The notes below the pieces were generated by a model. That model was not told the DNA's origin. It saw nothing but the letters and a program-made list of their open reading frames with translations, and made no database searches. Positions 1-64,000 of a stretch of 64,000 nt of DNA are shown in pieces. The stretch comes from Lepidodermella squamata. Lineage: Eukaryota > Animalia > Gastrotricha. The stretch spans positions 1-64,000 of the forward strand of contig JBLDXI010000026.1 in NCBI GenBank assembly GCA_047495785.1. The letters run 5' to 3'. The first letter of the stretch is position 1. Every line of letters starts with the position of its first letter. The position numbers were made by a program, and so were the translations under genes.

Positions 1-2148
1 AATATATCTACCCCGCGAGTCGACAACGACCCGTGCTTGCATGCTTCGTAGGTGCTATTTGCCGACGATCGGGCCATCCTGGCCTTGCCGTGCCTTTCCT
101 TCGCTTTCTTGATTGGCAGCACGTCCCTATGTGCTGTCGTATATATTTATTATATATTTTCCTCCTCACCCGTTCTGCGGCTATATCGCGCGCACCTCAC
201 CTGCACTGTACTGCGCGCGCCTAAATGAGCAAACTTTTTGCTAGTAATATACTGCCAACTATACTTCCTAACCTCTACCTGCCTTGTTCTTCAGAATGGT
301 CGCCGTGTATTTGCCCCCTGCCTGATCTTGTGCCATTAGATGCCGAGAATAAACGTCTGCGGACTCGGAAGCCGACGAATTATTCATAGGACACGTGTTC
401 GCCTGTTGCGGCATTTCCGCGCCTCGAATATTCTGCATTTACGCTCCTTATCCTTAATAGCATTCCTGCGTTTCCACGTTTTTTTTCCACAAATTCGGAA
501 TCCGATAAAACAAATCGGGAAAATTCAGTATTCAGCGGCTTAAGCTTTTTTAAAGGCGAGATCTCTCTTCAAATGCCAATTTTAATCCAACCTTATAATT
601 CATTTCAAAGTCTCATAACGTAATCCTGAATATATTATACAATTTGGTCTTATTTAATTCATTTTCTCCACACTGCTCTCGAGTTGGCGAAGTTAACGCG
701 CCATTTAAAGTATAGGGCGGTTCCATTATACTCTCGGATTACTTGCTTTATTGACATGTTATATAGGTATAGCCTCTAACTGTTGGGGGATACTTATTAT
801 ACTCATATATATCGATGGGTAGCAAATCTGACGCATGCATTTACCTGTGATTATCAAGAATTTATTAGGCGCCGAATGCATATGAGAAGCTTTGTCGACG
901 CCGCGAGGCAAACATATTACAGCCGGTTGCGCAATCGCTAAATTTGCGCCAAATATTAATATTTCTCATAATATGGCATTCGCGTCACTCAGGTCAGCGG
1001 CCACTCAAGAGTGGAGCAGGGCGGCGATTATACTCGCTCTTGTATTTATCCTGCGATTGCCTTTTTACAGCTTTTATGGACTGCCCGCTGTATAGGTGGG
1101 GCTGGCGGGTTGCTAGCTTGACACTTTCGCCGGGCGGCATAACGCCTCGAGTGGTTGTTTGCCGAAACTGCGCAATTCGCCGTAACGCGATAAAATTATC
1201 TGTTTGAACTGAAATAACCGCGATTTTCTCAGGTGCGCTCGTGTTGTCGCTGTACTGCTGCTAAAGCGACGCCGGGCCCGCGGTTATATTTGCGCTCGTC
1301 AGCTGCGCGCGCGCGCGCGTCAAAACTCACCTGTTTTGTCTGCTAGGATCCATCGCGTCCTTGTTGCGCCAATAAATATATAACTCTTGCCCCCAAAATT
1401 TTACGCGCACATATTTTTTTCCGAATTCTTTTACAAGCCCGCGTTTGTGTCAACTGTTTTGCTCAATGCGATAATAATTTGACTTCCTGCCGTGTAAGGA
1501 CGCGGCGTGCGATCTACTCCTCGGGCTAAACGCGCTCATGCCCGGCGCCGATTTCGCATAGCCCTACTCGTTGTTATTGTTGCCGCGCTTGTTGACCGCC
1601 TTGTACCCGGGTTCGCGCTTTATTTTTTCCGGCACGTACGATTTTGCGCGCGCGCGCACTTTTTCCGAGTGTTTTATATAATTTTCCGTGTTCATCTATC
1701 GCGCCGCAGCTCAAAAACGTGTATTTGTTTTCTGTGCCGTTGTTGGGTCAGCTTTTTCATTAATAGCAGCCGATTTTTGGAGCGCTGATGAATGAAAACG
1801 ACTGCTACTAAAACACGTTGTTGTCAATGATTGGTTTCGGAACTGCGCTCGACAAATACAACAATAACAACATAAATTCCATTAAAAATTATTATTCACG
1901 TTTCGACAATTCACTTCATATTATTTGTATTATTTTAAACATAATGTGTGTATTTTTCTAATATATAGGATGCAAACACATTTTTATGATTACCTGGCTG
2001 TTGAAAAGCTGCTTAACATGACCGATTTGTTAGCCGCTATTTAACGAGTAAATAAATAAACGAATTGAGGCAAAACGGATCTGACTCTACAACAACATAG
2101 CCTTAAAACGTCGAATCTCGATTAATCTAATTTTTAATATCGGACAAC

Positions 2149-5100
2149 ATGCTTCTGGTCACTTTTCTTTCCATATTATCAACGTCGGCTCTTTTGTGGG
2201 CACCTTCTCAAGCTAAGTCAGGTGAGTCATCTTAAATATCAAATCAGCTTGCGATAATTTTATATCTTTCCGTCAGGAGTATGCCGGCCAACCGGACCTA
2301 GTGATACAGCTAACTGGATTTATTACGTCGGAAAATGTTACGCCCCCATACCAGTCCGTGACTCGGTCAATTTCAACGAAGCCGGGAATATTTGCTCCCA
2401 GCTTTACGGCGCCAGCTCTTCGCTAGCATCGATTGGCGATGAAGAAGTCGCCGGCTTTCTGGTCTCCGACAAGTTCATCTCTGACAGGTTCGTATTTTAT
2501 CGTTGTTTTTACCTTTAAGATTGCTCAATTATATCCCGACAAGAACGCGCTATTAATAATTCACAGCGCGTTTTTAAATAATATAACTCCGAGATAGCGC
2601 GGTGTAAATCATAACCTATTCTCCGGATGTTGATGCAACGCTAATTAGCGCGCATAATTTAATCGATTATTTTTTTACGTGCAGGAAATCGTTCCGAAAA
2701 CTTATGATCGGTCTGCGATTCTCGCGGGGCCACGGCCACTGGGCTGACAATACATTTTACGGACCTTATGGCCAGTCCTATAATCACTTTTCAAGCGGCC
2801 AGGATCCAGTTGCAGCAAGTGCTTCAAGCCCGCATTCCGATCTCTGCACTGTTGTATCGTTCGACCCAGCTCTTGGCCCTGATCCAAGCGCGAACGGGAA
2901 ATGGTAAATTTTACTGAAATAAAACATGAAAAAAACAGAGACGAAACAATAATAAGAAAGCCTCCTTAAAATATTCCTTTTTTGAATTAAGGTCCCTTGT
3001 CGAGTGCTCATCGCGCCTGCAAACGCCTCTTATTGTCTGTGCGCGAATCGCTGATGAATCGGACGAATGTGCACCTGGTAGCCATTTCCGAGCCGATGGC
3101 CTCGGTTGCGTGCCATGCGCACCCGGAACTTACCAGCCTACCGCGAGTCGCACTCGCTGCGAACCATGCTCGCCGCCCCGCGAAGGTTTTATCATTGACA
3201 CCGAGGGCATCGGTGCTACGTCGCAACTTCAGTGCCACCGGCCGCTGCCTCACCTGAACTCGATTGACCCAGGTAATGGGCTGCAGGCCGGTTCGACTAT
3301 GGTCAAACTTGAAGGCGCAAATTTTCTCATCGATTCGAATCTCACCGTCGGTTTCGGCGACTCTTTAGCCACAATTGTCGCTAGTGATCCTACCTACATC
3401 ATTTGCCAATCACCGCCTTATTCGACCATGCAGAGAATCCCAAGTCGCACGAATGGAGTCACGGTTCCGGTTGAAATTCGGTTCTCAAACGGAGTAACGC
3501 GTTCGACATCATTCGTTTACCGGCCAAATCCATCAGTCGATCGCTTTGAACCAACGACTTTTGTCCTCAGTGGTGGACAAAATGTAGCAGTTCGGGGGTC
3601 AGATTTCGACGCGGCCCAGACTCATGGTTTAATCCTGCAAGTGTCCTACCGAGGAACGCCTTATACATCGCTGAGAAGCCACTGCTCCCTCGAATCGCCA
3701 ATGTTGCTGCTATGCAAAACACCCGATCTCAGCGCGTTACTGCCGAAAGCGACCTCGACGATTGCGAGGACAAAGCGGCAAATTTCAAACGCGTTGTGCC
3801 AATCTCCATTCAACGTCCGCGACTGGAGTTTCCGGTTCACGTTCTCCTTCGAACAAACCTTCCAAGTTTCGGCCGATGCTGACGTCCCTGTCGCGATTTT
3901 CGACGATCCTGTCGTCAATAGGTGGACTGAAGACTTTGTCATAACATCGACAGGTGACAATATCTCAATCACCGGGCAACGGCTGTCGTGCGGGGTTAGG
4001 TCGGCAGATGTATCGGTCATGGTCGCCGATCGCCTGTGCGACATCAAGCGAATCACGCCCGAAGAAATCGTCTGCCAGCCGCCGAGGCAAATCTCGCCGA
4101 GTCGTAGTCGAGAGCCTGTTATGGTGCAGGTCGGGGCCCATATTGCGATGGGTGTTGGGTACGTGCGTTACGCCTACACCAACACGCCTACGTTTTTACC
4201 TACCTCTGTGCCGGTATCTACAACACAGAGGGCCACCAATCCAAAAACGACGCCAACCAGACGGCCGAGGGTGAGCATGCCGCCGACAACAGTGGCAACA
4301 CCAAGTACGACTACGACACCGATTTGGCGCCGGAGAATCACAGCACCCGCTCAATTCTTACCACCTAGGGTGCCGCCTCGTCCTACGCCCCCGCCCACTG
4401 TAGCCACCCTACCGACTACGACGACTACAACCACCACGACTACGACAACCCAGGCACCTAGGACAAGGCGAACGACTCGAACGACTTCGACTACTACAAC
4501 AGCTCAATATTACGATAGATTCACCGAACCTGAAATTATTGAGGAGTTCGAAGAGCCGGAAAAGTTCGAATACCCTACGACACGCTTGACTACCCATATG
4601 CCGATCACTGCACGGAAACAGACGGTGACGCCGAAGAATTCGTATTTCGTCACAATTTTCTGGGGACCGAATGGGCCACCTTCAAACACTCCTGCTGATC
4701 TAGCGCCGTTTATCGAGCAGAATCGTCGCGTTACTCCGAAGATGAATGAGCTGAAGTGGAAACAAGCGAGGCTGAAGACGACGGAGCAACCGCTGCCGGT
4801 CAGGGCTTGGCAGCCAGAGCCTGAGCCTGAAGTACCACCTCCACCACCCCCTCCTCCACCACCGTCTCGGCAGCTGAAACAGGAGCAGTGGCAAGATGCG
4901 GAGGAGACAGAGGATTTACAACCGCCAGTTCGGCCATCGAATAAACTGCAAACCGACGAGGCTGTCATTGTCTGGCCACAATCTACGACATTACCAACTC
5001 TACCGCCATGGCATCAACGCGTCGAGCACCAGGAGTTGGCTCATGAGGACACGACAGTTCCTCCGAAAACTCAACAGAACACCCAGGCGGTAAATCACCA

Positions 5101-7501
5101 GAATTCGATTGATGAGCTAGCTACTAATAACGTAATTCAGCGAAGTTCAGTCATGCGTATCACGGCAAGTGACGGCATTTCGTCAACAACTGATGGCTCT
5201 GGGTTGTTCAGTAACCTTGGCGAGTCGCAAACTATGAATTCAGCGCTATTGATCGCCATTGTTGCCGGGGCAACTCTGATCATGTTGATGGTTATCATTG
5301 TCACGGCTGTTGTTGTGACATCGCGAGCCCGTCGCAACAGGCATCGAGCTTGGCGGAAGGGCGGCCGTGACCGGGATCCTCGTAATACTACAAGTACTCG
5401 GTCTTTGCATTCGGCAGATTCGGTCAGTACGATAACTTTCCGAGGTGGCGTTGGAAACTCGGGATCGGGTCTCAGCGAGCATGGAACCATGGTTATTGAA
5501 AATGGCCATGTTCTTACAGGTAAATTCTTGCGATAATCATATAATTTAAATACCGTTGTGTTACCTAAATTGACCCAACCATTTTAAAGTAACCCTAATT
5601 TTTTCAAAACAATGTGTTCACTGAGTGATTGGCTAGCTCAAAATTTGGAATATTTCTAGAAAAAATGGACAGTTAGCAGAGCGTAGTTTCGATCTACAGA
5701 CCTCTGGGTTATGGGCCCAGCGCGCTTCCACTGCGCCACTCTGCTTGTCTGGTTCTAGGGATCTCCGACGCTCTTGTAAGACGTATAAGCATGGAAGTTG
5801 AATCCCGATTTTGAATCCCGAGTAAAACTTGATACTCAGGATTCAATGAGAATTTAAAAAATTTCCCCAGCTGAAGCTTGAATAGTTCTACCAATTTGAA
5901 ATGTATCCAAGGGTTCCAACATGGCGGCTCAGTAGCTTAGTGGTAGAGCGTCTGTCTCGTAAAGAAGATCGCGGGTTCAATTCCCGCCTGGGCCTATCCT
6001 CTATTTTATACTCGCTCGTTGAAATCATCAGTGAAATGGCAGACTTGATCAAGTTTACAAAAGCTTCTTATGGCTGGAAGCAGTGGCGCGCTTCTGTAAC
6101 TCAGCGACTTGAGAGCCGGGCTTGCCGAATGGCTGGCCGGTGGGAGCCCTGTCTCTGGATGTCACATGTCGATCGAGCGCCCCGTGTAAGTACGCCATCA
6201 ACATGGTCGGTGCGGCGGAGGCCGTACTGCCCAGGTTGCGTAATGACACGTCAAAGGTCAGGTCCTAACGGAAGCAGCCTAACGATGTGCGTGGTGAGCG
6301 GTACCGGGACAGTGCTTGTGAATGTGCGCCTTAGCCAGCCCATCGGTTCAGCTGGACGTAAACCTTTTTTTTAAATTTTTCTTATATTTTTAAAATTATT
6401 TTTAAAATGTAATGATTTTCATCCTGATTGCTATAATGACCTTTTTTATCTTATTCAGGTGGCGCCGGAAGCCCAACCTCTAGAGCCAATCTAGCCGCAG
6501 CCGTGGCAACAATCGACCGTCTTCCACTGGTTCTCCATAACAAAATCAATGACATGTTGATCCATGCGAAGCGCATCAAGGTCACCAGCACTTTGGTCCG
6601 AGGCCAATACGGCGATATTTGCCTGGGAAAACTATGGCCAACAAACGCTTCAACACAACACGACACAATAACTGTAACCATCAAAACTCTAAACCGCTTT
6701 GTCATGGACCTGGACTCGACCTCGCTGATTGAAGCTTTCCTTAGCGACGCTCTGATGTTGAAAGGCTTCTACCACCGCAATGTATCTGCTCCATATGCGA
6801 TCGCCTTCAGTGGACAACGGCCTTTAGTCATCTACCCGTTCTACGAAAACGGCAGCCTCAAGTCTTACATCACGAACAAGAACAAAGAAATTCTAGTCTT
6901 TCAACTGCTCGACTTTGCTGCTCAAATCGCGACAGCTATGGTGTACTTATCAGCCCAAAATTTCATCCATAAAGACCTGGCGACCCGAAACTGCGTCGTT
7001 ACGCCTGATTTCGAAGTTAAGGTGGCTGATAATGCCCTGGTTAAGGACGTCCATGGCCGAGAGTACGTTTACGTCGAACAAGCTCGCGATTTCCTGCCTG
7101 TCCGCTGGATGGCTCCGGAATCTTTGACAGATCTTCAATTCTCGCTCAAATCCGACGTATGGTCATTCGGAGTGCTGGTCTGGGAACTTCTAACGCGAGG
7201 CAGATTACCCCATAGCCAGGTCCATAACAGCGAGATAGTGGCTCATCTTCAGCAGCAAGTTCAGCAGCACACCTTGGGCGGATCTAGGCCAGTTATGCGC
7301 CTACCTCGGCCCTCGAATGTCCCACCTGAATTATGCGACATTGTCGACAAGTGCTGCCAACTCGAACCGAGCCGGAGACCGACTTTCGGCTGGTTGCAAG
7401 AGCGCCTGACTACGCTGCTGGACCAACGCCACATGATGGCAGCTTATAACGTTCCAATAATGCCTGTTGAAGGCGGAAATTCGCCGACGACTGGGACCTG
7501 A
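2149..7501 (+). CDS. Receptor tyrosine (pseudo)kinase: signal peptide, C-type lectin, Cys-rich (GCC2_GCC3/ephrin-receptor-like) repeat, 3 IPT/TIG domains, Thr/Pro mucin stalk, TM, RYK-like kinase. Exons approx. 2149-2221, 2277-2488, 2685-2902, 2992-5519, 6459-7501
   Basis: GT-AG joins keep frame. Signal peptide MLLVTFLSILSTSALLW. CTL motifs WIYYVGKCY...FNEAGNIC...LASI. CVPCAPGTYQP...CEPC. IPT pattern PHLNSIDP..G...GSTMVKLEGANF. TM LLIAIVAGATLIMLMVIIVTAVVV. Kinase motifs VTIK, HKDLATRN, DNALVKD, PVRWMAPE, SDVWSFG. Confidence 0.85.
5674..5745 (-). tRNA. Initiator tRNA-Met (CAT), copy 1, intronic
   Basis: Reverse complement AGCAGAGTGGCGCAGTGGAAGCGCGCTGGGCCCATAACCCAGAGGTCTGTAGATCGAAACTACGCTCTGCTA: A1-U72, three G-C pairs in the anticodon stem, ATCGAAA T-loop. 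A T-run terminator follows. Confidence 0.97.
5926..5995 (+). pseudogene. tRNA-Thr(CGT) copy 1 with a 2-nt deletion in the anticodon stem (probable pseudogene)
   Basis: Identical to 20337-20408 except TCTGTCTCGTAAAGAAG versus TCTGTCTCGTAAACAGAAG. A and B boxes are intact. Confidence 0.85.
6073..6368 (+). ncRNA. 7SL / SRP RNA, copy 1, intronic
   Basis: About 296 nt. Alu-domain start GCTGGAAGCAGTGGCGCGCTTCTGTAA, helix 6 with GGAG loop (GGTGCGGC GGAG GCCGTACTG), helix 8 CAGG...AGCA, conserved TGTGAAT, poly-T Pol III terminator. Confidence 0.93.
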
Positions 7502-8332
7502 TTTTTGAAAATTGAAGCTAATCTCTCTCGTCGAAATCTCATTTATACAAGTCGCTCAAATGTGTACAAAAAAATCATCATTTTAAGACGGGTCTGATGA
7601 TGAAATCAAATTGTGTTCAAGCTTCATCTCTATTCGAGTGTGTTTTGTTGTTTCTCCTATTTCTGCTCTTATTTCTCAAAGTTTTCCGCCAACTTCTCAG
7701 ACCTCAGATACGGTTGAATTTCATTTTATTTATAACAAGTGAGAACTTTGAGAGCAGATTTAATTGTATATGTAGAATTTATTTGAAGCTGTATGATAAT
7801 TATTTAAAAACTATAATTATAAATGCTTACGCTGAAATTATTTGCGCTATCGGCGGTACACGCGCCTTGAATTTTCGTGTACCTTCTGTGGCGTTCCTGT
7901 TTTTTCCGAAGAAAATAAAAAGCAAAAGCACTTTTTGATTATTCATAACTTTTTTTCACGGTTGCCCTGGGTTGGAGGAAGAGCGCAGATAACAGTTATC
8001 AACTTAGTGCGGCGATTTCTTGATGAAATTCTACAAGGCCTGTAAGATGAATCACGCCGCTGAGGTGTAATAAAATGAACAAATGAATAGGCAAAAAAGT
8101 GAACAAAGCCATCATTTTTTAAACGTGACTGGAATAAAAAGCGGCGTAAAACATCACCTCATCGCGAAAAAATAGCCATTTCGCTGAATTACTTTTTCCT
8201 GCTGATATAGCCTGTCGTAGAAAATAACTATAACCACGGGCTAATTTACTCAGGAACGGTTATTTGCCCAATCCAATCCTTTTGGTTATATATGCAATTT
8301 TTTTCAAGTACATTTTTAGTGATATTTACGAC

Positions 8333-8785
8333 ATGACATCTACCTTGACCATTTGGAATACAGAAACTGAACCTATTTACATCCGGCTTGAGTCAAATGA
8401 AGGATGTAAGCTGTGCAGGCTGATGCCATGGGTCGGTGGCGTTTTATCACCTTTAGTCTATCACTACCGAGAGAAATATTCAGTCAATCAAACTCTGGCA
8501 GATCGTCTCGATTGGCCTGATAGCGATTTATTAACCTTAGCTGAACTCGGCTTCACAGTTATTGAACCCGGTGGGAGGTGGACATCGGCGAAAATGCCTC
8601 CTGATACTAAGCTGCACTGCCAAATGTTCAAATTTATATGGCATCCTTACGATGGAAGTCAAATGTTGTGCCATTTTATTATGCATCGATTGCGAAGTGA
8701 TACTCAGCCAAATGGAGACAAATTATACTCAATCAAAGGATATTTTCAGCGAAACCCGGATGACGACTGGCAACGCTTAACTTGA
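8333..8785 (+). CDS. Small orphan protein (150 aa)
   Basis: Clean ORF from ATG 8333, preceded by an acceptor-like TTTTTAG, with AATAAA about 33 nt after the stop. Globular composition; no family recognised. Confidence 0.6.
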   Translation: MTSTLTIWNTETEPIYIRLESNEGCKLCRLMPWVGGVLSPLVYHYREKYSVNQTLADRLDWPDSDLLTLAELGFTVIEPGGRWTSAKMPPDTKLHCQMFKFIWHPYDGSQMLCHFIMHRLRSDTQPNGDKLYSIKGYFQRNPDDDWQRLT

Positions 8786-9699
8786 TGTCAGAAATCTGAG
8801 ATATTTTTTGTACGCGTAATAAAAGTTTAGATTGCTATAAGACAAAAAAATGGGGTTTTGATTAGGTGTGATCATTAATAATTCAAAGACAGCAACGAAT
8901 AGAATCATTACGAATTCTACACTCTAAAGATGGCGACACCTATGACAACTTACGCCCTTATTGTCAATATATAGCGCAGGATATACGCGTGGTTTTTTTT
9001 TCTCTGTCACTCGGTCGCGAAAAAATTGAAATTTAGCCAGGAGATTTGAGTGGATTCTCGCGACACTCTATTAATAGCCCCGCCTTCAATTAGACACCAA
9101 ACCGAAATGTTGAGACGCACTGCTTCCGTTTGTAAGCCTCTTTCTCAAATATCTTATGCGAAAAAGCGCTTTGAAGGGTTGCGATGTATATGAATATACA
9201 CGCGGCCTATCGATTTTTCTGCGCTGTAAAAAAAGTTTTGTCTATCTTTTTTTGCCTACCAACAACGTGTTGTATACTCGCTAATGCTGCGGAAATCAGA
9301 GTCGTAGAACCTATGCTGCTGCTGCTGCTGCGTATGCAAAGCCCTCGACAGCTAGTCAAATATTGGACAGTGCTATATGGCGTAGACCCGTTATCACAGC
9401 GAGAGCGCGTAGGGGGGACAGATGATAAAACAAAAGCCCATAAATATACACGGTTACAGTATAATATTATACTAAGCGAGTAGCATTTCAAACCGTGCAC
9501 TTTTTACGATGACTAGACGTTATCTTATCGCCGACCTCGCCCAAATTAGCTAAAAAATTACTGTGAGCTAGGAAACCATGTGACACTTTCATTTCCTTTA
9601 TAGTGTCGCGATTCCACACACTTAAATACGGTCATTTTTGTCGCGCTTGGCAATTATTTTCTTTAATTAAATAGTATGAACTGATCCCTGGGTAGAAAT

Positions 9700-11244
9700 A
9701 TGAAATATTACTGTCAAGTTTGTGGCGTTTTAACGCGGAATCGAGTCCGAACCGGTGCAGCGTTATGCCCGGCCTGCAAGCGGTTTTACCTGCGATACCG
9801 CGGTAAATCGCAGATGTTGCGATGCCTGACCGAAACCAACAAATGCTTGGAACACGAGCCTAACACGGTGAACACAGGATCTGGCAATGTGTTCCGCATC
9901 ATGTGTAAGGCCTGTCGTATTCAAAAGTGCTTCGACCTCGGGCTGGAGAGTACCAACAGCGAGCAAACCAATGATTGCGAGATAACACTCGATAGAAGCT
10001 CAGCATCGCCATCGGGCTCTTCATCAGATATGAAAGCTGAATCATCACCCCCGCCGGAAAAGCTGCAGAAATGCGCCGATGTCGTCTACTACAGCGGCTA
10101 TCAAAACAACCATCACTACCCCAATGCTGCCTCTGTTGTTCCATCATTCAATGCCGGTGATTTGAGCATAACAGAAGAGACATTGCGAGGCATCACCTTT
10201 TCAGGGCGATTCTACGTTGAAAGCATTAGAAGCGTGAGTTGCCTTAATTTTTTCCTTAATTTTTTTGACCTAGATTCTGCTGACAATTAGGAGCCCTTCA
10301 GAATGCACAATGACATTACTGATTTCGGCAACGATGCTTGGAAAAACGAGCTCCTCGGTTTCTTTTCCTCGGCTGTTGTCATTCTTAAACAATTTTTATC
10401 GTCTCTGCCCGGTATAAAAGTCACGCTTGACCTGCCGGTTTTTTATGTCTTAATCATCCCTCTAGGTTACCGAGAACTGTCGTTGGATACCAGGTGTAAA
10501 ATGTTTACCCGGTGCTGCTCGCAAATTAGCATCGCCGAGTGCTGTTCCCACGACGAAGAGCCGCTGATAATGGGCATGAAGCAGAAGATGTGTGGCAAAA
10601 TACTCGAGCGGTTAATTCCTGAATTCGCTGTAAGTATACTTAACTACCGCCTACTACTGATTTCAACTCCTCATTTCCTATAGTTTGTCATCCCTCAACA
10701 AAATGAGATCTGGAGATTCATCAAAATGTGGCAACCTGATGCTGTCGAATTCGCGTTTCTTCTCGCTTTCCTCTTTTATCAAAGTAGTGAGCAGTATCAT
10801 TGGAAAAATATTCCACTCATAACATCGATTTTCGTTTTAGACGACCATGATTTGACTACAGATGAGAATCTCACTATAAGGAATACCTCTCTGCAAATCC
10901 GAGCCGTTCATTGGGCCTACATCGTGCAGGTCTTTGGATCAATGGATCAGCAGTGGTTGACACAGCGGCAATCAATGCTGTATAAAGTTATGGATTTATT
11001 GAATAATGCTGCAGCCACTCGACATGAAGTTCATGCCCTCGAATCAGTTCACGCGCGCATTTCTACTATCGTCAATATGAACGCGATATTTGCTCAGATT
11101 TTAGACTACTGGCGAAAGGAAGCAGTCATGCCGATGCCTACTGTTGGCTCATCGTCTGAGCCAAGCCCAGCAATAACTCCTTATTTTGGTCGTAGCTTTG
11201 AATTCGGTGTTAACTCTGAACTTTCAATTCAGCCTAATATTTAA
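9700..11244 (+). CDS. Divergent nuclear receptor NR-a (C4 DBD + LBD), 5 exons
   Basis: CQVC...CPACKRFY...C..C...CKACRIQKC zinc fingers. LBD signature FLSSLPGYRELSLDTRCKMF and WQPDAVEFAFLLAFLFY. Confidence 0.88.
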
Positions 11245-11653
11245 ACAAGTACGATGTGATGCTCTGCGGTAAGAATGTTGATTGGTATTTTGCATGGAAT
11301 GGAATAATTCTAGCATGATATTTAATATCAGCCTCTTTTTCTGTTATAAAAGCTGTAGAGGTGTGCATTCTAAGTCTGGAAACATAATGCTGAGTGTATT
11401 CGAAAACAATAAACAACATTCATACCGGTACTTTGAATGGCTATACTATAGGAAATGACCCATTTTATGTTCCACTGATAGGTTTTTTTAATATTTCTAT
11501 CCATCCTAATTTGCACTTCTCATGGATTGGCTCCAAGCTTGATGGTATGGGCGAAAAATGTCATTTAAAATCCTCTAGATTTTGTGTAAGGAGATGGCTA
11601 TTGGTTTATCTTTAGGGAATATTTGATTGAAATCAGGTGTTGTGATTTTTCTA

Positions 11654-13138
11654 ATGCCCAAGGACAAGCAGGCCTGTGAAATCTGTGGTGTGGCTACTCG
11701 GTACAGGGTTCGAAGTGGTGCTGTAATTTGCTCAGCTTGCAAGCGTTTCTACCTTCGCTTCCGGAACAAAGATGGTGAATTACCATGCAAGTCGGGAAAT
11801 CACAATTGCTTGAGTGACGGGAATGTCAGCAATGCAGTATCAAGTGTTGGCTCGGTATTCAGATTCATCTGTAAGGCTTGCCGGTTGAAAAAATGCATCA
11901 ATCTTGTCGAGCGAGAAGACTATGGTGAAAATTCCAACTACAGCCAGTTGGAAAATGTCGACCAAAATGAGCCTATACAGCCAGTAGCGAAAACCACGAG
12001 AACAAGTTCTACGTCATCATGGTCTGGAGTCAAAGCTTCAAACATTCCTAATGATCCCCAAGAGCTTCCTCAGTCTTCCACCTCAATTCCTGTGTTTAAT
12101 GCTGGGGATCTGGAAGCAACGGAGAGCGTAGTGAGTGACTTAACTGCGGTTACACGTGCTTACTTGGCAAGTCTAGACCATGTAAGTTAATAAACTACTA
12201 CAGATGTACCAGTTGAAAGTCACTTACTTCTAGGATCCATTCCGACTCACTGATGGCTTACCAGGTTATGAGGTAGATCGAGAAGGTTGGATTCACGCCA
12301 ACGCCTTCTTTACCTCTGCGATGGTTGCTCTAAAGGAGTATCTGGAGGCCTTACCAGGTTCGTTTCTTTTACATCAAAAGCTGATTTCTCTAACTTGTAT
12401 CACTACAGGCTATTCATTACTTTCGATTGAATCCCGGTGCAAAATGTTCGTTAGGTGCTGCTCTGAGATCAACATAGCCGAGAATTGTTATCACAATCAG
12501 CCGTTGTTTCTGGGGATGAAAAAGGAGAGTTATCAAAAGATCTTGGACCGAGTTCCTGCGTTTTCTGTAAGTCTCCCATCTCCCACTTCCAGCCTTCCTT
12601 AAAACTTTCCAATTTGTTCGAATTTAGTTCGTGATACCACAGCAAATCGAAATTTGGCAATACATGAACCGATGGAGGCCTGATCCTGTAGAGTTCGCTC
12701 TTTTGCTGACGTTCTTCTTTTACCATGGGAGTGAGTAGTATGAAAGATTACTTTTCAAAGCATTGGCATCTAATATTATACATAGATTGGGATTGTCTGA
12801 CTTTTGCTGAAGCTGGGTACGCTGAGAGTACTCTGTTCCATCTAAGATCGATTTATGACGCCTATTGCGTGCAGCGTTACGGTGGAATGGGACGTGCATG
12901 GATAGATCAGCGAAAAAGGATGATGGCTAAAATCATCTCTCTAATCCATTGGGCGACTAAAACCCGTGCTGAAGTTCATGTACAAGACATGGTGAGGCAA
13001 GGCATTGAAGGCCTTATTGGAACCAATCGTGTGTTTGAGGACGTTATACAACGTTGGAGAACTGCCGCGGCTGTCAGTGCCGAGCCATCGGTAGCTAAAT
13101 ACATTTTACCGGAAGATGCAGAAAATCAGACCTCATAA
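11654..13138 (+). CDS. Divergent nuclear receptor NR-b, tandem paralog of NR-a, 5 exons
   Basis: CEIC...CSACKRFY...CKACRLKKC. Same intron positions as NR-a. LBD YLEALPGYSLLSIESRCKMF and WRPDPVEFALLLTFFFY. Confidence 0.88.
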
Positions 13139-13328
13139 AATTATTGTCTAGTAATTTCCAGTATTAACTAAAACCGGTGAAAAGCTTCTGTGCTAATAAA
13201 CTATGGTTCACTATCTGGTCTATAGAACGAGTGCTCACACATGGAGAAACAGATTTCATAGTTTTATCAATATTATGTCAACATAGGGCATATTGATCAC
13301 ATTTACACACCGTAAAAATTGTCATCAT

Positions 13329-15824
13329 TTAGTAGTGGCTAGAGACATCTATAGTTAATGTCGGCTTTCTCATGAGTGGGAGAAGCCACGTCAATCCTGT
13401 CGTGGCTGAAATCAAGCACGAAGTGAATCCTATCGCCATTTCTTGATCGACAAGATTGCGCACAACCACGACAATCAATATCGTGGCGACAAAAATTGTA
13501 GCAGCATTAACGACACCGAGACTGATGTACGTGAACTCGGGAATATTCCTCGAGCCACCAAGATGACGTAGCTTGAATATAGTAATAGCACCTACCAGCA
13601 GAAGCGCAATATTGATAGTAACAATCGTCATAATCCAAGCTAAATTCGAGGAAGATTGGCATGTTGTAAAAACAGTTTCAACCAGGGTGTCTTGAATGAC
13701 GTCGTAAACAGGCTTCTGCTTTGCCTGAAAGCATGTAAAATTGTCACCGATAATCCATATGGTGACAATCCAAGCAACTACGACTACGAAGGCAATAACA
13801 GCTTTCGCACAAGACTTGTCTATGATCTCAATATACAGGTTTTGTATCCCTGAGTTCCCACCTGAGAATGATGATGACGCGTGAAATGATGCTGACAACC
13901 TATGACTCTCACTTCGATGCATATATTGTTGGCGACGCTGATTCGCGACGTGTTGCGGGGCCATTCTAGACTTTTGACCCTTGTTACTGTTAACAGAGTT
14001 GTTACCTTGTCGAGGAATAGGAGAGGCCCCTATTGAGAATCTTGACCCAGCTATTGTACCCCTCTTGAGCATGTACGTTACTGATCTCAGGCAAACAACC
14101 GCATTGATAAGAGAGAACCCTATCGATACTAGAACAATCCTTGAGATCCAAATAGCCTTAGTTCCGTAACTCAGATCAGCCGTGAAGAATAATCCGCCAA
14201 TGTTGAGAGCAATCCCTCCAACATATCCCAAGATTTTTGTCAAAAACATTCCTCTTTCTCCGTAGTCGCTGAAAAAGGCAGATCTTATTAGTATAGCTGT
14301 GCCCAGAAGGTGAATACATGACGATAGTATTGCTAGAACAAGAACTACTATGAAGACTTCACTAGAGACACCCATAAGTTCGATTAGCTGCAACTTCGAA
14401 TCTCGAGGAGGTAACCCTTCAGCAGTTTGCCACACCGGATCACGAACTTTCTTCATCCAGTAGTGCTTGTAGTGATATCCATTCGTTTTAGGATGCTGAT
14501 AAACGTTGTTGATATACTGTAAACGGTCTTTGGGCGTCCAGTAGCTGACAAACTGAATGTCACCATCGACTTCACCAACATCGTTGTAGCGCATCCTGCC
14601 CATCCGCAATCCCAAATAGTCCACAGCTATTGCAGTCTTGTTTACTACATCTGCGACGATATCAGGCCGGTCTCTCATGTTCCTCAGAGACATGTTTTGA
14701 GCTTTCAGAGCCAAGTCTGCATTATGAAGAGTTATCAGGCCCTGCATCATGGTGTCATGGCAGAGCAGCCTTCGCTCGTAGTCATACACCTTTTCGCGCG
14801 TATTGTTTGTGTATCGGTCGTAGATTGCATCGAATTCGGTCAAGTCGTAGCCTAGAACAGTTTTCACACTCGGTTCATTCGTTGTCATAATTGGAGCGAC
14901 CCAGTATGTGTACTTCATCTGTTCGATCACAACGTTCCGAAAACATCCGGGGCTTATTTCGTTGGCCAGTCCTAAGGGGTCTGCATAGCCAACCCCCAGA
15001 AGTATCAAAATGTACCTGGGACCAGTTAATCCAAACTTGTAAGTCTGACATAGGAACTTCCAGATCCAGCCAGCACTTGAAGATGACAGCACTATGATTC
15101 GGACATCGCTGCTCAACAGGTTACGCATCGAATCGTCGTCGACATCGAGGACAATGTCGAAGAACCCAATTGAAATGTTAGTCTGGTCCAATGCTACCCT
15201 GAGAAGAGCCGTTGCTGTTGTATAGTCGAAAACGCTCGCAGCGTTAGTCAGGATGCCCATACGCTTCCAACCACCTGATTCTGCGACGAAACGAGTGATG
15301 GCATACGAAAGAACACGGCCAGTTGATCGCATCATATACAGGTTAGGGTATAGAGTGCGATCTGAGAGGAATGGCGCGGCACAAGCGATACTCACACTAA
15401 CCGAGTAGAGATGCTTCAAAGGGGGAACCATAGCTTTGCATCCAGTGGACATCTGAGGTCCGACGATCACAGGTGACTGGTAAGTATTGTTCCGATCAGA
15501 ACCTTCGTAACTTCGACGGAAAGACGCTGCTAAGCGGGCCGCGTGAACTCCGGTGTTCTCGTCTTCAAATTGAATCTGTGCACGACGTTTGAATATATTT
15601 AGTTGTTCAGTTCATGAAACTACCTCAATGTTGTAGTCGGGAAGAATATCCGAGCGACTGTTTGCTATGTCGACAGCGATTTGAGAGGCCGTGCGGCATG
15701 CATATCCATTGGACGGAGCATTGCCCGTGAATGACATCATCTCTAGCACTACCATTTTATACGGCTTGGTAGCAAGAATTACAGCAAAGTTGCATATCAT
15801 CAGCGAACTACGGAGAAGCATCAT
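13329..15824 (-). CDS. GABA-B-like class C GPCR, copy A (exons 15824-15624, 15575-13329)
   Basis: Signal peptide. Venus-flytrap motifs AVDIANSRSDILPDY, IVGPQMSTGC and LSDRTLYPNLY. No Cys-rich domain. Seven hydrophobic helices. Confidence 0.88.
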
Positions 15825-16597
15825 TTTATCGAAAGATTATTTTCCTGAATATGTGTGACAAAGAATTATGAAAATTTGAGACGGAGAAGAGAGTCCGTTT
15901 TATAGCGTCATCGATAAGTGCGGCTGGGCTAACATTAAATGCTTTCAAAGGCTTCCGATCGTGATCTGTTTTTACGTGGCCAAAGCCTCTTCTAAGGAAA
16001 TCCGTCGGCTGAAAAGCTCGACTACACAGGGAGGTATCAGACATGCCCTAGTTAGCTTAATATTTCGTCCTATTTGGAGCTTTTGAATTTGAAAACCTGT
16101 TTATGAGCTGAGAATCCCCCAGTCAAGTTGTTTGCAGCACGTACCCTTTACCCTTAATGCGGCGGTGGAGGAAGGAAACATATATTCGAACGTTTTTCAG
16201 ATCTTTGTTTAGTTATTTTTCAACTCCTTCGGAAGCAATGTCTCCTATGCCTTTGAGTTGCACTTTAAGCCGCCCAACATCCTTCGGACGTATGTATTCA
16301 TGTTGTTGATGACGATCCCTTTACCCTAGACCCTACCTGTCCATCTGAATTTAAGGTCGAAGCATAAATCGTCATGTTGGTGTGCAGGTGACTTTATTTG
16401 AAAGAGAAACTTATGCAAGACATTCTCAACCTAGCAAGACAAAATACATAGATTAGGAATTGACTGGCGCGGGAAACCTTGAATGAATCGCATGTTGAGC
16501 TGAAGGGATCAGATAATTCATTTATCAAGTTAATCTGAGCTCCATTGTCGATAGCTAAAATTATAGGTATGTTATTCGTTTCGTTCATCAATAAAGT

Positions 16598-19094
16598 TCA
16601 TAAACTGTTTATCGAATTCAGGGGGGCTGGCTTAATCAAGGGCCATATCCAAGTGAGACCTGTCGTCGATGAAATCATACAGGCTAGGAAGCCGATAGCC
16701 ATTTCTTGATTTATAAGGTCGCCAACGACCAATACAATTAAAATAGTGGCCAGAAACGTGGAGATGGTATTCACTAAACCCAGAATCAGGAAAGTAAACT
16801 GCGGAATCGTTCTCGGGCCCCCAAGGTGACGTAGCCTGAACGCAACAAAAGCCGCGGCCATCATCAGCAAAACATTCATCAGAACAAGTGCCATGATCCA
16901 AGCAATGTTCTTTGTAGATCGGCAAGAAGTGTAAACGGTCTCAAAGATAGTGTCTTCAATTAAATCGTAGACAGGCGGCTTGATAAGTCTAAAGCAGCGG
17001 AAATTATCGCCAGTCAGCCAAGCTGTAAGGATCCAGCCAGTTATTCCCGTAAAAATGATGGAATTCTCAGCGCAGGATTTATCAGCTGATTCTATCGTAA
17101 CGTCAGCAACCACTGACGAAGTTGGTTCCGAAGAGTAACGAGCGGGCGTAACGCTGATGAGAATCGGCGTTGAAGATTTTCCGCCTTGAGGATACACGGA
17201 AAGGGTTTTGCTTCGCGGCCTTTCGAATATCCTTTCGCTGTCGACGGTCTTAACTTGTCTGGCTATCGTTGAACGGACCGCTGTCGGCAACCTCGGGCGA
17301 ATATGAAAGCTGCTTCTGAGCATAAAAGAAATTGGTCTAAAACATACTACAGCATTTAAAATGGAGAAGCCTGTTGAGACAAGTACGATTCTCGCAATCC
17401 ACAAAGGCCTTGCGATATCAGTAGTATCAGCGGTAAACAGGACACCACCAACATTCAGAGCAATCCCACCAACATGACCCATAAGTTTCGATATACTCAT
17501 GTCTGCTGAAACTAGGCTGCTGGAGGCTAAAGACCTAATTATTAGAACAATGCCAGTAAAATGTATCGATGACGATATGATTGCGAGAGCAAGGACGATA
17601 AAGAAAAATTCTCTAGGCACCATGGCGTACTTCATGACAAGACGAATACTGTCCCTAGGAGGTCGCTGATCAGCAGTTTCCCAAACTGGCTCGCGAATTT
17701 TCTTCATCCAGTAGTGCTTGTAGTGATAACCATTTGTGTTAGGATGCTGATAGACGTTGTAGATGTACTGCAAACGGTCTTTGGGCGTCCAGTAGCTGAC
17801 AAACTGAATGTCACCATCAACTTCACCAACATCGTTGTAGCGCATCCTACCCATCCGCAATCCCAAATAGTCCACAGCTATTGCAGTCTTGTTTACTACA
17901 TCTGCGACGATATCAGGCCGGTCTCTCATGGTCCTCAGCGACATATTTTGAGCTTTCAGAGCCAAGTCTGCATTATGAAGAGTTATCAGGCCCTGCATCA
18001 TGGTGTCATGGCAGAGCAGCCTTCGCTCGTAGTCATACACCTTTTCGCGCGTATTGTTTGTGTATCGGTCGTAGATTGCATCGAATTCGGTCAAGTCATA
18101 GCCAAGAACAGTTTTCACATTCGGTTCATTCGTTGTCATAATCGGTGCGACCCAGTATGTGTACTTCATCTGTTCGATCACAACGTTCCGGAAACAGCCA
18201 GGGATCACCTCGTTCGCCAGACCCAAAGGATCCGCATAACCGACTCCAAGAAGGATTAAAATGTACCTGGGTCCGGTTATTCCAAACTTGTAAGTCTGAC
18301 ATAGGAACTTCCAGATCCAGCTAGCACTGGAGGATGACAGAACTATGATTCTGACGTCGCTACTCAACAGGTTACGCATCGAATCGTCGTCGACATCGAG
18401 GACAATGTCGAAGAATCCGATGGAAATGTTAGCCTGGTCCAATGCAACCCTGAGAAGAGCAGTCGCTGTTGTGTAGTCGAAAACACTCGCAGCGTTAGTC
18501 AGGATGCCCATGCGCTTCCAACCTCCTGATTCTGCCACGAAACGAGTGATGGCATACGAAAGAACACGGCCAGTCGAGCGCATCAGGTACAGATTAGGGT
18601 ATAGAGTTCGATCTGAAAGGAATGGCGCGGCACAGGCGATACTCACGCTAATCGAATTCATGTGCTTCAATGGCGGAGCTAACGCCTTGCAACCAGTTGA
18701 CATTTGTGGCCCAACGATTACCGGCGACCGAATTGTATTGATCCGGTCTGAGTTTTCAAAGCTACGCAGAAATGCACCAGCAGCTCGTGCCGCTTGTACT
18801 CCTGTGTTTTCATCTTCGAATTGGATCTAAACAACAGTAATTCATCCCACGCTTTACGATTTCGCAATCACTAACCTCGAGTTGATAGTCAGGAAGGATG
18901 TCCGATCGGCTGTTAGCAATATCGACGGCAATTTGTGACGCGGTACGGCAGGCGTAGCCATTTGCAGGCGCATTTCCGGTGAAAGACATCATTTCTAATA
19001 TCACCATCCGATAAGGTTTCATCATGTAAGTCGATGAAGTTGCTACGTCTGAAATCATAGCAAAGCAAAGAATTGCCGCGTAGTACTCAGGCAT
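16598..19094 (-). CDS. GABA-B-like class C GPCR, copy B (exons 19094-18876, 18826-16598)
   Basis: Tandem paralog of copy A with the same single intron, a near-identical flytrap domain and 7 TM helices. Confidence 0.88.
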
Positions 19095-20094
19095 TTGGCT
19101 TTGTGTTTGAAACTTGAAAATTCCGGTATAATCTTCGCTCCAAAATTTTCTCGCCTGCTGCAGATTAAACCTCGGTAATATAATTTGATCCCGTATTTTA
19201 GTTAGACGGCTCAGGAAACTGGGAGCTGGCTAATTAAATTCTCCGGAAGAACAGAAGATGCATGTGTCAATTAACTGTTGAGCAATCGGCTCGAAATTAA
19301 TTAGTAATTAGCCTGTGATCACGAATCACGAAACGCCTTCAAGCCGTCGTTTGAGCAGGAGAAGCCGGCTTCAACCCACGAAATTTCCTTGCACGTCGAG
19401 TTTGCTTGCAGTACCGGCTCGCCCACATACCTATGCACACGTGCTTTGGCAGTTTTATGCTCTAAGCAGCGAGACAACTTCTAGCAAGCCATCACTTTCA
19501 ATTTACAAACTGTTTCATTTGACGCGGACAAAATTCACCTTCAGTCCATGGGGCCATAGAAACCTATTCGTGGCCGCTCTCAGATTTCAGAGGGCAAAGA
19601 TCAAGGAGTCCAAACATTCACAGCCGAGACAATACGTTATTACTTATTTGCATTTCATTTTAATGTATGCACGAAAACATCCGAGGAGAAATTTCCTAAT
19701 CATCTTCTAGCAAAAAATGCAGGATCCAGGCTGCTTCATACGATTCATACGATTCAAGGAGCAATCGAAAAGAGTTTCTTATAAATCAAGCCTGGCTCAA
19801 AAAAGCAGTTGGTTAGAATTTATGCAGAGCTTCAAGTATGAAAGCTTGAAGCTTGAAGTCGAAAATTTATTTCGAAGAACAAATTTCACGATTTTTTCCG
19901 GAGTAGCATCGCCGACCTGTGTACCCAGCAATGATATTTTCTCCAATAGACAATTTACTATTGGCGCATTGTACGTGAACTTGAATACACGAACTGGAAT
20001 GAATCAGACCAGATTGATTGAAAATCTGTAGGGAATAACTTGATAGATGGAATCGATTTGAAAATAAAACGGATCGGGTGAAAAAATTGACATT

Positions 20095-20166
20095 TAGCAG
20101 AGCGTAGTTTCGATCTACAGACCTCTGGGTTATGGGCCCAGCGCGCTTCCACTGCGCCACTCTGCT
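20095..20166 (-). tRNA. Initiator tRNA-Met (CAT), copy 2
   Basis: Identical 72-nt sequence to 5674-5745. Confidence 0.97.
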
Positions 20167-20336
20167 TGTCTGGTTTTCGACCTCTATCGGACTGTTGTAA
20201 AACCCGAAAGCATGAATATTGATATTACTTAATCTCGACTCAAGTTTTAATCAATTAAGAATTTCACTAAAATCTCCTCAGCTGAAGCTTGAATAGTTCA
20301 ACCAATTTCAAATGTACCCAAGGGTTCCAACACGGC

Positions 20337-20408
20337 GGCTCAGTAGCTTAGTGGTAGAGCGTCTGTCTCGTAAACAGAAGATCGCGGGTTCAATTCCCGC
20401 CTGGGCCT
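20337..20408 (+). tRNA. tRNA-Thr (CGT), intact
   Basis: Full cloverleaf: acceptor GGCTCAG/CTGGGCC, anticodon arm TCTGT-CTCGTAA-ACAGA, T arm GCGGG-TTCAATT-CCCGC. Confidence 0.96.
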
Positions 20409-20488
20409 ATCCTCTAATTTTTACTCGCTCTTTTCGAGTTCAAAAGTGAAACTAGCAGACTTGATCAAGTTTACAAGAGCTTCTTATG

Positions 20489-20784
20489 GCTGGAAGCAGT
20501 GGCGTGCTTCTGTAACTCAGCGACTTGAGAGCCGGGCTTGCCGAATGGCTGGCCGGTGGGAGCCCTGTCTCTGGATGTCACATGTCGATCGAGCGCCCCG
20601 TGTAAGTACGCCATCAACAAGGTCGGTGCGGCGGAGGCCGTACTGCCCAGGTTGCGTAATGACACGTCAAAGGTCAGGTCCTAACGGAAGCAGCCTAACG
20701 ATGTGCGTGGTGAGCGGTACCGGGACAGTGCTTGTGAATGTGCGCCTTAGCCAGCCCATCGGTCCAGCTGGACGCAAACCTTTT
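20489..20784 (+). ncRNA. 7SL / SRP RNA, copy 2
   Basis: Four substitutions relative to copy 1; T7 terminator at 20781-20787. Confidence 0.93.
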
Positions 20785-21506
20785 TTTGATTTTTTTTAAA
20801 TATTTTTCGAAAGTTTTTGAATTTTCAATAATTTGTATGCTCGTCAACCGAATTTACTCCGGCTTAATTTTTCATTTTTGGTTGAATACTGCAATGAGAG
20901 ATAATTTCGGAGAAAACCATGTTTTTCGAGTGCATGGAAAGTAAATAAAATCATTTGTTACATCGTATGATGAATCATCATTGTCCCCAGCTAACATGCT
21001 AGCATCTTAATTTTTGATGCAATCGAAATTTGGGCACGGAGCCTATTTTGAATGTTAGGAACGGCGGCGGCTTACGCGGTCGAGCTCAGCAATGTCCTCG
21101 TTTCGGTCAAACCATATCCTAAATCACCAAAAATTCCATTATTCCACGGTATTCGCAATCACAATTCGCCGTTCTCATAGCCGCAAAAGAAACCCGTTCT
21201 CGAATATTAATCACATTTTTGGAAAACCAAAACCGTAATGTGTATGTTAGTTGGATGGCTTTAAATGTGAACGTGAAATTATCTTCTGATCCCCATTTTT
21301 CAAATCAATTTTTTTATTATGGATTTTCGCGCGTCATTGGTCAAATCTGGTCCTTTTTTATTGGAGACCCAACGTCTGATATAGAGAACAATGAATGAAC
21401 AATGAATGACTGTCCAATATCTCATATTTTCGAGGGCAGAAGCTAGGCGGGAAACAGCCTCGTGGCGACCACACCCTCTCAACCACGCCCTCTTTTTTCT
21501 TCTAGG

Positions 21507-21673
21507 CACGTGCCAACATGCGGCAATGAAAATGAAGCAATAATTGAAGCGCAGCTGAACACGTCTCAGTCAAACAATCAACTATCGCATTGTGAACGTC
21601 CACGTGATCACGTGAACATGACTCAAAAGCAACTTTTTCTAACCCACACGCCTCAACATCTGACTATATAAAT
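21507..21673 (+). promoter_or_regulatory. Candidate promoter: three CACGTG E-boxes and a TATA box
   Basis: CACGTG at 21507, palindromic CACGTGATCACGTG at 21601-21614, TATATAAAT at about 21666, ATG at 21739. Confidence 0.5.
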
Positions 21674-21738
21674 ATCGTCCTAGTTTCTCGCAATCCCCTG
21701 TTACTTATATATCGAAGAGTAAAATTCTACGCAAAAAA

Positions 21739-22866
21739 ATGATCGGTCTAACTCTAGCTACTATTCTATGCTTTTTGCCAGCTGTCATCCTTGCTGATCG
21801 CTTGCGGCTTCAAGTTGAACTCGAAAAGTCACCAAAGTCCAACCCGCAAAGCTCTTGCCAATCGCGTCAACTGTTCGAAAAGTCCAAACTTAAATACTCG
21901 GTCGTTAACGTCACCGCCCCATGGTCGGTTGATCACGTTCGAGTTTGGACTTCAACCCACGCTAAGGCTCAGTTTGAACAGCTGCTGGACCAGCGGGTGG
22001 TTTGCAGTCAATTAACTGGCTCGAAGAAACTGCGAGAAGTCCTTCAAGAGTACCAAAGTCAGCAATGCTGGACCTTGCTCTACGGCGATGCTGTTCGCGA
22101 GGTGTTGCGAGGCGATGAGTCCGGTTTAACGAGCGATTCTGTCGAAATTGAAATCGCCTGCGGTGAGACATCGATCTATTCCAAGCTGAAATGGGGCCAG
22201 GTGATAACAGGCGATGGCTCAGCTCTCGGTTTCTCCGCGAATTCTCTCGCTTACGACTGGTTTCAACACGTTATCTACGACTTCACTCCGGATAAATCTG
22301 GCTTCGAAGACGTTTGCAAGAAGGAGTATCGAATTCCGGTTCCTGAAAGCAAGTGGGCGATTTGGGCGAAGAACGGCGCTGTCGCTGAGAAGTTGATTCA
22401 ATTCTACTACTTCAGATCAAATGGCTACCTGGAGAAGAGTAATGCAGAACAGTTTTTGCTCGATCAATTCAAAGAAACTATTCAGGACCAAAGCAAGCAA
22501 GCCGGTCTTCAAATCGCCTATTGCCGATACGCGATTTCGGGATGGTTCAATGAAACTAGCCAACAATGCGTGACATGGAGTGACCGCTGCGTGGCGACGA
22601 ACAAAATCGACGAGCTTATCCGCGACTTGAATCAGGGAACGCTCAATTCACGGATGACGCCGTACAATCTATTCAAGACTAAAATGCCTTGCGTTTACAC
22701 CAAGTCGTACACAGAACCGCTTGGCCAGTGCCTAACGCCACCGGTTGCGTTGGCTGATGATCAAGCGACGAATCAAGCGCCGGCGATGTCGATTCTCGAA
22801 ACGATCGCGACAATCGTCACAGCTCTTTCATGCTCGTTTGTCGTCGTTAACTTGATGCTGATTTGA
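21739..22866 (+). CDS. Intronless secreted, probably GPI-anchored protein with degenerate class II nucleotidyltransferase (CCA-adding/poly(A) polymerase)-like motifs
   Basis: 375-aa ORF. Signal peptide MIGLTLATILCFLPAVILA, terminal hydrophobic tail, many Cys. Motifs LYGDAVREVLRG, GFSANSLAYD...IYDFT...GFEDV....RI and KLIQFYYF. The ORF is solid; the fold call is by eye. Confidence 0.75.
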   Translation: MIGLTLATILCFLPAVILADRLRLQVELEKSPKSNPQSSCQSRQLFEKSKLKYSVVNVTAPWSVDHVRVWTSTHAKAQFEQLLDQRVVCSQLTGSKKLREVLQEYQSQQCWTLLYGDAVREVLRGDESGLTSDSVEIEIACGETSIYSKLKWGQVITGDGSALGFSANSLAYDWFQHVIYDFTPDKSGFEDVCKKEYRIPVPESKWAIWAKNGAVAEKLIQFYYFRSNGYLEKSNAEQFLLDQFKETIQDQSKQAGLQIAYCRYAISGWFNETSQQCVTWSDRCVATNKIDELIRDLNQGTLNSRMTPYNLFKTKMPCVYTKSYTEPLGQCLTPPVALADDQATNQAPAMSILETIATIVTALSCSFVVVNLMLI

Positions 22867-23541
22867 AGAATCTTGCCACAATTTATGCCACAATTTTTGA
22901 AAATAGACTTTGTGTTTGAAAATTAAATAAATAAATTTTTGTATTATTGAGTCTTTTGTGCAATTTTTCAGCTATGTTTCCAAGAAAAACCATACTATTA
23001 TTCCAAGCTTCCGAGCAGTTCTTCATACAGGATTTCCAAGCTTTGATTTTTCTGAATCTTCCAAGTAATTTAGCGGCTATATTATATTGGATCATTCTTC
23101 GCAAATGGAGTAAAATTTTACGAGAAATTAGATCGTAAGACTATGCTTCGATAAGACGCAGAATATTTTATAATCCTTTACTGTTGCTGAGAAAATGGGC
23201 TGTGGCTTCAAATTTCACCTGCGAAAATTGCGATTATAAAATAATGTAATTTTTTGATCAGTTCAACTTGGCTGTTTTTACATAATTGCTTGCGGTTATT
23301 CTGGGGCTAGAAATCTCGCCAAATAAAGTATAAAACTTCGGCAAAAACTCGGCATAACCAGTGTCCAAAACGGTAAGACTTTTCTGCGACCTTGAGGGAT
23401 TTCCCGTCCTTCAAGGAGGATATGCATCCCGGAGGTCTGAAACTGGTCTAATAGGACATACCTAGTGAAAGCCAAGAATCAAATCAAGAAAATTTTCACA
23501 TGTCGCTCATTTTATTACGATAATTTCATGAGAATGAATCA

Positions 23542-25122
23542 TCAAATATTTTGAGACAATTCTTTAATCACTTTCCACGCGAAATCAATGTCAGCATTCG
23601 TAGATTGTGATGAACAAATCGCCAGTCTGAGCATGTAAACACCCCTGAAAAAAACACGAAATATTGTTTCTAAATAGTTCAAAATTATCTATGGAAACTT
23701 ACTTGACCTTCGTTGGAACAAGATGGATCCTGTTATCAGCCAAAATTGCTTTGTACAGCGATTCAGTCGCCTGGTTACACCGAGCCAAGTCATCGCATGG
23801 CTTCAATCGGAAGCAAACCAGACCGAGTACGACCTTGGCTGTAATTTCGAATCTGTTATCTGCTTCGATCAATTGTTTGAAATACATCGCTTTGTCAACC
23901 ATTTCTCGAATGTGCTCTTGAATTTTCCGAACGCCGTAGCTTCGAAGAACGAAAAACAGCTTTAACGAGCGAAATTTCCTGCCAAACGGAATTTGCCAGA
24001 AACGAAAATCTGGCATCGAGCAATTTTCATGGCTATTCCGCAGATAAACCGGATCGATTTTGAAAGCCTCACTGACCAAGGTCCCATCTCTGAACCACAT
24101 CGCCGAGCAATCAAAGTTGACCAACATCGATTTGTGCGGGTTGAAATTGAACGAATCCGCAGATTCAATGCCGTTGAGGAGCGGTCGAAATTCCGGGCAG
24201 CAAAACGCGCTGCCGGCATAGGCGGCATCGACATGCAGCCAAATCGGAGTGTTCAAGTTGGATTTCGAGTTGAACTCATCGATAACTCGGCTAATTTCAG
24301 CCAAATTATCGAAAGCGCAAGTATTAGTCGTGCCCAAAGTGGCGCAGACGAAAAATGGAATCAGCCCTGATTTCTCAGCATTTTCAATCGCCAGCCTCAA
24401 CGCTTCGCCTCTCATCGCATTATCGGAATCGGTTTCGACATTGACGAAATGTTGAATCGCTCCAAACATTCCAGCTCGTTCAACTGTTAGATGAGCCTGG
24501 TCTGAGGTGAATGCCACCAATCGGTCTAAAGTTTGGCCGGTTGTCATTCCGAGAGATTTCTTGCAGTCTTCAAAAGCTCGATTTCGAGCTGCACTCAATG
24601 CTGTTAAGGTGGCTTCACCTGCCGTGCCATGGATTACCCCGCCACCCTTGCCTTTCGACGAGAATAGGAAATGATCCGGTAGTTCCAACAGTTTAGCTAA
24701 CCAATCCATCATAACTGTCTCCAGTTCGGTACTGCTAGGGTTCGATGCCCAAGTGAAACCCATTGAACCAATCGCATTCCTGAAAAAAATAATTAATTAC
24801 CCATAATTAATTAAGGAGGCTGGACCCACGAAAGCATGTCAGCTATCATTGAAGGATAAGAAGTCGCCATTGCGTAATATCCAAAAAATTTAGGCGAGTG
24901 CCAATGAGCAGCGCCGGGTAGTATTGCCGAGTTGACATCTGCGAGAATATCGTCGAACGCCTCTGAATTTTGAGGCGCTTCGGGTGACAACAGCGGAGGT
25001 AGGAACCCTGGTTTAAATTCGGTTGAAGAAGGAAAAGCAGGTCTATCTCGGATATTGTCGAAATAGTTAGCGATGAAGTCTACCATCGCCTTGCCACGGC
25101 TTCTAAACTCCTCGCTATTCAT
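23542..25122 (-). CDS. Ddc: Aromatic L-amino acid decarboxylase (Ddc-like), 3 exons
   Basis: MNSEEFRSRGKAMVDFIANY, HWHSPKF, GFTWASNPSSTELE, SDQAH, WLHVDAAYAG and the PLP lysine motif NPHK. WQIPFGRKFR has Gly as in DDC, not Ser as in HDC/TDC. Orthology not tested. Confidence 0.88.
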
Positions 25123-26074
25123 TGTTGATAAGTCAAAGCGAAAAATGAAAAATGAGAGATCCAACTCGTGATTCAAATGAGATGACTACTGCACGCGTTT
25201 CACTTTTTAGTGTTCACACAATTTTTCGTTTTTTTTTATTCGTCTTTAGTAACTCCATGTACCACTGGCTTCATGCCCAATTGGCGCGATCGAGTTCGAA
25301 ATACTCAACCAATAAATCGAAGGAATAGCAATGAATGGGCGCCATTTATCTAAGAAACGGAAATGATAATAAAGTAATGAAAGGCTATTATTATTATTTA
25401 TCGCAAGACGCTGTTTTATTAGCATCATGTTAACTGGTACCTAAAAAAACGTTATGGCTTCGCGCTTGGTCGCAATGCTTTTAGTTGGAGATCCTCTGTG
25501 CCAACCATCATTCGGTTTTATTGCTCTCCTATAGGTATGATGAGAGGAAGGAGCGAGCAGCGAAGTCAGTGAAGGGGAACGATGCGCTTGGTAAACTACT
25601 GCGCAGCTGCCAGTGTCAGTCTATAGCTAACATAGGTAATCATGATCGGAAAACACTCATTTATATCGTCTGCACTGTGAATTAAATAATGAAATAATAA
25701 TAAATCATCCCAGGTAAAATCTATCCACCTTAATAACAACTCATCAGTTAAATGATAGTCTTTCAAATCGATGATTCATCGTAGTCATATTGTAGTATTT
25801 TAATGTTAATTCCTTTCTCGTGGCGCTTCACGGCACCTACCTCAAAGATTTTTTTGATTACGTCTAACTCCACTAACTCCATCTATACTGTTTAAGCATC
25901 AGCGTAAATTAATTTTAGATTCCTTCAATTAAAGTGAAAAAATTCCTGTCATCACCATAAAACTACTAATTGAATGACAAATGAGTGTGTTTTGTAAACG
26001 AAACTTGAGAGAGAACAAAGTTGGTATTTTTTTTATCATCATCTGTTTTTATTATCTGAAATTATGTTGACAGA

Positions 26075-26648
26075 ATGTCCACATCACAGCCGCAGCAGTA
26101 AATTTTGTCTAATATTTATCCGGGGCATGCACTAAAATCATGATGTATTTATAGCGAAATGACATTGATAGACGATGCACCGGCAGCAGTTGACGAAGAT
26201 CGCGAGACTAAATGGCGTCGATCGAATACAGGTCGCTATTGGCGGCTATTTGTCATGATTCTGGCTATTATCGTCGCTATTGGCTTTCTGGGCTTCATAA
26301 TTTCGTCCATACTTCAACAGGTTTGATCTCAGTCAATTGACTATTCCACCAAAATTCGGAATTTTTCACTTTTTCGTTTCAAATTGTTTAGAAATATTCC
26401 TAATTTTTTTACAGGTTCGCATCGCTCGACTTTCGGATCAAATAGACAATATGTATAAGGAGCAAAACGAATCTAGAAGCCTGATGCTTGAAAGACTGAG
26501 TTCCTTAGAGCAGCAAATAGCCAGCTTAAATGCCACAAACTTTGAGGTTATGGAGGTTCTCCGTGCCAAACTCGGTGCCAGTTTCGAAGGCCAAGTTGTT
26601 AGCGAAGGAAAAAGTGGTTCCACGAAGACCTATCGAGTATTCGGCTGA
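26075..26648 (+). CDS. Small type II membrane protein with coiled-coil ectodomain, 3 exons
   Basis: MSTSQPQH|EMTL...RLFVMILAIIVAIGFLGFIISSILQQ|VRIARLSDQIDNM...LSSLEQQIASLN; joins keep frame; AATAAA at about 26738. Confidence 0.7.
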
Positions 26649-26970
26649 AGAAGCAATGGATATATCATCTGCTGGTCATGTTCGAACTCCTCTAAACCAT
26701 CATTTTTTATATTATAGTTCAAGATGTTTTCACGATGAATAAAATGGAAATTATTTTATTGAGCTTTTCTCGCGAATTAAAAACACTTTCTAGGCTCGAT
26801 AGTGCATGATATAAGGTGAAACGGTAGTAATTAAAAGATTGTCATGCTTTTCACGGCACCCTCGCTCGGAAAAAAATGTCATCAATATTATATCATTAAC
26901 AGTGATAATTAGATACTACCAAAACATCTTAGTAACGTTATAATCTCAGTTAAATTTTCACCCAGGCAGT

Positions 26971-28306
26971 ATGTCTACTACCAGAACTGCAGGAGATCAG
27001 TATAAAAGGAATTAGCAATCGATTAAAATAGTTAAATATGATTTTTCCAATTCAGGGAGTTGGGTCTAGTCAACGGTGCACCGAAACAAAGAAAAAAGAG
27101 CGAACAATGCGACGTCATTTGTTGGAAAACGGTCACCGGATCGGTCATCTTCATCGCCTTGGCTTGTGTCATTATTCTTGGAGTCTACATTTTCCATCAA
27201 AGAGTACTTTTTCGGTTCCATCTTTGACCTAATATTAATAATTGATGTTATAATAGGCTATAATCAATCGCTTGGAGCAGCCATCGGAACCCTCAGCTGC
27301 TGCTGCATTGGAATGCGAAGATCCAATGGTTATTAGTCCCCTACCTGAAGCTGCGATCACCTGCGAATTCAACGTTGCAGAAGAAACGGCCGGGTTTCTA
27401 ACCTTCGACAACGGATCTGTCATTACGACTGGCAAGAATTTTCCTCAAAATACAGTGCTAATTCTACACTGCCCAAAGGACCACCGGGTCGTAGATGGTC
27501 GATCGTTTTCGAGCTGTAGAAAGAGTGGAGAATTCGCGCCGAAACTCGGCACTTGTCTATCACCGAGTCGATTGGAGGATGAACAAAAGAAGCTGGCGAA
27601 ATCAGCGGCTACGGGAGATTCAACTGAATTGGCTAGGTTGTTATCCCTCGGCTATCTCAACGTCAACTGGCGAGATCCTTCCGAGATCGATGAATGCTTT
27701 CTATGGCCTGTAAGCTCTGGCACCGCGCTACATCGAGCTGTAGATTGCAGCCGCTCGCCAACAGCTATTTTACAGCCATTGATCGACGCTGGGGCAGATG
27801 TTGATTCTGCTGAGACAACAAATAACGCAAGGCCTCTTCATTTCGCGGCAGCTCTCGGAAATTCGGCTACGGTTGACCTGCTCTTGAAGAAGGGCGCGCA
27901 TGTCAACGCGACAATGAAAGATGGGACATCGGCGCTGTGGCACGCCTCGGAACAGGGCCATCTATCAGTGGTGAATCTTCTCATCTCGAGTAGGGCTGAT
28001 TTTTACGCAACAACCTGGGGTGGGGGCTATTCGCCACTTCATGCCGCGGCAGCTAATGGTCATCTCGAGGTGGTGAAAGCATTGTTGGACGGCAATAAAT
28101 CCGACAAAAATTACATCAATTTCATAGCGGAATCTGGGAAAAGTGGCTCGCCGCTTATTGAAGCAGTTCTGAAAAATGAACTGGAAATTGTTCTGGAACT
28201 GGTGAGGCGAGGCGCAGATGTCAACCTGCAAAAAATTGATGGCAGTACAGCAATTTCTATCGCACAGCAAAAAGGATACGATGAAATTCTGCAAATTTTA
28301 CAGTGA
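26971..28306 (+). CDS. Type II membrane protein with Sushi/CCP domain followed by about 6 ankyrin repeats, 3 exons
   Basis: Exons 26971-26999, 27056-27203, 27257-28306. TM VTGSVIFIALACVIILGVYIF. Sushi C...LHCPKDHRVVDGRSFSSCRKSGEFAPKLGTC. ANK motifs TALHRA, PLHFAA, SALWHA, SPLHAA. Confidence 0.8.
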
Positions 28307-28729
28307 CAGTTATACCGTTGGGTAGAGGGGGAATTTTGGAAAAAACCATGTTTTAATTAAAAATCAGTCGTGATTCAGAAATCGATGATGTTTTGGTACA
28401 AAGGTTTGTGTAATGAGCCCCGATTTATCGGTGACTTTTGGCGGTTTTAGGATTTTTATACCTGATTTTGGCAATCGAAAACATTGATGGCTAATGTTGG
28501 ACAATTAGCGGGCACTTCTGGACACGCTCATTGACAAACGAGATGGCGATGCGAATTTTCAGTTTTTTGAGCTTTAGGTCAAATTTGGAAAAAATACATT
28601 TTTGTGCTGCCGCAACTATTTTGTAATTTGGCAATTTCGGAAGGAAATTCAACTAATTTTATCAAATTAAACCTACCTACCGAGCGAATATTCCATCTTT
28701 TATCCGTGATTTAACCGAAGAAATAAAAA

Positions 28730-28999
28730 ATTTCTGGAGAAAACCCGGACGTTTCAATTTCGGTATAACCGGTTGTATAACCGGTTCGGTAATTTTCGGT
28801 ATTTTACCCGGTTGGACCAATTTTCTCCGGACATTTTTAATTCCATTAACAAGCGATTACCTGATTACAATTCTTTTGATTTTTTTAATTTTTCTAAAAC
28901 TTTTCTGGCCATGAGATGTGACTTCGTCTCTCATTTTAAAGTTTCTGAACCCTTTTCCGTGTATTTTCTTTGCTTGCGTTAATTATGAGACACGCTGTA
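28730..28999. mobile_element. Partial MITE, same family as 57042-57514
   Basis: Shares GGTTCGGTAATTTTCGG.ATTTTACCCGGTTGGACCA and GTGACTTC.T.TCTCAT with the 57-kb element, and ends ...GAGACACGCTG-TA. Left end not resolved. Confidence 0.6.
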
Positions 29000-29435
29000 T
29001 AAACAGTCCAAAATTAGTCGATGTTCACCTGAACTTCAGGTCAATCCCCTGCAAAAAATAATCGTTGGATCTGAATTTTTCTTTCGATAACTGAGAGAGC
29101 AAGCCATTAGGATACCCATGCCAATTTTTGTCCTAAAATGATTATTTGTTTGTGAGATAAGAGGACTAAGAGAAAGATAAATCGACATTTGAGTTGCCTT
29201 GCTTATAAAAATTCTTAAAAATCAAGTATTGCTCCAATCACCTTGGGACCTGTGCCTTTCGAACGCTCAAAAGACGGGGAATTTTATGTAAAAAAAACCT
29301 GTGTTTTTATCATACAGCATTACAAAGTTATTCACCTGCAAAGCCAAAGTGTCCAAAATTTATCATGCGCTACGGTACAATTCAGCAAATCGTTTTATTC
29401 ATTCAGAATGAAAAAATACAGATTAGTAATTAAAA

Positions 29436-30473
29436 TCAAAAGCGAGCGCCTTTTTGTTTTAGAAAGTTGACAACTTTATATTGTTTCGCTTGAGTAGCTA
29501 GCATCAACGGGGTCTGGTTGTTTTTGTTGCGCGCCTCCAGCATCAACTGATCACGACACCGGTCCAACATGAATTCAACAACACGAAGATTGCCTTTAGC
29601 GGCTGCTAAATGTACGGCTGAATTTCCCATAGCATCATTCGCGAATAAGAAGACATTTCGTTTCGCCAGATAATCAACACACATCCAGTGGCCCTTTTCG
29701 GCCGCATTTAGTAGGGGCGTCTTGCCGTTAGCATCCTTCGACTCGGCTGAAATCTGGCACGTTTCCAACAGGTATTTCAACAGCTCCAAATGACCACTCG
29801 CAGCCGCTATGTTAGCTATAGTATCTCGTAATTTCGACTCGGATTCTAGGAGTAATTTTACGAGATCCAACTTGCCGGCTTCCGTTGCTTTCTGTAACAA
29901 AGCCGCTGTGTCTAGGCCGCTTAACTTCGCCCCTCGTTGAAGCAGCAATCGAACAGCATCGACGTGATTGTGTTCGGCTGCGAACATCACCGGAGTTTTC
30001 TTAGCACGACTCACGTGATTTATGTCGAATAGCGTAGGCGGCTCAAGGTCAAGGAAATAGGTCAAAATTTCCACGTGGCCACAAGCCGCTGCTAAATGAA
30101 GGGCGCTGTAGCCAAGCTCGTAGAGTCTAGGACTTATCCTAGGGTCGTAATCCAGCGGCCTTAAATCTGCACCGGAGTCGACCAGAAATTTGACGAGCGG
30201 CAAATTTCCAAGGGCGACTGCTTGGAGGACCGGCGTTTGTTCCGGGAATCCGACCGGTAAAGGCTGCCAAGTTACATGGTGGATATCGGCCTTTTTCTCC
30301 TGAACCAAATACTTGACCAGGGTTAACTTCCCGCTTGAAATTGCTGCATTAAGAAGTGTAGCTCGATTCACGCGGTGTTCTTCTTCCAAAAGATCGGGAT
30401 CACTTTTCAAAATTTTCTTTACATCTTTCAAGTGGCCTTTCGCAGCAGCATCGTGAAGTTGCACCAGTATCAT
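29436..30473 (-). CDS. Intronless ankyrin-repeat protein
   Basis: About 9 ANK repeats (SALHLAAACGH, TPVMFAAEHNH, TPLLNAAEKGH). Start taken at MILVQLHDAA. Confidence 0.85.
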   Translation of the reverse strand: MILVQLHDAAAKGHLKDVKKILKSDPDLLEEEHRVNRATLLNAAISSGKLTLVKYLVQEKKADIHHVTWQPLPVGFPEQTPVLQAVALGNLPLVKFLVDSGADLRPLDYDPRISPRLYELGYSALHLAAACGHVEILTYFLDLEPPTLFDINHVSRAKKTPVMFAAEHNHVDAVRLLLQRGAKLSGLDTAALLQKATEAGKLDLVKLLLESESKLRDTIANIAAASGHLELLKYLLETCQISAESKDANGKTPLLNAAEKGHWMCVDYLAKRNVFLFANDAMGNSAVHLAAAKGNLRVVEFMLDRCRDQLMLEARNKNNQTPLMLATQAKQYKVVNFLKQKGARF

Positions 30474-31332
30474 TGAAGCATAAAAAGCAGTTTTGATAGA
30501 GAGTTTTTTCACACGCACCGGGGGGCCGTATCTCAGGCTGTATAGCACAGGTATAATAATGTGATATTGCCTAAAACAAGCAGAAAAACAACGTTTTATT
30601 ACAATATTTACTAAGTGATTCACTCAAAGGCATATTACATCAGCAATTTTATCAAAAAACTTGGCGGTCGAAAATATAATCTCGCAGTATCTGCGAAAAA
30701 TCGTTATCTCTATTATAGTACTAGAATTATACATGCATCCAGCAGCCAGCTCCAGAAGGGCATTTCAGCTGTGATATGATAATCGATGCGATAATGCGCA
30801 TCGCTTTTATGCATTATTTGTGGTATAGGGATAAAAAAAATTGAATTTTTAAGAGATGGCACAATAATTTTTTGTACTATCCTCTAATTGGCAAAACGCG
30901 ATCGAATGCGGTTCTCCTTCAAGGAAATTCAGAACGCCGGAAGACTCTTCTGGTAAATTCCCAATCTATACAATATCAAAGGAAATTGCGGTGTGGTGCA
31001 AGGGTGCACGCAAAACTTTATTGGTTTCGCGATGACTGGAGAAGGAAAAAAATTTATACAACACATCGTTTTACATATACACAAAACATTATTTTCTTCA
31101 TATCCCATTCGAGTCCTTCGCTTTATTGCGCCCCCTGAATCACCGATCGATACAAGTAATTGATGAATGGCACGGCGAGTACAACTACTACCACAGCGGC
31201 TGAACCACGCTGCATATTTAAAGAAATAATGATGAATAAAAAATGTCGCGCAATATAAATTTGCACAAGGGGCTGGAATTATTTCCGTGAACAAAACCCG
31301 CCGCCGCATGGGAGCTGTTGCCGGAAAAAGCA

Positions 31333-32451
31333 TCATTCAACGCCGCCTCTAAATTTCAACAAATTCGCAGCATAAATTTGATTTCGAGCCGAGGCCACAG
31401 ATAAAGCGGTTTGCTGTTGGTTATTCCGGCGGTTAATCATTTCCTTTGATATTCGAAGTATATTTGCCATTATTTGATTATGGCCATTCGCAGCAGCTAA
31501 ATGAAGCGCAGTGTCCCCGTTGCAGTCGGACGTAGTAACATCCGCAGAATTTTCAATAAGGTGACTGACCACGTCAAGATGACCATTCTCGGCTGCGCTC
31601 ATCAGCGCTGATTTCCCATTCGAACCCACGGAATCAATGTCGAGATGACATTTCTTCAACAGAAATTTCACTGTTTGAAGCTGACCACCAGCAGCGGCTG
31701 AATTCAGCAGAAGATCCCCATTTGAATTTGTAGAACTCAACAGTTCAGGTTTAAGATGAAGAATAATTTTCAGCAATTCTAAATAGCCGGCTGCAGCCGC
31801 CTTATGAGCAACACTGTCGAAATCGAACCCATCGAGATCGATTCCTTTTTGTTGAATAAGGAAGGAAACGACTTCCAGATGACCATTTTGGCCAGCCAGA
31901 ATAATCGCGGTGTAATTACTCGCGTTTCGAAGATTAATTTCTGCCCCATTTTGAAGGACCAAGAGATGAACTATGCTGAGATGACCATTAGATGATGCAA
32001 CCATTAGAGGGGTTTCGACAATTTTCGAGCCGACCACTCCGTTCAATGATTCAGGATTAAGTCGTAATAGGTAATCGGCAATGTCCAAGTGGCCACATCT
32101 AGCGGCAAAGTGAAGAGGAAGATGCCGGGTTGAACTGTCTTCCGACATAGGAACGGCCCCATTTTCCACGAGGAGTTTAACAATTTGAAAATGACCAAGG
32201 GTTGTAGCAAAATGTACAGCAGTTTGGCCGTTCGATCTTTTCGTTAAATCGGCTCGTTTTTCCGTAACTAGGAATTTGACCAGAGGTAAACTCCCACTTT
32301 TTATTGCCCAAAATAACACTGTGTCGCTAGCTTCCAGCAAATCGGGCTTCTTTTTCAGGATTTTCCTAACCTGAGCAAGCCGTCCAGCTGTAGCAGCCTC
32401 ATACAAGGCCGTAAGGTCGCGATTTTCAGGTGACATGAGTTCAAAAGCCAT
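31333..32451 (-). CDS. Intronless ankyrin-repeat protein, tandem paralog
   Basis: 372 aa, about 10 ANK repeats. N-terminus VRKILKKKPDLLE matches VKKILKSDPDLLE in the neighbour. Confidence 0.88.
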   Translation of the reverse strand: MAFELMSPENRDLTALYEAATAGRLAQVRKILKKKPDLLEASDTVLFWAIKSGSLPLVKFLVTEKRADLTKRSNGQTAVHFATTLGHFQIVKLLVENGAVPMSEDSSTRHLPLHFAARCGHLDIADYLLRLNPESLNGVVGSKIVETPLMVASSNGHLSIVHLLVLQNGAEINLRNASNYTAIILAGQNGHLEVVSFLIQQKGIDLDGFDFDSVAHKAAAAGYLELLKIILHLKPELLSSTNSNGDLLLNSAAAGGQLQTVKFLLKKCHLDIDSVGSNGKSALMSAAENGHLDVVSHLIENSADVTTSDCNGDTALHLAAANGHNQIMANILRISKEMINRRNNQQQTALSVASARNQIYAANLLKFRGGVE

Positions 32452-33072
32452 TGAAAATTATGAATAAGTCCTCCAACTAGCATCTATGATGCAATATAAG
32501 TAAATTCAGGAATGGAGGTGCATTGTGCTAGGTGATGAGTAATACGGCACTGGCGAATCGATAAGACGATCGATGCTATGACCAATAAATTGAAAATAAT
32601 CGAAACAAATTTGATAATTGACTTCAAATCAATGCTCTCATTCTGCTCCCAATCTGTGGCGATGAAGAAAACAACAACATGAATGTCTCTGTTGAGGCGT
32701 TGTTATTTAGCGGACTAATTGTTTTCATCTTTGCTTGCCCTAGCGTAAAAGTCAAACGGCGACACAAGTCAAGTGAATAAATATTTATCAATGCATTATT
32801 TTAAGTGGTTAAAATGGCACTCGTTTCTCGGCCCCTATTTTTTTCATTCATTTTACGCCAGATGCCCGTGCGCTATTTTTTGAAATCTGGAGGTGTATTT
32901 AGTCTCTAATTGGCTAATATAAATCGTTGTCGATATATTCGCTCTATCTCGAACATTTTGGGTAAACACTGATAAGATTTTGTGAACTCGATTTTTCAAA
33001 ATTAGCCGGCCATTTTGCATAAAATATACATTCATTTTTCGAACCTAAATATTTTGCGTTGGAAATTCTATA

Positions 33073-35613
33073 ATGGCTATCCCATTTCTGATTGCGATTT
33101 CGTTAAGTATGCTCCTTGCACCGACTGCAAGCCAGATTCCAGATCCAACTCCTCGTGAATGCTTCAATGTTACAGGTTTTTGACAAAAAAATTCAAATTA
33201 ATTCATCTACTGGTGTTTTTTTATAGTTTCAGAGCACGATTTGACCCAGTTTATTTTCGAAAAATATTCAGGCACTTCTGAACGGCCGAGACTGAACGCG
33301 ATGCATACCGTAAAACTCAATTTAACGCTAAGCATTTCTTCAATCAATGACGTTGTATGTACTTTGAACCATAAAAAAATATTAATAAAATTTTGCATCG
33401 CCCCATCAGCTGGAAAAGGACCGATTAATCCGTGTAACTGCTTACCTTGCGTTAAGGTGGTTCGACGAATTTCACGTTTGGAACACAACTTTCCCGTTCT
33501 ATTGCATTCCTTACATCGGTAATGTCTCATATTATCAGTTCGACTTCCTATAATTTAAGGTATTTCAAGTTTTACCAGCTACTCAAGTATGGCGCCCGGA
33601 TGTGGCTCAAATGAACGACCGTGGCGGAGGGCGCTACGCCTTAATGGAGACGCTGGGCGAAAAAATTCGATTGCACAGTAATGGATTCACAACTTTCAGT
33701 CCAGGTATGGTAGAAAATTAAATTACACGAATTTTTAATTTTTTTTCATAGGAGGGACGTTTGATGCTCTGTGCGACTTTGATTTCACCATGTTAGACTT
33801 TCGCATAAAATTCTGGGGATTTTTAGTACATTAATCAATTTTTAGTTTCCCATTTGATTCTCAAAACTGTGCCATTCAAATGGAATCATGGCGATATACC
33901 AGCGCCTATGTGTCATTTTTTCTCGGCAGCCCGACTAAAATCTATCAATGGTGGGAAAATGACCAATGGCTACTCGTCGGTACGGACGAAAAGCTAATCT
34001 CCGAGACATACACCTACACCGATCTGACGTTTGACCGCGTCGAATTTTACATCTTCATCCGTCGCAAGGCGATGTACTACATCTTGAACATCATACTGCC
34101 CAGTCAAATTTTATCGATAGCTCAACTATCTGTTTTTACTCTACCCCTGGCCGAGGCGACGAAGTTGGAGGTTTCATTCACGTGCCTCTTGTCTTACTCG
34201 GTATTCCAGTTGATGATTGCTGACGACATGCCGCGGTCATCAGATCGAGTGCCGCTGCTATCTGTTTATATCAGCCTTAAAATGCTCTACCTCGCCCTAT
34301 GTATGGTAATCAAATTTTTTTAATTTCGAGCTATCAAATTACGGCCTCACGAGACGTAAAACCTAAATTTATTGCCTGAATGAAAACTTCAAGATTTTTT
34401 AGTCCTACCCTAACGGGCCCAACATTTCGATACTTTGAGCTTTTGCCCTGAATATCCATTTGTGCACGACTGATAAAAATTGGCAAATTTTACTCAAAAA
34501 TGCGCAAAAGGAATTAAAAGTCGAATTAGCATCAAATGAGGTGACCAAATTGTTTCCAAAATGTGCGTCCAAATTTTGACGTTTGCTCACCTATTTTTTA
34601 TAAATCAAGGTGAGTACCTAAATTCATCAAAATTTACTTGCCGATCCAACTTCCTCGGGCGACGTTCTAGCAATTTTTTTTCATTTTTTTGGATGATTTT
34701 GAAAAATTAAAAAACCTGTTTTGTCCAAAGTTAGGACTGACCAAATAATGACCAAATGAATCAGTTTTATTTTTCGTCCTCCGTAGGCATGTGATGTTAA
34801 TATTGGAGAGTAGAAAAAGGCCTTACCCGTGAGGGTTTAGGGGACGGCTGACAACAGGCGGTCGGCTTCAGAGGCCGACAGATCGGTCGCGAACAACCTG
34901 CTTTTGCTCAAAGTTAGGACTCACTATGTTTCGGGTCTTCAATTTTGAATTTCGTGATTTGAAAATTCAAGTGCGTTTGATCGGAGGCTTTTCTGCGCCT
35001 TTCATGTACCAATTTAATATTCTTTCTTCTTTTAAAATTTTGAAACATTTAAGAGTAAAAAAATTACAATAAACCTGCATCTATTGTTTTAAAGCTTGGC
35101 GAAGGCGTTGTTTTCATCATGCTGAATCGAGCTGAGGAAAACCACGCAGCAGTACCTCGTTGTCTATTCAAATGGGCCCTATTTATGGCTCAAATAATCC
35201 AAGTCCGGCATCCTCGTGGCATGAAAGTCCTGGCTGTTAAAGTGAAGCGCGAAAGCAAAGATGAAGACGATGATGCGGTTGGAAATGAAACGCGAAGCCC
35301 GGCCGATGTCTTCAAAGTTCAGCGGGGCTGGCGATCGTCCACGAATGACGTAGCGGAGCAGCATCCTCTCGCTGCAATTCCTGAAACTCAGGTAAGTAGC
35401 TATTAGCTATATCTCAAATTTTCATTCATTTCTCCTTTAAAATTACAGCAAAAAACGACTGCGAGTGACCAATTAACTGACGAAAGACAACGCGAATTGC
35501 AATGGATTTTCACTGCCATGGTGACAGATCGACTCACTGGTCTCTTTTACATCTTCGGCATCGTTTTCACGCCAATTTTCTTCATAACTATCGGCTTCAT
35601 TTTGAAAGGCTAA
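33073..35613 (+). CDS. Cys-loop ligand-gated ion channel subunit 1 (nAChR-like, non-alpha)
   Basis: Signal peptide, RP motif, LRWFDEFHVW, VWRPD, Cys-loop CDFDFTMFPFDSQNC, IRRKAMYYILNIILP, M2 KLEVSFTCLLSYSVF, MPRSSDRVPLL, M4 WIFTAMVTDRL. Confidence 0.9.
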
Positions 35614-35667
35614 TAACATAATAGTACTCATCTTTCAAATTATTATTGCTGTAATAATAAAATTATG

Positions 35668-36631
35668 TCAGAAATTTTCTTTCCAGCGTAAAGCAGGAAG
35701 TTCTTTCTCGGAAAGCTTCTTCCTCGCGACGGCGGGCAGCAGGCTGAGAGCAGCGTAGTCCATAGCGTCAACAGCTTCGTCTATCAGCTTATCGATATAG
35801 GTTACATGACCTTTCGTCTCGTCCATCGATCGAATTCCAGCCTTGGCACAGTGCATTTTGAATGCAGTCTGCAAAGCCTGTCTAATAGGGCGAAGGTCAC
35901 TGTTACACGCAAGCGCAGAGCCTAAAATAATTAGGTTGAAAAGAAAGTAAAATCTAGAAATTTCAACTCACTATTGAAAAGAAGCAGACTGATCATTAAG
36001 GAGGCTTCGATTTTTGTCGGTTTCCATAATCGAATAGCCCGCTCGATTTGCTCGGCCACAAGTTTGACCTTCCTATTATTAGCTATTTCTTTCGGGGCTG
36101 ATTTCGCATCAGACTCGCCCTCAAGCACGTGAGAAGATCGGTTGAGACTTAAGAAAGCGACTAAAATTTGCTTCCAGCCAGTTGCAAAAATTATGTTCAG
36201 ATCGTATCGCGAAATTCCGAAAGACTCTGAAATTAATTCGAATTTTAAATAAAATCGATTTTAAAAACTGTATAACCTTGAATAAATTTCGCGAACGAAT
36301 CTGTCATTTTCGGCGATTTGATAGGAGTAAGTGCCCGGCCATTGTTTTCTGTTACTTTTTGCTAAAAATAAAAAATTTTAATTTGATTTTTAAACTCGAA
36401 ATTACTCACCAATTCATTTGATAAAATTGTTAGCGCTTGAATTGAATTTTTTATCGACTCCTCGGCGAGTGAGCCATCGAAAGAAGCCGGATCAGTTGGG
36501 ATATCTACCTCGTCCGACAGCGATGACCTTCGCCTGAACAGCGATGATGGGCTGATGCTTTTAGGTGGGCCGGCAACATTGATATTATCAGAATCTTCGT
36601 CCTTTTTACCTATCAACGAGGCTTTTTTCAT
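35668..36631 (-). CDS. Nuclear-receptor LBD-only protein, 4 coding exons
   Basis: Spliced product contains FAKFIQESFGISRYDLNIIFATGWKQILV (LBD helix 3-5 signature) and LWKPTKIEASLMISLLLFNS. No CxxC exon seen upstream. Confidence 0.65.
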
Positions 36632-37342
36632 ATTTTTTCACTATAAAAATCTGTGCTGTGCATCGACGGCACAGTCTATCAATCTTCTATTAAATAGTTG
36701 CGATAGATGTTGATGAAATTTGAGACTTTGCTGAATCAGGAAGCGTAGAACTTTATTTTTTTTCACTGCTTTTATCGATCGATCAAAAATAGATGCACCC
36801 TTTTCCGCAACAAGACTGTCCTGCAACTCAATTTGTCAATTCTCAGAGTTTTTCCGCAGCTCATCAACGAAAATGGCATTCTCTCATGGCTAATGAAAAG
36901 ATAATGGAACAAAATCACTTATGCAATGATAATGACCAAAACATTCAGGGTTGACCGTGAAGTGCTTTTTCGCGCCCTTGTTCTTGATATCAATTGCTTG
37001 GTATATATTTTTGGACGATGAAAGCAGGCTACCGGTTGTAATATTATTGAACATGTTCTAGCTATACGCTTTCCCACCTATCTAACAATGATACGCGGCT
37101 GAGTGAACGTAAATATCACCTCTCCTTCCTACTACCTACTGTTAGTATTCATTAAGAAAATCAACTGCGGTATTGGGGAAGATAGGATGCTAATGTAAAC
37201 GATGAGATACAGCATCTGTAAACACACAACATCTATCAACTAAGAGTCGCACAATAGTTCCGCCAATTTACCGAATTGAGGCTGCGGAGCGAGATAATAT
37301 TGCCTTAATAGCGACGATACATATAGCTAAACTGGATCGATT

Positions 37343-39153
37343 ATGAACGCGCTTGCTATCAAACTTGTCTACCTCGCCTTAGTAATGGCGGAAGGTCTAG
37401 GACAAATTCCAGACCCAACACCTCCAGAGTGCTTTGATGCCGTAGGTGAGTATATTATAACCTATAACACTAAAGCGGGAAAACTGATATGTTTCCTATA
37501 GTTTCGGAACACGATGTGACTACCATGATTTTCCGAAAATATTCGGGGAATATAGAACGGCCGCTTTTGAATGGCATGCACACGGTTAACGTCAATATCT
37601 CAATCGGAATTTCTTCCATCAATGATTTGGTAAAATCACCGTAAAAATCTGAAAATTTCACAAAACCTCGTTATTTGTTTTAGATTGAGAGGGATCGAGT
37701 TATTCAAATTTCGGCTTACATCTCGCTGCGATGGTTCGATGAATTTCACGTGTGGAATACGACATTCCCGCATTATTGCATTCCTTACATCGTCGTACCA
37801 GCAATCACTGTTTGGCGACCTGATATCGCCCAGATGAATGACAGGTATAATTTTACGAAAATAATTGAATGATTTCTACAATTTTATACTATGTATAGGC
37901 AAGGGCGTTACACCTTAATGGAGATGGAGGGTGAAAAAATCCGGCTTCATAGCAATGGATTCACGTCGTTCAGTCCAGGTATATGGCCATTTTAAATTAA
38001 ATTATTTTAAATTTTTTATTTTTATTAAGGGGGCGTTTTCGAAGCGTTTTGCGATTTCGATTTCACACTGTAAGTGAGAGATTTTCCTATAAAATGAAAT
38101 TTTCAATTTTATTTTTATTAGTTTCCCGTTTGACGCTCAAATTTGTACTATTCAACTGGAATCTTGGCGGTACACTAGTGGTTTCGTCTCGTTAAAAATC
38201 GGGCATCCAACATTTGTCTACAAATGGTGGGAAAACGACCAGTGGCAATTAGTCGCCACCAACGAGCGAGTTATCGCTGAAAAGTACACGTATCACGATA
38301 TGAAATTCGACCGGGTAGAATTTAGCCTTCACATCAAACGAAAATCCATGTACTACCTGTTGAACATTGTCCTGCCTAGTACTATCATTTCACTGGCTCA
38401 ATTGTCGGTTTTTACGCTGCCACTGGCGGATTCCAGCAAACTTGAAGTTTCATTCACATGCCTATTGTCATTCAGCGTTTTTCAGCTAATGATAGCTAGT
38501 GACATGCCGAGATCTTCGGAACGAATTCCTTACCTATCGATTTATATTGGTCTCAAAATGTTTTACCTAGCTGTTACTATGGTAAGCTTTTATCAACGAA
38601 AAAAGTCTGTTATTTCAATATTTTGTACTAGCTAGGAGAAGGGCTTGTCTTCATGTTGGCAAAACGAGCCGAGCCGAATTATGGCCAACTCCCGGAGTGC
38701 TTCTTCAAGATCTTCCTAGCTTTAGGTCACATTTTTTGTGTCAGCCGGAAGCATTTAAATGTCGAGTTAAAACGTCGGGATAGTTTGAAGAGACAGCGAA
38801 GTAACATGAAAGCCGCAGCCGAGGCGAACACGAGGCGCAAGCGCAGTTTGAAACTGGCGTCTTTGAGCGAATTCGACATTTTCGACAAAATGTCGTACCA
38901 AGAATCACTCAACGAAACTATTTCGGTCAGTTTTAATGTTTTTTTTTTAAATAAGTAAATTTAGATTCTGAATATTTTATTTTAGGAATTGAAATTGAAT
39001 CCGGAATCCGCACAAGAAAGGGCTTACTCGGAAGATAGACGTCGCGTTCGATGGATTTATGCTGCCCGGGTGCTTGATCGACTCATTGGCTGGCTTTACT
39101 TCTTAGGAATTACACTCACACCCGCTGTAATATTCGCATTCCTGCTATTATAA
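37343..39153 (+). CDS. Cys-loop channel subunit 2
   Basis: Paralog of subunit 1: CDFDFTLFPFDAQIC, LESWRY, M2 KLEVSFTCLLSFSVF, M4 WIYAARVLDRL. Confidence 0.9.
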
Positions 39154-39276
39154 ATAGAACATTTCGGGAATAAATAAATCAAACCATTTGTATAAATCAA
39201 CATTTTTCGAAGCAAAACTTATTTTAATGAGCTCATTCGATTATTTCAAGAATAATTGTTTCGAAAGGTTGGTCAG

Positions 39277-39484
39277 CCTAAATTAGGTTTCCAGCACTAA
39301 ATTTGAGGCTTCAGACATTAGAATAATATGGTACCTATGTCCCAAGAATCTCCATCATTCATTATCATAACTGACAAATAATCCCAGGGCCCAGGGCCAT
39401 CTCAAAGAAAGCTTAAATCGTAAAATATCGGTTTTGTGATGGGACGCGGGACGCTCAAATTTAGTTCTGGAACCTCAATTTAAG
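39277..39484. mobile_element. Short MITE-like element with about 30-bp imperfect inverted termini
   Basis: Left CCTAAATTAGGTTTCCAGCACTAAATTTGAG; right CTCAAATTTAGTTCTGGAACCTCAATTTAAG. Confidence 0.55.
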
Positions 39485-39654
39485 TGGCGCATACTGTGAG
39501 ATCCTTTCCTATGGAAGCGCAATCTCGTAACAGCGTTCAAGCTACCAAAATTTCTGTATTTTCGCCTACGTCTCATGATTTTCGCTAGTTATTATCCTTA
39601 ATAAGCGTCATAGAGCTATAAAAGATTCCAGCTGATTTAGGGGAACATCATCTT

Positions 39655-41559
39655 TCAAACATCGACCATAGTCTCATTTCCAACGGCAAATGTCTCTTCG
39701 CCGCAATTCAGCATGGCCACAAACAGAACGCTAGAGTATGCCAGACAAACATTAGTAACAAAAATCAGACAATTAATGCGCTCGATAACATTGGCGACGA
39801 AGATCCAACGATTTCTCCAGGCGTATTTCGGCGATTCGTAAACGTGGCTCTTCAGGCTACTGTTCCGATGATTCATCAAAGCGTTGTTGATGTGATCCTC
39901 GATCATATCGTAATTACCGCTGTTACGATTGCTGCCGAAGACTTGTTTATTCGCCGCCGTGTCTCCGATTTCGTCGTAGATTGAGTTGTTTTTCAGCGAC
40001 GAACCTTCAACGCTGATTTTCGACTCGGGGCTTGTGACTAGAATTTTCGTCTCTTCAGGGCGATTTTCGTGTTTGCCATCATCGTCACTTGCTAGACATA
40101 CGGCCTTGCCTAGACCTCGGAACAATGAGTAGGCTAAATCCGGAATCCGACGGCCATATCGTGCTTTCTTCAGGCAAATGAATACAAGTCCCTCGCCAAG
40201 CTATAAATAAAAAATCAATTAAATTATTTCGCGTAAAAATTGAATTGTAAGTCACCAAGAAAACTGCAATGCACAGCATTTTTATCGTGATGAAAGACGT
40301 TAAAATAGGCACGTTAGTTGATGAATGAGGCAGTTCGTTCCAAACAATCAGTTGAAGCACCAAGTAAGCCAGCAGGCATGAGAAGGATACTTCGATTTTA
40401 AGAGGTTCATCAATCGGCAAAGCTAATACTGAAAGTTGGGCCAAGCATAAAATGCCACTAGGCAAAATTACGCTCAGAATGAAATCAGCCGCTTTTCGTT
40501 TGAGGTGGATGAAAAATTCGATGCGGTCAAATTTTAATTCAGAATAATTAGCTGATTCAGAAAACAGCTTCTGGCTAGTGCCAAGGATGACCCATTGGTC
40601 GTTCGAAAGGGTTCGATCGGACCTTTTAAAGCTACCGAGTCGCAGCGAAACGAAATTATTCGAATATCGCGAAGAATCAAGTATGATTGTGCATCTCTGG
40701 CGATCGAATGGAAACCTAATCATGAAATTATACCATCATAATTGGCAGATTTAATTAACCATACCATGTAAAATCGAAGTCGCAGCTGAAGTCTAGTAGG
40801 CCAGCTTTTAGATTGGAAATAGAGCTAATTTATTGACAATTTTAATTCATAGAAGGTTTTACCGGATCTGTAATTTGCCACGCCATTGCTTTGAAGCCGA
40901 ACCTTTTCCCCAACATTGCCCGATATCAAGTAATTCCGCCCATTTCTGTCGGAAACAAAATTATTAATTAAGATGAACAATGTAAAATATTTCGGTAACT
41001 TTTCGTTGGCAATCGTTAGATCAGGAATCCAAAGTTTCTCAGCCGGTAAGACTATTCCAAAAAAATATTATCAATTTTAGCGGGAATTCGTCCTCGAAAC
41101 TTACCAACGTAAGGTATGCATCTTTGGGGATATGATTGATTCCAAACGTGAAACTCGTCAAACCATGCTAGTTCGAAATTCGTGGCGATTCGCACTGATC
41201 GATCTTTTTCGAACTTGAATATAACAAAAATTTATTATCCCTTGAAGCCGGTACCAAGCAAGATTTTACCACATTTGCAATGCCGGAAAGACTAAGAGAT
41301 ACGTTAACAACTACGGTATGCAACGCGTTTCGACGAGGTCGATTGATCGGGCTCGAAAAATTTCGAAAAATCAATTTTGTAATGTCCTGTTCATTTACTG
41401 GAATATTTTTGAAATAAAACATTGCTCGCTAATTTTAGGAAATTTTTCACCTCGATATTGAAGACATTCGCTAGGTGTCAATTCGGGAAATTGAGCGTAA
41501 CATGTTTCGTGTCGAAAGGTGAAGTAATAGATTATAAAAACGATAACCTTGTATTCCAT
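39655..41559 (-). CDS. Cys-loop channel subunit 3
   Basis: Cys-loop CDFDFTWFPFDRQRC, LWIPD, M2 KIEVSFSCLLAYLVL, LPHSSTNVPIL, M4 WIFVANVIERI. Confidence 0.88.
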
Positions 41560-41865
41560 TGATTTTTCAATAAAAAGAAAATACGTGGACTGAAGATATA
41601 CTGTTATTATTTTCCGCCTTAAACTGCGCTATCCAGTGCAAATCCAGCGATAGCGTGGTGGAAATCGCTCAACACTCCTGATTGTAGATCATTAGTGCAA
41701 ATAAAAAACCGCCCGCGCACCTGTGAAAGATAACCCCCCCTCGCACCAATGATGATTCTCCCATCAAAAATACATCTTTATTATATACTTTTAATATAAA
41801 CGTAGAAAAGTAACTCGACTTGATAAGGCACATAGATTTATATCGAAATTATATTAGCGTGGTCA

Positions 41866-43787
41866 TTATTGATTGCTGCTTTGGTCTGGCGAAACTTCAC
41901 CAACTAGAGGTGGCACTATGTTGATGACAACGCCCTGAGCGCGGTATTTTTCCCGCCAATTCATTGCCGAGTTTTGACTTTCCATCAATTGCCGCTGCCA
42001 GAAGCGCTGTTGCCGCTTCATGGCTATCATCGCCACGGCGCTGTCTTGCCTGGCCCGCCGCCGTAAACGGTAGTGCGCGCTGCAAAAGCGCAACATTTCG
42101 CCGCATTTTCTCAACCACCTGCCCAGCCGGATGGGGGCCATGAAAATTTCGTAAAATAACAACCCGTAGCCTAGCTTCACTTCGGGCATTCGTATTACGT
42201 AAATCGCTGTATCGAGAAAGCAGTTGAGCAGGATCAGCAGTTGAATGTAGCCGATGAGATTGACAAGCGTGATAATATCGCCCGATTGCTCGGCTGGGTT
42301 CGGCCGGGTTACCTTCAGCGAAACCTCCAGAATTGAATACGGCACCGAACAGAGGACAAAACTCATGAATATCAACATTGTAGTAACGAGGCCACGTTTT
42401 TTACAAAGCATCGACATTGTTAATTGATGGTGGACGATTCTATTCTGTTAAGTAAAATTTAGGAATTATTAGAATAAAATAAATTAATTAAACAATTTAA
42501 TTAAATTAAAATCTAAGAAGACTTACAGATGCCGGGATCGGGGTTGTTTGAAAAATTCTCACAAAAATTGTGGCGTAGCACACCGTCATAATAATTAACG
42601 AGACCAGCCCAACTACCCACCAGGCTGATGGGAAAAAAAATCGGAATTTTAATTATCGGAGAATTATTGATCGGCTAAAACCTTTTTGAGTTCCACTCTC
42701 AACGCACGAGACTACCATGCAATAATCAGCTTTACTTGGCTCGTTGCCAAGATCACAGCTAGCATCCATCAGCATTTGATTATTTCCGAAAATTTGAACC
42801 ACGTAAAAATCAGCGAACCCAACCGCCAGCGAGATAAGCCAAACGCCAATCAGCGAATATTTCGCGCTGATATAGTGCCGAATGCGGTTGACCTGAGGCC
42901 AGCTTGGGACAATATAGCAGAAGTGGTAGACAGCTAGTACGCAGAGGGTTAACATTTCGGAAATATTGCCAGTGTAAAAGAAACTCTCGAACGCCTTTTC
43001 GGTGCAAACAACCCCGGCGCTGTCCCACATTGACCTCGCCTCAGCGACCCAGATTGTAACGGGAAGGCCGACGAAGCGGCAGGCTATGAAAGCATTCGAA
43101 AATAACAGACTGATAATCATTGCGTAGCGTTTCGTTGCAGGGTGGCCAGCTTTATACAACCGATGTCGACGGCCGACTAATACGGCCTGAAAAAAAATGT
43201 AAAAATAAATCGTGAAACATAAATCAACTAACCAATAATGTGAAAACCACAGCTAGAAATGCTGAAGAAGCAATGACGAATATTAAGACGGATTCTCGTA
43301 GTAATTTTTTGCGAGTCCTTTCCAAAACGGCGTAGACATCAGCAGGTCCGTAGCTATCACCTTCATCGATAAATTCATCCGCATCCGGGTAGATAGTCGT
43401 GGCTCTGAAAGCGGTAGAGTAATTTCGAGTCGCATTATAATGATTATCGACCGGTAACAGCGATTGAAAGTTGAAACTTGGCAGGGGTGAAAATGAAAAC
43501 AGTGATTTGTAAGTTTGCGTCAAATGCACAATTTCGCGCAGTCGATTCATGTCGAAGAGCAGAAATGATGATGAGCTGTCACCGCCAGCAGCAGCTGCTG
43601 CCGGCCTCGCGCTGCTGGTGAAGTAATTTTTTGCGTACTCATTATTAGCTGCGTCCGCGCTAATTGAATTGTGCTGTCGGCCCGTACCAGCAGCATATGT
43701 CGGTGATAGTTCGAGATTCCGTCGTGAAAAATTGCTGTTGCTGGGTTGACTGCTCAGTCTGATGGGAAATAGCCGATTTGCCGACAT
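41866..43787 (-). CDS. Orphan rhodopsin-class GPCR with long N-terminus, 4 exons
   Basis: Seven hydrophobic segments over four exons. TM6 KKRGLVTTMLIFMSFVLCSVPY; TM7 NCFLDTAIYVIRMPEVK. DRY position reads YHF. Confidence 0.8.
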
Positions 43788-44802
43788 GGCGCCTGCTATA
43801 TGGTCACGCTATTTTCCACCACGTGGTAAAAGCGCGTGTCCTACCATTACTATAAGGTGCGTAAAATTTCAATAAATAAATCCGCGTTCAATTTACGATC
43901 ATGAACAACATTGGTTTCTAACTTGATTTTAGAAATAAAATAAAAATGTAAGCAAATTTATTCCAAGAAATTTTTTTATGGGGTTAATTAGAAGTCAGAA
44001 ACCGGAGTAAGCTTCGCTGAATGAAAATATACTTTTACGGCGTAATTCGCGTTAGCCTTATTGTCGTAAATATATATTCGAACTTGTGGATGAAGTGCGA
44101 AGAGCATGACGTCGTTAAGTGATTATAGAGTGCGGCAAATATGACAAAAAACTGCAGAAGTATATGGCAAGTGTTCATTGACCCGCTCATGTGATGGCAA
44201 TAATCGATTTCTGGAATATCACGAGACATTTTTATATAACCGTACAATGACAATGTGAGAGATAGGAAGCTGCGTGATTTTTTTCAATCCCATTCAGTCT
44301 TTTTTGAGGCCACTATTTCAGTACTGCCAATATTAAAAGCCATACAATTTATAATTTTAATATACTTACCCGCAGTTCGAAAACCTAAAAAAGAGGGTTC
44401 CAAATTTGAACTAACTTTATACCCTGACATCTATTTTCGGTTTTAGCGCGGTATTCTCAATGAACTCACCGCATTAATCACCACACTTAATAAATTCCGA
44501 GGCCTCATTGTTATCCGTTGCACCAGACACATGGTTGCGATATTGTAAAAATGTCATTTCTAAATAATTTCCTCCTCGTAATAACGGAAACGTTAGATTA
44601 AAAAAATTACTGTAGCCCAAAACATTTTTTAGAACAAGGAGAAACATGAATCAGAATTGCCCTGGTTTCATCCTGGGTGACTAATAAAACAACGCACACA
44701 AAGTTTATCAATTGAAAGTTTATTCATCGCTAATACAAAAATTGAAAAAATCTTAATAATTTTAATTATCCATGTTCCCATCAAAATTCGTGGAGAGATA
44801 GA

Positions 44803-45966
44803 TCAGTTGTTCGCTGTTAACAAAACATTAATAGGATTACCGACAAAACTTGAAAATATATTCCTACCTTTGTAGCCAATGTAACGTCGAGTGGGACATT
44901 TGTCTTGCTGTTCGCTCGAAAAGTTGATATTTGTACGAACAGGCGGTGTTTCGACGGCTGAGCCTTGTTGCTGCATGCGCATCGGCATCGGCCTGTAATT
45001 ATCGATCAGGGGCACATGAACTCCAGCTAGCTCTCGAGTTGCTTTTAGATCTCTCAAGGCATTCATCTTCAATAAAAAAAATGCAGAAATTAGCGGCAAA
45101 AAAACGCCAAAATAATTTACGTGACTTCGAGACATGAGAAGAGGCCGATTTGAAATTATCCATACGACGGACTCGGCACAAGGAGGGCGGGTCATTGAGC
45201 CCTCATAGGTCATGTAAAATGAGGTAGATGGTAATAAATTTGACAATGCATAGTTCGAAATCACTGTTTGAGCATCTGAAACGATACTTAATGTCTCTCA
45301 AGTGATAAAAAAATTAAAATAAATTATTCACCTTTATATTGAACGTCCTTAATTTTATCCATGATTGTCCTGACGTCTCCTGTTATCTCAGCCTCAAGAC
45401 CAACTCGGAATAGGATGGAAATAGCGACTATTCCTAGCGGCTGTGAGATCGCGCTAGAATAATTTCCGAACAAGACGTTGTAGCCAATAAGTTGTAACTC
45501 AGCCGGGAATCGTTTGCCGCCTATTGAGTGCTCGGATCCTGTGTCATCGGATGACCCCCAGTGCAAATGACCTTCGTAAAAGTCATATTCGTAAACCAGC
45601 CTAATTTATTGAAAAACATCAAGGATTTTAATCGAAATTTCAGCATCGAACTTACGGTCCGCCGTATATTCGAATTTTTGTTGTAGTATCCGTTGTCAAG
45701 GTGATGTCAAGGCCTGTGTTCGTGAGAATCAGCGACGACCTGTAGCGAGAGATCTCAAGCGGTGTCTTAAGAGTTGGATCGAACAGGAGCTGTTCTGGGT
45801 CGATATCAATCGGTGATTGCCGGCGGCCGATTCTACATTGATGGAACCCAATAAAATAACCCCACGACTCCGGACCTCGGCCAGTCGAAGGCCAGTAATT
45901 CCAGTCGGTGAAAAGCCCATCGACAGACGTGAGATATATGATAAAAATTAGCAGTGAGAATTTCAT
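44803..45966 (-). CDS. Secreted carbonic-anhydrase-related protein (CA10/11-like, acatalytic), 5 exons
   Basis: Signal peptide, GPESWG, GRRQSPIDI, HLHWG..GSEH, TYEGSMTRPPCAESV. ELQL replaces the third Zn-binding His with Gln. Confidence 0.9.
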
Positions 45967-48032
45967 GATAATTCGGGGTTTAAAATCTGGAACAAAGCTT
46001 TAAACTGCGCTTTTCAATGAATTAAAACGATGATCTCCCATGTGGGTCATCATCATTGCGGTGATGAAGCGTAAAGAAATTGCGCTATATGTATAGCTAG
46101 TATTGTTGCAATGCAATGCGACAAATCGAATTTATCAGCCAGGGCAAATCAGGGCCAATAAGGCGCGCGTGGCGCGGCTAATTAAATGTGCGCGCGCATT
46201 TTTGGCAGCGACTGGTGACACGCGCCTTGTAATCCTGGTGTTGTGTGAATCATCATCTTATGCGCAAACATTTGTGTCAAGTATCCGCGCGACAATGTCT
46301 CGGTCGCGGCTAGGGCCGGGCCAGCAGCAGGCTATCTCGCTTACAACATCATATTCTCGTCCTCCCTTCACCGAGATTTGAGCACTATATGCGGTTTTGA
46401 TCTATTTGGTAAAAATACTGGTTTAAATATTTGCTCATCAATCATCAATCCGCGCAATGTATTCCCCGTGAGAGACAAGCACTCTCATCAGGCTAATTAT
46501 TTTATTTTCCGAAACATTCGACCTAACCGCATCATAGTAAGGACTCCGGAAACAAAAAATCTGATAGTAAACAATCATTTTAAGATCAATTTTTCAATTA
46601 ATAGCAGTTGGGTAATGAAATATAGTAGAAACAGGTAAATGTTTCAGTTTTTCGCACCAAGGTTGCTCCGGATAATCGCCTTGGCTCACGCTTCCAGTGC
46701 GTGTAGTGTTTCCCGTATGCTGTATCATGAGCTGACTTGGCATACAACTTGTATGAGCAGCGAAAGATTATAACAATAACAACAATTGAAAGCTGTAAAA
46801 AACTGTGCGCGGATTTACGCCATGTGGGCGACTGTAGTAACAATATCGGCCGTGCATTTACCCTTCTATAAAACCTGGGCGAAAAATAAACGCTGTCAAA
46901 CATTAACATCTCCACCTTTCTAGAGGCTCGGCAGTTTTAGACTTTTTTCTATTTTTTTCAAATTTTTATTGTCAGTAACTTGTAGCCACGCCAAATAGCC
47001 GATGATGAATACAAATAGCGCAACGGACGGTATCGATTGATAGTCGATGACAAATGGCTGATTCCTGTTTAAGAGGTTCGCGATAAGTTTTTATTAACGA
47101 TGCAGAAAATTTTCCATGGGGACACAGTTGAATTATTTTGACACTAAATTCGACACAAACATCCCACCATAAAATTGCTGCAAAATTTCAAACTTTAACA
47201 TTTCGTTTCATTATTATTTATGAACTGAATTCTATCAGATGAACGTTTTCGGCCCAGAATATACCATCGGTATCTATTTTCGCTGTGAAATATTGATATT
47301 TTAGGATGAAACGAAAATTTCGGCTTGATAGCAGCAAAACAACAATGAATAAATAATGCGGCTGTAAACTCGTTTCATATTACTCATACTGACAGCGATC
47401 AGTTTTACACAAGGCGATAATTGTTTATTGTTTACCTGGCAAAATCGACCTAGCGCGTGTTTTGTTTTTCCGTTTTTTGCACCCGCATTGCTCGTGTGCG
47501 GCAACTATTACACGCGCGCGACAACACGCGATGAAAAAATCAGGTTGCGCCAAAAATCGAAGGTGCGCAAAAACGCGATAAGTGCGCCTGTGACATATAT
47601 GCAATGTGTTTTCGCAACTGTACAACTGCTATTGCCGCATTGATCTCGTAGCAGCACATGCTGTTGCGGTTAATTATTGATGGCATAGAAAGAAGAGCGA
47701 AAATTGTCTGCAAAATATTTTGGGGTGTGTGATCGAACTGGCCGTCTAAAAGCTGCAAAAACCATGCCACTCAAACCTCTATACCGATCTGACCGGCAAT
47801 GGAATTCATTCAGTTAGAGCTTAGTAAATTTATCCTTCGATCATAACTTCAAGAAAATACTCTGCGAAATATATCCTATAATAGCCGGCCTGGCTGGGAC
47901 TTGGCATTTCTGAGCCTATAATTCCTCAGTCTGGGCCTGAAGCCGCTCGACTGATTTATGATTAATAATTAAAAGCTCCACCTTAATTTCGCAAATCAAA
48001 TTTTCCGCATTTTCTTCCGTTTTTTAGGCGGT

Positions 48033-49621
48033 ATGGTGTTTTACCGTACGCAGTCTCAATTCGTACGGCATGTCCTTTCGCCATTTTTCTACTACCTCGG
48101 CATAGCCGCCATTTGCTGCCTGATAATTTTCGCGTATTTCGTGCTCAAAAATGCCCAAACTGGCCCGCAAGTCAAGCTCAAAGCCATTGAATTCAAAGAC
48201 GATGTTACTGCAAGCCCGGTGAAAGGATCAGACCACAAAGTTATAGTGCTAGGAAGCGATGGCCGAAGCAACGTTGAAGGTATAATTCCTTAAATTATTT
48301 AGCTATGCTACTCATAGGTTTTCTAATAGGAAACGTTCCATCTGGGAACTCGATTGCTCCACCTGTCCAGCTTGCAACCCAGCCTGCAACCCAGCCTGCT
48401 TCGAAAGCTCCAGTTACAGAACCGTCCTCAGGTTTCCAAAAACCGCCACCGCCGCAACAACGGAAAGGTAAGGAGGGTCGAGGCGAGCCGGGTTCAGATA
48501 CCTGGTACTCGATTCCGCCTCAACTGAATACGATGGTAAAGGTCAATAAAACGGCGTACAAATCTCGGACGTGCAAGGCGATAACAGGCCGCCGAGTTTT
48601 GATGAATTATGCCCACAATTGCTGCCGACGAAGTCAACCATTGAATTGCGATTCGGGGCTAAAAGTAGGAAAATTTTTGAATTTACAGGAATAAATTGAT
48701 GATTATTTTCAGAATGGCTTTGACATCTGCATCATGTTTAACCAATCGTCTATAGATCCTTGGTTTCTGGAGCACAGCAAAGAAGTAAATTTTTCTCTTG
48801 GACCTCATCAGAAATAAATAATTTTTACTAGGTATTTTCTGGAGCTACAATGGCCGGTTACGGTGTTTGGAAAAGCTATCTCAGTAATCAACATTTTTTT
48901 AATTAATTTTTTAATGTTTTGTCAATTTTGAAGTTATGCGGGTCTTAATGACCCTTGACGACGACGATATTTTATTTTATTCGGACAGTGGTGCTATTTG
49001 GTTAGCACCTCCTGATGATTATTTTTGCCTCATGGTAGGATTAAATTTTATTTAGAATTTTTTTATATAAATTTATATTAATTAGGACGAGCGAGAGCAA
49101 GATGTTGTAGTATTCAGCGTTGGTCTGCCAGAAGATGAGTACACAAAGGGTGGGCAATTACTTTAATTCTTCAATTTTTATTTGAAAAAGTGCTTGAATA
49201 GGTGATGCGTTTCTTATCGCAAATTGTATGACTGAGGAGTGTCAAACGTCGCAGCAACGTCTCGGCGGTTATTCAATGTACCGCAAATCGATGAAGGCGT
49301 TTCACTTCCTATCGACGTGGCTCACGTTCAATCAAGATTTGCGGATAGTTTCCGATAACCCGAGTACGCTGAACAAAAATTTGCCGAAATTCAAAGCCAA
49401 CCGGCACGACCAAACTGCTCTCAGCTTATCGTCTAAACGATGCGGCATTCCTGAATGGCCAGGTATAAAATTATGAGATATTTAAATATAACATTTTAAA
49501 ATATTTTTTTTTAGATCCCAGTCAATGGGGCGCTGCTGGTTATAACTTGATGCTGCGACAGAAGCCTGAATTCAAAAAAATTGCCAAAACGATAATCGAT
49601 TGTACTCGTGATAAAAGTTAG
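48033..49621 (+). CDS. Type II membrane GT-A-like putative glycosyltransferase, copy 1
   Basis: N-terminal TM, Pro-rich stem, motifs GYGVWKSYL, DILFYSDSG, YTKGDAF, NRHDQTALSL; many short introns. Confidence 0.75.
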
Positions 49622-50455
49622 TGATAATAATGTACAAAATCGGTATGAGTATGACCTATTTATTTTTGCTGTACCTATATGTCAATGCTGATGAATATTA
49701 ATTAACTCACTAATTTTCTAGCTTTCCATTTCATGTATACTCAGTCTAAAGGTGACACATTAATCAGCTGGATATATTTAAAGAATATTTTTATAGATTG
49801 TTGAACCATGCAAAATAAATGACAAGCCTGCATATTATTTGATTTTTGTTGTGATATATTGGGCATATTTTAGGAGAGAAACCCAAAACGTCGCGCCGAC
49901 TTATCCAAACATAAGGTGGTAAAATGATTTGAATTTTGCAACAGTCATGTCTAAATTAAGGGCGAAAATTCGGATTAGCTCTTCATAGATAGCAAGACAT
50001 TTAATGTTTCCTGCTCGGAGCCCGCTCATAAAACATCGCTTTGATGAGATCAACTTTGATGAATCTGCAAGTGACAGGCATTACGTCCAAACTGAACAGG
50101 AAAGAGCTATTCATTTAAAACTGACAGAGTTGATTTTTTGTTGGGTTTCCTTTTCAACTTCGACGCAAGTTGGGCAGGTGACACCTATGGATGTCAATGG
50201 ATGTTCAAGGCTCCAAGAGGTTCATTATCGCTTTCCAAAAAATTGAAGCTTCAAGAGTTTGTTTGCATAACCTAGGACTTTCAGGACTTTTTGTTGACCA
50301 TAGTCGACGTTGAGAGCAAATTCAGAAGTTTAGATGGCTGACATGTCAGCTTCAATTAGTTTCCTATAGCGCGATATGAAGTTTGATAGTAATGAAAGGA
50401 ACAAAACATTAGGATTGTTCAGTTTAGTCTTCTTCACTTTGAAAATTGATTTTGA

Positions 50456-52410
50456 ATGCCTCGCGGGTCGAAGATAGATTGCGCTGTAAGTTGATAATAA
50501 AAAAATGCTAATTGTCTCAGTGACCTATATCTTAAATTATTGCTGTGCGTTATTACAGGTATGCGGCGTCGAAACTACTCGAAAATACCGATGCGGAGCT
50601 TTAGTGTGCGAAGCTTGCAAACGCTTCTTCCTTCGACAGCGATCAACCAGCGATAAATTGCGATGTAACGGCAACTTCCCGCAAGGATGCGACGTTTCCA
50701 ACATCACTGCAGTGACAACACAAGGCGGCAAAAAGTGGCGACTGGTCTGCCCTTCGTGCCGCTTCGCTAAATGCAAAACTGTTGGCATGCGAACCGCTCT
50801 ATGCGAACAAAAGCCATTTGAACCTGTTAAGGAAGTTGTCGCTCCCGATCAAAGCATCCAATCTGATATGACTGAGCTGGAGCAGCGGCTGGTTGATTTT
50901 GCTTTGGCAGGGCGGCGGTTGTGTCAAGCTTTTGCGAACGTAAGCATATTTAAATACCTTAAAATGCAGGTTATTAGTGGAGAGGGTAAAATTGGACAGT
51001 TGGCTAGGTAAATAACTATGCTACACTGACCACACACGTTTTGCTTTGTCCTGTGAAAATACTTCATCTCCCCATCTTTTGTAAGGCGTAAACTTCAGCT
51101 GACTTGAGCGAGAACCAATTTTCGAAAAAATGTTTAAATGAATTTGTTCGGATGACGGATTAGGGACAATTAGGGACCCTTCTACCTCGTCACTGCAATT
51201 TTCGGAAAAAAATTTATACGAGAATTCTATAATAATTTCTCTCCCTGTTACCAGAAAAAAACACAGATTAGATGAGCCTGAGTTAGAGTAAATTTCAGAA
51301 TTTGCAACTAAGGAAAATTTCTTTTTTTAATTAAAAAAAAAACAGCTGATCTTTTGCTCGTGCAAAGGAGAACCCAAACCCAATCAGTATTTCAGGTCGC
51401 ACAGAATACGGTGAAATATTATAATATTTTCAGAAATTTCGAAAATTCAGGAATCGCCTTTCAAATGGCTTTGTCCGAAGTTACAAGTTACCCCTCGCTT
51501 CGTGATCGTGACAATGTGATAGACTGATTTTTTCATAATTTTAGCTCGAAATGCGCAAAAATAACGTGCTGACGCCCCAACACGAGGTTCAGGACGTGTG
51601 GCGCGATATCATGCATTACCAATTGGTACCACAGGCGCTAACTGTTCGAGAATTTCTGTACGCAATTCCAGGTAAATACCCGGCCAGAAATATTGGCAAT
51701 TTTATTGAGTTCTCTAAATGCAACAGGTTACAGAGATATCGATTTCATCACTCGAATCGAGATGTTTTCGTCCAGTTTTTGCTCTATGCTAATAGCCGAA
51801 AGTTGCTATCAAACTGAACCCCTTGGTTTCAGCATGAATTCCTATAATTATGAGGCTGGCATACGTTACTTCCCTGAACTTCGGGTGCGATTGTTTTTCT
51901 ACTAAAATCTCGTCAATCTTTGAACTTTCTATTTTTGGCTAGTACGTTGCAGAAGAAAAATTCGCCTTGTCCGAAATCATTCGACTTCTCAAACCTGATG
52001 GTGTCGAATTTGCTTGTTTTCTCGCCTATTTGCTTTTACACAACGGTGACTTTTTCCAATATCCGATCATTTTTATCGCAATCGTTTTCTTTTAATCTTT
52101 AGTAAGCTTGTGGCGCGAAATGACGCCTAAAATCATCGAAATGAGCAATCTCGTCAGCGCTCTACATCGGGCCTATTCTTTTGGTCGGGGTATCACTAAG
52201 TCGGCTGAAGAGTTTGAAAAACGTCGCCAATTGATTGCTTGGATTGTGAGAGCTTTTTCCGATGCTGGTTTGAAGCGAATGGAAGCTCTTGGGAAGGTTC
52301 AGTATCGCTTGCCTACTTTGATGAAGTTGAATGCGATATACAGCGAGGTGGTTGATAATATGAAGCCGCGGATACTTCCTAGAATTATGAACACAAATTA
52401 TGAGAATTAG
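50456..52410 (+). CDS. Divergent nuclear receptor NR-c
   Basis: MPRGSKIDCA|VCGV...CEACKRFF...CPSCRFAKC. LBD FLYAIPGYRDIDFITRIEMF and LKPDGVEFACFLAYLLL. Confidence 0.85.
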
Positions 52411-52562
52411 TTGTAAATTATTGACAATTTTTTCAGTTATTCTGTGAGAAAAATTCGTAATTGGAATATTTTAGCGAATTTCAAGATTATTCTGAGAATT
52501 ATATTGGATAATGAAGTCAATGGGATGAATGGGAATAAATAATTCGAAGTGCACTTTTATAT

Positions 52563-52881
52563 GGGCGTGACTTTTTTATCCGACCAATGTCTTATTACAT
52601 CAGACAACCAAAAATGTGACTAAAAATCATCCGACATTAAGATATCGATTTTCCCGATTTTCCCGAGTTCGATGTTTCTGCAGGGGCATAGCCCTTTTAT
52701 GCACCCTATTTTGGCCCCTGAACCGGCAGAATTTCATGGTGAAAGATTTATGGCAATCCGAGTTGTCACTTTTTTACTGTAATTTTTTGAAGATATGAAA
52801 AAGCAAGTCGGCAGGTTTTAGTCACATTTTTGGTTGTCGGATGAAATAAGACATTGGTCGGATGAAAAAAGTTTCCCCCCC
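52563..52881. mobile_element. MITE with about 60-bp terminal inverted repeats
   Basis: ACTTTTTTATCCGACCAATGTCTTATTACATCAGACAACCAAAAATGTGACTAAAA is mirrored at 52816-52872. Termini GGG...CCC. Confidence 0.8.
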
Positions 52882-53029
52882 ATTTATTCATGTTTCACAT
52901 ACAATTTTATACACATATTCATGTATGAAATTTCTACCTTTCATACATAATTATGTATTATATATGACGAAATATCCTTTCTTAAATAATTTTTTCATAA
53001 AATTGTGTTTTTCACGAAAACGACGAATA

Positions 53030-53143
53030 GGAGTTAGGGTTAGAAGTCAGTGTTAGGGATAGGGTTATAGTTATAGTTATAGTTTTAGTTTTAGGGCTTG
53101 GTTAAGGTTCAGGGTTCAGGGTTCAGGTTAGGGTTAGGTTTAG
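53030..53143 (+). repeat. Degenerate interstitial (TTAGGG)-like hexamer tract
   Basis: Units TTAGGG, ATAGGG, TTATAG, TTTTAG, TTCAGGG, TTAGG. Confidence 0.75.
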
Positions 53144-54017
53144 GTCGATTTCCAAGTTTTTCCACCGTTCGATGTAGGGCCCTTGCACTTCACCAATAAC
53201 AATTTACAATCAGAAAAAATTGGCTGCGTTATCGGAACCCCGTTTTTTGTTTTTAAAAACCGAAAACCGAAAGTTCGCTGCCATTTGGAAAAAAAATATG
53301 TATGAAAGTTAAATTGTTCACATTTGGTGGCTATTTTTTGCTGTAAATTGTACACTTTTAATTTGAGACAACATCGGCCCATTTCTAAAACGAACACATC
53401 TAGCCAGTTTAATTCGCGACCGCAGACATCGATCATCCTGCTGAATATAGGGTATTATTCCCATGCTGCCAACGTATACTGTCAAAAGTGTTAAATTTGT
53501 CACCTTTAGCAATCGTTATAAGCCCATTTGAACAATTTTTATTTCTAATTTTAGCTTTCTTCAGCCATCACTTTTGGCCTTTCGTCCTTGATTCTGTCAT
53601 GTTTTCCGATTCCGCTGGTTCATCCTGTTAAAACTTATAAGCATCAAGCGATTTTACGCAATGGATCCCCCTGCACTAGTTTAACGTTAGGAAATCTTGT
53701 ATAAAAGCGCACGTCCCAAAACTAAAATGGGGCGTTTCCAGGTTTAGAACGCTAATCAATCGTCTGTCAACTATAGCTACGTCCTATGCTTATCTAAAAC
53801 TCTGTATAATTGGGTGACAATCGCGCTTATTAAAAACGTGTGCTATTTGATTTACGACCACGCGGCGGTCTATTCGAAGCTAGCACTCATATTCATGCGA
53901 AAACGGATTATATAATTAAGAAAGGCGACAGATCATTTGTTTTTTTTTGATTGTTTATCCGTCCATGGCATGGTATATAAAGAAGCAGGGCAGCCGGACA
54001 TAGTCATAGCAAAAATC

Positions 54018-54609
54018 ATGCCTAAGGAGACTAGACCCAGCAAACATCACGAGAAAACTTTACGGTTTTGCTCGGTAAACCTCATTGTTCCTTTCCTTTC
54101 CATAGTTTTGAGTTACCTTGTTATTTCAGGTGTGCAAAGCGCAAACTTCGGAAAAGAGTTTGAATCAAGCAACAATTTGCTCGGCCTGTAAGCGATTCTA
54201 CCACAGACAGCACCTGAACCGTCAACTTCAATGCGTCAGTGGAAAATATGACTGCATCGAAGCCTTAAAACCCGAGCTAGCTGGGGTGCAATGGAATTCG
54301 AAAAAGTGGCGTTTCCCATGTGCAGCCTGTCGGTTGGAGAAGTGCAAATCTGTTGGGTTGTTGATGGAAGCCAAAGCGGAAGCTACTACTGCTATCCAGC
54401 AAGAAAAATCCGTGGAGTTGGTACCGAAATTGGAATTCCCAGCGCTTGATTTCCCGGAATTGTATCGGAATTTCAACCCGCGTCGTCCGAGACTTCAAAT
54501 TTTTGCGAACAGTCTGCTGGGTAGATGCATTTACGAAACTTTCTACGTTCTACTCAACACCGCAGATCCGCCCGAAGCAGATTTGTTGGCGAAATGCGAA
54601 CCGCAGTGA
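54018..54609 (+). CDS. DBD-only nuclear receptor NR-d, 2 exons
   Basis: TATATAAA at 53974. MPKETR...FCS|VCKA...CSACKRFY...CAACRLEKC. Stop at 54609, only 240 bp before the next gene. Confidence 0.75.
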
Positions 54610-54849
54610 AAAAAATTGCAGTAATTATGGACTCAATTTGAGTATCAGTTTTTATTTTCATCAGTATAAACCAATGTTGTGGCGATTAGACTTTAGACTT
54701 ATCTGCAGCTGAATAAATCGGCCGCGTGAAAAACCAGCGAAAAATAAATCATTCACGGCAGATAACACGCCTTATCAATTCACGTGTTGTAAACAGATCT
54801 AATAGTTGGAATTTCAGGTTATACACAGATGATAACTTTTTACTAAGAA

Positions 54850-56544
54850 ATGAGACGATCTACTATTTCTAGCTCGCTCTTCCCGGATGCTGAAAGTCTG
54901 AGGATGGCCGAGGATGCGCAGTTTAAAAAGCGCCAGCAAAAGGGTAGATGGCTTGCAAGCATCTGCTACTTCATGTTTGGCCTCATCTTCTCCCTGGCCA
55001 TCCTGCTGTTTCTGCTCATCAAATTTGAGTATCTTTCGCACAGCAACATCCACGTTCCAGTTTTGCCGCAATTAATTGTTGCGCAAAATGCGTCAGCTCA
55101 GGATCACCTCGAGCATGCGACAGATGACAATCACCCTGAGCCTCAAACGCCCATGTCGCTGACAGTTTTGGACCCAGTGTCACCGCAGAAGATAAAAATA
55201 ACTTCTGTCGACGAGCTGCCAGAGCCGCTTAATTCACCGACAGACGACGATGATTCTTCGCTGAACGAAGATGACCGGGTCGATGCGTTAAAGTATCAAA
55301 TACTCGATATTCCGAAATTCAGCCACCCTTCGATCGACCTTAAAGGTTTCAATCAATCTAAGAAGCACGGACGAGATGGTAGGGGCGAGCCAGGATCGGA
55401 TTCCTACTATTTACTGATTAATGGCGATACCCTAAATGCCGGAGTTGCAATCAATAAAACCGCGTTTGAAGCTCGGGATTGTTCAGCTGTTACAGGCAGA
55501 CGAATCCTGATGACTTACAGCCATAAGAATGAAACACCTGTATGTAGGAGTGGACTAGAGGTAATTTTGAATTGTCAATAATTTAGAACAAATCAATATG
55601 GAGTTCAGGTTGGATTCGATATTTGCGTTCATTTCACGTCAGAATCGATTGATTCCATTTTTATCGAGCAAAACAGACAGGTGATCTTGTTCTAACTATT
55701 TTGACCATTTTGACCACCCTTCATTTTTTCTACGATGGCTAGATTTTCGAAGAAGATGTCATGGGAGGTTTCGGACTCTGGAAAAGCTACCTAAGTAATT
55801 TTGTTCAATATTTCTGTGTTTGCGATTTCACGCCCGATTTTTCAGTTATGAAAATGTTAACGCTCCTCGACCAAGATGATGTCCTATTCTATTCAGACCC
55901 AGATTTGGAATTAATTGGCTCTGCCGAGAATCATTTCTGTCTTATGGTCAGCTTTGCTTTGCTTGTTTTATATATACAATTCTCCCTTTTTAACTAATTA
56001 GGACGAGAGAAATCAAGATGTCGTAACCTTCACCGCCGGAGTAGCTGAAAATTCTTACTCGAAAGGTTCCTTTTCCCTATAAATAACTGTAAAATAATCA
56101 AAATTTTACTTTATCCAGGAGACGCTCTTCTAATTACGAACTGCCTCAGTCGCGATTGCGCCTATTCGCAGCAAAGAACAAGCAAATATTCAATCTACCG
56201 AAAATCGATGTCAGCTTTCAGCTTTCTTTCGCTGTGGCTTTCCTTCAATCAAGACCTTCGAATTGTGTCGGATAGCCCAAGCAGTTTGAACAACGATTTG
56301 CCCAATTTCGCCTCAAATCATCAAGATCAAACTGCTTTCAGCCTTGCCTCAAAACGATCCAGAATCGCGGAATGGCCAGGTATTATAAAATATTCAGTCA
56401 TCATAATAAACATTAAACACTTTTTTCTACATCGAAGATCCTTCTCAGAACGGCGAATACGACTTCAGCCAAGTACTGCGAGAGAAGCCCGAGTTCAGCA
56501 GAGTGGCTAGTACGATACTGAAAAGCATTAATGCTACATTTTGA
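54850..56544 (+). CDS. Type II membrane putative glycosyltransferase, copy 2
   Basis: Paralog of 48033-49621: GRGEPGSD, GFGLWKSYL, DVLFYSDPD, NHQDQTAFSL; matching intron positions. Confidence 0.75.
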
Positions 56545-56659
56545 AAGAGATAATAAAACTAATTTGTGTCTATCACGCAATTCGAGTCTGTTTAAATGCC
56601 TCGAGTTCTTTCGGTTTCCTGCTATCGTCTATAGTTCACGCTTTTCAGTACTAAGAACT

Positions 56660-57748
56660 ATGTCGACTTCCGGGATGTCTGATGGAGCTGGTGTTCGATC
56701 GAAGAAACAGCTGATCGCCGCCGGTGTTAACAGCCTTGAGCTAATGGAACAGCTAACTGACGACCAACGGGATTCAGCTAAACAGGCCTTTTCGACCTTT
56801 GATTACTACGGTACTGGATTGGTTGCAACCTCAGACCTACGTCAGTTATTGCGAACCCTGGGATTCAACCCTACTGAAGAGGAGGTGGAGAGCGTCATTA
56901 ATGAGTACGAAATTGAGGGCACGCGCCAGTTCGATTTTCATGAGTTTCTGTATATCCTCGCCCCTATGCTGGTAAAGGACGAACTGGATGAGGAATTGTG
57001 GGAAATGATCCATGTGTTCGACCCTGGACGTAAGCGATAAATACACTGCGGGTCCCATATAAGTTGCGCATCCATTGTCTAATATTTTCCGACAATTAAA
57101 TTTATGGGGAGCATCTTCCATACTTTACCATCGATTCCATCGAAGAAATTTTGATCCAACCGAGGAAAATACCCAAAATTACCGAACCAGTTACCATCGG
57201 GATTTTTCGGGTTTTCTCTGGTCAACTTCGAAAGAATATTTTCCGAAAATTAAGTTGAAGGGGAGCATCTTCACCGGCGATTACATCGAATTTAAACTTG
57301 ACCGGAGAAAACCGGGAATACCCGATGCCTGATGTTAACTGGTTCGGTAATTTTCGGAATTTTACCCGGTTGGACCACATTTTCCGGAATTTTTGTTTCT
57401 GTGGAAGTTTTTCAATTTTATTAGCATTCTCGTGGCATTTGGAATGTCTTTAGGCACGTGACTTCATATCTCATAGTAGACTTTCTTTGGTTGGTTTCTT
57501 TGGGACTCACTGTATGATAAAGTTGCCGAACCTTATGTTAACGAATATTCTATTTTCCAGGCGTTGGCTCAGTTGAGGTGATGGAAATTCGATCAATCCT
57601 GGAGCAGATGCAGCAGAATGATCTCACACTTTTCGAATCTATGAACGAGGCACAAATCGATGAAATGTTGGCATTTATCGATCAAAACCGCGACGGCCTT
57701 GTTTCTGTGAATGAGCTACGCCGGGCTATTCAAGTTTATCAACAATAA
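56660..57748 (+). CDS. Calmodulin/troponin-C-like EF-hand protein (exons 56660-57029, 57561-57748)
   Basis: EQLTDDQRDSAKQAFSTFDYYGTGLVATSDL, LRTLGFNPTEEEV, FDFHEFL, IDQNRDGLVSVNEL. Confidence 0.88.
57042..57514. mobile_element. Tc1/mariner-type MITE filling the calmodulin-like intron
   Basis: TA-CACTGCGGGTCCCA...TGGGACTCACTG-TA ends. Internal inverted repeat about 57155-57193 versus 57335-57375. Second copy near 28.8 kb. Confidence 0.7.
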
Positions 57749-58680
57749 AATTATTGATTATTATTTGTTCCAATTTTTTATTGTTATTTGTACTTTCCTT
57801 TCGATTTTTTTTCCAATTATAGTTAACATGAGAGTGTTTCGCTCCAGATAAATCATCTATAACGACTAAAAACTTCATTCCGACAAGTTTATAACATCAA
57901 CAGGTAGGCGCAAAGAAATATCAAGATTACAGTAGAATTATACGAAATTTCATCGCATCATAAGAAAATACCGTTTCAAAAATCAGGCATACAAAATGTT
58001 AACATGGCCGCGCGGATATATGTCAATAAAATGGCAGATAAAAGGGCGAGCAGAAAAGGAACAGGTTATTCATTATTAAATCAAATTGAGGAGAAAATTT
58101 CGAGGCATCCCAGGCTCTTTTTCGACCGAAAAATGTGTAGACATCTCAAAACAGGCTGCTGCCACCAGGGATAATTTCACCTGTTTTCAGGCGAAAAATT
58201 CACCTGGTGGCAGTGCCTATGTGACGGTTTTGAGGCGTGTCGCATCTCGAAAAAGAAACTCTGCAAATGCCTCTGTACTTTTTTGTATTGAAGCGGAGGA
58301 AATCAAACTTAAAAAGCTCTGCGGCAGTTTTTTCATCTTCAAATATTGGACTTGTTAGTCCTCTTAAATTTGTAAATTATAACGAAAGACATGAGATTGT
58401 GTGCGCGTGTAATTTCTGGAAAAAACACGCGCAATTGTTAAGGTGGTTCTCGAAAGTCAGCGCAATTTCATTATTTTTTTCTTCAATATTTAGCGGCAGT
58501 GGTTCATGAAATTTTCGAACACGTAGTAAAACAGAACAAATATATAACAGGCATATAATAAAGTTACATTGACAAGTCATGTGTGTATAATATTTGACAT
58601 ATCAACAAGCTAAGTTGTTGTTGTAGTAGTATAAATGAGGACCGGAGGTGAGAGAGAGAGTGAGAGAAAATTCGAATCTT

Positions 58681-61600
58681 TCAAGCTCGAAGAGGCGTCA
58701 TGGCCTGCTGGCGGTAGACGAGCGTCGTCGGTAGGACGCTTTTCGAGGCGACATAGCTGCGGTGGCTGTTCGACGAGCTGTTCGTCGACGTTGAGCTGCG
58801 ATGGCCGCCGGCGCCGTGCCGCGCCGGGTACGCCGGCAGGAATACGACGGGCATGCGCTGGACAGGCGGCGATTCTGGGCAGCGCGGGAACAGCAGTGTT
58901 CGCTTGTTCGCGTCGCCCTTTTGCAGCTGCGCGCTTGTTGGGTCCTCGACGATTTCGAAAGATTCAGGCACTAGCGAGGTAAGTGGTTGAAGATCAGGGT
59001 TCGGGGCTTGATAGCTGCCATTTACAGACTGCAAAAACAACAATCAGAGAGTTAAAATCAGAAGAAAATTTTCAACCAGAAAAAAATGGGAGAAAAAAAA
59101 CAAAAAAATACAAAAAATACAAAAATATTAAGGAGGAATTTTTTTATTAATTTGCTAAAATAGTTCGCTATTTTTGGCTCAAAAGTGGCTCTCGATAATC
59201 CGATAAATTCATTTCCGCGTAAAAAATGCCATAAAATCTGCCATGGGAATATTGGAAACGACTGTACATCGAATTTTGCATGTTTAAAGAGGAAAAAAAC
59301 TTAGAATGAAACAAAAAACTCGTGATTTGGGACTTATTCTGAAAATTCCAACTCCACGGTCAGAAAATAAAGAAAAATGTCATTTTTGAGCTCATAAGTC
59401 TCAAGGTTTACGGGTCCACGAAAGAAAATCAGAAAAATAGTTAGCAACTAATTTGCTGAAATTCAAATCCCGTACGAACCGTAACGCAAGGTAACCTTGG
59501 ACACTTTTGGCTTCACAGTGAACAATTTGGCAAAGCCGAACGATTGAAAAACAGCGAAATTCTTAATGTTTGAGGTAATTTCTTTTTCTAATTTTAACCA
59601 TTTTTCAAATGCTATAAGTAGAGCGATTTCGGGTGACGATATGGGTTCCCTTCCATTTCTCGTTGCTAATAATTTTTCCAAAATTGCACAAAGGATCCAC
59701 AAATAAAAAATGTTTGCTGACAAAAAGAGAGAAAAATTAAAAAAATCCACCAAAATTTAAAAAAAAATCTATTCCAGGCTAAACGAAAGTCTTCTTCCCC
59801 AACTTTTTCAATTCTTGAAAAAACATGGTCTTGTACAAAGTTTCCCCGCGTTACGGTAGTATAAAAAGTGCTCAAAAATGTGTGCAAAAAATACCGAAAT
59901 AAATCTTAGCCAACTTTTTCTGCATTTATGTGATCCGGTTATTATTGACTTCACTTCAGGACGGGAAAAATTTAAAAATAAAGCAAAATTATCGAAATCA
60001 CCATCAGTCACGAAATAATGGGTATTTCGTTATCTCACCTGAATAAGATCACCGTCTTTGTAGAGCAGATCCTCCTCGCTCTCGTTCTGATTGAACTTGA
60101 CAATAGGCGGCGGCTTCGACGGAAAAGAAACCGCCTTGAGCGTGCCGTGCCGGCTGCGAGTCAGCGTCGCATAGCCGCCGCCGCCATTCGCAGCACTCCA
60201 GTTATCAGCCGGAGTCGCCATGAACTTCCGCTCCGTAAACGGCGACACCCTCGAATACGGCGTACTAGTTATCACCTTATGCCGCCCGGGCAGCGTGTCA
60301 CTCTTCGACGGCAGAGGCGGCGGCCGCGGCGGCAGCTCCAGCTCATCATCGTCGTAAAAATCGTCATCCAACGGCGACAACGACACCTCCCCAACGCCGT
60401 TGTGGCGGTGAAATTGCGGCGCAGGGTCGTCGGGAGCGTTCGGGCCGTAGCCGCGTAAAAACATCGGCGGAACCTCATCCGGTTGCGGATTTTTCGCGGG
60501 TAACGGCAACGTCCGGCAATTATCGAACGTATCATCCTCAACCTTATCGACAGTATTCGGGTGGTAAGACACCGCCCTAGGCACTGTTTCGCGTAGAACA
60601 TCGCGCTGAAGGTGCGGCCGATACGGCATGCCGTTGTTCCGCCTGAGTGAATCGGAATTATACGCCTCGGGGAATATGTGGCAACTGCACGAGGCAACAT
60701 CGCAGTGGTAGCCGGCTCGAGACCGCCGCGATGAGGGTGATAAGCGGGGCCCGACGGGTGACGCGACCCTGGGTGAGTTCGGGCGACTTCGTGGCGTTTT
60801 CAGCTTCAAAAAACCGAGTATTAAGGAGGATAGCGACGACGAGCGCCGCGGCCGGGATCGGTTCCGGTCCGGCGATTCGCTATCCGACTCGTAGCCGCGT
60901 GTATCTCTCAGACTAGGCATGGTTGTCGATTGAGGCACCTTTCTAGCTATACCGCTGTTGCGTTTTCGACTACTACCGCGGAGCAGGGACCGTAAAAATC
61001 GGTGCTTTTCCGGCGGCGGGTGAGTCGACGGCGGCTGAGGCGGTGCCTGCGGCTGTTCGATGCGGGCTAACGAGGACGAAGGCGGTAGCTGTCTGCTTTT
61101 AACAGTTGGGCTGATATCACCGAGCTGATTGAACTTGACCAGAGGCGGCTGTTTCTTGCCCTTCTTCGCGGCCGGCGACGGGACAGATCGAACCGAGGCG
61201 TCGGCTTGCGCGAGAACTTCCGGTATCGGGCACGACTGCGAGTTGGGGATGCCTCGCTGATGCCCGACGTATGACGCGGTTCCGGGGCAATACGACGGGG
61301 ATGATGTTAAATCATCGGTTGTCTATATCAAATAGGAAATTAAAAAATATTTATTACATTTTTCCCACAGAAAATGCAAAATTTATTAAAAAAATCAAAT
61401 GAGCGAAAAATCCTCCTTAAAAGTAATTTTTAGCAGTTGAACTGTTATTTACTAGATCTTAAGAGTGAGAAAAATATGTTTATTTTGAGTAAAAATACAG
61501 CTCCCAATTAAAATACAAGACATAGGAACAATCTAATAGGAAATGTTGGCAATAATCGGAAATGAAGTGCTATAACCCATCAAGAATGTGTAAATAGTGT

Positions 61601-63696
61601 TGGGAAATGCAAATGCGTTTAGCAAATGGCCAGCAGCGGCTAAGAATAAATGTGCTAAATAGCAAATTTGAGCATGGGATAATTTTTCCGCACATTATAT
61701 AGTGGCGAGCGGGCATATAATCCCTGCTGCGAAAATGTAAAACCGATGGCATTTCGCCGATGATAGATAACGCGCATCTTTCAAGAAGGCGATTGATATA
61801 TAGCAAAACAATGCCCGCGAAAAGGTACAACGCGTTTTTGCGATGCTTACATAATATTATACCGAAAACACAGTATAAGCGCGCGCGGAAAAACAATTAC
61901 AATCAGGCGCGTTATCGATACAAAATTGTGTGCATTCGCGCGTACACAAGACGCCGAAAATTACTACGCAGGTTTTTAAGGCGGCTCGGAAACGCGAAAA
62001 ACACATTTTTGCACCGAGCGAGCGAGCGGCCGGCGCGTGTGCAGTTAATCAAGAGGCGGCGCGACATGATGCAGATATCTATTGAAAAATTCGATATATT
62101 ACATATAATATAAAAGCGATGAGTTTCGAAAAAACCAAGCGCAATGAAGCCATATGCGAGAGAATGAGAGAAAGAGCAGGCGCGGCAAAACGTGTTAGCG
62201 CCAGAGCTTTGTGACTGCGAACAAATTATTCGCGAGCGCGATCTACGCTCAGTATTATTAGATTGCTGGCTTTAGTTTTTTAGCGTGCTTCATACTACAG
62301 TAATAACAAGAGAACCCGGGCGCGCGCGCTCGCGCTCACGGTGCAAAAATCGTCGTCGCTGATAAAAAGACACGCAAGTGCTCAACCGCGCGTGTATGTA
62401 TTTTGTTATACAAGAGAGCAAATGTGAGCGATGTTTTTAGTTGTACTATCTAATAAATGAAGACAAGAAGAGACGGCGGCGCGATACACATATTACTATA
62501 TACAGGGAAAAAACCACTTCGTATAATGGTTTAATGTGCGAAAAATTTATCGACCGTTCGGCTCTCTTTTTTGACAAAAGACTCGAGTAATAAATAGCGT
62601 TTGGCGCCTCTTTTCTAGAGTTGCTCTCTCGCTTTAATATAATTACAAAAAACTTGTTTACCCTTCACTCACATGGGAATTCAGGGGGGCGCACAATGGA
62701 AGTAGTGGTGGTCGCAGAAGGAGGCCGTAAAAAAACGCAAAAAATGTATACATTGGGGCGATCCATAGCGCAGAGCAAATAGTTGCAATAAAAAACCACT
62801 AAGCCGTAAGTTGAAAAAACGTTCGCTCGGGGTAATACAGAATGAAATGATTTTGACCCCCAGGTATTTCCATTTGTAAAGCAAATAATGCTAATGCTCC
62901 TATGAATTATTCACTAGAAAATCTGTTTTTTATTTCAATTATAATTAATTGAATTTGCTATCGTAGGTTTTCAATTGTAACCTCATTAAAGTCTTACCTA
63001 CTTTGTACAAGAAATATTCAGCTGCAAAAACCATCCGAAACTTCGTAAATATCTAAACGCTATACTAGAAAATATTTTACGATCTAAACTACACATTTTC
63101 TGCTAATTTAGGTGTTTTGATCTTTTTACTGTATTTGATTGCCCTTTCCACGGAAATTATGATGCAGTAATCGAAATGATGTGATGATTGACTTACAGGC
63201 GAAAATGAACTCGGTGTTTTTGTTTGGTTCGAATTGAACGAAGAAGAGCTGAAGAAGCCGCTACTGTTGCTGGTTGCAGCCGGTAGGAGGCAGGTAGTCG
63301 AGAACGAAGTTGAGCCAATCAATGACTGATCGTGCTGTTGATGCGAATTGCTACCAGCAGGTGGTGGTGAATTATTCGTCGTAAAACCTCGCGCCGGATG
63401 AGTAGCTATTTCCACAACCGTAGTAGTAACGTGAACAGAGGCAGGCGAGCCACCAGGTAAGACTGCCGTAGATTTCACGGTAACTTGTTGTTGCTGCTGC
63501 TGCTGTTCACCAATCGACTTATTGCGGTCTCGCACCATTTGAGCAGCTGGATCTGCGGAGTTGATTAACGACTTGCGCGGCGGTTTTTCCGGAGGAACCG
63601 CCTTAACCGGCTTATCATTCGGCGTCGTCATCGTCGTCGGCGGCAAATTACCCGATGATGGAACGAGGTGCAGCGCCTGGCACGGCGCAACAGGCT
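58681..63696 (-). CDS. 3' exons of a large gene encoding a disordered Pro/Ser-rich protein (approx. 63696-63197, 61322-60039, 59029-58681); 5' end not found in the window
   Basis: Three GC-rich open exons with canonical splice sites; PxxP motifs (PPEKPPRK, LPPRPPPLP); no folded domain recognised. Confidence 0.65.
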
Positions 63697-64000
63697 GTAA
63701 ATAACGCGCAAGAATAAATAAACATCCACCTTAAAAAAGCAATAATAACAGAACAAAAAACCAAAAATATTATGTTCTTCTCTTGAACAGGTTCGATTTT
63801 AATAAGGGCGAATTTTTTGTTCACTAGCGGATAGGCATGCGCAAAGAAAATTTAAGTGCACATCAACTTGCGTTAGAGAGAAGAGAAAAAAGAATAAAAC
63901 CGCACCTATCTAGCACAGACGAAACAGATGAATAAATACGTAAAAAAATAAAACCGCGAAAAATTCGATGCGCCTCAAGGTGAGCTGACGCTGCTCTGTA

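Follow-up and report, generated by a model that had tools for sequence, protein, structure and literature searches.

A single five-exon animal gene (positions 2149-7501, forward strand) in the window, the whole 64,000-nucleotide stretch of DNA analysed here, is predicted to encode a type-I receptor that joins a lectin-like, Cys-rich, IPT and mucin-stalk ectodomain to a RYK-like pseudokinase. Our preferred reading, to which we give a probability of roughly 0.6, is that the pseudokinase acts as a scaffold and that the receptor belongs to a lineage of IPT receptors lacking a Sema domain. The complete architecture was found elsewhere only in protein P0001, encoded on the metagenome contig L001, and our literature search found no paper describing the combination of lectin-like domain, Cys repeat, IPT domains and mucin stalk with a RYK-like kinase, in keeping with a preliminary description of this DNA whose author did not recognise the arrangement.

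Ectodomain and kinase-like domain in one gene

All introns, as read from the sequence, are GT..AG with compatible phases. The predicted protein runs from a signal peptide, with a hydrophobic core and a cleavage-like site between SQA and KS, through the lectin-like, Ephrin_rec_like and three IPT domains and a Thr/Pro stalk to a transmembrane helix and a kinase-like domain held entirely in exon 5 (Table 1). Pfam was run exon by exon, with the continuous open reading frames (ORFs) of L001 serving as a proxy for the joined, spliced protein.

Table 1 Features of the predicted receptor gene and of its fourth intron
Feature	Position	Strand	Remarks
Exon 1	2149-2221	+	Start codon and 24-residue signal peptide; donor GTGAGT at 2222; read directly
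Exon 2	2277-2487	+	In-frame 2279-2485; N-terminal half of divergent C-type-lectin-like domain (PDB phmmer)
Exon 3	2685-2903	+	In-frame 2686-2901; C-terminal half of lectin-like domain
Exon 4	2992-5519	+	End of lectin-like domain to juxtamembrane region
Start of exon 4	2992-3040	+	Final strands and cysteines of lectin-like domain; W...C....C pattern read
Ephrin_rec_like (TNFR-like) Cys-rich repeat	3104-3235	+	PF07699, 27.2 bits (cut-off 23.1); exon 4 residues 38-81
Three IPT/TIG domains	3248-4177	+	PF01833, E=1.6e-21, three stretches
IPT 1	3248-3520	+	
IPT 2	approx. 3524-3892	+	
IPT 3	approx. 3905-4177	+	
RTKR, furin-type (R-X-K/R-R)	3767-3778	+	Within insert of IPT 2; RIKR in P0001
Mucin-like stalk	4208-5227	+	340 residues; 18.8% Thr, 15.9% Pro; poly-Thr and poly-Pro runs
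Transmembrane helix	5243-5317	+	Kyte-Doolittle maximum 2.87; then basic stop-transfer stretch, juxtamembrane to 5519
Intron 4	5520-6458	+	GT..AG, phase 1, 939 bases
tRNA in intron 4	5674-5745	-	Rfam
tRNA in intron 4	5926-5995	+	Rfam
7SL RNA gene in intron 4	6073-6367		Rfam
Exon 5	6459-7501	+	Juxtamembrane end, kinase-like domain, short tail; stop 7499-7501
Kinase-like domain	6578-7408	+	PK_Tyr_Ser-Thr (PF07714), E=1.4e-65
VRGQYG	6596-6613	+	G-loop, first Gly lost
VTIK	6674-6685	+	Beta3 Lys kept, Ala of VAIK replaced
Alpha-C Asp for Glu	within 6737-6751	+	
HKDLATRN	6968-6991	+	HKD for HRD
DNA	7028-7036	+	Residues replacing DFG
EYVYV	7061-7075	+	Activation-loop tyrosines retained

The assignment of ectodomain and kinase to one gene across the 5519/6459 junction, as originally proposed, is supported by comparison with the relative: they belong together because in L001 both lie in one uninterrupted ORF (6011-9877), which runs through the equivalent of exons 4 and 5 without intron 4, and because the predicted junction aligns to P0001 without an indel, residue for residue in length. 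A second ORF of L001 (5534-5998) corresponds to exons 2 and 3 in one, again with no indel where they join. The locus could in principle hold two genes, one for a membrane protein that lacks a kinase and terminates at the stop at 5534-5536 and another for an independent cytoplasmic kinase starting from 6459; read-through past the donor at 5520 reaches that stop after five codons, and intron 4 holds three Pol III genes. We consider this highly improbable, given that the relative encodes both parts in a single ORF of 1,288 residues of matching length at the junction and that no start codon precedes the alignable juxtamembrane sequence in the kinase exon. A kinase-less isoform arising by intron retention could coexist with the full-length form. 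This DNA is present in two sequencing runs, neither recorded as RNA. Much of intron 4 (5659-6391) has a duplicate at 20080-20807, with 89.8% identity.

A putative divergent lectin-like domain and a Sema-less ectodomain

The lectin-like domain appears to be of the C-type-lectin-like class but divergent, scoring under the Pfam threshold and recognised only through weak matches. All nine PDB matches of exon 2 (phmmer) were C-type-lectin-like domains, led by DEC-205 (7e-06) with snaclecs at about 0.01, and 13 of 14 matches of the corresponding domain of the relative were of this class, each individually weak (0.009-1.6). Among its language-model neighbours in the Atlas, 29 of 30 were Lectin_C. The domain did not reach the Pfam Lectin_C threshold, so the C-type lectin domain first described is weaker than stated; a single-sequence AlphaFold model of it was unusable (pLDDT 35). 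In C-type lectins, EPN or QPD together with WND forms the Ca2+/carbohydrate site. We sought these motifs at the corresponding positions and read QDP and WSL in both the window and L001, WSL spanning the boundary of exons 3 and 4. The proposal of a glycan-sensing receptor is thus unsupported and we rejected it; because it lacks the Ca2+ and sugar motifs the domain is more likely to be a protein-binding module.

The remainder of the ectodomain is as first described: the Cys-rich repeat, the three IPT domains with their furin-type site and a Thr/Pro stalk of more than 300 residues were all borne out (Table 1), as was the lack of WIF and Sema domains. WIF (PF02019), Sema and PSI were found by Pfam in none of the exons and not in P0001; the identical scan detected Sema and PSI in P0093, P0140, P0141, P0057 and P0061, and PF02019 is carried by 16 RYK/Dnt/Drl matches. 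We infer cleavage at the RTKR site. The stalk, probably O-glycosylated, is the least conserved part of the protein, with 40% identity and many gaps relative to P0001.

Conservation and rarity of the receptor

P0001 is the sole close relative. When 1.84 billion representatives were scanned exhaustively with HMMER, it was the only match at 93% identity in the kinase, all other single-kinase matches having at most 43%, and a word search with the ectodomain matched P0001 alone. A profile word search built on an alignment of P0001, P0272 and proteins of Owenia returned only unrelated kinases, probably drawn by low-complexity words of the stalk, and says nothing on the spread of the family. The gene is under purifying selection. 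Relative to P0001 the kinase is its most constrained part, with pN of 0.057 and pS of 0.85 (synonymous sites are saturated), compared with pN of 0.19 for the IPT domains and 0.44 for the stalk. P0001 may be a co-ortholog of the window gene, because L001 is not syntenic with the window.

A kinase-like domain with RYK-like substitutions

Read in the letters of exon 5, the kinase-like domain has the HKD, the DNA(L) and the G-loop without its first Gly that were originally reported, and P0001 has every one of its motif strings unchanged. Among the other single-kinase matches, the nearest 65 have canonical motifs, and the next one, Batillaria P0173, reads DAA. WIF-bearing RYKs read xEGxFG, HKD (HRD in one) and DNA, DNS, DSA or DSS, and the WIF-less P0225 reads DTA. 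The window kinase has four derived states in common with WIF-bearing RYKs: loss of the first Gly of the G-loop, a non-Ala residue in VAIK, HKDLATRN and DNA. The RYK pseudokinase has the motifs QxGxxG, HKD and DNA and an occluded ATP site (PMC13259870, Table 2). The view that HKD and DNAL are a RYK signature holds for DNA, which is RYK's own, but not for HKD, which PTK7, ROR1/2 and STYK1 also have (PMC13259870, Table 2); we rejected HKD as a RYK marker.

These substitutions suggest that the domain is probably inactive. Because it retains the beta3 Lys, the catalytic Asp and Asn and the metal-binding Asp, it may still have some residual ATP binding or activity. The APE motif and two activation-loop tyrosines are present as well. 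That the kinase is instead a weak or unusual enzyme, the receptor signalling by phosphorylation as MET does, seems distinctly unlikely. Such an enzyme would fit the retained residues of VTIK, HKDLATRN, DNA and APE, the MET-like two-tyrosine activation loop, the very strong constraint and the best PDB matches, which are MET and RON (1e-47) ahead of RYK (6.5e-41); yet three motifs are altered together, along with the alpha-C Glu to Asp change, and these are the very changes that define RYK, in which the ATP site is occluded.

Phylogenetic position and origin

The window kinase was placed in the MET/AXL/RYK superclade with support of 100/96-99. WIF-bearing RYKs formed a clade (100/100) that excluded it in all four trees. 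With all columns it was sister to these RYKs, at 89/89 when the Batillaria protein P0270 was included and 97/96 when it was left out; masking 29 motif columns, again without P0270, reduced this support to 72/77. When P0270 was added to the masked alignment the window kinase moved beside annelid IPT kinases, grouping with P0270 at 95/87 on two long branches, and a MET-like grouping became the best tree (87/66). With all columns the MET-like placement was not the best tree, yet it was not rejected (AU p=0.21). The window kinase sits on a long branch (1.3-1.8 changes per column) and shifts position on masking. The kinase is thus usually sister to WIF-bearing RYKs in these trees, though much of the signal appears to lie in catalytic-motif columns, and the RYK-type assignment of the preliminary description survives at best as a sister relationship, not as membership of the WIF-RYK clade.

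Residues 35-420 of P0001 are collinear with residues 223-602 of Owenia P0268 (BLASTP, E=5e-16), and by Pfam both P0268 and P0060 of Owenia combine Ephrin_rec_like and TIG domains with an active-type kinase. Batillaria P0270 has three collinear IPT domains (E=9e-13, one of which reaches Pfam TIG) and a pseudokinase reading VTIK and DAA. Vertical descent with decay of the kinase appears at least as likely as domain shuffling, because annelid receptors with active kinases have the core of Cys repeat, three IPT domains and kinase as one unit; the chimeric, domain-shuffled origin first suggested is not established. A true chimera, in which a RYK-derived kinase exon was shuffled onto the ectodomain of an Ephrin_rec_like/IPT receptor and replaced WIF as its partner, is unlikely, though a serious possibility: it would account for the sister position in the all-column trees, for the four shared derived states and for the location of the entire kinase in an exon of its own. 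It sits poorly with a kinase that never falls inside the RYK clade, with the drop in support on masking and the move beside the annelid kinases once the mollusc relative is added to the masked alignment, with the recurrence of HKD in unrelated pseudokinases (PMC13259870) and with the lack of an intron at the supposed joint in L001.

Proposed function

In the preferred reading of a pseudokinase scaffold on a Sema-less IPT receptor, the ectodomain would bind some ligand or partner, and the kinase-like domain would act as a scaffold or allosteric partner and not as an enzyme, signalling as is thought for RYK, ROR and PTK7. The EYVYV tyrosines may serve as sites of trans-phosphorylation for an active kinase. 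The receptor would belong to a small lineage of Sema-less IPT receptors inside the MET/AXL/RYK superclade, its ectodomain core common to active annelid receptors, and its RYK-like residues would reflect either a sister relationship to RYK or a parallel origin.

Comparison with known receptors

Like the WIF-bearing Wnt co-receptors RYK, Derailed and LIN-18, its nearest clade in most trees, the predicted protein is single-pass and has HKD, DNA and a G-loop without its first Gly. Unlike them, it lacks WIF, has an ectodomain about five times longer, made up of lectin-like, Cys-repeat, IPT and mucin segments, and carries Asp for the alpha-C Glu. With MET, RON and the Met-LP receptors of Lophotrochozoa and Echinodermata (PMC6374515) it shares membrane-proximal IPT domains, the presence of a furin-type site and the two-tyrosine activation loop, and overall its kinase is most similar to theirs, but its furin-type site lies within IPT and not within Sema, it has no Sema or PSI, its catalytic motifs are degenerate and the C-terminal bidentate docking site is missing.

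The Owenia fusiformis receptors CAH1793776-8 (P0268, P0060 and P0269) likewise combine one or more Ephrin_rec_like repeats, three IPT domains and a transmembrane helix with a kinase of the same superclade. Their kinases are canonical and presumably active (GKGQFG, HRD and DFG, in contrast to VRGQYG, HKD and DNA), and they carry two Cys repeats but neither a detectable lectin-like domain nor a long mucin stalk. Kinases of Dimorphilus and Paralvinella group with those of Owenia; their entries have no ectodomain in Pfam. Batillaria attramentaria KAK7484905 (P0270) resembles the window protein in its three collinear IPT domains and degenerate kinase (VTIK, EYVY and RWMAPESL, 37% identity) but has LamG-like and laminin-EGF segments at its N terminus where the window protein has a lectin-like domain and Cys repeat, keeps HRD and reads DAA instead of DNA.

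Sweet Tooth of Hydra is a receptor tyrosine kinase with C-type lectin domains and an active kinase of another family. Venus kinase receptors (PMC2680970) are also lineage-specific invertebrate receptor tyrosine kinases with borrowed ectodomains, although their kinases are active and belong to other families. Both illustrate how freely such receptors swap ectodomains, lectin domains included.

Significance

What is new here is a combination found in no paper searched; what is known is the habit of ectodomain swapping, of which it is a variant. Receptor pseudokinases, RYK, ROR and PTK7 among them, form a small and ancient set whose signalling is poorly understood; to our knowledge, all are tied to Wnt binding. 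With one close relative known, the practical weight of the finding is limited. It suggests that spiralian animals have an undescribed group of Sema-less IPT receptors, one that surveys keyed to Sema (PMC6374515) could not see.

It is also conceivable, although unlikely, that the window gene, P0001 and perhaps Batillaria P0270 represent a surviving sister lineage of RYK, in which case the RYK pseudokinase would derive from an IPT-bearing MET-type receptor and the replacement of DFG by D-x-A would be older than the acquisition of WIF. If so, the origin of RYK, an isolated pseudokinase-only family, could be traced, and RYK would have a natural partner for comparison. More generally, a conserved, RYK-like dead kinase beneath an ectodomain that is not of the Wnt-binding type would show that this set of active-site changes is reusable and evolved twice or, alternatively, that the kinase module of RYK can work with other ligands.

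A single gene spans ectodomain and kinase

This part of the window is eukaryotic, and a direct reading of its splice signals and of all three forward frames gives a gene model of five exons separated by GT..AG introns of compatible phase. Window exons were searched singly, and questions concerning the continuous protein were answered with natural open reading frames (ORFs) of a relative. When the ectodomain section of E4 was used as query in a word search, only one true relative emerged: P0001 (1288 aa, 73% ectodomain identity), encoded on metagenome contig L001 (ENA ERZ27333047 k141_583841). There, the equivalents of E4 and E5 form one unbroken ORF (6011-9877) and those of E2 and E3 a separate unbroken ORF (5534-5998), and the window protein read across the 5519/6459 and 2487/2685 junctions has the same length as its relative, residue for residue. 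These unbroken ORFs and equal lengths are strong evidence that both junctions are real and that ectodomain and kinase belong to one gene, as a preliminary description had proposed.

Features of the receptor gene and its neighbours in the window
Feature	Position	Strand	Description
E1	2149-2221	+	start codon (ATG), signal peptide; donor GTGAGT
E2	2277-2487	+	lectin-like domain, first half
E3	2685-2903	+	lectin-like domain, second half
E4	2992-5519	+	lectin-like domain end, Cys repeat, IPTs, stalk, transmembrane helix, juxtamembrane
RTKR	3767-3778	+	insert in second IPT; RIKR in relative
Transmembrane helix	5243-5317	+	
Intron 4	5520-6458	+	Pol III cassette
tRNA	5674-5745	-	in intron 4
tRNA	5926-5995	+	in intron 4
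7SL RNA	6073-6367		in intron 4
E5	6459-7501	+	kinase-like domain; stop 7499-7501
ORF	9700-10287	+	directly downstream of receptor gene; zinc finger of the nuclear-receptor C4 type (PF00105, 22.6 bits, slightly over the cut-off)
ORF	13332-15470	-	class-C GPCR type; ANF_receptor, 7tm_3
ORF	16601-18703	-	class-C GPCR type; ANF_receptor; adjacent to the preceding ORF
Cassette copy	20080-20807		second copy of intron 4 Pol III cassette
Exon	23702-24763	-	pyridoxal-dependent decarboxylase (E=3e-111)
ORF	27272-28303	+	ankyrin repeats
ORF	29439-30623	-	ankyrin repeats
ORF	31336-32451	-	ankyrin repeats

The second copy of the cassette lies 14 kb downstream and is 89.8% identical to that in intron 4. The relative's gene has fewer introns, lacking window introns 2 and 4; because it has no intron at the latter position, intron 4 may have been either gained in the window gene or lost in the relative. 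L001 shows no synteny with the window and carries zf-C2HC and sodium:solute symporter genes downstream. Among the neighbouring genes of the window, the two GPCR-type ORFs are probably tandem paralogues.

A lectin-like cap without a predicted sugar site

Pfam scans of E4 returned TIG over three stretches (E=1.6e-21) and Ephrin_rec_like (27.2 bits, cut-off 23.1), with the same result for P0001. Neither WIF nor Sema, both stated earlier to be missing, was found in the window exons or P0001, and PSI was likewise absent. Most of the ectodomain first described was recovered (Cys repeat, three IPTs, RTKR and a 340-aa Thr/Pro stalk in which Thr makes up 18.8% and Pro 15.9%), but the N-terminal lectin domain fell below the Pfam Lectin_C threshold, both as window pieces and as the continuous 154-aa L001 ORF. 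C-type-lectin-like domains nevertheless made up 13 of 14 PDB sequence matches for the L001 domain and 9 of 9 for window exon 2, with scores of 2e-10 for DEC-205 (summed over ten domains) and 0.009-0.3 for snaclecs, REG4, PLA2R and CLEC4D. Lectin_C clusters accounted for 29 of 30 language-model neighbours. On the strength of these matches and neighbours we take the domain to be a divergent C-type-lectin-like domain, although it is below the Pfam threshold. A single-sequence AlphaFold model gave no usable fold (pLDDT 35).

Sugar-binding C-type lectins carry EPN/QPD and WND motifs. The corresponding positions read QDP and WSL in both the window protein and its relative, so a Ca2+-dependent sugar site is not expected, and the glycan sensing initially suggested as possible is unsupported.

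A constrained, degenerate kinase

E5 matches PK_Tyr_Ser-Thr (E=1.4e-65), as does P0001. The degenerate motifs first noted are present, namely VRGQYG, HKD (within HKDLATRN) and Asp-Asn-Ala (DNA), along with VTIK and an Asp in place of the alpha-C Glu; all are identical in P0001. Retained features are the Lys of beta3, the catalytic residues Asp and Asn, the DNA-motif Asp, APE and two activation-loop tyrosines (EYVYV). Canonical motifs were found in the 65 nearest other single-kinase matches, and the next, from Batillaria (P0173), reads DAA. WIF-bearing RYK/Dnt/Drl proteins carry xEGxFG, HKD (HRD in P0192 alone) and DNA, or else the similar DNS, DSA or DSS; P0225, which is WIF-less but groups with them, reads DTA. 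As a RYK signature, DNA holds among human receptors, where it is exclusive to RYK, but HKD does not, being common to PTK7, ROR1, ROR2, RYK and STYK1; the ATP site of RYK is occluded (PMC13259870, Table 2).

A part-by-part comparison of the window gene with L001 shows saturation at synonymous sites (pS 0.65 in exon 2 and 0.78-0.94 elsewhere), and pN, the measure of non-synonymous differences, rises from 0.057 in the kinase exon to 0.15 in the Cys repeat, 0.16-0.22 in the lectin-like exons, 0.19 in the IPTs and 0.44 in the stalk. That the degenerate kinase is the part of the protein under strongest constraint indicates that it is functional, whatever its role.

A RYK-like kinase outside RYK proper

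With the kinase exon as query, HMMER was run exhaustively over 1.84 billion cluster representatives; P0001 matched at 93% identity, and no other single-kinase match exceeded 43%. In a length-limited word search, MET/RON-like neighbours (~170 bits) scored above RYK/Dnt (~135-155 bits), and the order of PDB kinases agreed (MET/RON, 1e-47; then MER/AXL; then RYK, 6.5e-41). We inferred trees of 63 kinase domains with IQ-TREE (LG+C20 PMSF, careful searches). Every tree placed the window kinase and P0001 within a superclade of MET, AXL and RYK kinases (100/96-99) that is separate from InsR/ROR/FGFR/SRC, and WIF-bearing RYKs formed a 100/100 clade that excluded both.

The RYK-type assignment originally made stands in part. 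With all columns, the window kinase was sister to RYK, either together with a degenerate Batillaria attramentaria kinase (P0270, KAK7484905; 89/89) or with P0270 left out (97/96). Masking 29 motif columns without P0270 preserved this position (72/77), but with P0270 included, the two kinases grouped (95/87) inside the MET-like set, beside annelid Ephrin_rec_like/IPT kinases (87/66). AU tests rejected neither alternative placement (p=0.21 and p=0.35), and the window kinase branch is long (1.3-1.8). Much of the RYK signal thus comes from the same residues by which the resemblance is recognised. Given the tree positions, AU tests and branch length, we read the kinase as RYK-like and possibly the sister of RYK, and as not RYK proper.

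A new combination on a recurrent core

The architecture, at first thought unfamiliar, proved novel as a combination but not in its core. Owenia fusiformis encodes Sema-less receptors (P0268, P0060 and P0269; CAH1793776-8) with two Ephrin_rec_like domains, three IPTs (TIG) and a presumably active MET-superclade kinase; residues 35-420 of P0001 are collinear with 223-602 of P0268 over a stretch covering the Cys repeat and all three IPTs (E=5e-16), and the lectin-like domain is not detectable in P0268. Batillaria P0270 combines LamG-like and laminin-EGF parts with three collinear IPTs (E=9e-13) and a degenerate kinase (37% identical; VTIK, DAA, EYVY). Many MET-like invertebrate receptors among the matches also have TIG without a Pfam Sema match. 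Together, these proteins indicate that the Sema-less core of Cys repeat, IPTs and kinase is not unique to the window gene. The lectin-like cap, mucin stalk and RYK-like, predicted dead kinase are unique as a combination.

Kinases of Dimorphilus (P0098) and Paralvinella (P0103) group with the Owenia proteins. The literature searched held no name for this Sema-less group; a published survey of Lophotrochozoa for Met and Met-LP receptors used Sema as its key, and such proteins lie outside its coverage (PMC6374515).

The window protein is probably a receptor tyrosine pseudokinase whose ectodomain has been swapped or extended, a general kind already known. As a type-I receptor, it would bind a protein ligand or partner through its ectodomain, which an O-glycosylated stalk would hold off the membrane, and RTKR may be cleaved as in MET/RON. 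Signalling by the pseudokinase would be non-catalytic: it would serve as a scaffold or allosteric partner, possibly once its activation-loop tyrosines have been phosphorylated in trans, and some catalytic activity may remain. Read on into intron 4, the frame meets a stop after five codons (5519-5536), and retention of this intron, if it occurs, would leave a membrane-anchored receptor that lacks the kinase.

Follow-up and report, generated by a model that had tools for sequence, protein, structure and literature searches.

Textbooks treat the tetraloop of helix 8 and the adenosine contact that it makes with helix 6 as invariant in the SRP RNA of eukaryotes and archaea, and gene finders use them as anchors. 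A GNRA loop at the apex of helix 8 is near-universal. Can an animal 7SL RNA carry a different loop at this position, and if it does, must the particle be rebuilt around it? The question is raised by a 64-kb stretch of DNA from the gastrotrich Lepidodermella squamata (contig JBLDXI010000026.1), referred to here as the window. An initial annotation, made from the sequence alone, described two 7SL copies in which helix 8 is closed by UAAC on a stem matching bacterial 4.5S RNA, and proposed from this a lineage-specific rewiring of the contact between helix 6, helix 8, and SRP19.

Two 7SL genes in paired Pol III cassettes

Scanned against all Rfam families, the window yields two full-length matches to RF00017 (Metazoa_SRP), which has a gathering score of 70. 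Copy A occupies positions 6073..6367 on the + strand (178.6 bits, covering model positions 1-299 of 299 and not truncated), and copy B occupies 20489..20783, also on the + strand (178.9 bits, full length). A search with the Rfam metazoan SRP model was one of the checks suggested by the initial annotation, and its run on the 64-kb window confirms that these are real animal 7SL genes, both matching RF00017 at approximately 179 bits against the cut-off of 70.

The architecture of the two RNAs is that of a metazoan SRP RNA nearly throughout. In the Alu domain, CUGUAAC aligns to the consensus CUGUAAu of RF00017, which preserves the UGUNR motif, and helices 3 and 4 are paired. The same alignment contains the long helix 5 in both genes. 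The apical loop of helix 6, the SRP19 site, is GGAG in copy A (6217..6220, + strand), a canonical GNAR loop with A at position 3 that cmscan aligns to the consensus GGAG, and the equivalent site of copy B carries the same GNAR loop. In helix 8, the symmetric loop AGG/AGCA that forms the SRP54 M-domain site equals the consensus in both copies (CAGG...AGCAG). The minimum free energy (MFE) fold of the whole 295-nt RNA of copy A reproduces helices 5, 6, and 8. Each gene ends in a Pol III terminator on the + strand: a T8 run at 6365..6372 for copy A, inside which the Rfam match ends, and a T7 run at 20781..20787 for copy B. An AT-rich flank follows just 3' of the copy A terminator, at 6377-6413.

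Each 7SL gene closes a Pol III cassette of three genes, in which a divergent tRNA-Met(CAU) on the − strand is followed by a tRNA-Thr(CGU) on the + strand and, 77-80 nt further on, by 7SL. The tRNA-Met gene lies at 5674..5745 in cassette A and is 100% identical to its partner at 20095..20166 in cassette B. The tRNA-Thr gene of cassette A (5926..5995, + strand, 58.3 bits) ends 77 nt upstream of 7SL, and that of cassette B (20337..20408, + strand, 74.8 bits), which is intact, ends 80 nt upstream. Conservation between the cassettes is strongly graded. The 7SL genes are 98.6% identical, with four differences in 295 nt, and the tRNA genes are 97-100% identical. Identity is 85% in the spacer between tRNA-Thr and 7SL, 69% in that between tRNA-Met and tRNA-Thr, and about 45% in the outer flanks, which are not alignable. 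Spacers and flanks have thus decayed around a near-constant 7SL, which indicates that the duplication is old and that both copies have been kept by selection, gene conversion, or both.

Two features upstream of the genes bear on their promoters. The tRNA-Thr gene of cassette A has lost 2 nt from the 3' strand of the anticodon stem, and its A-box and B-box regions are unchanged. A deletion of this kind with intact boxes would fit a role of the upstream tRNA gene as a promoter element of 7SL. The last ~40 nt before 7SL (6030-6072 and 20446-20488) are near-identical between the cassettes, reading GCAGACTTGATCAAGTTTACAA.AGCTTCTTATG, and are far better conserved than the remaining spacer. This block is a candidate upstream promoter, with a TATA-like TTTACAA approximately 20 nt before the 7SL start. 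As for transcripts, 24 public sequencing runs from 15 studies contain part of a stretch that is 54% 7SL; seven of these runs are labelled RNA (root, plant, and activated-sludge metatranscriptomes) and contain 18-35% of the sampled words of that stretch. Both loci are probably working, expressed Pol III 7SL genes.

Cassette A appears to lie wholly within a 939-nt phase-1 GT-AG intron (5520-6458; splice predicted) of a receptor tyrosine kinase gene, one exon of which ends at 5519 and the next of which starts at 6459. A TIG/ephrin-receptor-like ectodomain and a transmembrane helix are encoded upstream of this intron, and the kinase exon lies downstream. The orthologue of this receptor kinase in a relative (P0121, contig L125, 6011-9877) is 93% identical in its kinase part and is a single uninterrupted ORF across the intron point. 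The related-organism ENA contigs reached through the DDC-like and receptor-kinase neighbors (L122, L123, and L125) contain no tRNA or 7SL gene. Since the orthologous ORF is uninterrupted and L125 has neither tRNA nor 7SL, the predicted intron and the Pol III cassette within it are found here but lacking in the relative. For the ORF that is open across the 7SL gene, no counterpart was matched in the protein collection. The neighboring DDC-like gene has its best named matches in molluscs, a brachiopod, and an annelid, at 54-57% identity, and reaches 51% with Brachionus.

Several other ORFs were noted in the window. Between the cassettes, two adjoining long ORFs on the − strand (13329-15470 and 16598-18703) have ANF-receptor ligand-binding domains, the first also with a class C 7TM domain, and look like tandem class C GPCR genes. 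Two ORFs on the + strand (9700-10290 and 11627-12190) give weak matches to the nuclear-receptor C4 zinc finger, with E values of about 1e-4 to 1e-3, and are possibly tandem divergent nuclear receptor genes. Further on, three clustered ORFs at 27272-28306 (+), 29436-30623 (−), and 31333-32451 (−), of about 350-400 aa, encode ankyrin repeats; the product of the last has no exact entry in the public gene collection.

The helix 8 loop and its stem

The distal part of helix 8 consists of the SRP54 site, a symmetric loop, and of a stem of 3 bp. It spans 6256..6279 (+ strand) in copy A, with UAAC at 6266-6269, and 20672..20695 (+ strand) in copy B, with UAAC at 20682-20685. In both copies it reads GGUCAGGUCC-UAAC-GGAAGCAGCC, and this 24-nt string was verified at both sets of coordinates. 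The pattern is specific: a search of the window with its 19-nt core, allowing up to three mismatches, finds two sites, both of them helix 8, against 0.01 expected by chance. In each RF00017 alignment UAAC forms the apex of helix 8 opposite an upper-case GAAA, where U1 and C4 score non-positive and the central As match. MFE folding gives the same 3-bp UCC/GGA stem and 4-nt loop for the whole RNA and for the arm in isolation, and both the folds and the Rfam alignment close UAAC with a C-G pair. Neither copy has a GNRA loop with A at position 4, and the original reading of a non-GNRA loop at the helix 8 apex of two full-length genes is therefore upheld. Nor is the loop a sequencing error, as had been argued from its presence in both copies. 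The description of the two copies as diverged holds for their flanks but not for the genes themselves, which differ at only 4 of 295 positions. The UAAC loop is a genuine lineage quirk.

The stem on which this loop sits is less distinctive than its match to a bacterial RNA would imply. E. coli K-12 ffs reads GGUCAGGUCC-GGAA-GGAAGCAGCC, and its 10+10-nt flanks are identical to those of the 7SL copies, so that the E. coli stem given in the initial annotation is correct. The match to bacterial 4.5S RNA is thus exact, but it is not a bacterial signature. An archaeal SRP RNA (197.5 bits to RF01857), found on the only metagenomic contig matched by the helix 8 flanks when the 4-nt loop was left free, has the same 10+10 nt with GGAA. 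Identical flanks in E. coli, an archaeal SRP RNA, and an animal 7SL place this stem state in all three domains and make it uninformative on origin. The stem sits in the part of SRP RNA where most positions are universally conserved. Two scans of viral contigs gave no match. A horizontal origin of domain IV from bacteria is rejected, since the archaeal stem is identical and all other parts of the RNA are metazoan.

The loop itself has many bacterial counterparts. One genome per bacterial and archaeal species was scanned for the hairpin CAGGUCC-URRC-GGAAGCAG, and an identical URRC hairpin was found in at least 120 bacterial species. Among the matches listed for these species, the loop is UGAC in 104, UGGC in nine, UAAC in five, and UAGC in two. 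The five listed bacteria with UAAC are three planctomycetes, an Anaerolinea, and an Acidimicrobiia MAG, and Rfam calls all five RNAs bacterial SRP RNA. Rosenblad et al. (2013; PMC4091067) describe URRC as "another widespread alternative loop" in bacteria, and together with the species found here this substantiates the statement of the initial annotation that URRC loops occur in bacterial SRP RNAs. Nothing suggests that the URRC loop is shared by descent between these bacteria and the 7SL genes of the window.

Among eukaryotes the expectation is very different. The rule given for helix 8 is a GNRA loop whose A4 clamps helix 6 (PMC4605306, PMC2905702). Zwieb and Bhuiyan (2010) describe this adenosine clamp along with GRRA loops throughout the archaea (PMC2905702), and Wild and Sinning (2014) describe an A-A pair stabilized by SRP19 (PMC4615810). 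In known eukaryotic and archaeal SRPs, then, A4 of helix 8 pairs with an adenosine of the helix 6 loop (PMC4605306, PMC2905702, PMC4615810). With A4 replaced by C, the canonical A-A clamp cannot form as described, and a C in this place truly departs from the norm of Dumesic et al., Zwieb and Bhuiyan, and Wild and Sinning. Among the papers covered by a full-text search, none mentions a URRC, UGAC, or UAAC loop in a eukaryotic cytosolic SRP RNA; their statements on these loops in SRP RNA concern only bacteria or plastids.

How the loop may be accommodated

The explanation that we consider reasonably probable is that these are working 7SL genes whose GNRA loop became a GNRA-like loop of the URRC/UMAC type, which is tolerated in this lineage. 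It builds on the two genes and how well they are conserved, on the sequence of the loop and the fold of its hairpin, and on the bacterial cases, and it supposes expression, a GNRA-like three-dimensional fold, and near-neutrality of the change. The apical loop of helix 8 would have passed in this lineage from GNRA to the URRC/UMAC type, UAAC in the present case, through a joint change of positions 1 and 4 (G..A to U..C) that left the two stacked purines in the middle and the C-G closing pair as they were. The UMAC class (U, A or C, A, C) comprises non-GNRA sequences with a GNRA-like motif that occur in ribosomes and in phage boxB RNAs (PMC12550061, citing Zhao et al. 2012). Since UMAC loops take a GNRA-like backbone fold, the UAAC hairpin probably still presents the same shape to SRP19 and SRP54, and the internal loops that bind SRP54 are untouched. 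The sole part affected would be the helix 6-helix 8 adenosine clamp, which would be weaker or would be rebuilt using A3 or C4.

What may make such a change tolerable is that receptor recruitment is no longer a task of this tetraloop in eukaryotes; without the receptor-tethering job that it has in bacteria, it would be left with a structural role alone. According to Hwang Fu et al. (2019), the mammalian tetraloop no longer tethers the receptor as the bacterial one does (PMC6781444). Human SRP with a GUAA, GUCG, or UUCG loop in 7SL retains near-normal SRP-SR GTPase activity and targeting in vitro, and the same tetraloop changes cost E. coli 20- to 200-fold (PMC6781444). Strict neutrality is a different matter: the reviews give A4 as conserved in all eukaryotes, which implies selection on A4 and argues against it.

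The rewiring proposed in the initial annotation would be a compensated one, in which the loss of A4 removed the clamp and SRP19, perhaps with SRP54 or SR-alpha, co-evolved to join helices 6 and 8 in another way. The non-positive scores of U1 and C4 in the metazoan Rfam model and the fixation of UAAC in both conserved copies speak for a change of this depth. Helix 6 nevertheless retains its canonical GGAG, so that no compensation is seen on the RNA side, and human SRP can be assembled on RNA with non-GNRA loops, UUCG included, and is functional in vitro while its proteins are unchanged. The genes for SRP19, SRP54, and SR-alpha, where the co-evolved changes would lie, are outside the 64-kb window. 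We judge rewiring to be somewhat unlikely, and a near-neutral substitution accounts for the data at least as well. Also rather unlikely is a lineage with URRC in all of its 7SL genes in which the S domain assembles through an altered SRP19 contact or through none. Taken together, UAAC is more probably a tolerated look-alike loop than the mark of a rebuilt machine.

Two further explanations would remove the loop from the working particle altogether. The cassette copies might be silent or minor, with the functional 7SL transcribed from another locus of the genome that has a GNRA loop. Dead copies would be hard to reconcile with the conservation profile of the two cassettes, in which the 98.6% identity of the 7SL genes compares with 69-85% in the spacers within the cassettes and with none outside. 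The upstream spacer blocks are conserved as well, the terminators are intact, and the share of words in the RNA-labelled runs is compatible with a near-identical 7SL; that both copies are silent or minor is accordingly very unlikely. Alternatively, bacterial contamination or a chimeric assembly might have supplied a domain IV of bacterial type, a suspicion that rests on the 10+10-nt flanks equal to those of E. coli ffs and on URRC being a bacterial trait. Against this, the 295-nt RNA around the hairpin has helices 5 and 6 and an Alu domain of metazoan type, and the hairpin is present in both copies, whose outer sequences differ. Copy A, moreover, is predicted to be intronic in a receptor tyrosine kinase gene of animal type, and the same stem flanks in an archaeal SRP RNA reveal a pan-domain state. 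The context of both copies effectively refutes an artefact, to which we assign a vanishingly small chance.

Comparison with known SRP RNAs and tetraloops

An animal 7SL gene that is conserved, is present in two copies, and bears a URRC/UMAC loop of bacterial style on helix 8 is thus real, and a tolerated GNRA-like loop is the reading that we carry forward. The RNA itself is very well known; what sets this one apart is the loop of helix 8, which should be of moderate interest to SRP specialists. A natural replacement of G..A by U..C would mean that the constraint on this loop is escapable in vivo, in agreement with the tolerance of human SRP in vitro. The UAAC 7SL is, moreover, a natural substrate with which to test the contribution of the clamp to SRP19-driven assembly. 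For annotation the consequence is practical, as 7SL searches by patterns that require GNRA would miss such genes. The understanding of SRP function is unchanged, and nothing yet shows that the particle works differently here.

Set beside metazoan 7SL (RF00017, clan CL00003), the two genes share the UGUAA of the Alu domain, helix 5, a GNAR loop on helix 6, the symmetric and asymmetric SRP54 loops of helix 8, and the T run of a Pol III terminator. They differ in the loop of helix 8, where UAAC stands in place of the upper-case GAAA of the model and both G1 and the clamp A4 are missing, and in their placement 77-80 nt behind a tRNA gene.

The likeness to the bacterial URRC SRP RNAs (RF00169 and RF01854) lies in the hairpin CAGGUCC-URRC-GGAAGCAG, which is identical, UAAC included. 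The bacterial RNAs, however, are roughly 100-190 nt long, lack helix 6 and SRP19, and use the tetraloop to tether FtsY. The 7SL RNAs described here are 295 nt long, with helices 5 and 6, a eukaryotic Alu domain, and an animal gene context, and so do not belong with the small bacterial RNAs.

Among tetraloops, UAAC fits the UMAC (UNAC) pattern U-(A/C)-A-C exactly and, as in that class, sits on a Watson-Crick C-G closing pair. The structural data on UMAC loops come from phage boxB and rRNA, and none from SRP RNA, so the GNRA-like fold proposed for helix 8 is an extension from those RNAs; the UMAC example of phi21 boxB lacks the sheared 1-4 pair. A functional parallel is found in the engineered loop mutants of human 7SL, which likewise place a non-canonical loop at the same position of a metazoan SRP, with little effect in vitro. 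Those mutants are laboratory constructs tested in vitro, whereas the genes of the window are natural ones in which a loop other than GNRA has become fixed.

What the first reader, a model, noticed from the sequence alone, without database searches (positions are those of the whole stretch)
21739..22866. Cell-surface protein apparently built from a dead CCA-adding/poly(A)-polymerase fold
Seen: signal peptide, C-terminal hydrophobic tail without a cytoplasmic segment (GPI-like), N-glycosylation sequons and many Cys. In order it carries LYGDAVREVLRG...DSVEIEI, GFSANSLAYD....VIYDFT...GFEDV....RI and KLIQFYYFRSNGY. Known: class II nucleotidyltransferases have VGGxVRDxLLG...DxD, RRDFTxNALAYD....IxD..GxxDL...IR and RxLRxxRF...GF, and are intracellular RNA enzymes. 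Here GG->GD, RD->RE, DxD and RRD are degenerate and the middle of the head domain is much shortened. Inference: an RNA-enzyme fold exported and repurposed as an extracellular pseudoenzyme (nucleotide/RNA binding or receptor-like); the intronless gene may be retro- or horizontally derived. This is my best candidate for an undescribed system here.
Basis: partly seen in the sequence, partly recalled or inferred. Interest (0 to 1): 0.82.

Follow-up and report, generated by a model that had tools for sequence, protein, structure and literature searches.

The report
Dead surface-anchored CCA-enzyme-like protein
This intronless animal gene encodes a probably GPI-anchored, disulfide-rich surface protein that is a catalytically dead, fast-evolving copy within a so far unnamed eukaryotic family of secreted proteins built on the fold of the enzymes that add CCA or poly(A) tails to RNA.

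Summary
Window 21739-22866 (+) is an intact 375-aa ORF with a signal-peptide-like start, a hydrophobic tail running to the last residue, two N-glycosylation sequons, 12 Cys and the quoted motifs.

Homology to class II nucleotidyltransferases is shown indirectly. The ORF itself hits nothing in Pfam. A profile of it and two paralogues finds 348 cluster representatives, and 46 of the top 50 match PolyA_pol (PF01743). An HMM built only from foreign homologues hits the ORF at E=7e-44. The AlphaFold model (pLDDT 79.8) matches only CCA-adding enzymes, poly(A) polymerases and TENT5 (Z 12.7-6.9; next hit 3.5).

Most of the family has a signal peptide, conserved Cys and intact GGxVRD/DxD, and many members have GPI-like tails. 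The window copy has lost GG, RD, the first D of DxD, two core strands, the motif-B carboxylate and two conserved basic neck residues. It has a branch about three times the median. It still looks transcribed and constrained (haplotype dN/dS about 0.17).

Nothing points to retro- or horizontal origin, and nucleotide binding is doubtful. The scan had already flagged the intact paralogue on other DNA (s1-384491).

The parts
21665..21674 (+). TATA-like box (TATATAAATA), about 65 nt upstream of the ATG
   Evidence: Read from the sequence. The 5'-most contig of the RNA-like run X3 starts at 21717.
21739..22866 (+). Complete intronless coding sequence, 375 aa plus stop
   Evidence: Contigs of runs X1 and X3 cover only about 21717-22900, with no joints.
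21739..21795 (+). Signal-peptide-like N-terminus (residues 1-19, inferred cleavage ILA|DR)
   Evidence: Hydrophobic core read from the sequence. 48 of 71 full-length-like relatives have the same feature. SignalP was not run.
21796..22038 (+). Family-specific N-terminal module (residues 20-100) with conserved C40, the PW motif and S72
   Evidence: Aligned to family HMM positions 6-105. Model pLDDT is 82-95.
22039..22338 (+). Degenerate, shortened PolyA_pol-type head domain (residues 101-200)
   Evidence: HMM alignment with family positions 148-183 missing. Structural matches to CCA-adding enzymes, poly(A) polymerases and TENT5 span model residues 65-322.
22075..22155 (+). Remnant of motif A: GD for GG, RE for RD, SxE for DxD (residues 113-139)
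   Evidence: Column-by-column comparison with 68 homologues.
22180..22191 (+). Site of the deletion (about 36 family positions). Lost: two core strands, the HIG motif, the conserved D181 and the Cys pair C149/C158
22228..22257 (+). Remnant of motif B (GFSANSLAYD). The family's E, which sits at the D of RRD, is G164 here
   Evidence: Alignment of the family profile to CCA-adding enzyme 6ibp.
22390..22428 (+). Neck remnant KLIQFYYFRSNGY (family consensus K..YRFWKLR.KGF). The conserved R and K are Q221 and Y224 here
22429..22731 (+). Helical, Cys-rich C-terminal module (residues 231-331) with conserved C262 and C277 and sequon N271
22732..22791 (+). Low-confidence linker with small-residue candidates for a GPI attachment site (TNQAPAMS)
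   Evidence: pLDDT is below 50 at residues 333-350. Most nonsynonymous haplotype differences fall here.
22792..22863 (+). C-terminal hydrophobic tail (residues 352-375) ending the protein, read as a GPI-signal-like tail
   Evidence: Similar tails occur in 25 of 71 relatives and in the closest foreign relative. Haplotype changes in the tail are conservative (M350L, I359V).
22926..22935 (+). Overlapping AATAAA polyadenylation signals
   Evidence: Read from the sequence. RNA-like coverage ends near 22900.

Best explanation
The gene encodes a secretory-pathway glycoprotein that is most likely attached to the cell surface by a GPI anchor. Its core is a degenerate class II nucleotidyltransferase (PolyA_pol) head domain plus a helical neck, flanked by family-specific Cys-rich modules. 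It is one of three paralogues in this genome. They belong to an unnamed eukaryotic family of secreted or GPI-tailed, disulfide-rich PolyA_pol-like proteins of about 350-400 aa. These proteins lack the tRNA-binding body and tail domains, and most keep the metal-binding GGxVRD/DxD site.

The paralogue on contig C7 is soluble and has intact motifs. The one on C60 is tailed and half degenerate. The window copy is tailed and fully dead. It has lost the second Gly, the RD Asp, the first Asp of DxD, two core strands with the candidate third carboxylate and a Cys pair, the motif-B carboxylate, and two conserved basic neck residues.

Shown: the homology, the fold, the loss of catalytic residues, the accelerated evolution, purifying selection, and transcript-like coverage. 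Inferred: the protein no longer transfers nucleotides. It acts as a non-catalytic surface binding or scaffold module, for example one that holds or competes for the still unknown ligand or partner of the intact secreted paralogue. This would resemble other dead-enzyme ectodomains.
For: The three paralogues are found, and their motifs are read. The paralogues give sub-threshold, colinear PF01743 hits. The profile of the paralogues finds 348 representatives, 135 of them at E<=1e-10. Of the top 50 members, 46 hit PF01743, best E 9.6e-11. One tailed member (P0005) passes the Pfam cut-off at 30.5 bits. The family profile hits PDB CCA-adding enzymes and poly(A) polymerases at 1e-9 to 1e-6. An independent HMM hits the window ORF at 7.4e-44 and shows a 36-position gap. 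The AF2 model has pLDDT 79.8 and pTM 0.78. By VIA-align, ranks 1-9 are class II NTases or TENT5, Z 12.7 to 6.9; rank 10 is another TENT5 chain at 5.4, and the first unrelated fold scores 3.5. Foldseek and the Atlas agree. In the tree, the three own copies plus P0001 form a clade with support 96. The end branches are 2.43 (window) and 2.33 (C60), against 0.85 (C7) and 0.55 (P0001). The closest foreign relative has a signal peptide, intact motifs and a GPI-like tail. Family-wide signal peptides and tails are counted. Runs X1 and X3 cover only the transcript-sized interval, while the DNA run X2 covers the flanks too. The second haplotype differs by in-frame 3-nt indels. The haplotypes differ at 21 synonymous and 14 nonsynonymous codons, giving dN/dS of about 0.17.
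Against: No predictor of signal peptides or GPI signals was available. The hydrophobic tail could instead be a membrane anchor or an ER/Golgi retention feature. Whether X1 and X3 are RNA runs is the tool's guess, supported only by their coverage pattern and short contigs. No ligand, partner or activity is known for any family member, so the binding or scaffold role is inference by analogy. The model's head domain is truncated, and residues 130-160 are only moderately confident. The haplotype dN/dS uses a partial list of differences pooled from three runs.
Confidence: 0.7

Rival explanations
1. The protein is still an enzyme and uses non-canonical residues for metal binding and catalysis. Candidates are E121, E136 and E138 in the stretch SVEIEI, together with the retained D181 and D191.
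For: Three Glu remain near the old DxDxE positions. The C60 paralogue carries ExE at exactly the DxD columns. The ORF is under purifying selection.
Against: With the conserved Cys as anchor, the first Asp of DxD is Ser. The GG turn that holds the triphosphate is GD. The strands carrying the candidate third carboxylate are deleted. The motif-B carboxylate and the conserved basic neck residues are gone. The branch is about three times the family median.
Confidence: 0.05
2. The gene is a decaying duplicate with no function of its own. It is still open and transcribed only because too little time has passed.
For: The branch is very long, nearly all family-conserved polar residues are lost, and there is an internal deletion.
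Against: The 375-codon frame is intact. The haplotype indels are in frame, and dN/dS is about 0.17, with nonsynonymous changes concentrated in the linker. The structural Cys, the signal peptide and the tail are kept. Coverage is transcript-like. The model is confident over most of the fold.
Confidence: 0.1
3. The protein is secretory but not GPI-anchored at the surface. It could be retained in the ER or Golgi lumen, or held by its C-terminal helix as a membrane anchor, and act there, for example as a regulator of a lumenal modification.
For: ATP and other nucleotide donors are available in the ER/Golgi lumen. NTase-fold enzymes such as fukutin and FKRP work in that compartment (PMC2794190). 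The GPI signal is only heuristic.
Against: The hydrophobic segment runs to the last residue with no cytoplasmic or basic stop-transfer residues. It is preceded by small residues and a short spacer, as in the tails of many relatives. There is no KDEL-type signal.
Confidence: 0.15

Closest known systems
Class II tRNA nucleotidyltransferases and bacterial-type poly(A) polymerases (Pfam PolyA_pol, PF01743; e.g. TRNT1, PcnB, PDB 6ibp, 3aql, 3h37, 1miv)
   Same: They share the Pol-beta-like head domain followed by a helical neck. The family keeps GGxVRD, DxD, the xxTxNxLxYD strand, the IID..G..D turn, IR and a basic R..(K/R)..R.(K)GF neck helix. Structural Z is 8.8-11.4 over 185-204 residues.
   Different: The new family has a signal peptide, about nine conserved Cys columns, frequent GPI-like tails, and its own N- and C-terminal modules. 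It has no PolyA_pol_RNAbd or body/tail domains. The two Arg of RRD and the ED of EDxxR are not conserved. The window copy additionally lacks the catalytic residues and two strands, and it does not reach any Pfam score. The genome has a separate canonical enzyme on contig C45.
TENT5/FAM46 non-canonical poly(A) polymerases (PDB 6jyj, 6w36)
   Same: This is the best structural match: Z 12.7, 229 residues aligned, rmsd 4.6. Both are compact two-lobed NTase-plus-helical-domain proteins of about 330 aa without tRNA-binding domains.
   Different: TENT5 proteins are cytosolic, active enzymes. Identity is 13% and there is no detectable sequence relationship here. They have no signal peptide, disulfide pattern or lipid-anchor signal.
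Stand-alone CCA-adding-enzyme head-domain proteins (PDB 2la3, Streptococcus NP_344798.1)
   Same: They have head-only class II architecture, Z 6.9 over 146 residues.
   Different: They are bacterial, cytoplasmic and of unknown function.
Fukutin / FKRP / LicD (NTase-fold phosphotransferases of the Golgi lumen)
   Same: This is a functional analogy only. They are Pol-beta-superfamily enzymes that work inside the secretory pathway on glycans, which shows that such a location is workable (PMC2794190).
   Different: They belong to a different family of the superfamily and are type II membrane proteins. No similarity was found here by sequence or by fold search.
Dead-enzyme ectodomains used as surface binding modules (e.g. 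cholinesterase-like neuroligins; from general knowledge)
   Same: The principle is the same: an enzyme fold kept on the cell surface after loss of its catalytic residues.
   Different: The fold is unrelated, and no partner is known for the present protein.

Membership tests
Class II nucleotidyltransferase (PolyA_pol head, PF01743) | Score above Pfam's gathering threshold (23 bits) | tested here: not met
   The window ORF has no hit even at E<=10. The paralogues score 17.9 and 12.1 bits. Family member P0005 scores 30.5 bits, and 46 of 50 members hit at E<=0.01.
Class II nucleotidyltransferase (PolyA_pol head, PF01743) | Pol-beta-like head domain fold with helical neck | tested here: met
   The AF2 model has pLDDT 79.8. 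The top nine VIA-align matches are all class II NTases or TENT5, Z 12.7-6.9, against 3.5 for the first unrelated fold. Every listed Atlas neighbour set carries PF01743. The sheet is shortened by a deletion.
Class II nucleotidyltransferase (PolyA_pol head, PF01743) | Motif A: GGxVRD followed by the catalytic DxD | tested here: not met
   The window has G116-D117, R120-E121 and S134/E136. The family has GG at 0.99/0.93, RD at 0.99/0.97 and DxD at 0.91/0.97.
Class II nucleotidyltransferase (PolyA_pol head, PF01743) | Third catalytic carboxylate on the following core strand | tested here: not met
   Family HMM positions 148-183, which include HIG and the conserved D181, are absent from the window protein. 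Which residue is the third carboxylate in this family is itself only inferred.
Class II nucleotidyltransferase (PolyA_pol head, PF01743) | Motif B RRD and motif D EDxxR (NTP ribose and base recognition) | tested here: not met
   The family has xxE-Y-T at RRD-F-T, and the window has G164 at that carboxylate. The ED of EDxxR is not conserved in the family. The conserved basic residues R252 and K255 are Q221 and Y224 in the window.
Class II nucleotidyltransferase (PolyA_pol head, PF01743) | RNA-binding body/tail domains (PolyA_pol_RNAbd and others) | tested here: not met
   No such Pfam domain is found in the window protein or in any of the 50 family members scanned.
New family: secreted Cys-rich PolyA_pol-like proteins (unnamed) | Full-length match to a profile built without the query | tested here: met
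   E=7.4e-44 over HMM positions 6-147 and 184-326. The window ORF forms a clade with its two paralogues and P0001, support 96.
New family: secreted Cys-rich PolyA_pol-like proteins (unnamed) | N-terminal signal peptide and conserved Cys framework | tested here: met
   The N-terminus is hydrophobic. Conserved C40, C110, C141, C193, C262 and C277 are kept, and the pair C149/C158 is lost together with the deletion. The signal peptide was judged by heuristic only.
GPI-anchored protein | Signal peptide plus a C-terminal hydrophobic segment ending the protein, preceded by small residues and a short spacer | tested here: inconclusive
   The pattern is present in the sequence and recurs in relatives. 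No GPI predictor was available.
GPI-anchored protein | Release from the membrane by PI-PLC, or detection of the lipid anchor | not testable with these tools
   This needs an experiment.

The most novel reading that the evidence does not exclude
The whole family is an unrecognised clade of ecto- or lumenal nucleotidyltransferases spread across eukaryotes. Its motif-intact members, soluble or GPI-anchored, would transfer a nucleotide or phospho-alcohol onto an extracellular or secretory-pathway substrate (RNA, glycan, lipid or protein). Dead GPI-anchored paralogues such as the window gene would have become receptors or regulators for that substrate or enzyme.
Probability: 0.3. Interest if true: 0.85.

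Novelty: new variant of a known kind. Interest (0 to 1): 0.66.

Why it matters
Class II nucleotidyltransferases are textbook intracellular RNA enzymes. This work finds a sizeable eukaryotic family, hundreds of 50%-identity clusters, that places the fold behind a signal peptide. The family stabilises it with disulfides, often adds a GPI-type tail, and drops the tRNA-binding domains while keeping the metal site. That implies a nucleotidyl- or phospho-transfer reaction in the secretory pathway or outside the cell that has not been described. This one genome offers a natural series: an intact soluble copy, a half-degenerate tailed copy and a dead tailed copy. That makes the question testable, because the intact copy can be assayed and the dead ones used as binding probes. 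For the window gene alone the significance is more modest: it is a clear, well-supported new example of a surface pseudoenzyme.

Tried and rejected
Direct searches with the ORF gave nothing.
- Pfam and NCBIfam returned no family.
- The PDB sequence search returned only noise, ribosomal eL20 at E about 2.
- The word-indexed protein search returned no hits.
- PADLOC returned nothing for the ORF or four relatives.
- The Atlas feature search gave only weak leads of 0.80-0.82, although they pointed to PolyA_pol/NTP_transf_2.

The first AlphaFold run used only the three paralogues and was unusable (pLDDT 40). It was replaced by the 150-row alignment.

Foldseek against the PDB gave no match at E<=0.001, best 3.8e-3. 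Its list is consistent with the verdict but would not carry it alone.

The word-indexed search with the 50-row profile found only 8 proteins, none with a useful name. Cluster look-ups gave only 'hypothetical protein'.

I could not name the source organisms of the family or of the window.
- The accession strings were not found in papers; one hit was a false match.
- Nematode SL1 is absent from the genome.

Literature searches for a secreted class II or PolyA_pol-head protein found only an unrelated Pandoravirus annotation paper and the 2009 NTase-fold classification.

The careful tree did not finish in time, so the quick IQ-TREE result is reported.

Retroposition or horizontal transfer was considered and rejected as unsupported. 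The nearest relatives are same-genome paralogues. The neighbours are ordinary animal genes of similar G+C. Family genes elsewhere are also single ORFs.

The spliced paralogue on C7 was handled exon by exon, as two rows or two queries. The joined protein was not built or searched.

No complex prediction was sent, because no specific binding pair is claimed.
Full report
1. WHAT IS THERE

Window 21739-22866 (+) is a single open frame of 375 codons starting with ATG.

- A TATA-like box lies at 21665-21674, and no ATG lies between it and the start codon.
- Two overlapping AATAAA signals lie at 22926-22935.
- The protein begins with a hydrophobic, signal-peptide-like stretch (residues 1-19, ...ILA|DR).
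- It ends with about 24 hydrophobic residues that run to the last residue, preceded by small residues (TNQAPAMS).
- It has two N-glycosylation sequons (N57, N271) and 12 Cys. Ten of the Cys lie between the two hydrophobic ends.

The signal peptide and the GPI signal rest on heuristics, because no dedicated predictor was available.

2. IS THE GENE REAL AND USED?

Three public runs hold the stretch, and I laid them on 21300-23300.

- Run X2 (longest contig 130 kb) covers the whole 2 kb, as DNA would.
- Runs X1 and X3 (longest contigs 6.9 and 4.5 kb) cover only about 21717/21945 to about 22900. They have zero depth on both flanks and show no joints or loose ends.
- That is the pattern of an unspliced transcript that starts shortly after the TATA box and ends at the poly(A) signal. 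The tool's label 'RNA' for these runs is only a guess.

All three runs also carry a second haplotype. It differs by 3-nt in-frame indels and by substitutions that change 21 codons synonymously and 14 non-synonymously. A rough Nei-Gojobori estimate gives dN/dS of about 0.17. The replacements cluster in the low-confidence linker (residues 320-350). Changes in the tail are conservative. The frame is under purifying selection.

3. RELATIVES

Direct searches with the ORF found nothing. This covers Pfam, NCBIfam, PDB sequences and the word-indexed protein search.

The assembly is 121 Mb in 151 contigs. It looks like an animal genome by its neighbouring genes: class C GPCRs, a DOPA-decarboxylase-like gene and ankyrin genes.

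The same genome holds two paralogues.

- C60 paralogue: an intronless ORF (L002:985-2097) with a signal peptide, YGPVVRD, ExE in place of DxD, DFTVDTMAYD and a hydrophobic tail.
- C7 paralogue: two exons split by a 53-nt GT..AG intron. It has a signal peptide and intact FGGPVRD...DLD. It has no tail, and an AATAAA signal follows the stop directly.
- These paralogues give sub-threshold but colinear hits to PolyA_pol. C60 residues 203-232 match profile positions 95-124 at E=0.004. C7 exon 1 residues 116-156 match positions 2-41 at E=0.26.
- I kept the two C7 exons as separate rows and queries throughout. The joined protein was not built or searched.

A profile of the three paralogues was searched against 1.84 billion cluster representatives.

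- It found 348 proteins at E<=1e-3, 135 at E<=1e-10 and 21 at E<=1e-30.
- Of the 50 best full-length-like members, 46 hit PF01743 at E<=0.01, the best at 9.6e-11. No other Pfam family appears.
- One tailed member (P0005) passes Pfam's own threshold.
- The 50-row family profile hits solved CCA-adding enzymes and bacterial poly(A) polymerases at 1.3e-9 to 1e-6. GGxVRD, DxD and the xxTxNxxA strand align in register.

To remove circularity I built an HMM from 68 foreign homologues only. It matches the window ORF at E=7.4e-44 (Z=1e6), C60 at 1.6e-48 and the two C7 exons at 4e-38 and 3e-19.

More distant hits of 500-970 aa are PolyA_pol-head proteins with other architectures, for example WWE plus PolyA_pol.

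The genome's canonical CCA enzyme lies elsewhere, on C45, scoring 97.9 bits.

4. STRUCTURE

With only the paralogues as alignment, the model was useless (pLDDT 40). With 150 rows it reached pLDDT 79.8 and pTM 0.78.

- An exhaustive VIA-align search of 48,161 PDB representatives gave TENT5B (Z 12.7), E. coli poly(A) polymerase (11.4), Thermotoga CCA-adding enzyme (10.9), Aquifex A-adding enzyme (10.5), further CCA-adding enzymes (9.3-8.8) and a stand-alone CCA head domain (6.9). Rank 10 is a second TENT5 chain (5.4), and the next hit, the first unrelated fold, scores only 3.5.
- Foldseek's list is weak (best E 3.8e-3) but contains almost only the same enzymes.
- Every listed neighbour set in the ESM Atlas carries PF01743, with TM 0.44-0.50 over 212-242 residues.

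The fold assignment stands.

5. WHAT THE FAMILY LOOKS LIKE, AND HOW THE WINDOW COPY DEPARTS FROM IT

The family consensus reads, in order:
- a signal peptide;
- a strand of the type R[IL]K[IL];
- an N-terminal module of about 90 residues with a conserved Cys and a PW motif;
- GGxVRD...DxDxE..C;
- two Cys, then HIG...D;
- LEYTxNxLxYD, then IID..G.GV.D.C..IRIP;
- W..W, then K..YRFWKLR.KGF;
- a Cys-rich helical C-terminal module.

Further family features:
- About nine Cys columns are conserved at 0.68-0.97.
- Of 150 listed hits, 119 have G[GA]x[VIL]R[DE] and 110 have the following DxD.
- Of 71 full-length-like members, 48 have a signal-peptide-like start. Twenty-five have a hydrophobic tail ending the protein, usually after a cluster of small residues.
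- The family lacks the two Arg of RRD, the ED of EDxxR and all RNA-binding body/tail domains.
- Family genes sit as single ORFs on eukaryotic contigs of up to 1.1 Mb. Their neighbours include TAF2, a mitochondrial carrier, MFS and C2H2 genes. In one case two family genes lie 6 kb apart.
- No source gives any member a name beyond 'hypothetical protein'.

The table gives family positions, their conservation in brackets, and the window residues.

| Family position | Window copy |
|---|---|
| G120 (0.93) | D117 |
| D124 (0.97) | E121 |
| D133 (0.91) | S134 |
| D135 (0.97) | E136 |
| Positions 148-183 (C149, C158, I169-G170, D181) | deleted |
| E197 (0.84), at the D of RRD | G164 |
| R252 (0.97) | Q221 |
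| K255 (0.94) | Y224 |

The structural residues are kept: six conserved Cys, N168, D181, G188, D191, R198-I-P, W206 and W209. C60 is intermediate (GP, ExE, with R and K kept). C7 is essentially intact.

In a quick maximum-likelihood tree, the three copies and one foreign sequence (P0001) form a clade with SH-aLRT support of 96. The end branches are 2.43 (window), 2.33 (C60), 0.85 (C7) and 0.55 (P0001), against a median of 0.87. The careful search did not finish.

P0001 comes from a contig with the same G+C as this genome. Read from its true start, it has a signal peptide, intact GGAVRD/DID and a GPI-like tail. Anchoring therefore predates the loss of the catalytic site.

6. MOST LIKELY MECHANISM

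Shown:
- the protein is a homologue of class II nucleotidyltransferases;
- it has secretory-pathway hallmarks;
- it lacks nearly every residue that the family and the superfamily use for metal and NTP binding, plus part of the catalytic sheet;
- it evolves fast yet is constrained;
- it appears to be transcribed.

Inferred:
- it is translocated, glycosylated and disulfide-bonded, and it receives a GPI anchor near N345-A347;
- it sits on the cell surface as a non-catalytic module;
- its former cleft and neck helices, or its family-specific modules, bind something related to the job of the intact secreted paralogue. That could be a substrate, a product or the enzyme itself.

Nucleotide or RNA binging as such is doubtful, because the conserved basic and acidic pocket residues are gone.

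For the intact members, the kept DxD/GG site argues for a metal-dependent nucleotidyl or phospho-alcohol transfer. The lost RRD/EDxxR motifs and tRNA-binding domains argue that the donor/acceptor pair differs from CCA addition. The acceptor could be a glycan, lipid, protein or extracellular RNA. Fukutin and FKRP show that Pol-beta-superfamily enzymes can work in the Golgi lumen (PMC2794190). This part is hypothesis.

7. RIVALS

- Residual catalysis through the remaining Glu residues: about 0.05.
- A decaying duplicate without function: about 0.10. This is contradicted by dN/dS, the in-frame indels and the kept Cys framework.
- A lumenal or helix-anchored location rather than a GPI-anchored surface one: about 0.15.

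8. COMPARISON WITH WHAT IS KNOWN, AND NOVELTY

The closest known relatives by sequence are PF01743 enzymes. The closest by shape is TENT5/FAM46. The window protein fails the family-defining catalytic motifs and the Pfam threshold. It is therefore a homologue and a pseudoenzyme, not a functional member.

I found no paper describing a secreted or GPI-anchored class II nucleotidyltransferase-like family. The library searched is incomplete, and UniProt and InterPro could not be queried.

I examined that locus here, and it agrees.

I rate the finding a new variant of a known kind: a new secreted architecture and family within a well-known superfamily, with the window gene as its dead, anchored offshoot.

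9. VERDICT

Interest is 0.66.

Noticed in passing
G000:C7:4200124-4201289 (L003 exon 1 1309-1887 -, exon 2 725-1255 -): This is a soluble paralogue with intact motifs: signal peptide, FGGPVRD...DLD, one 53-nt GT..AG intron, no hydrophobic tail, and AATAAA right after the stop. It is the best candidate in this genome for an active secreted enzyme of the family.
   Followed up: partly
G000:C60:232372-233481 (L002:985-2097 +): This is a second tailed, intronless paralogue with half-degenerate motifs: GP for GG, ExE for DxD, basic neck residues kept. Its branch is as long as the window copy's.
   Followed up: partly
P0049 (592 aa) and other long hits: Distant relatives carry the PolyA_pol head in other architectures, for example an N-terminal WWE domain. 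They have no PolyA_pol_RNAbd domain. This looks like an intracellular head-only branch of unknown function.
   Followed up: no
L014:9989-11167 and L014:16972-18141: Two family genes lie 6 kb apart on a 1.1-Mb eukaryotic metagenome contig. Local duplication of the family therefore also occurs in other organisms.
   Followed up: no
window 21792-22866: All three public runs carry a second haplotype that is locally up to about 9% divergent (18 differences in 201 nt at 22666-22866), with in-frame 3-nt indels. This suggests a highly heterozygous or hybrid/asexual source lineage.
   Followed up: partly
window 13329-15470 (-) and 16598-18703 (-): Two neighbouring long ORFs have an ANF_receptor ligand-binding region, and one also has a 7tm_3 domain. 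They look like tandem class C GPCR-like genes.
   Followed up: no
window 23699-24763 (-): A large exon of a pyridoxal-dependent decarboxylase (Pyridoxal_deC, E=5.5e-111) lies immediately downstream, convergent with the finding's gene.
   Followed up: no
window 27272-32451: A cluster of three ankyrin-repeat ORFs lies here, on both strands.
   Followed up: no
whole genome G000: The nematode SL1 spliced-leader sequence is absent with up to 1 mismatch. The genome has only one canonical PolyA_pol gene, on C45.
   Followed up: partly
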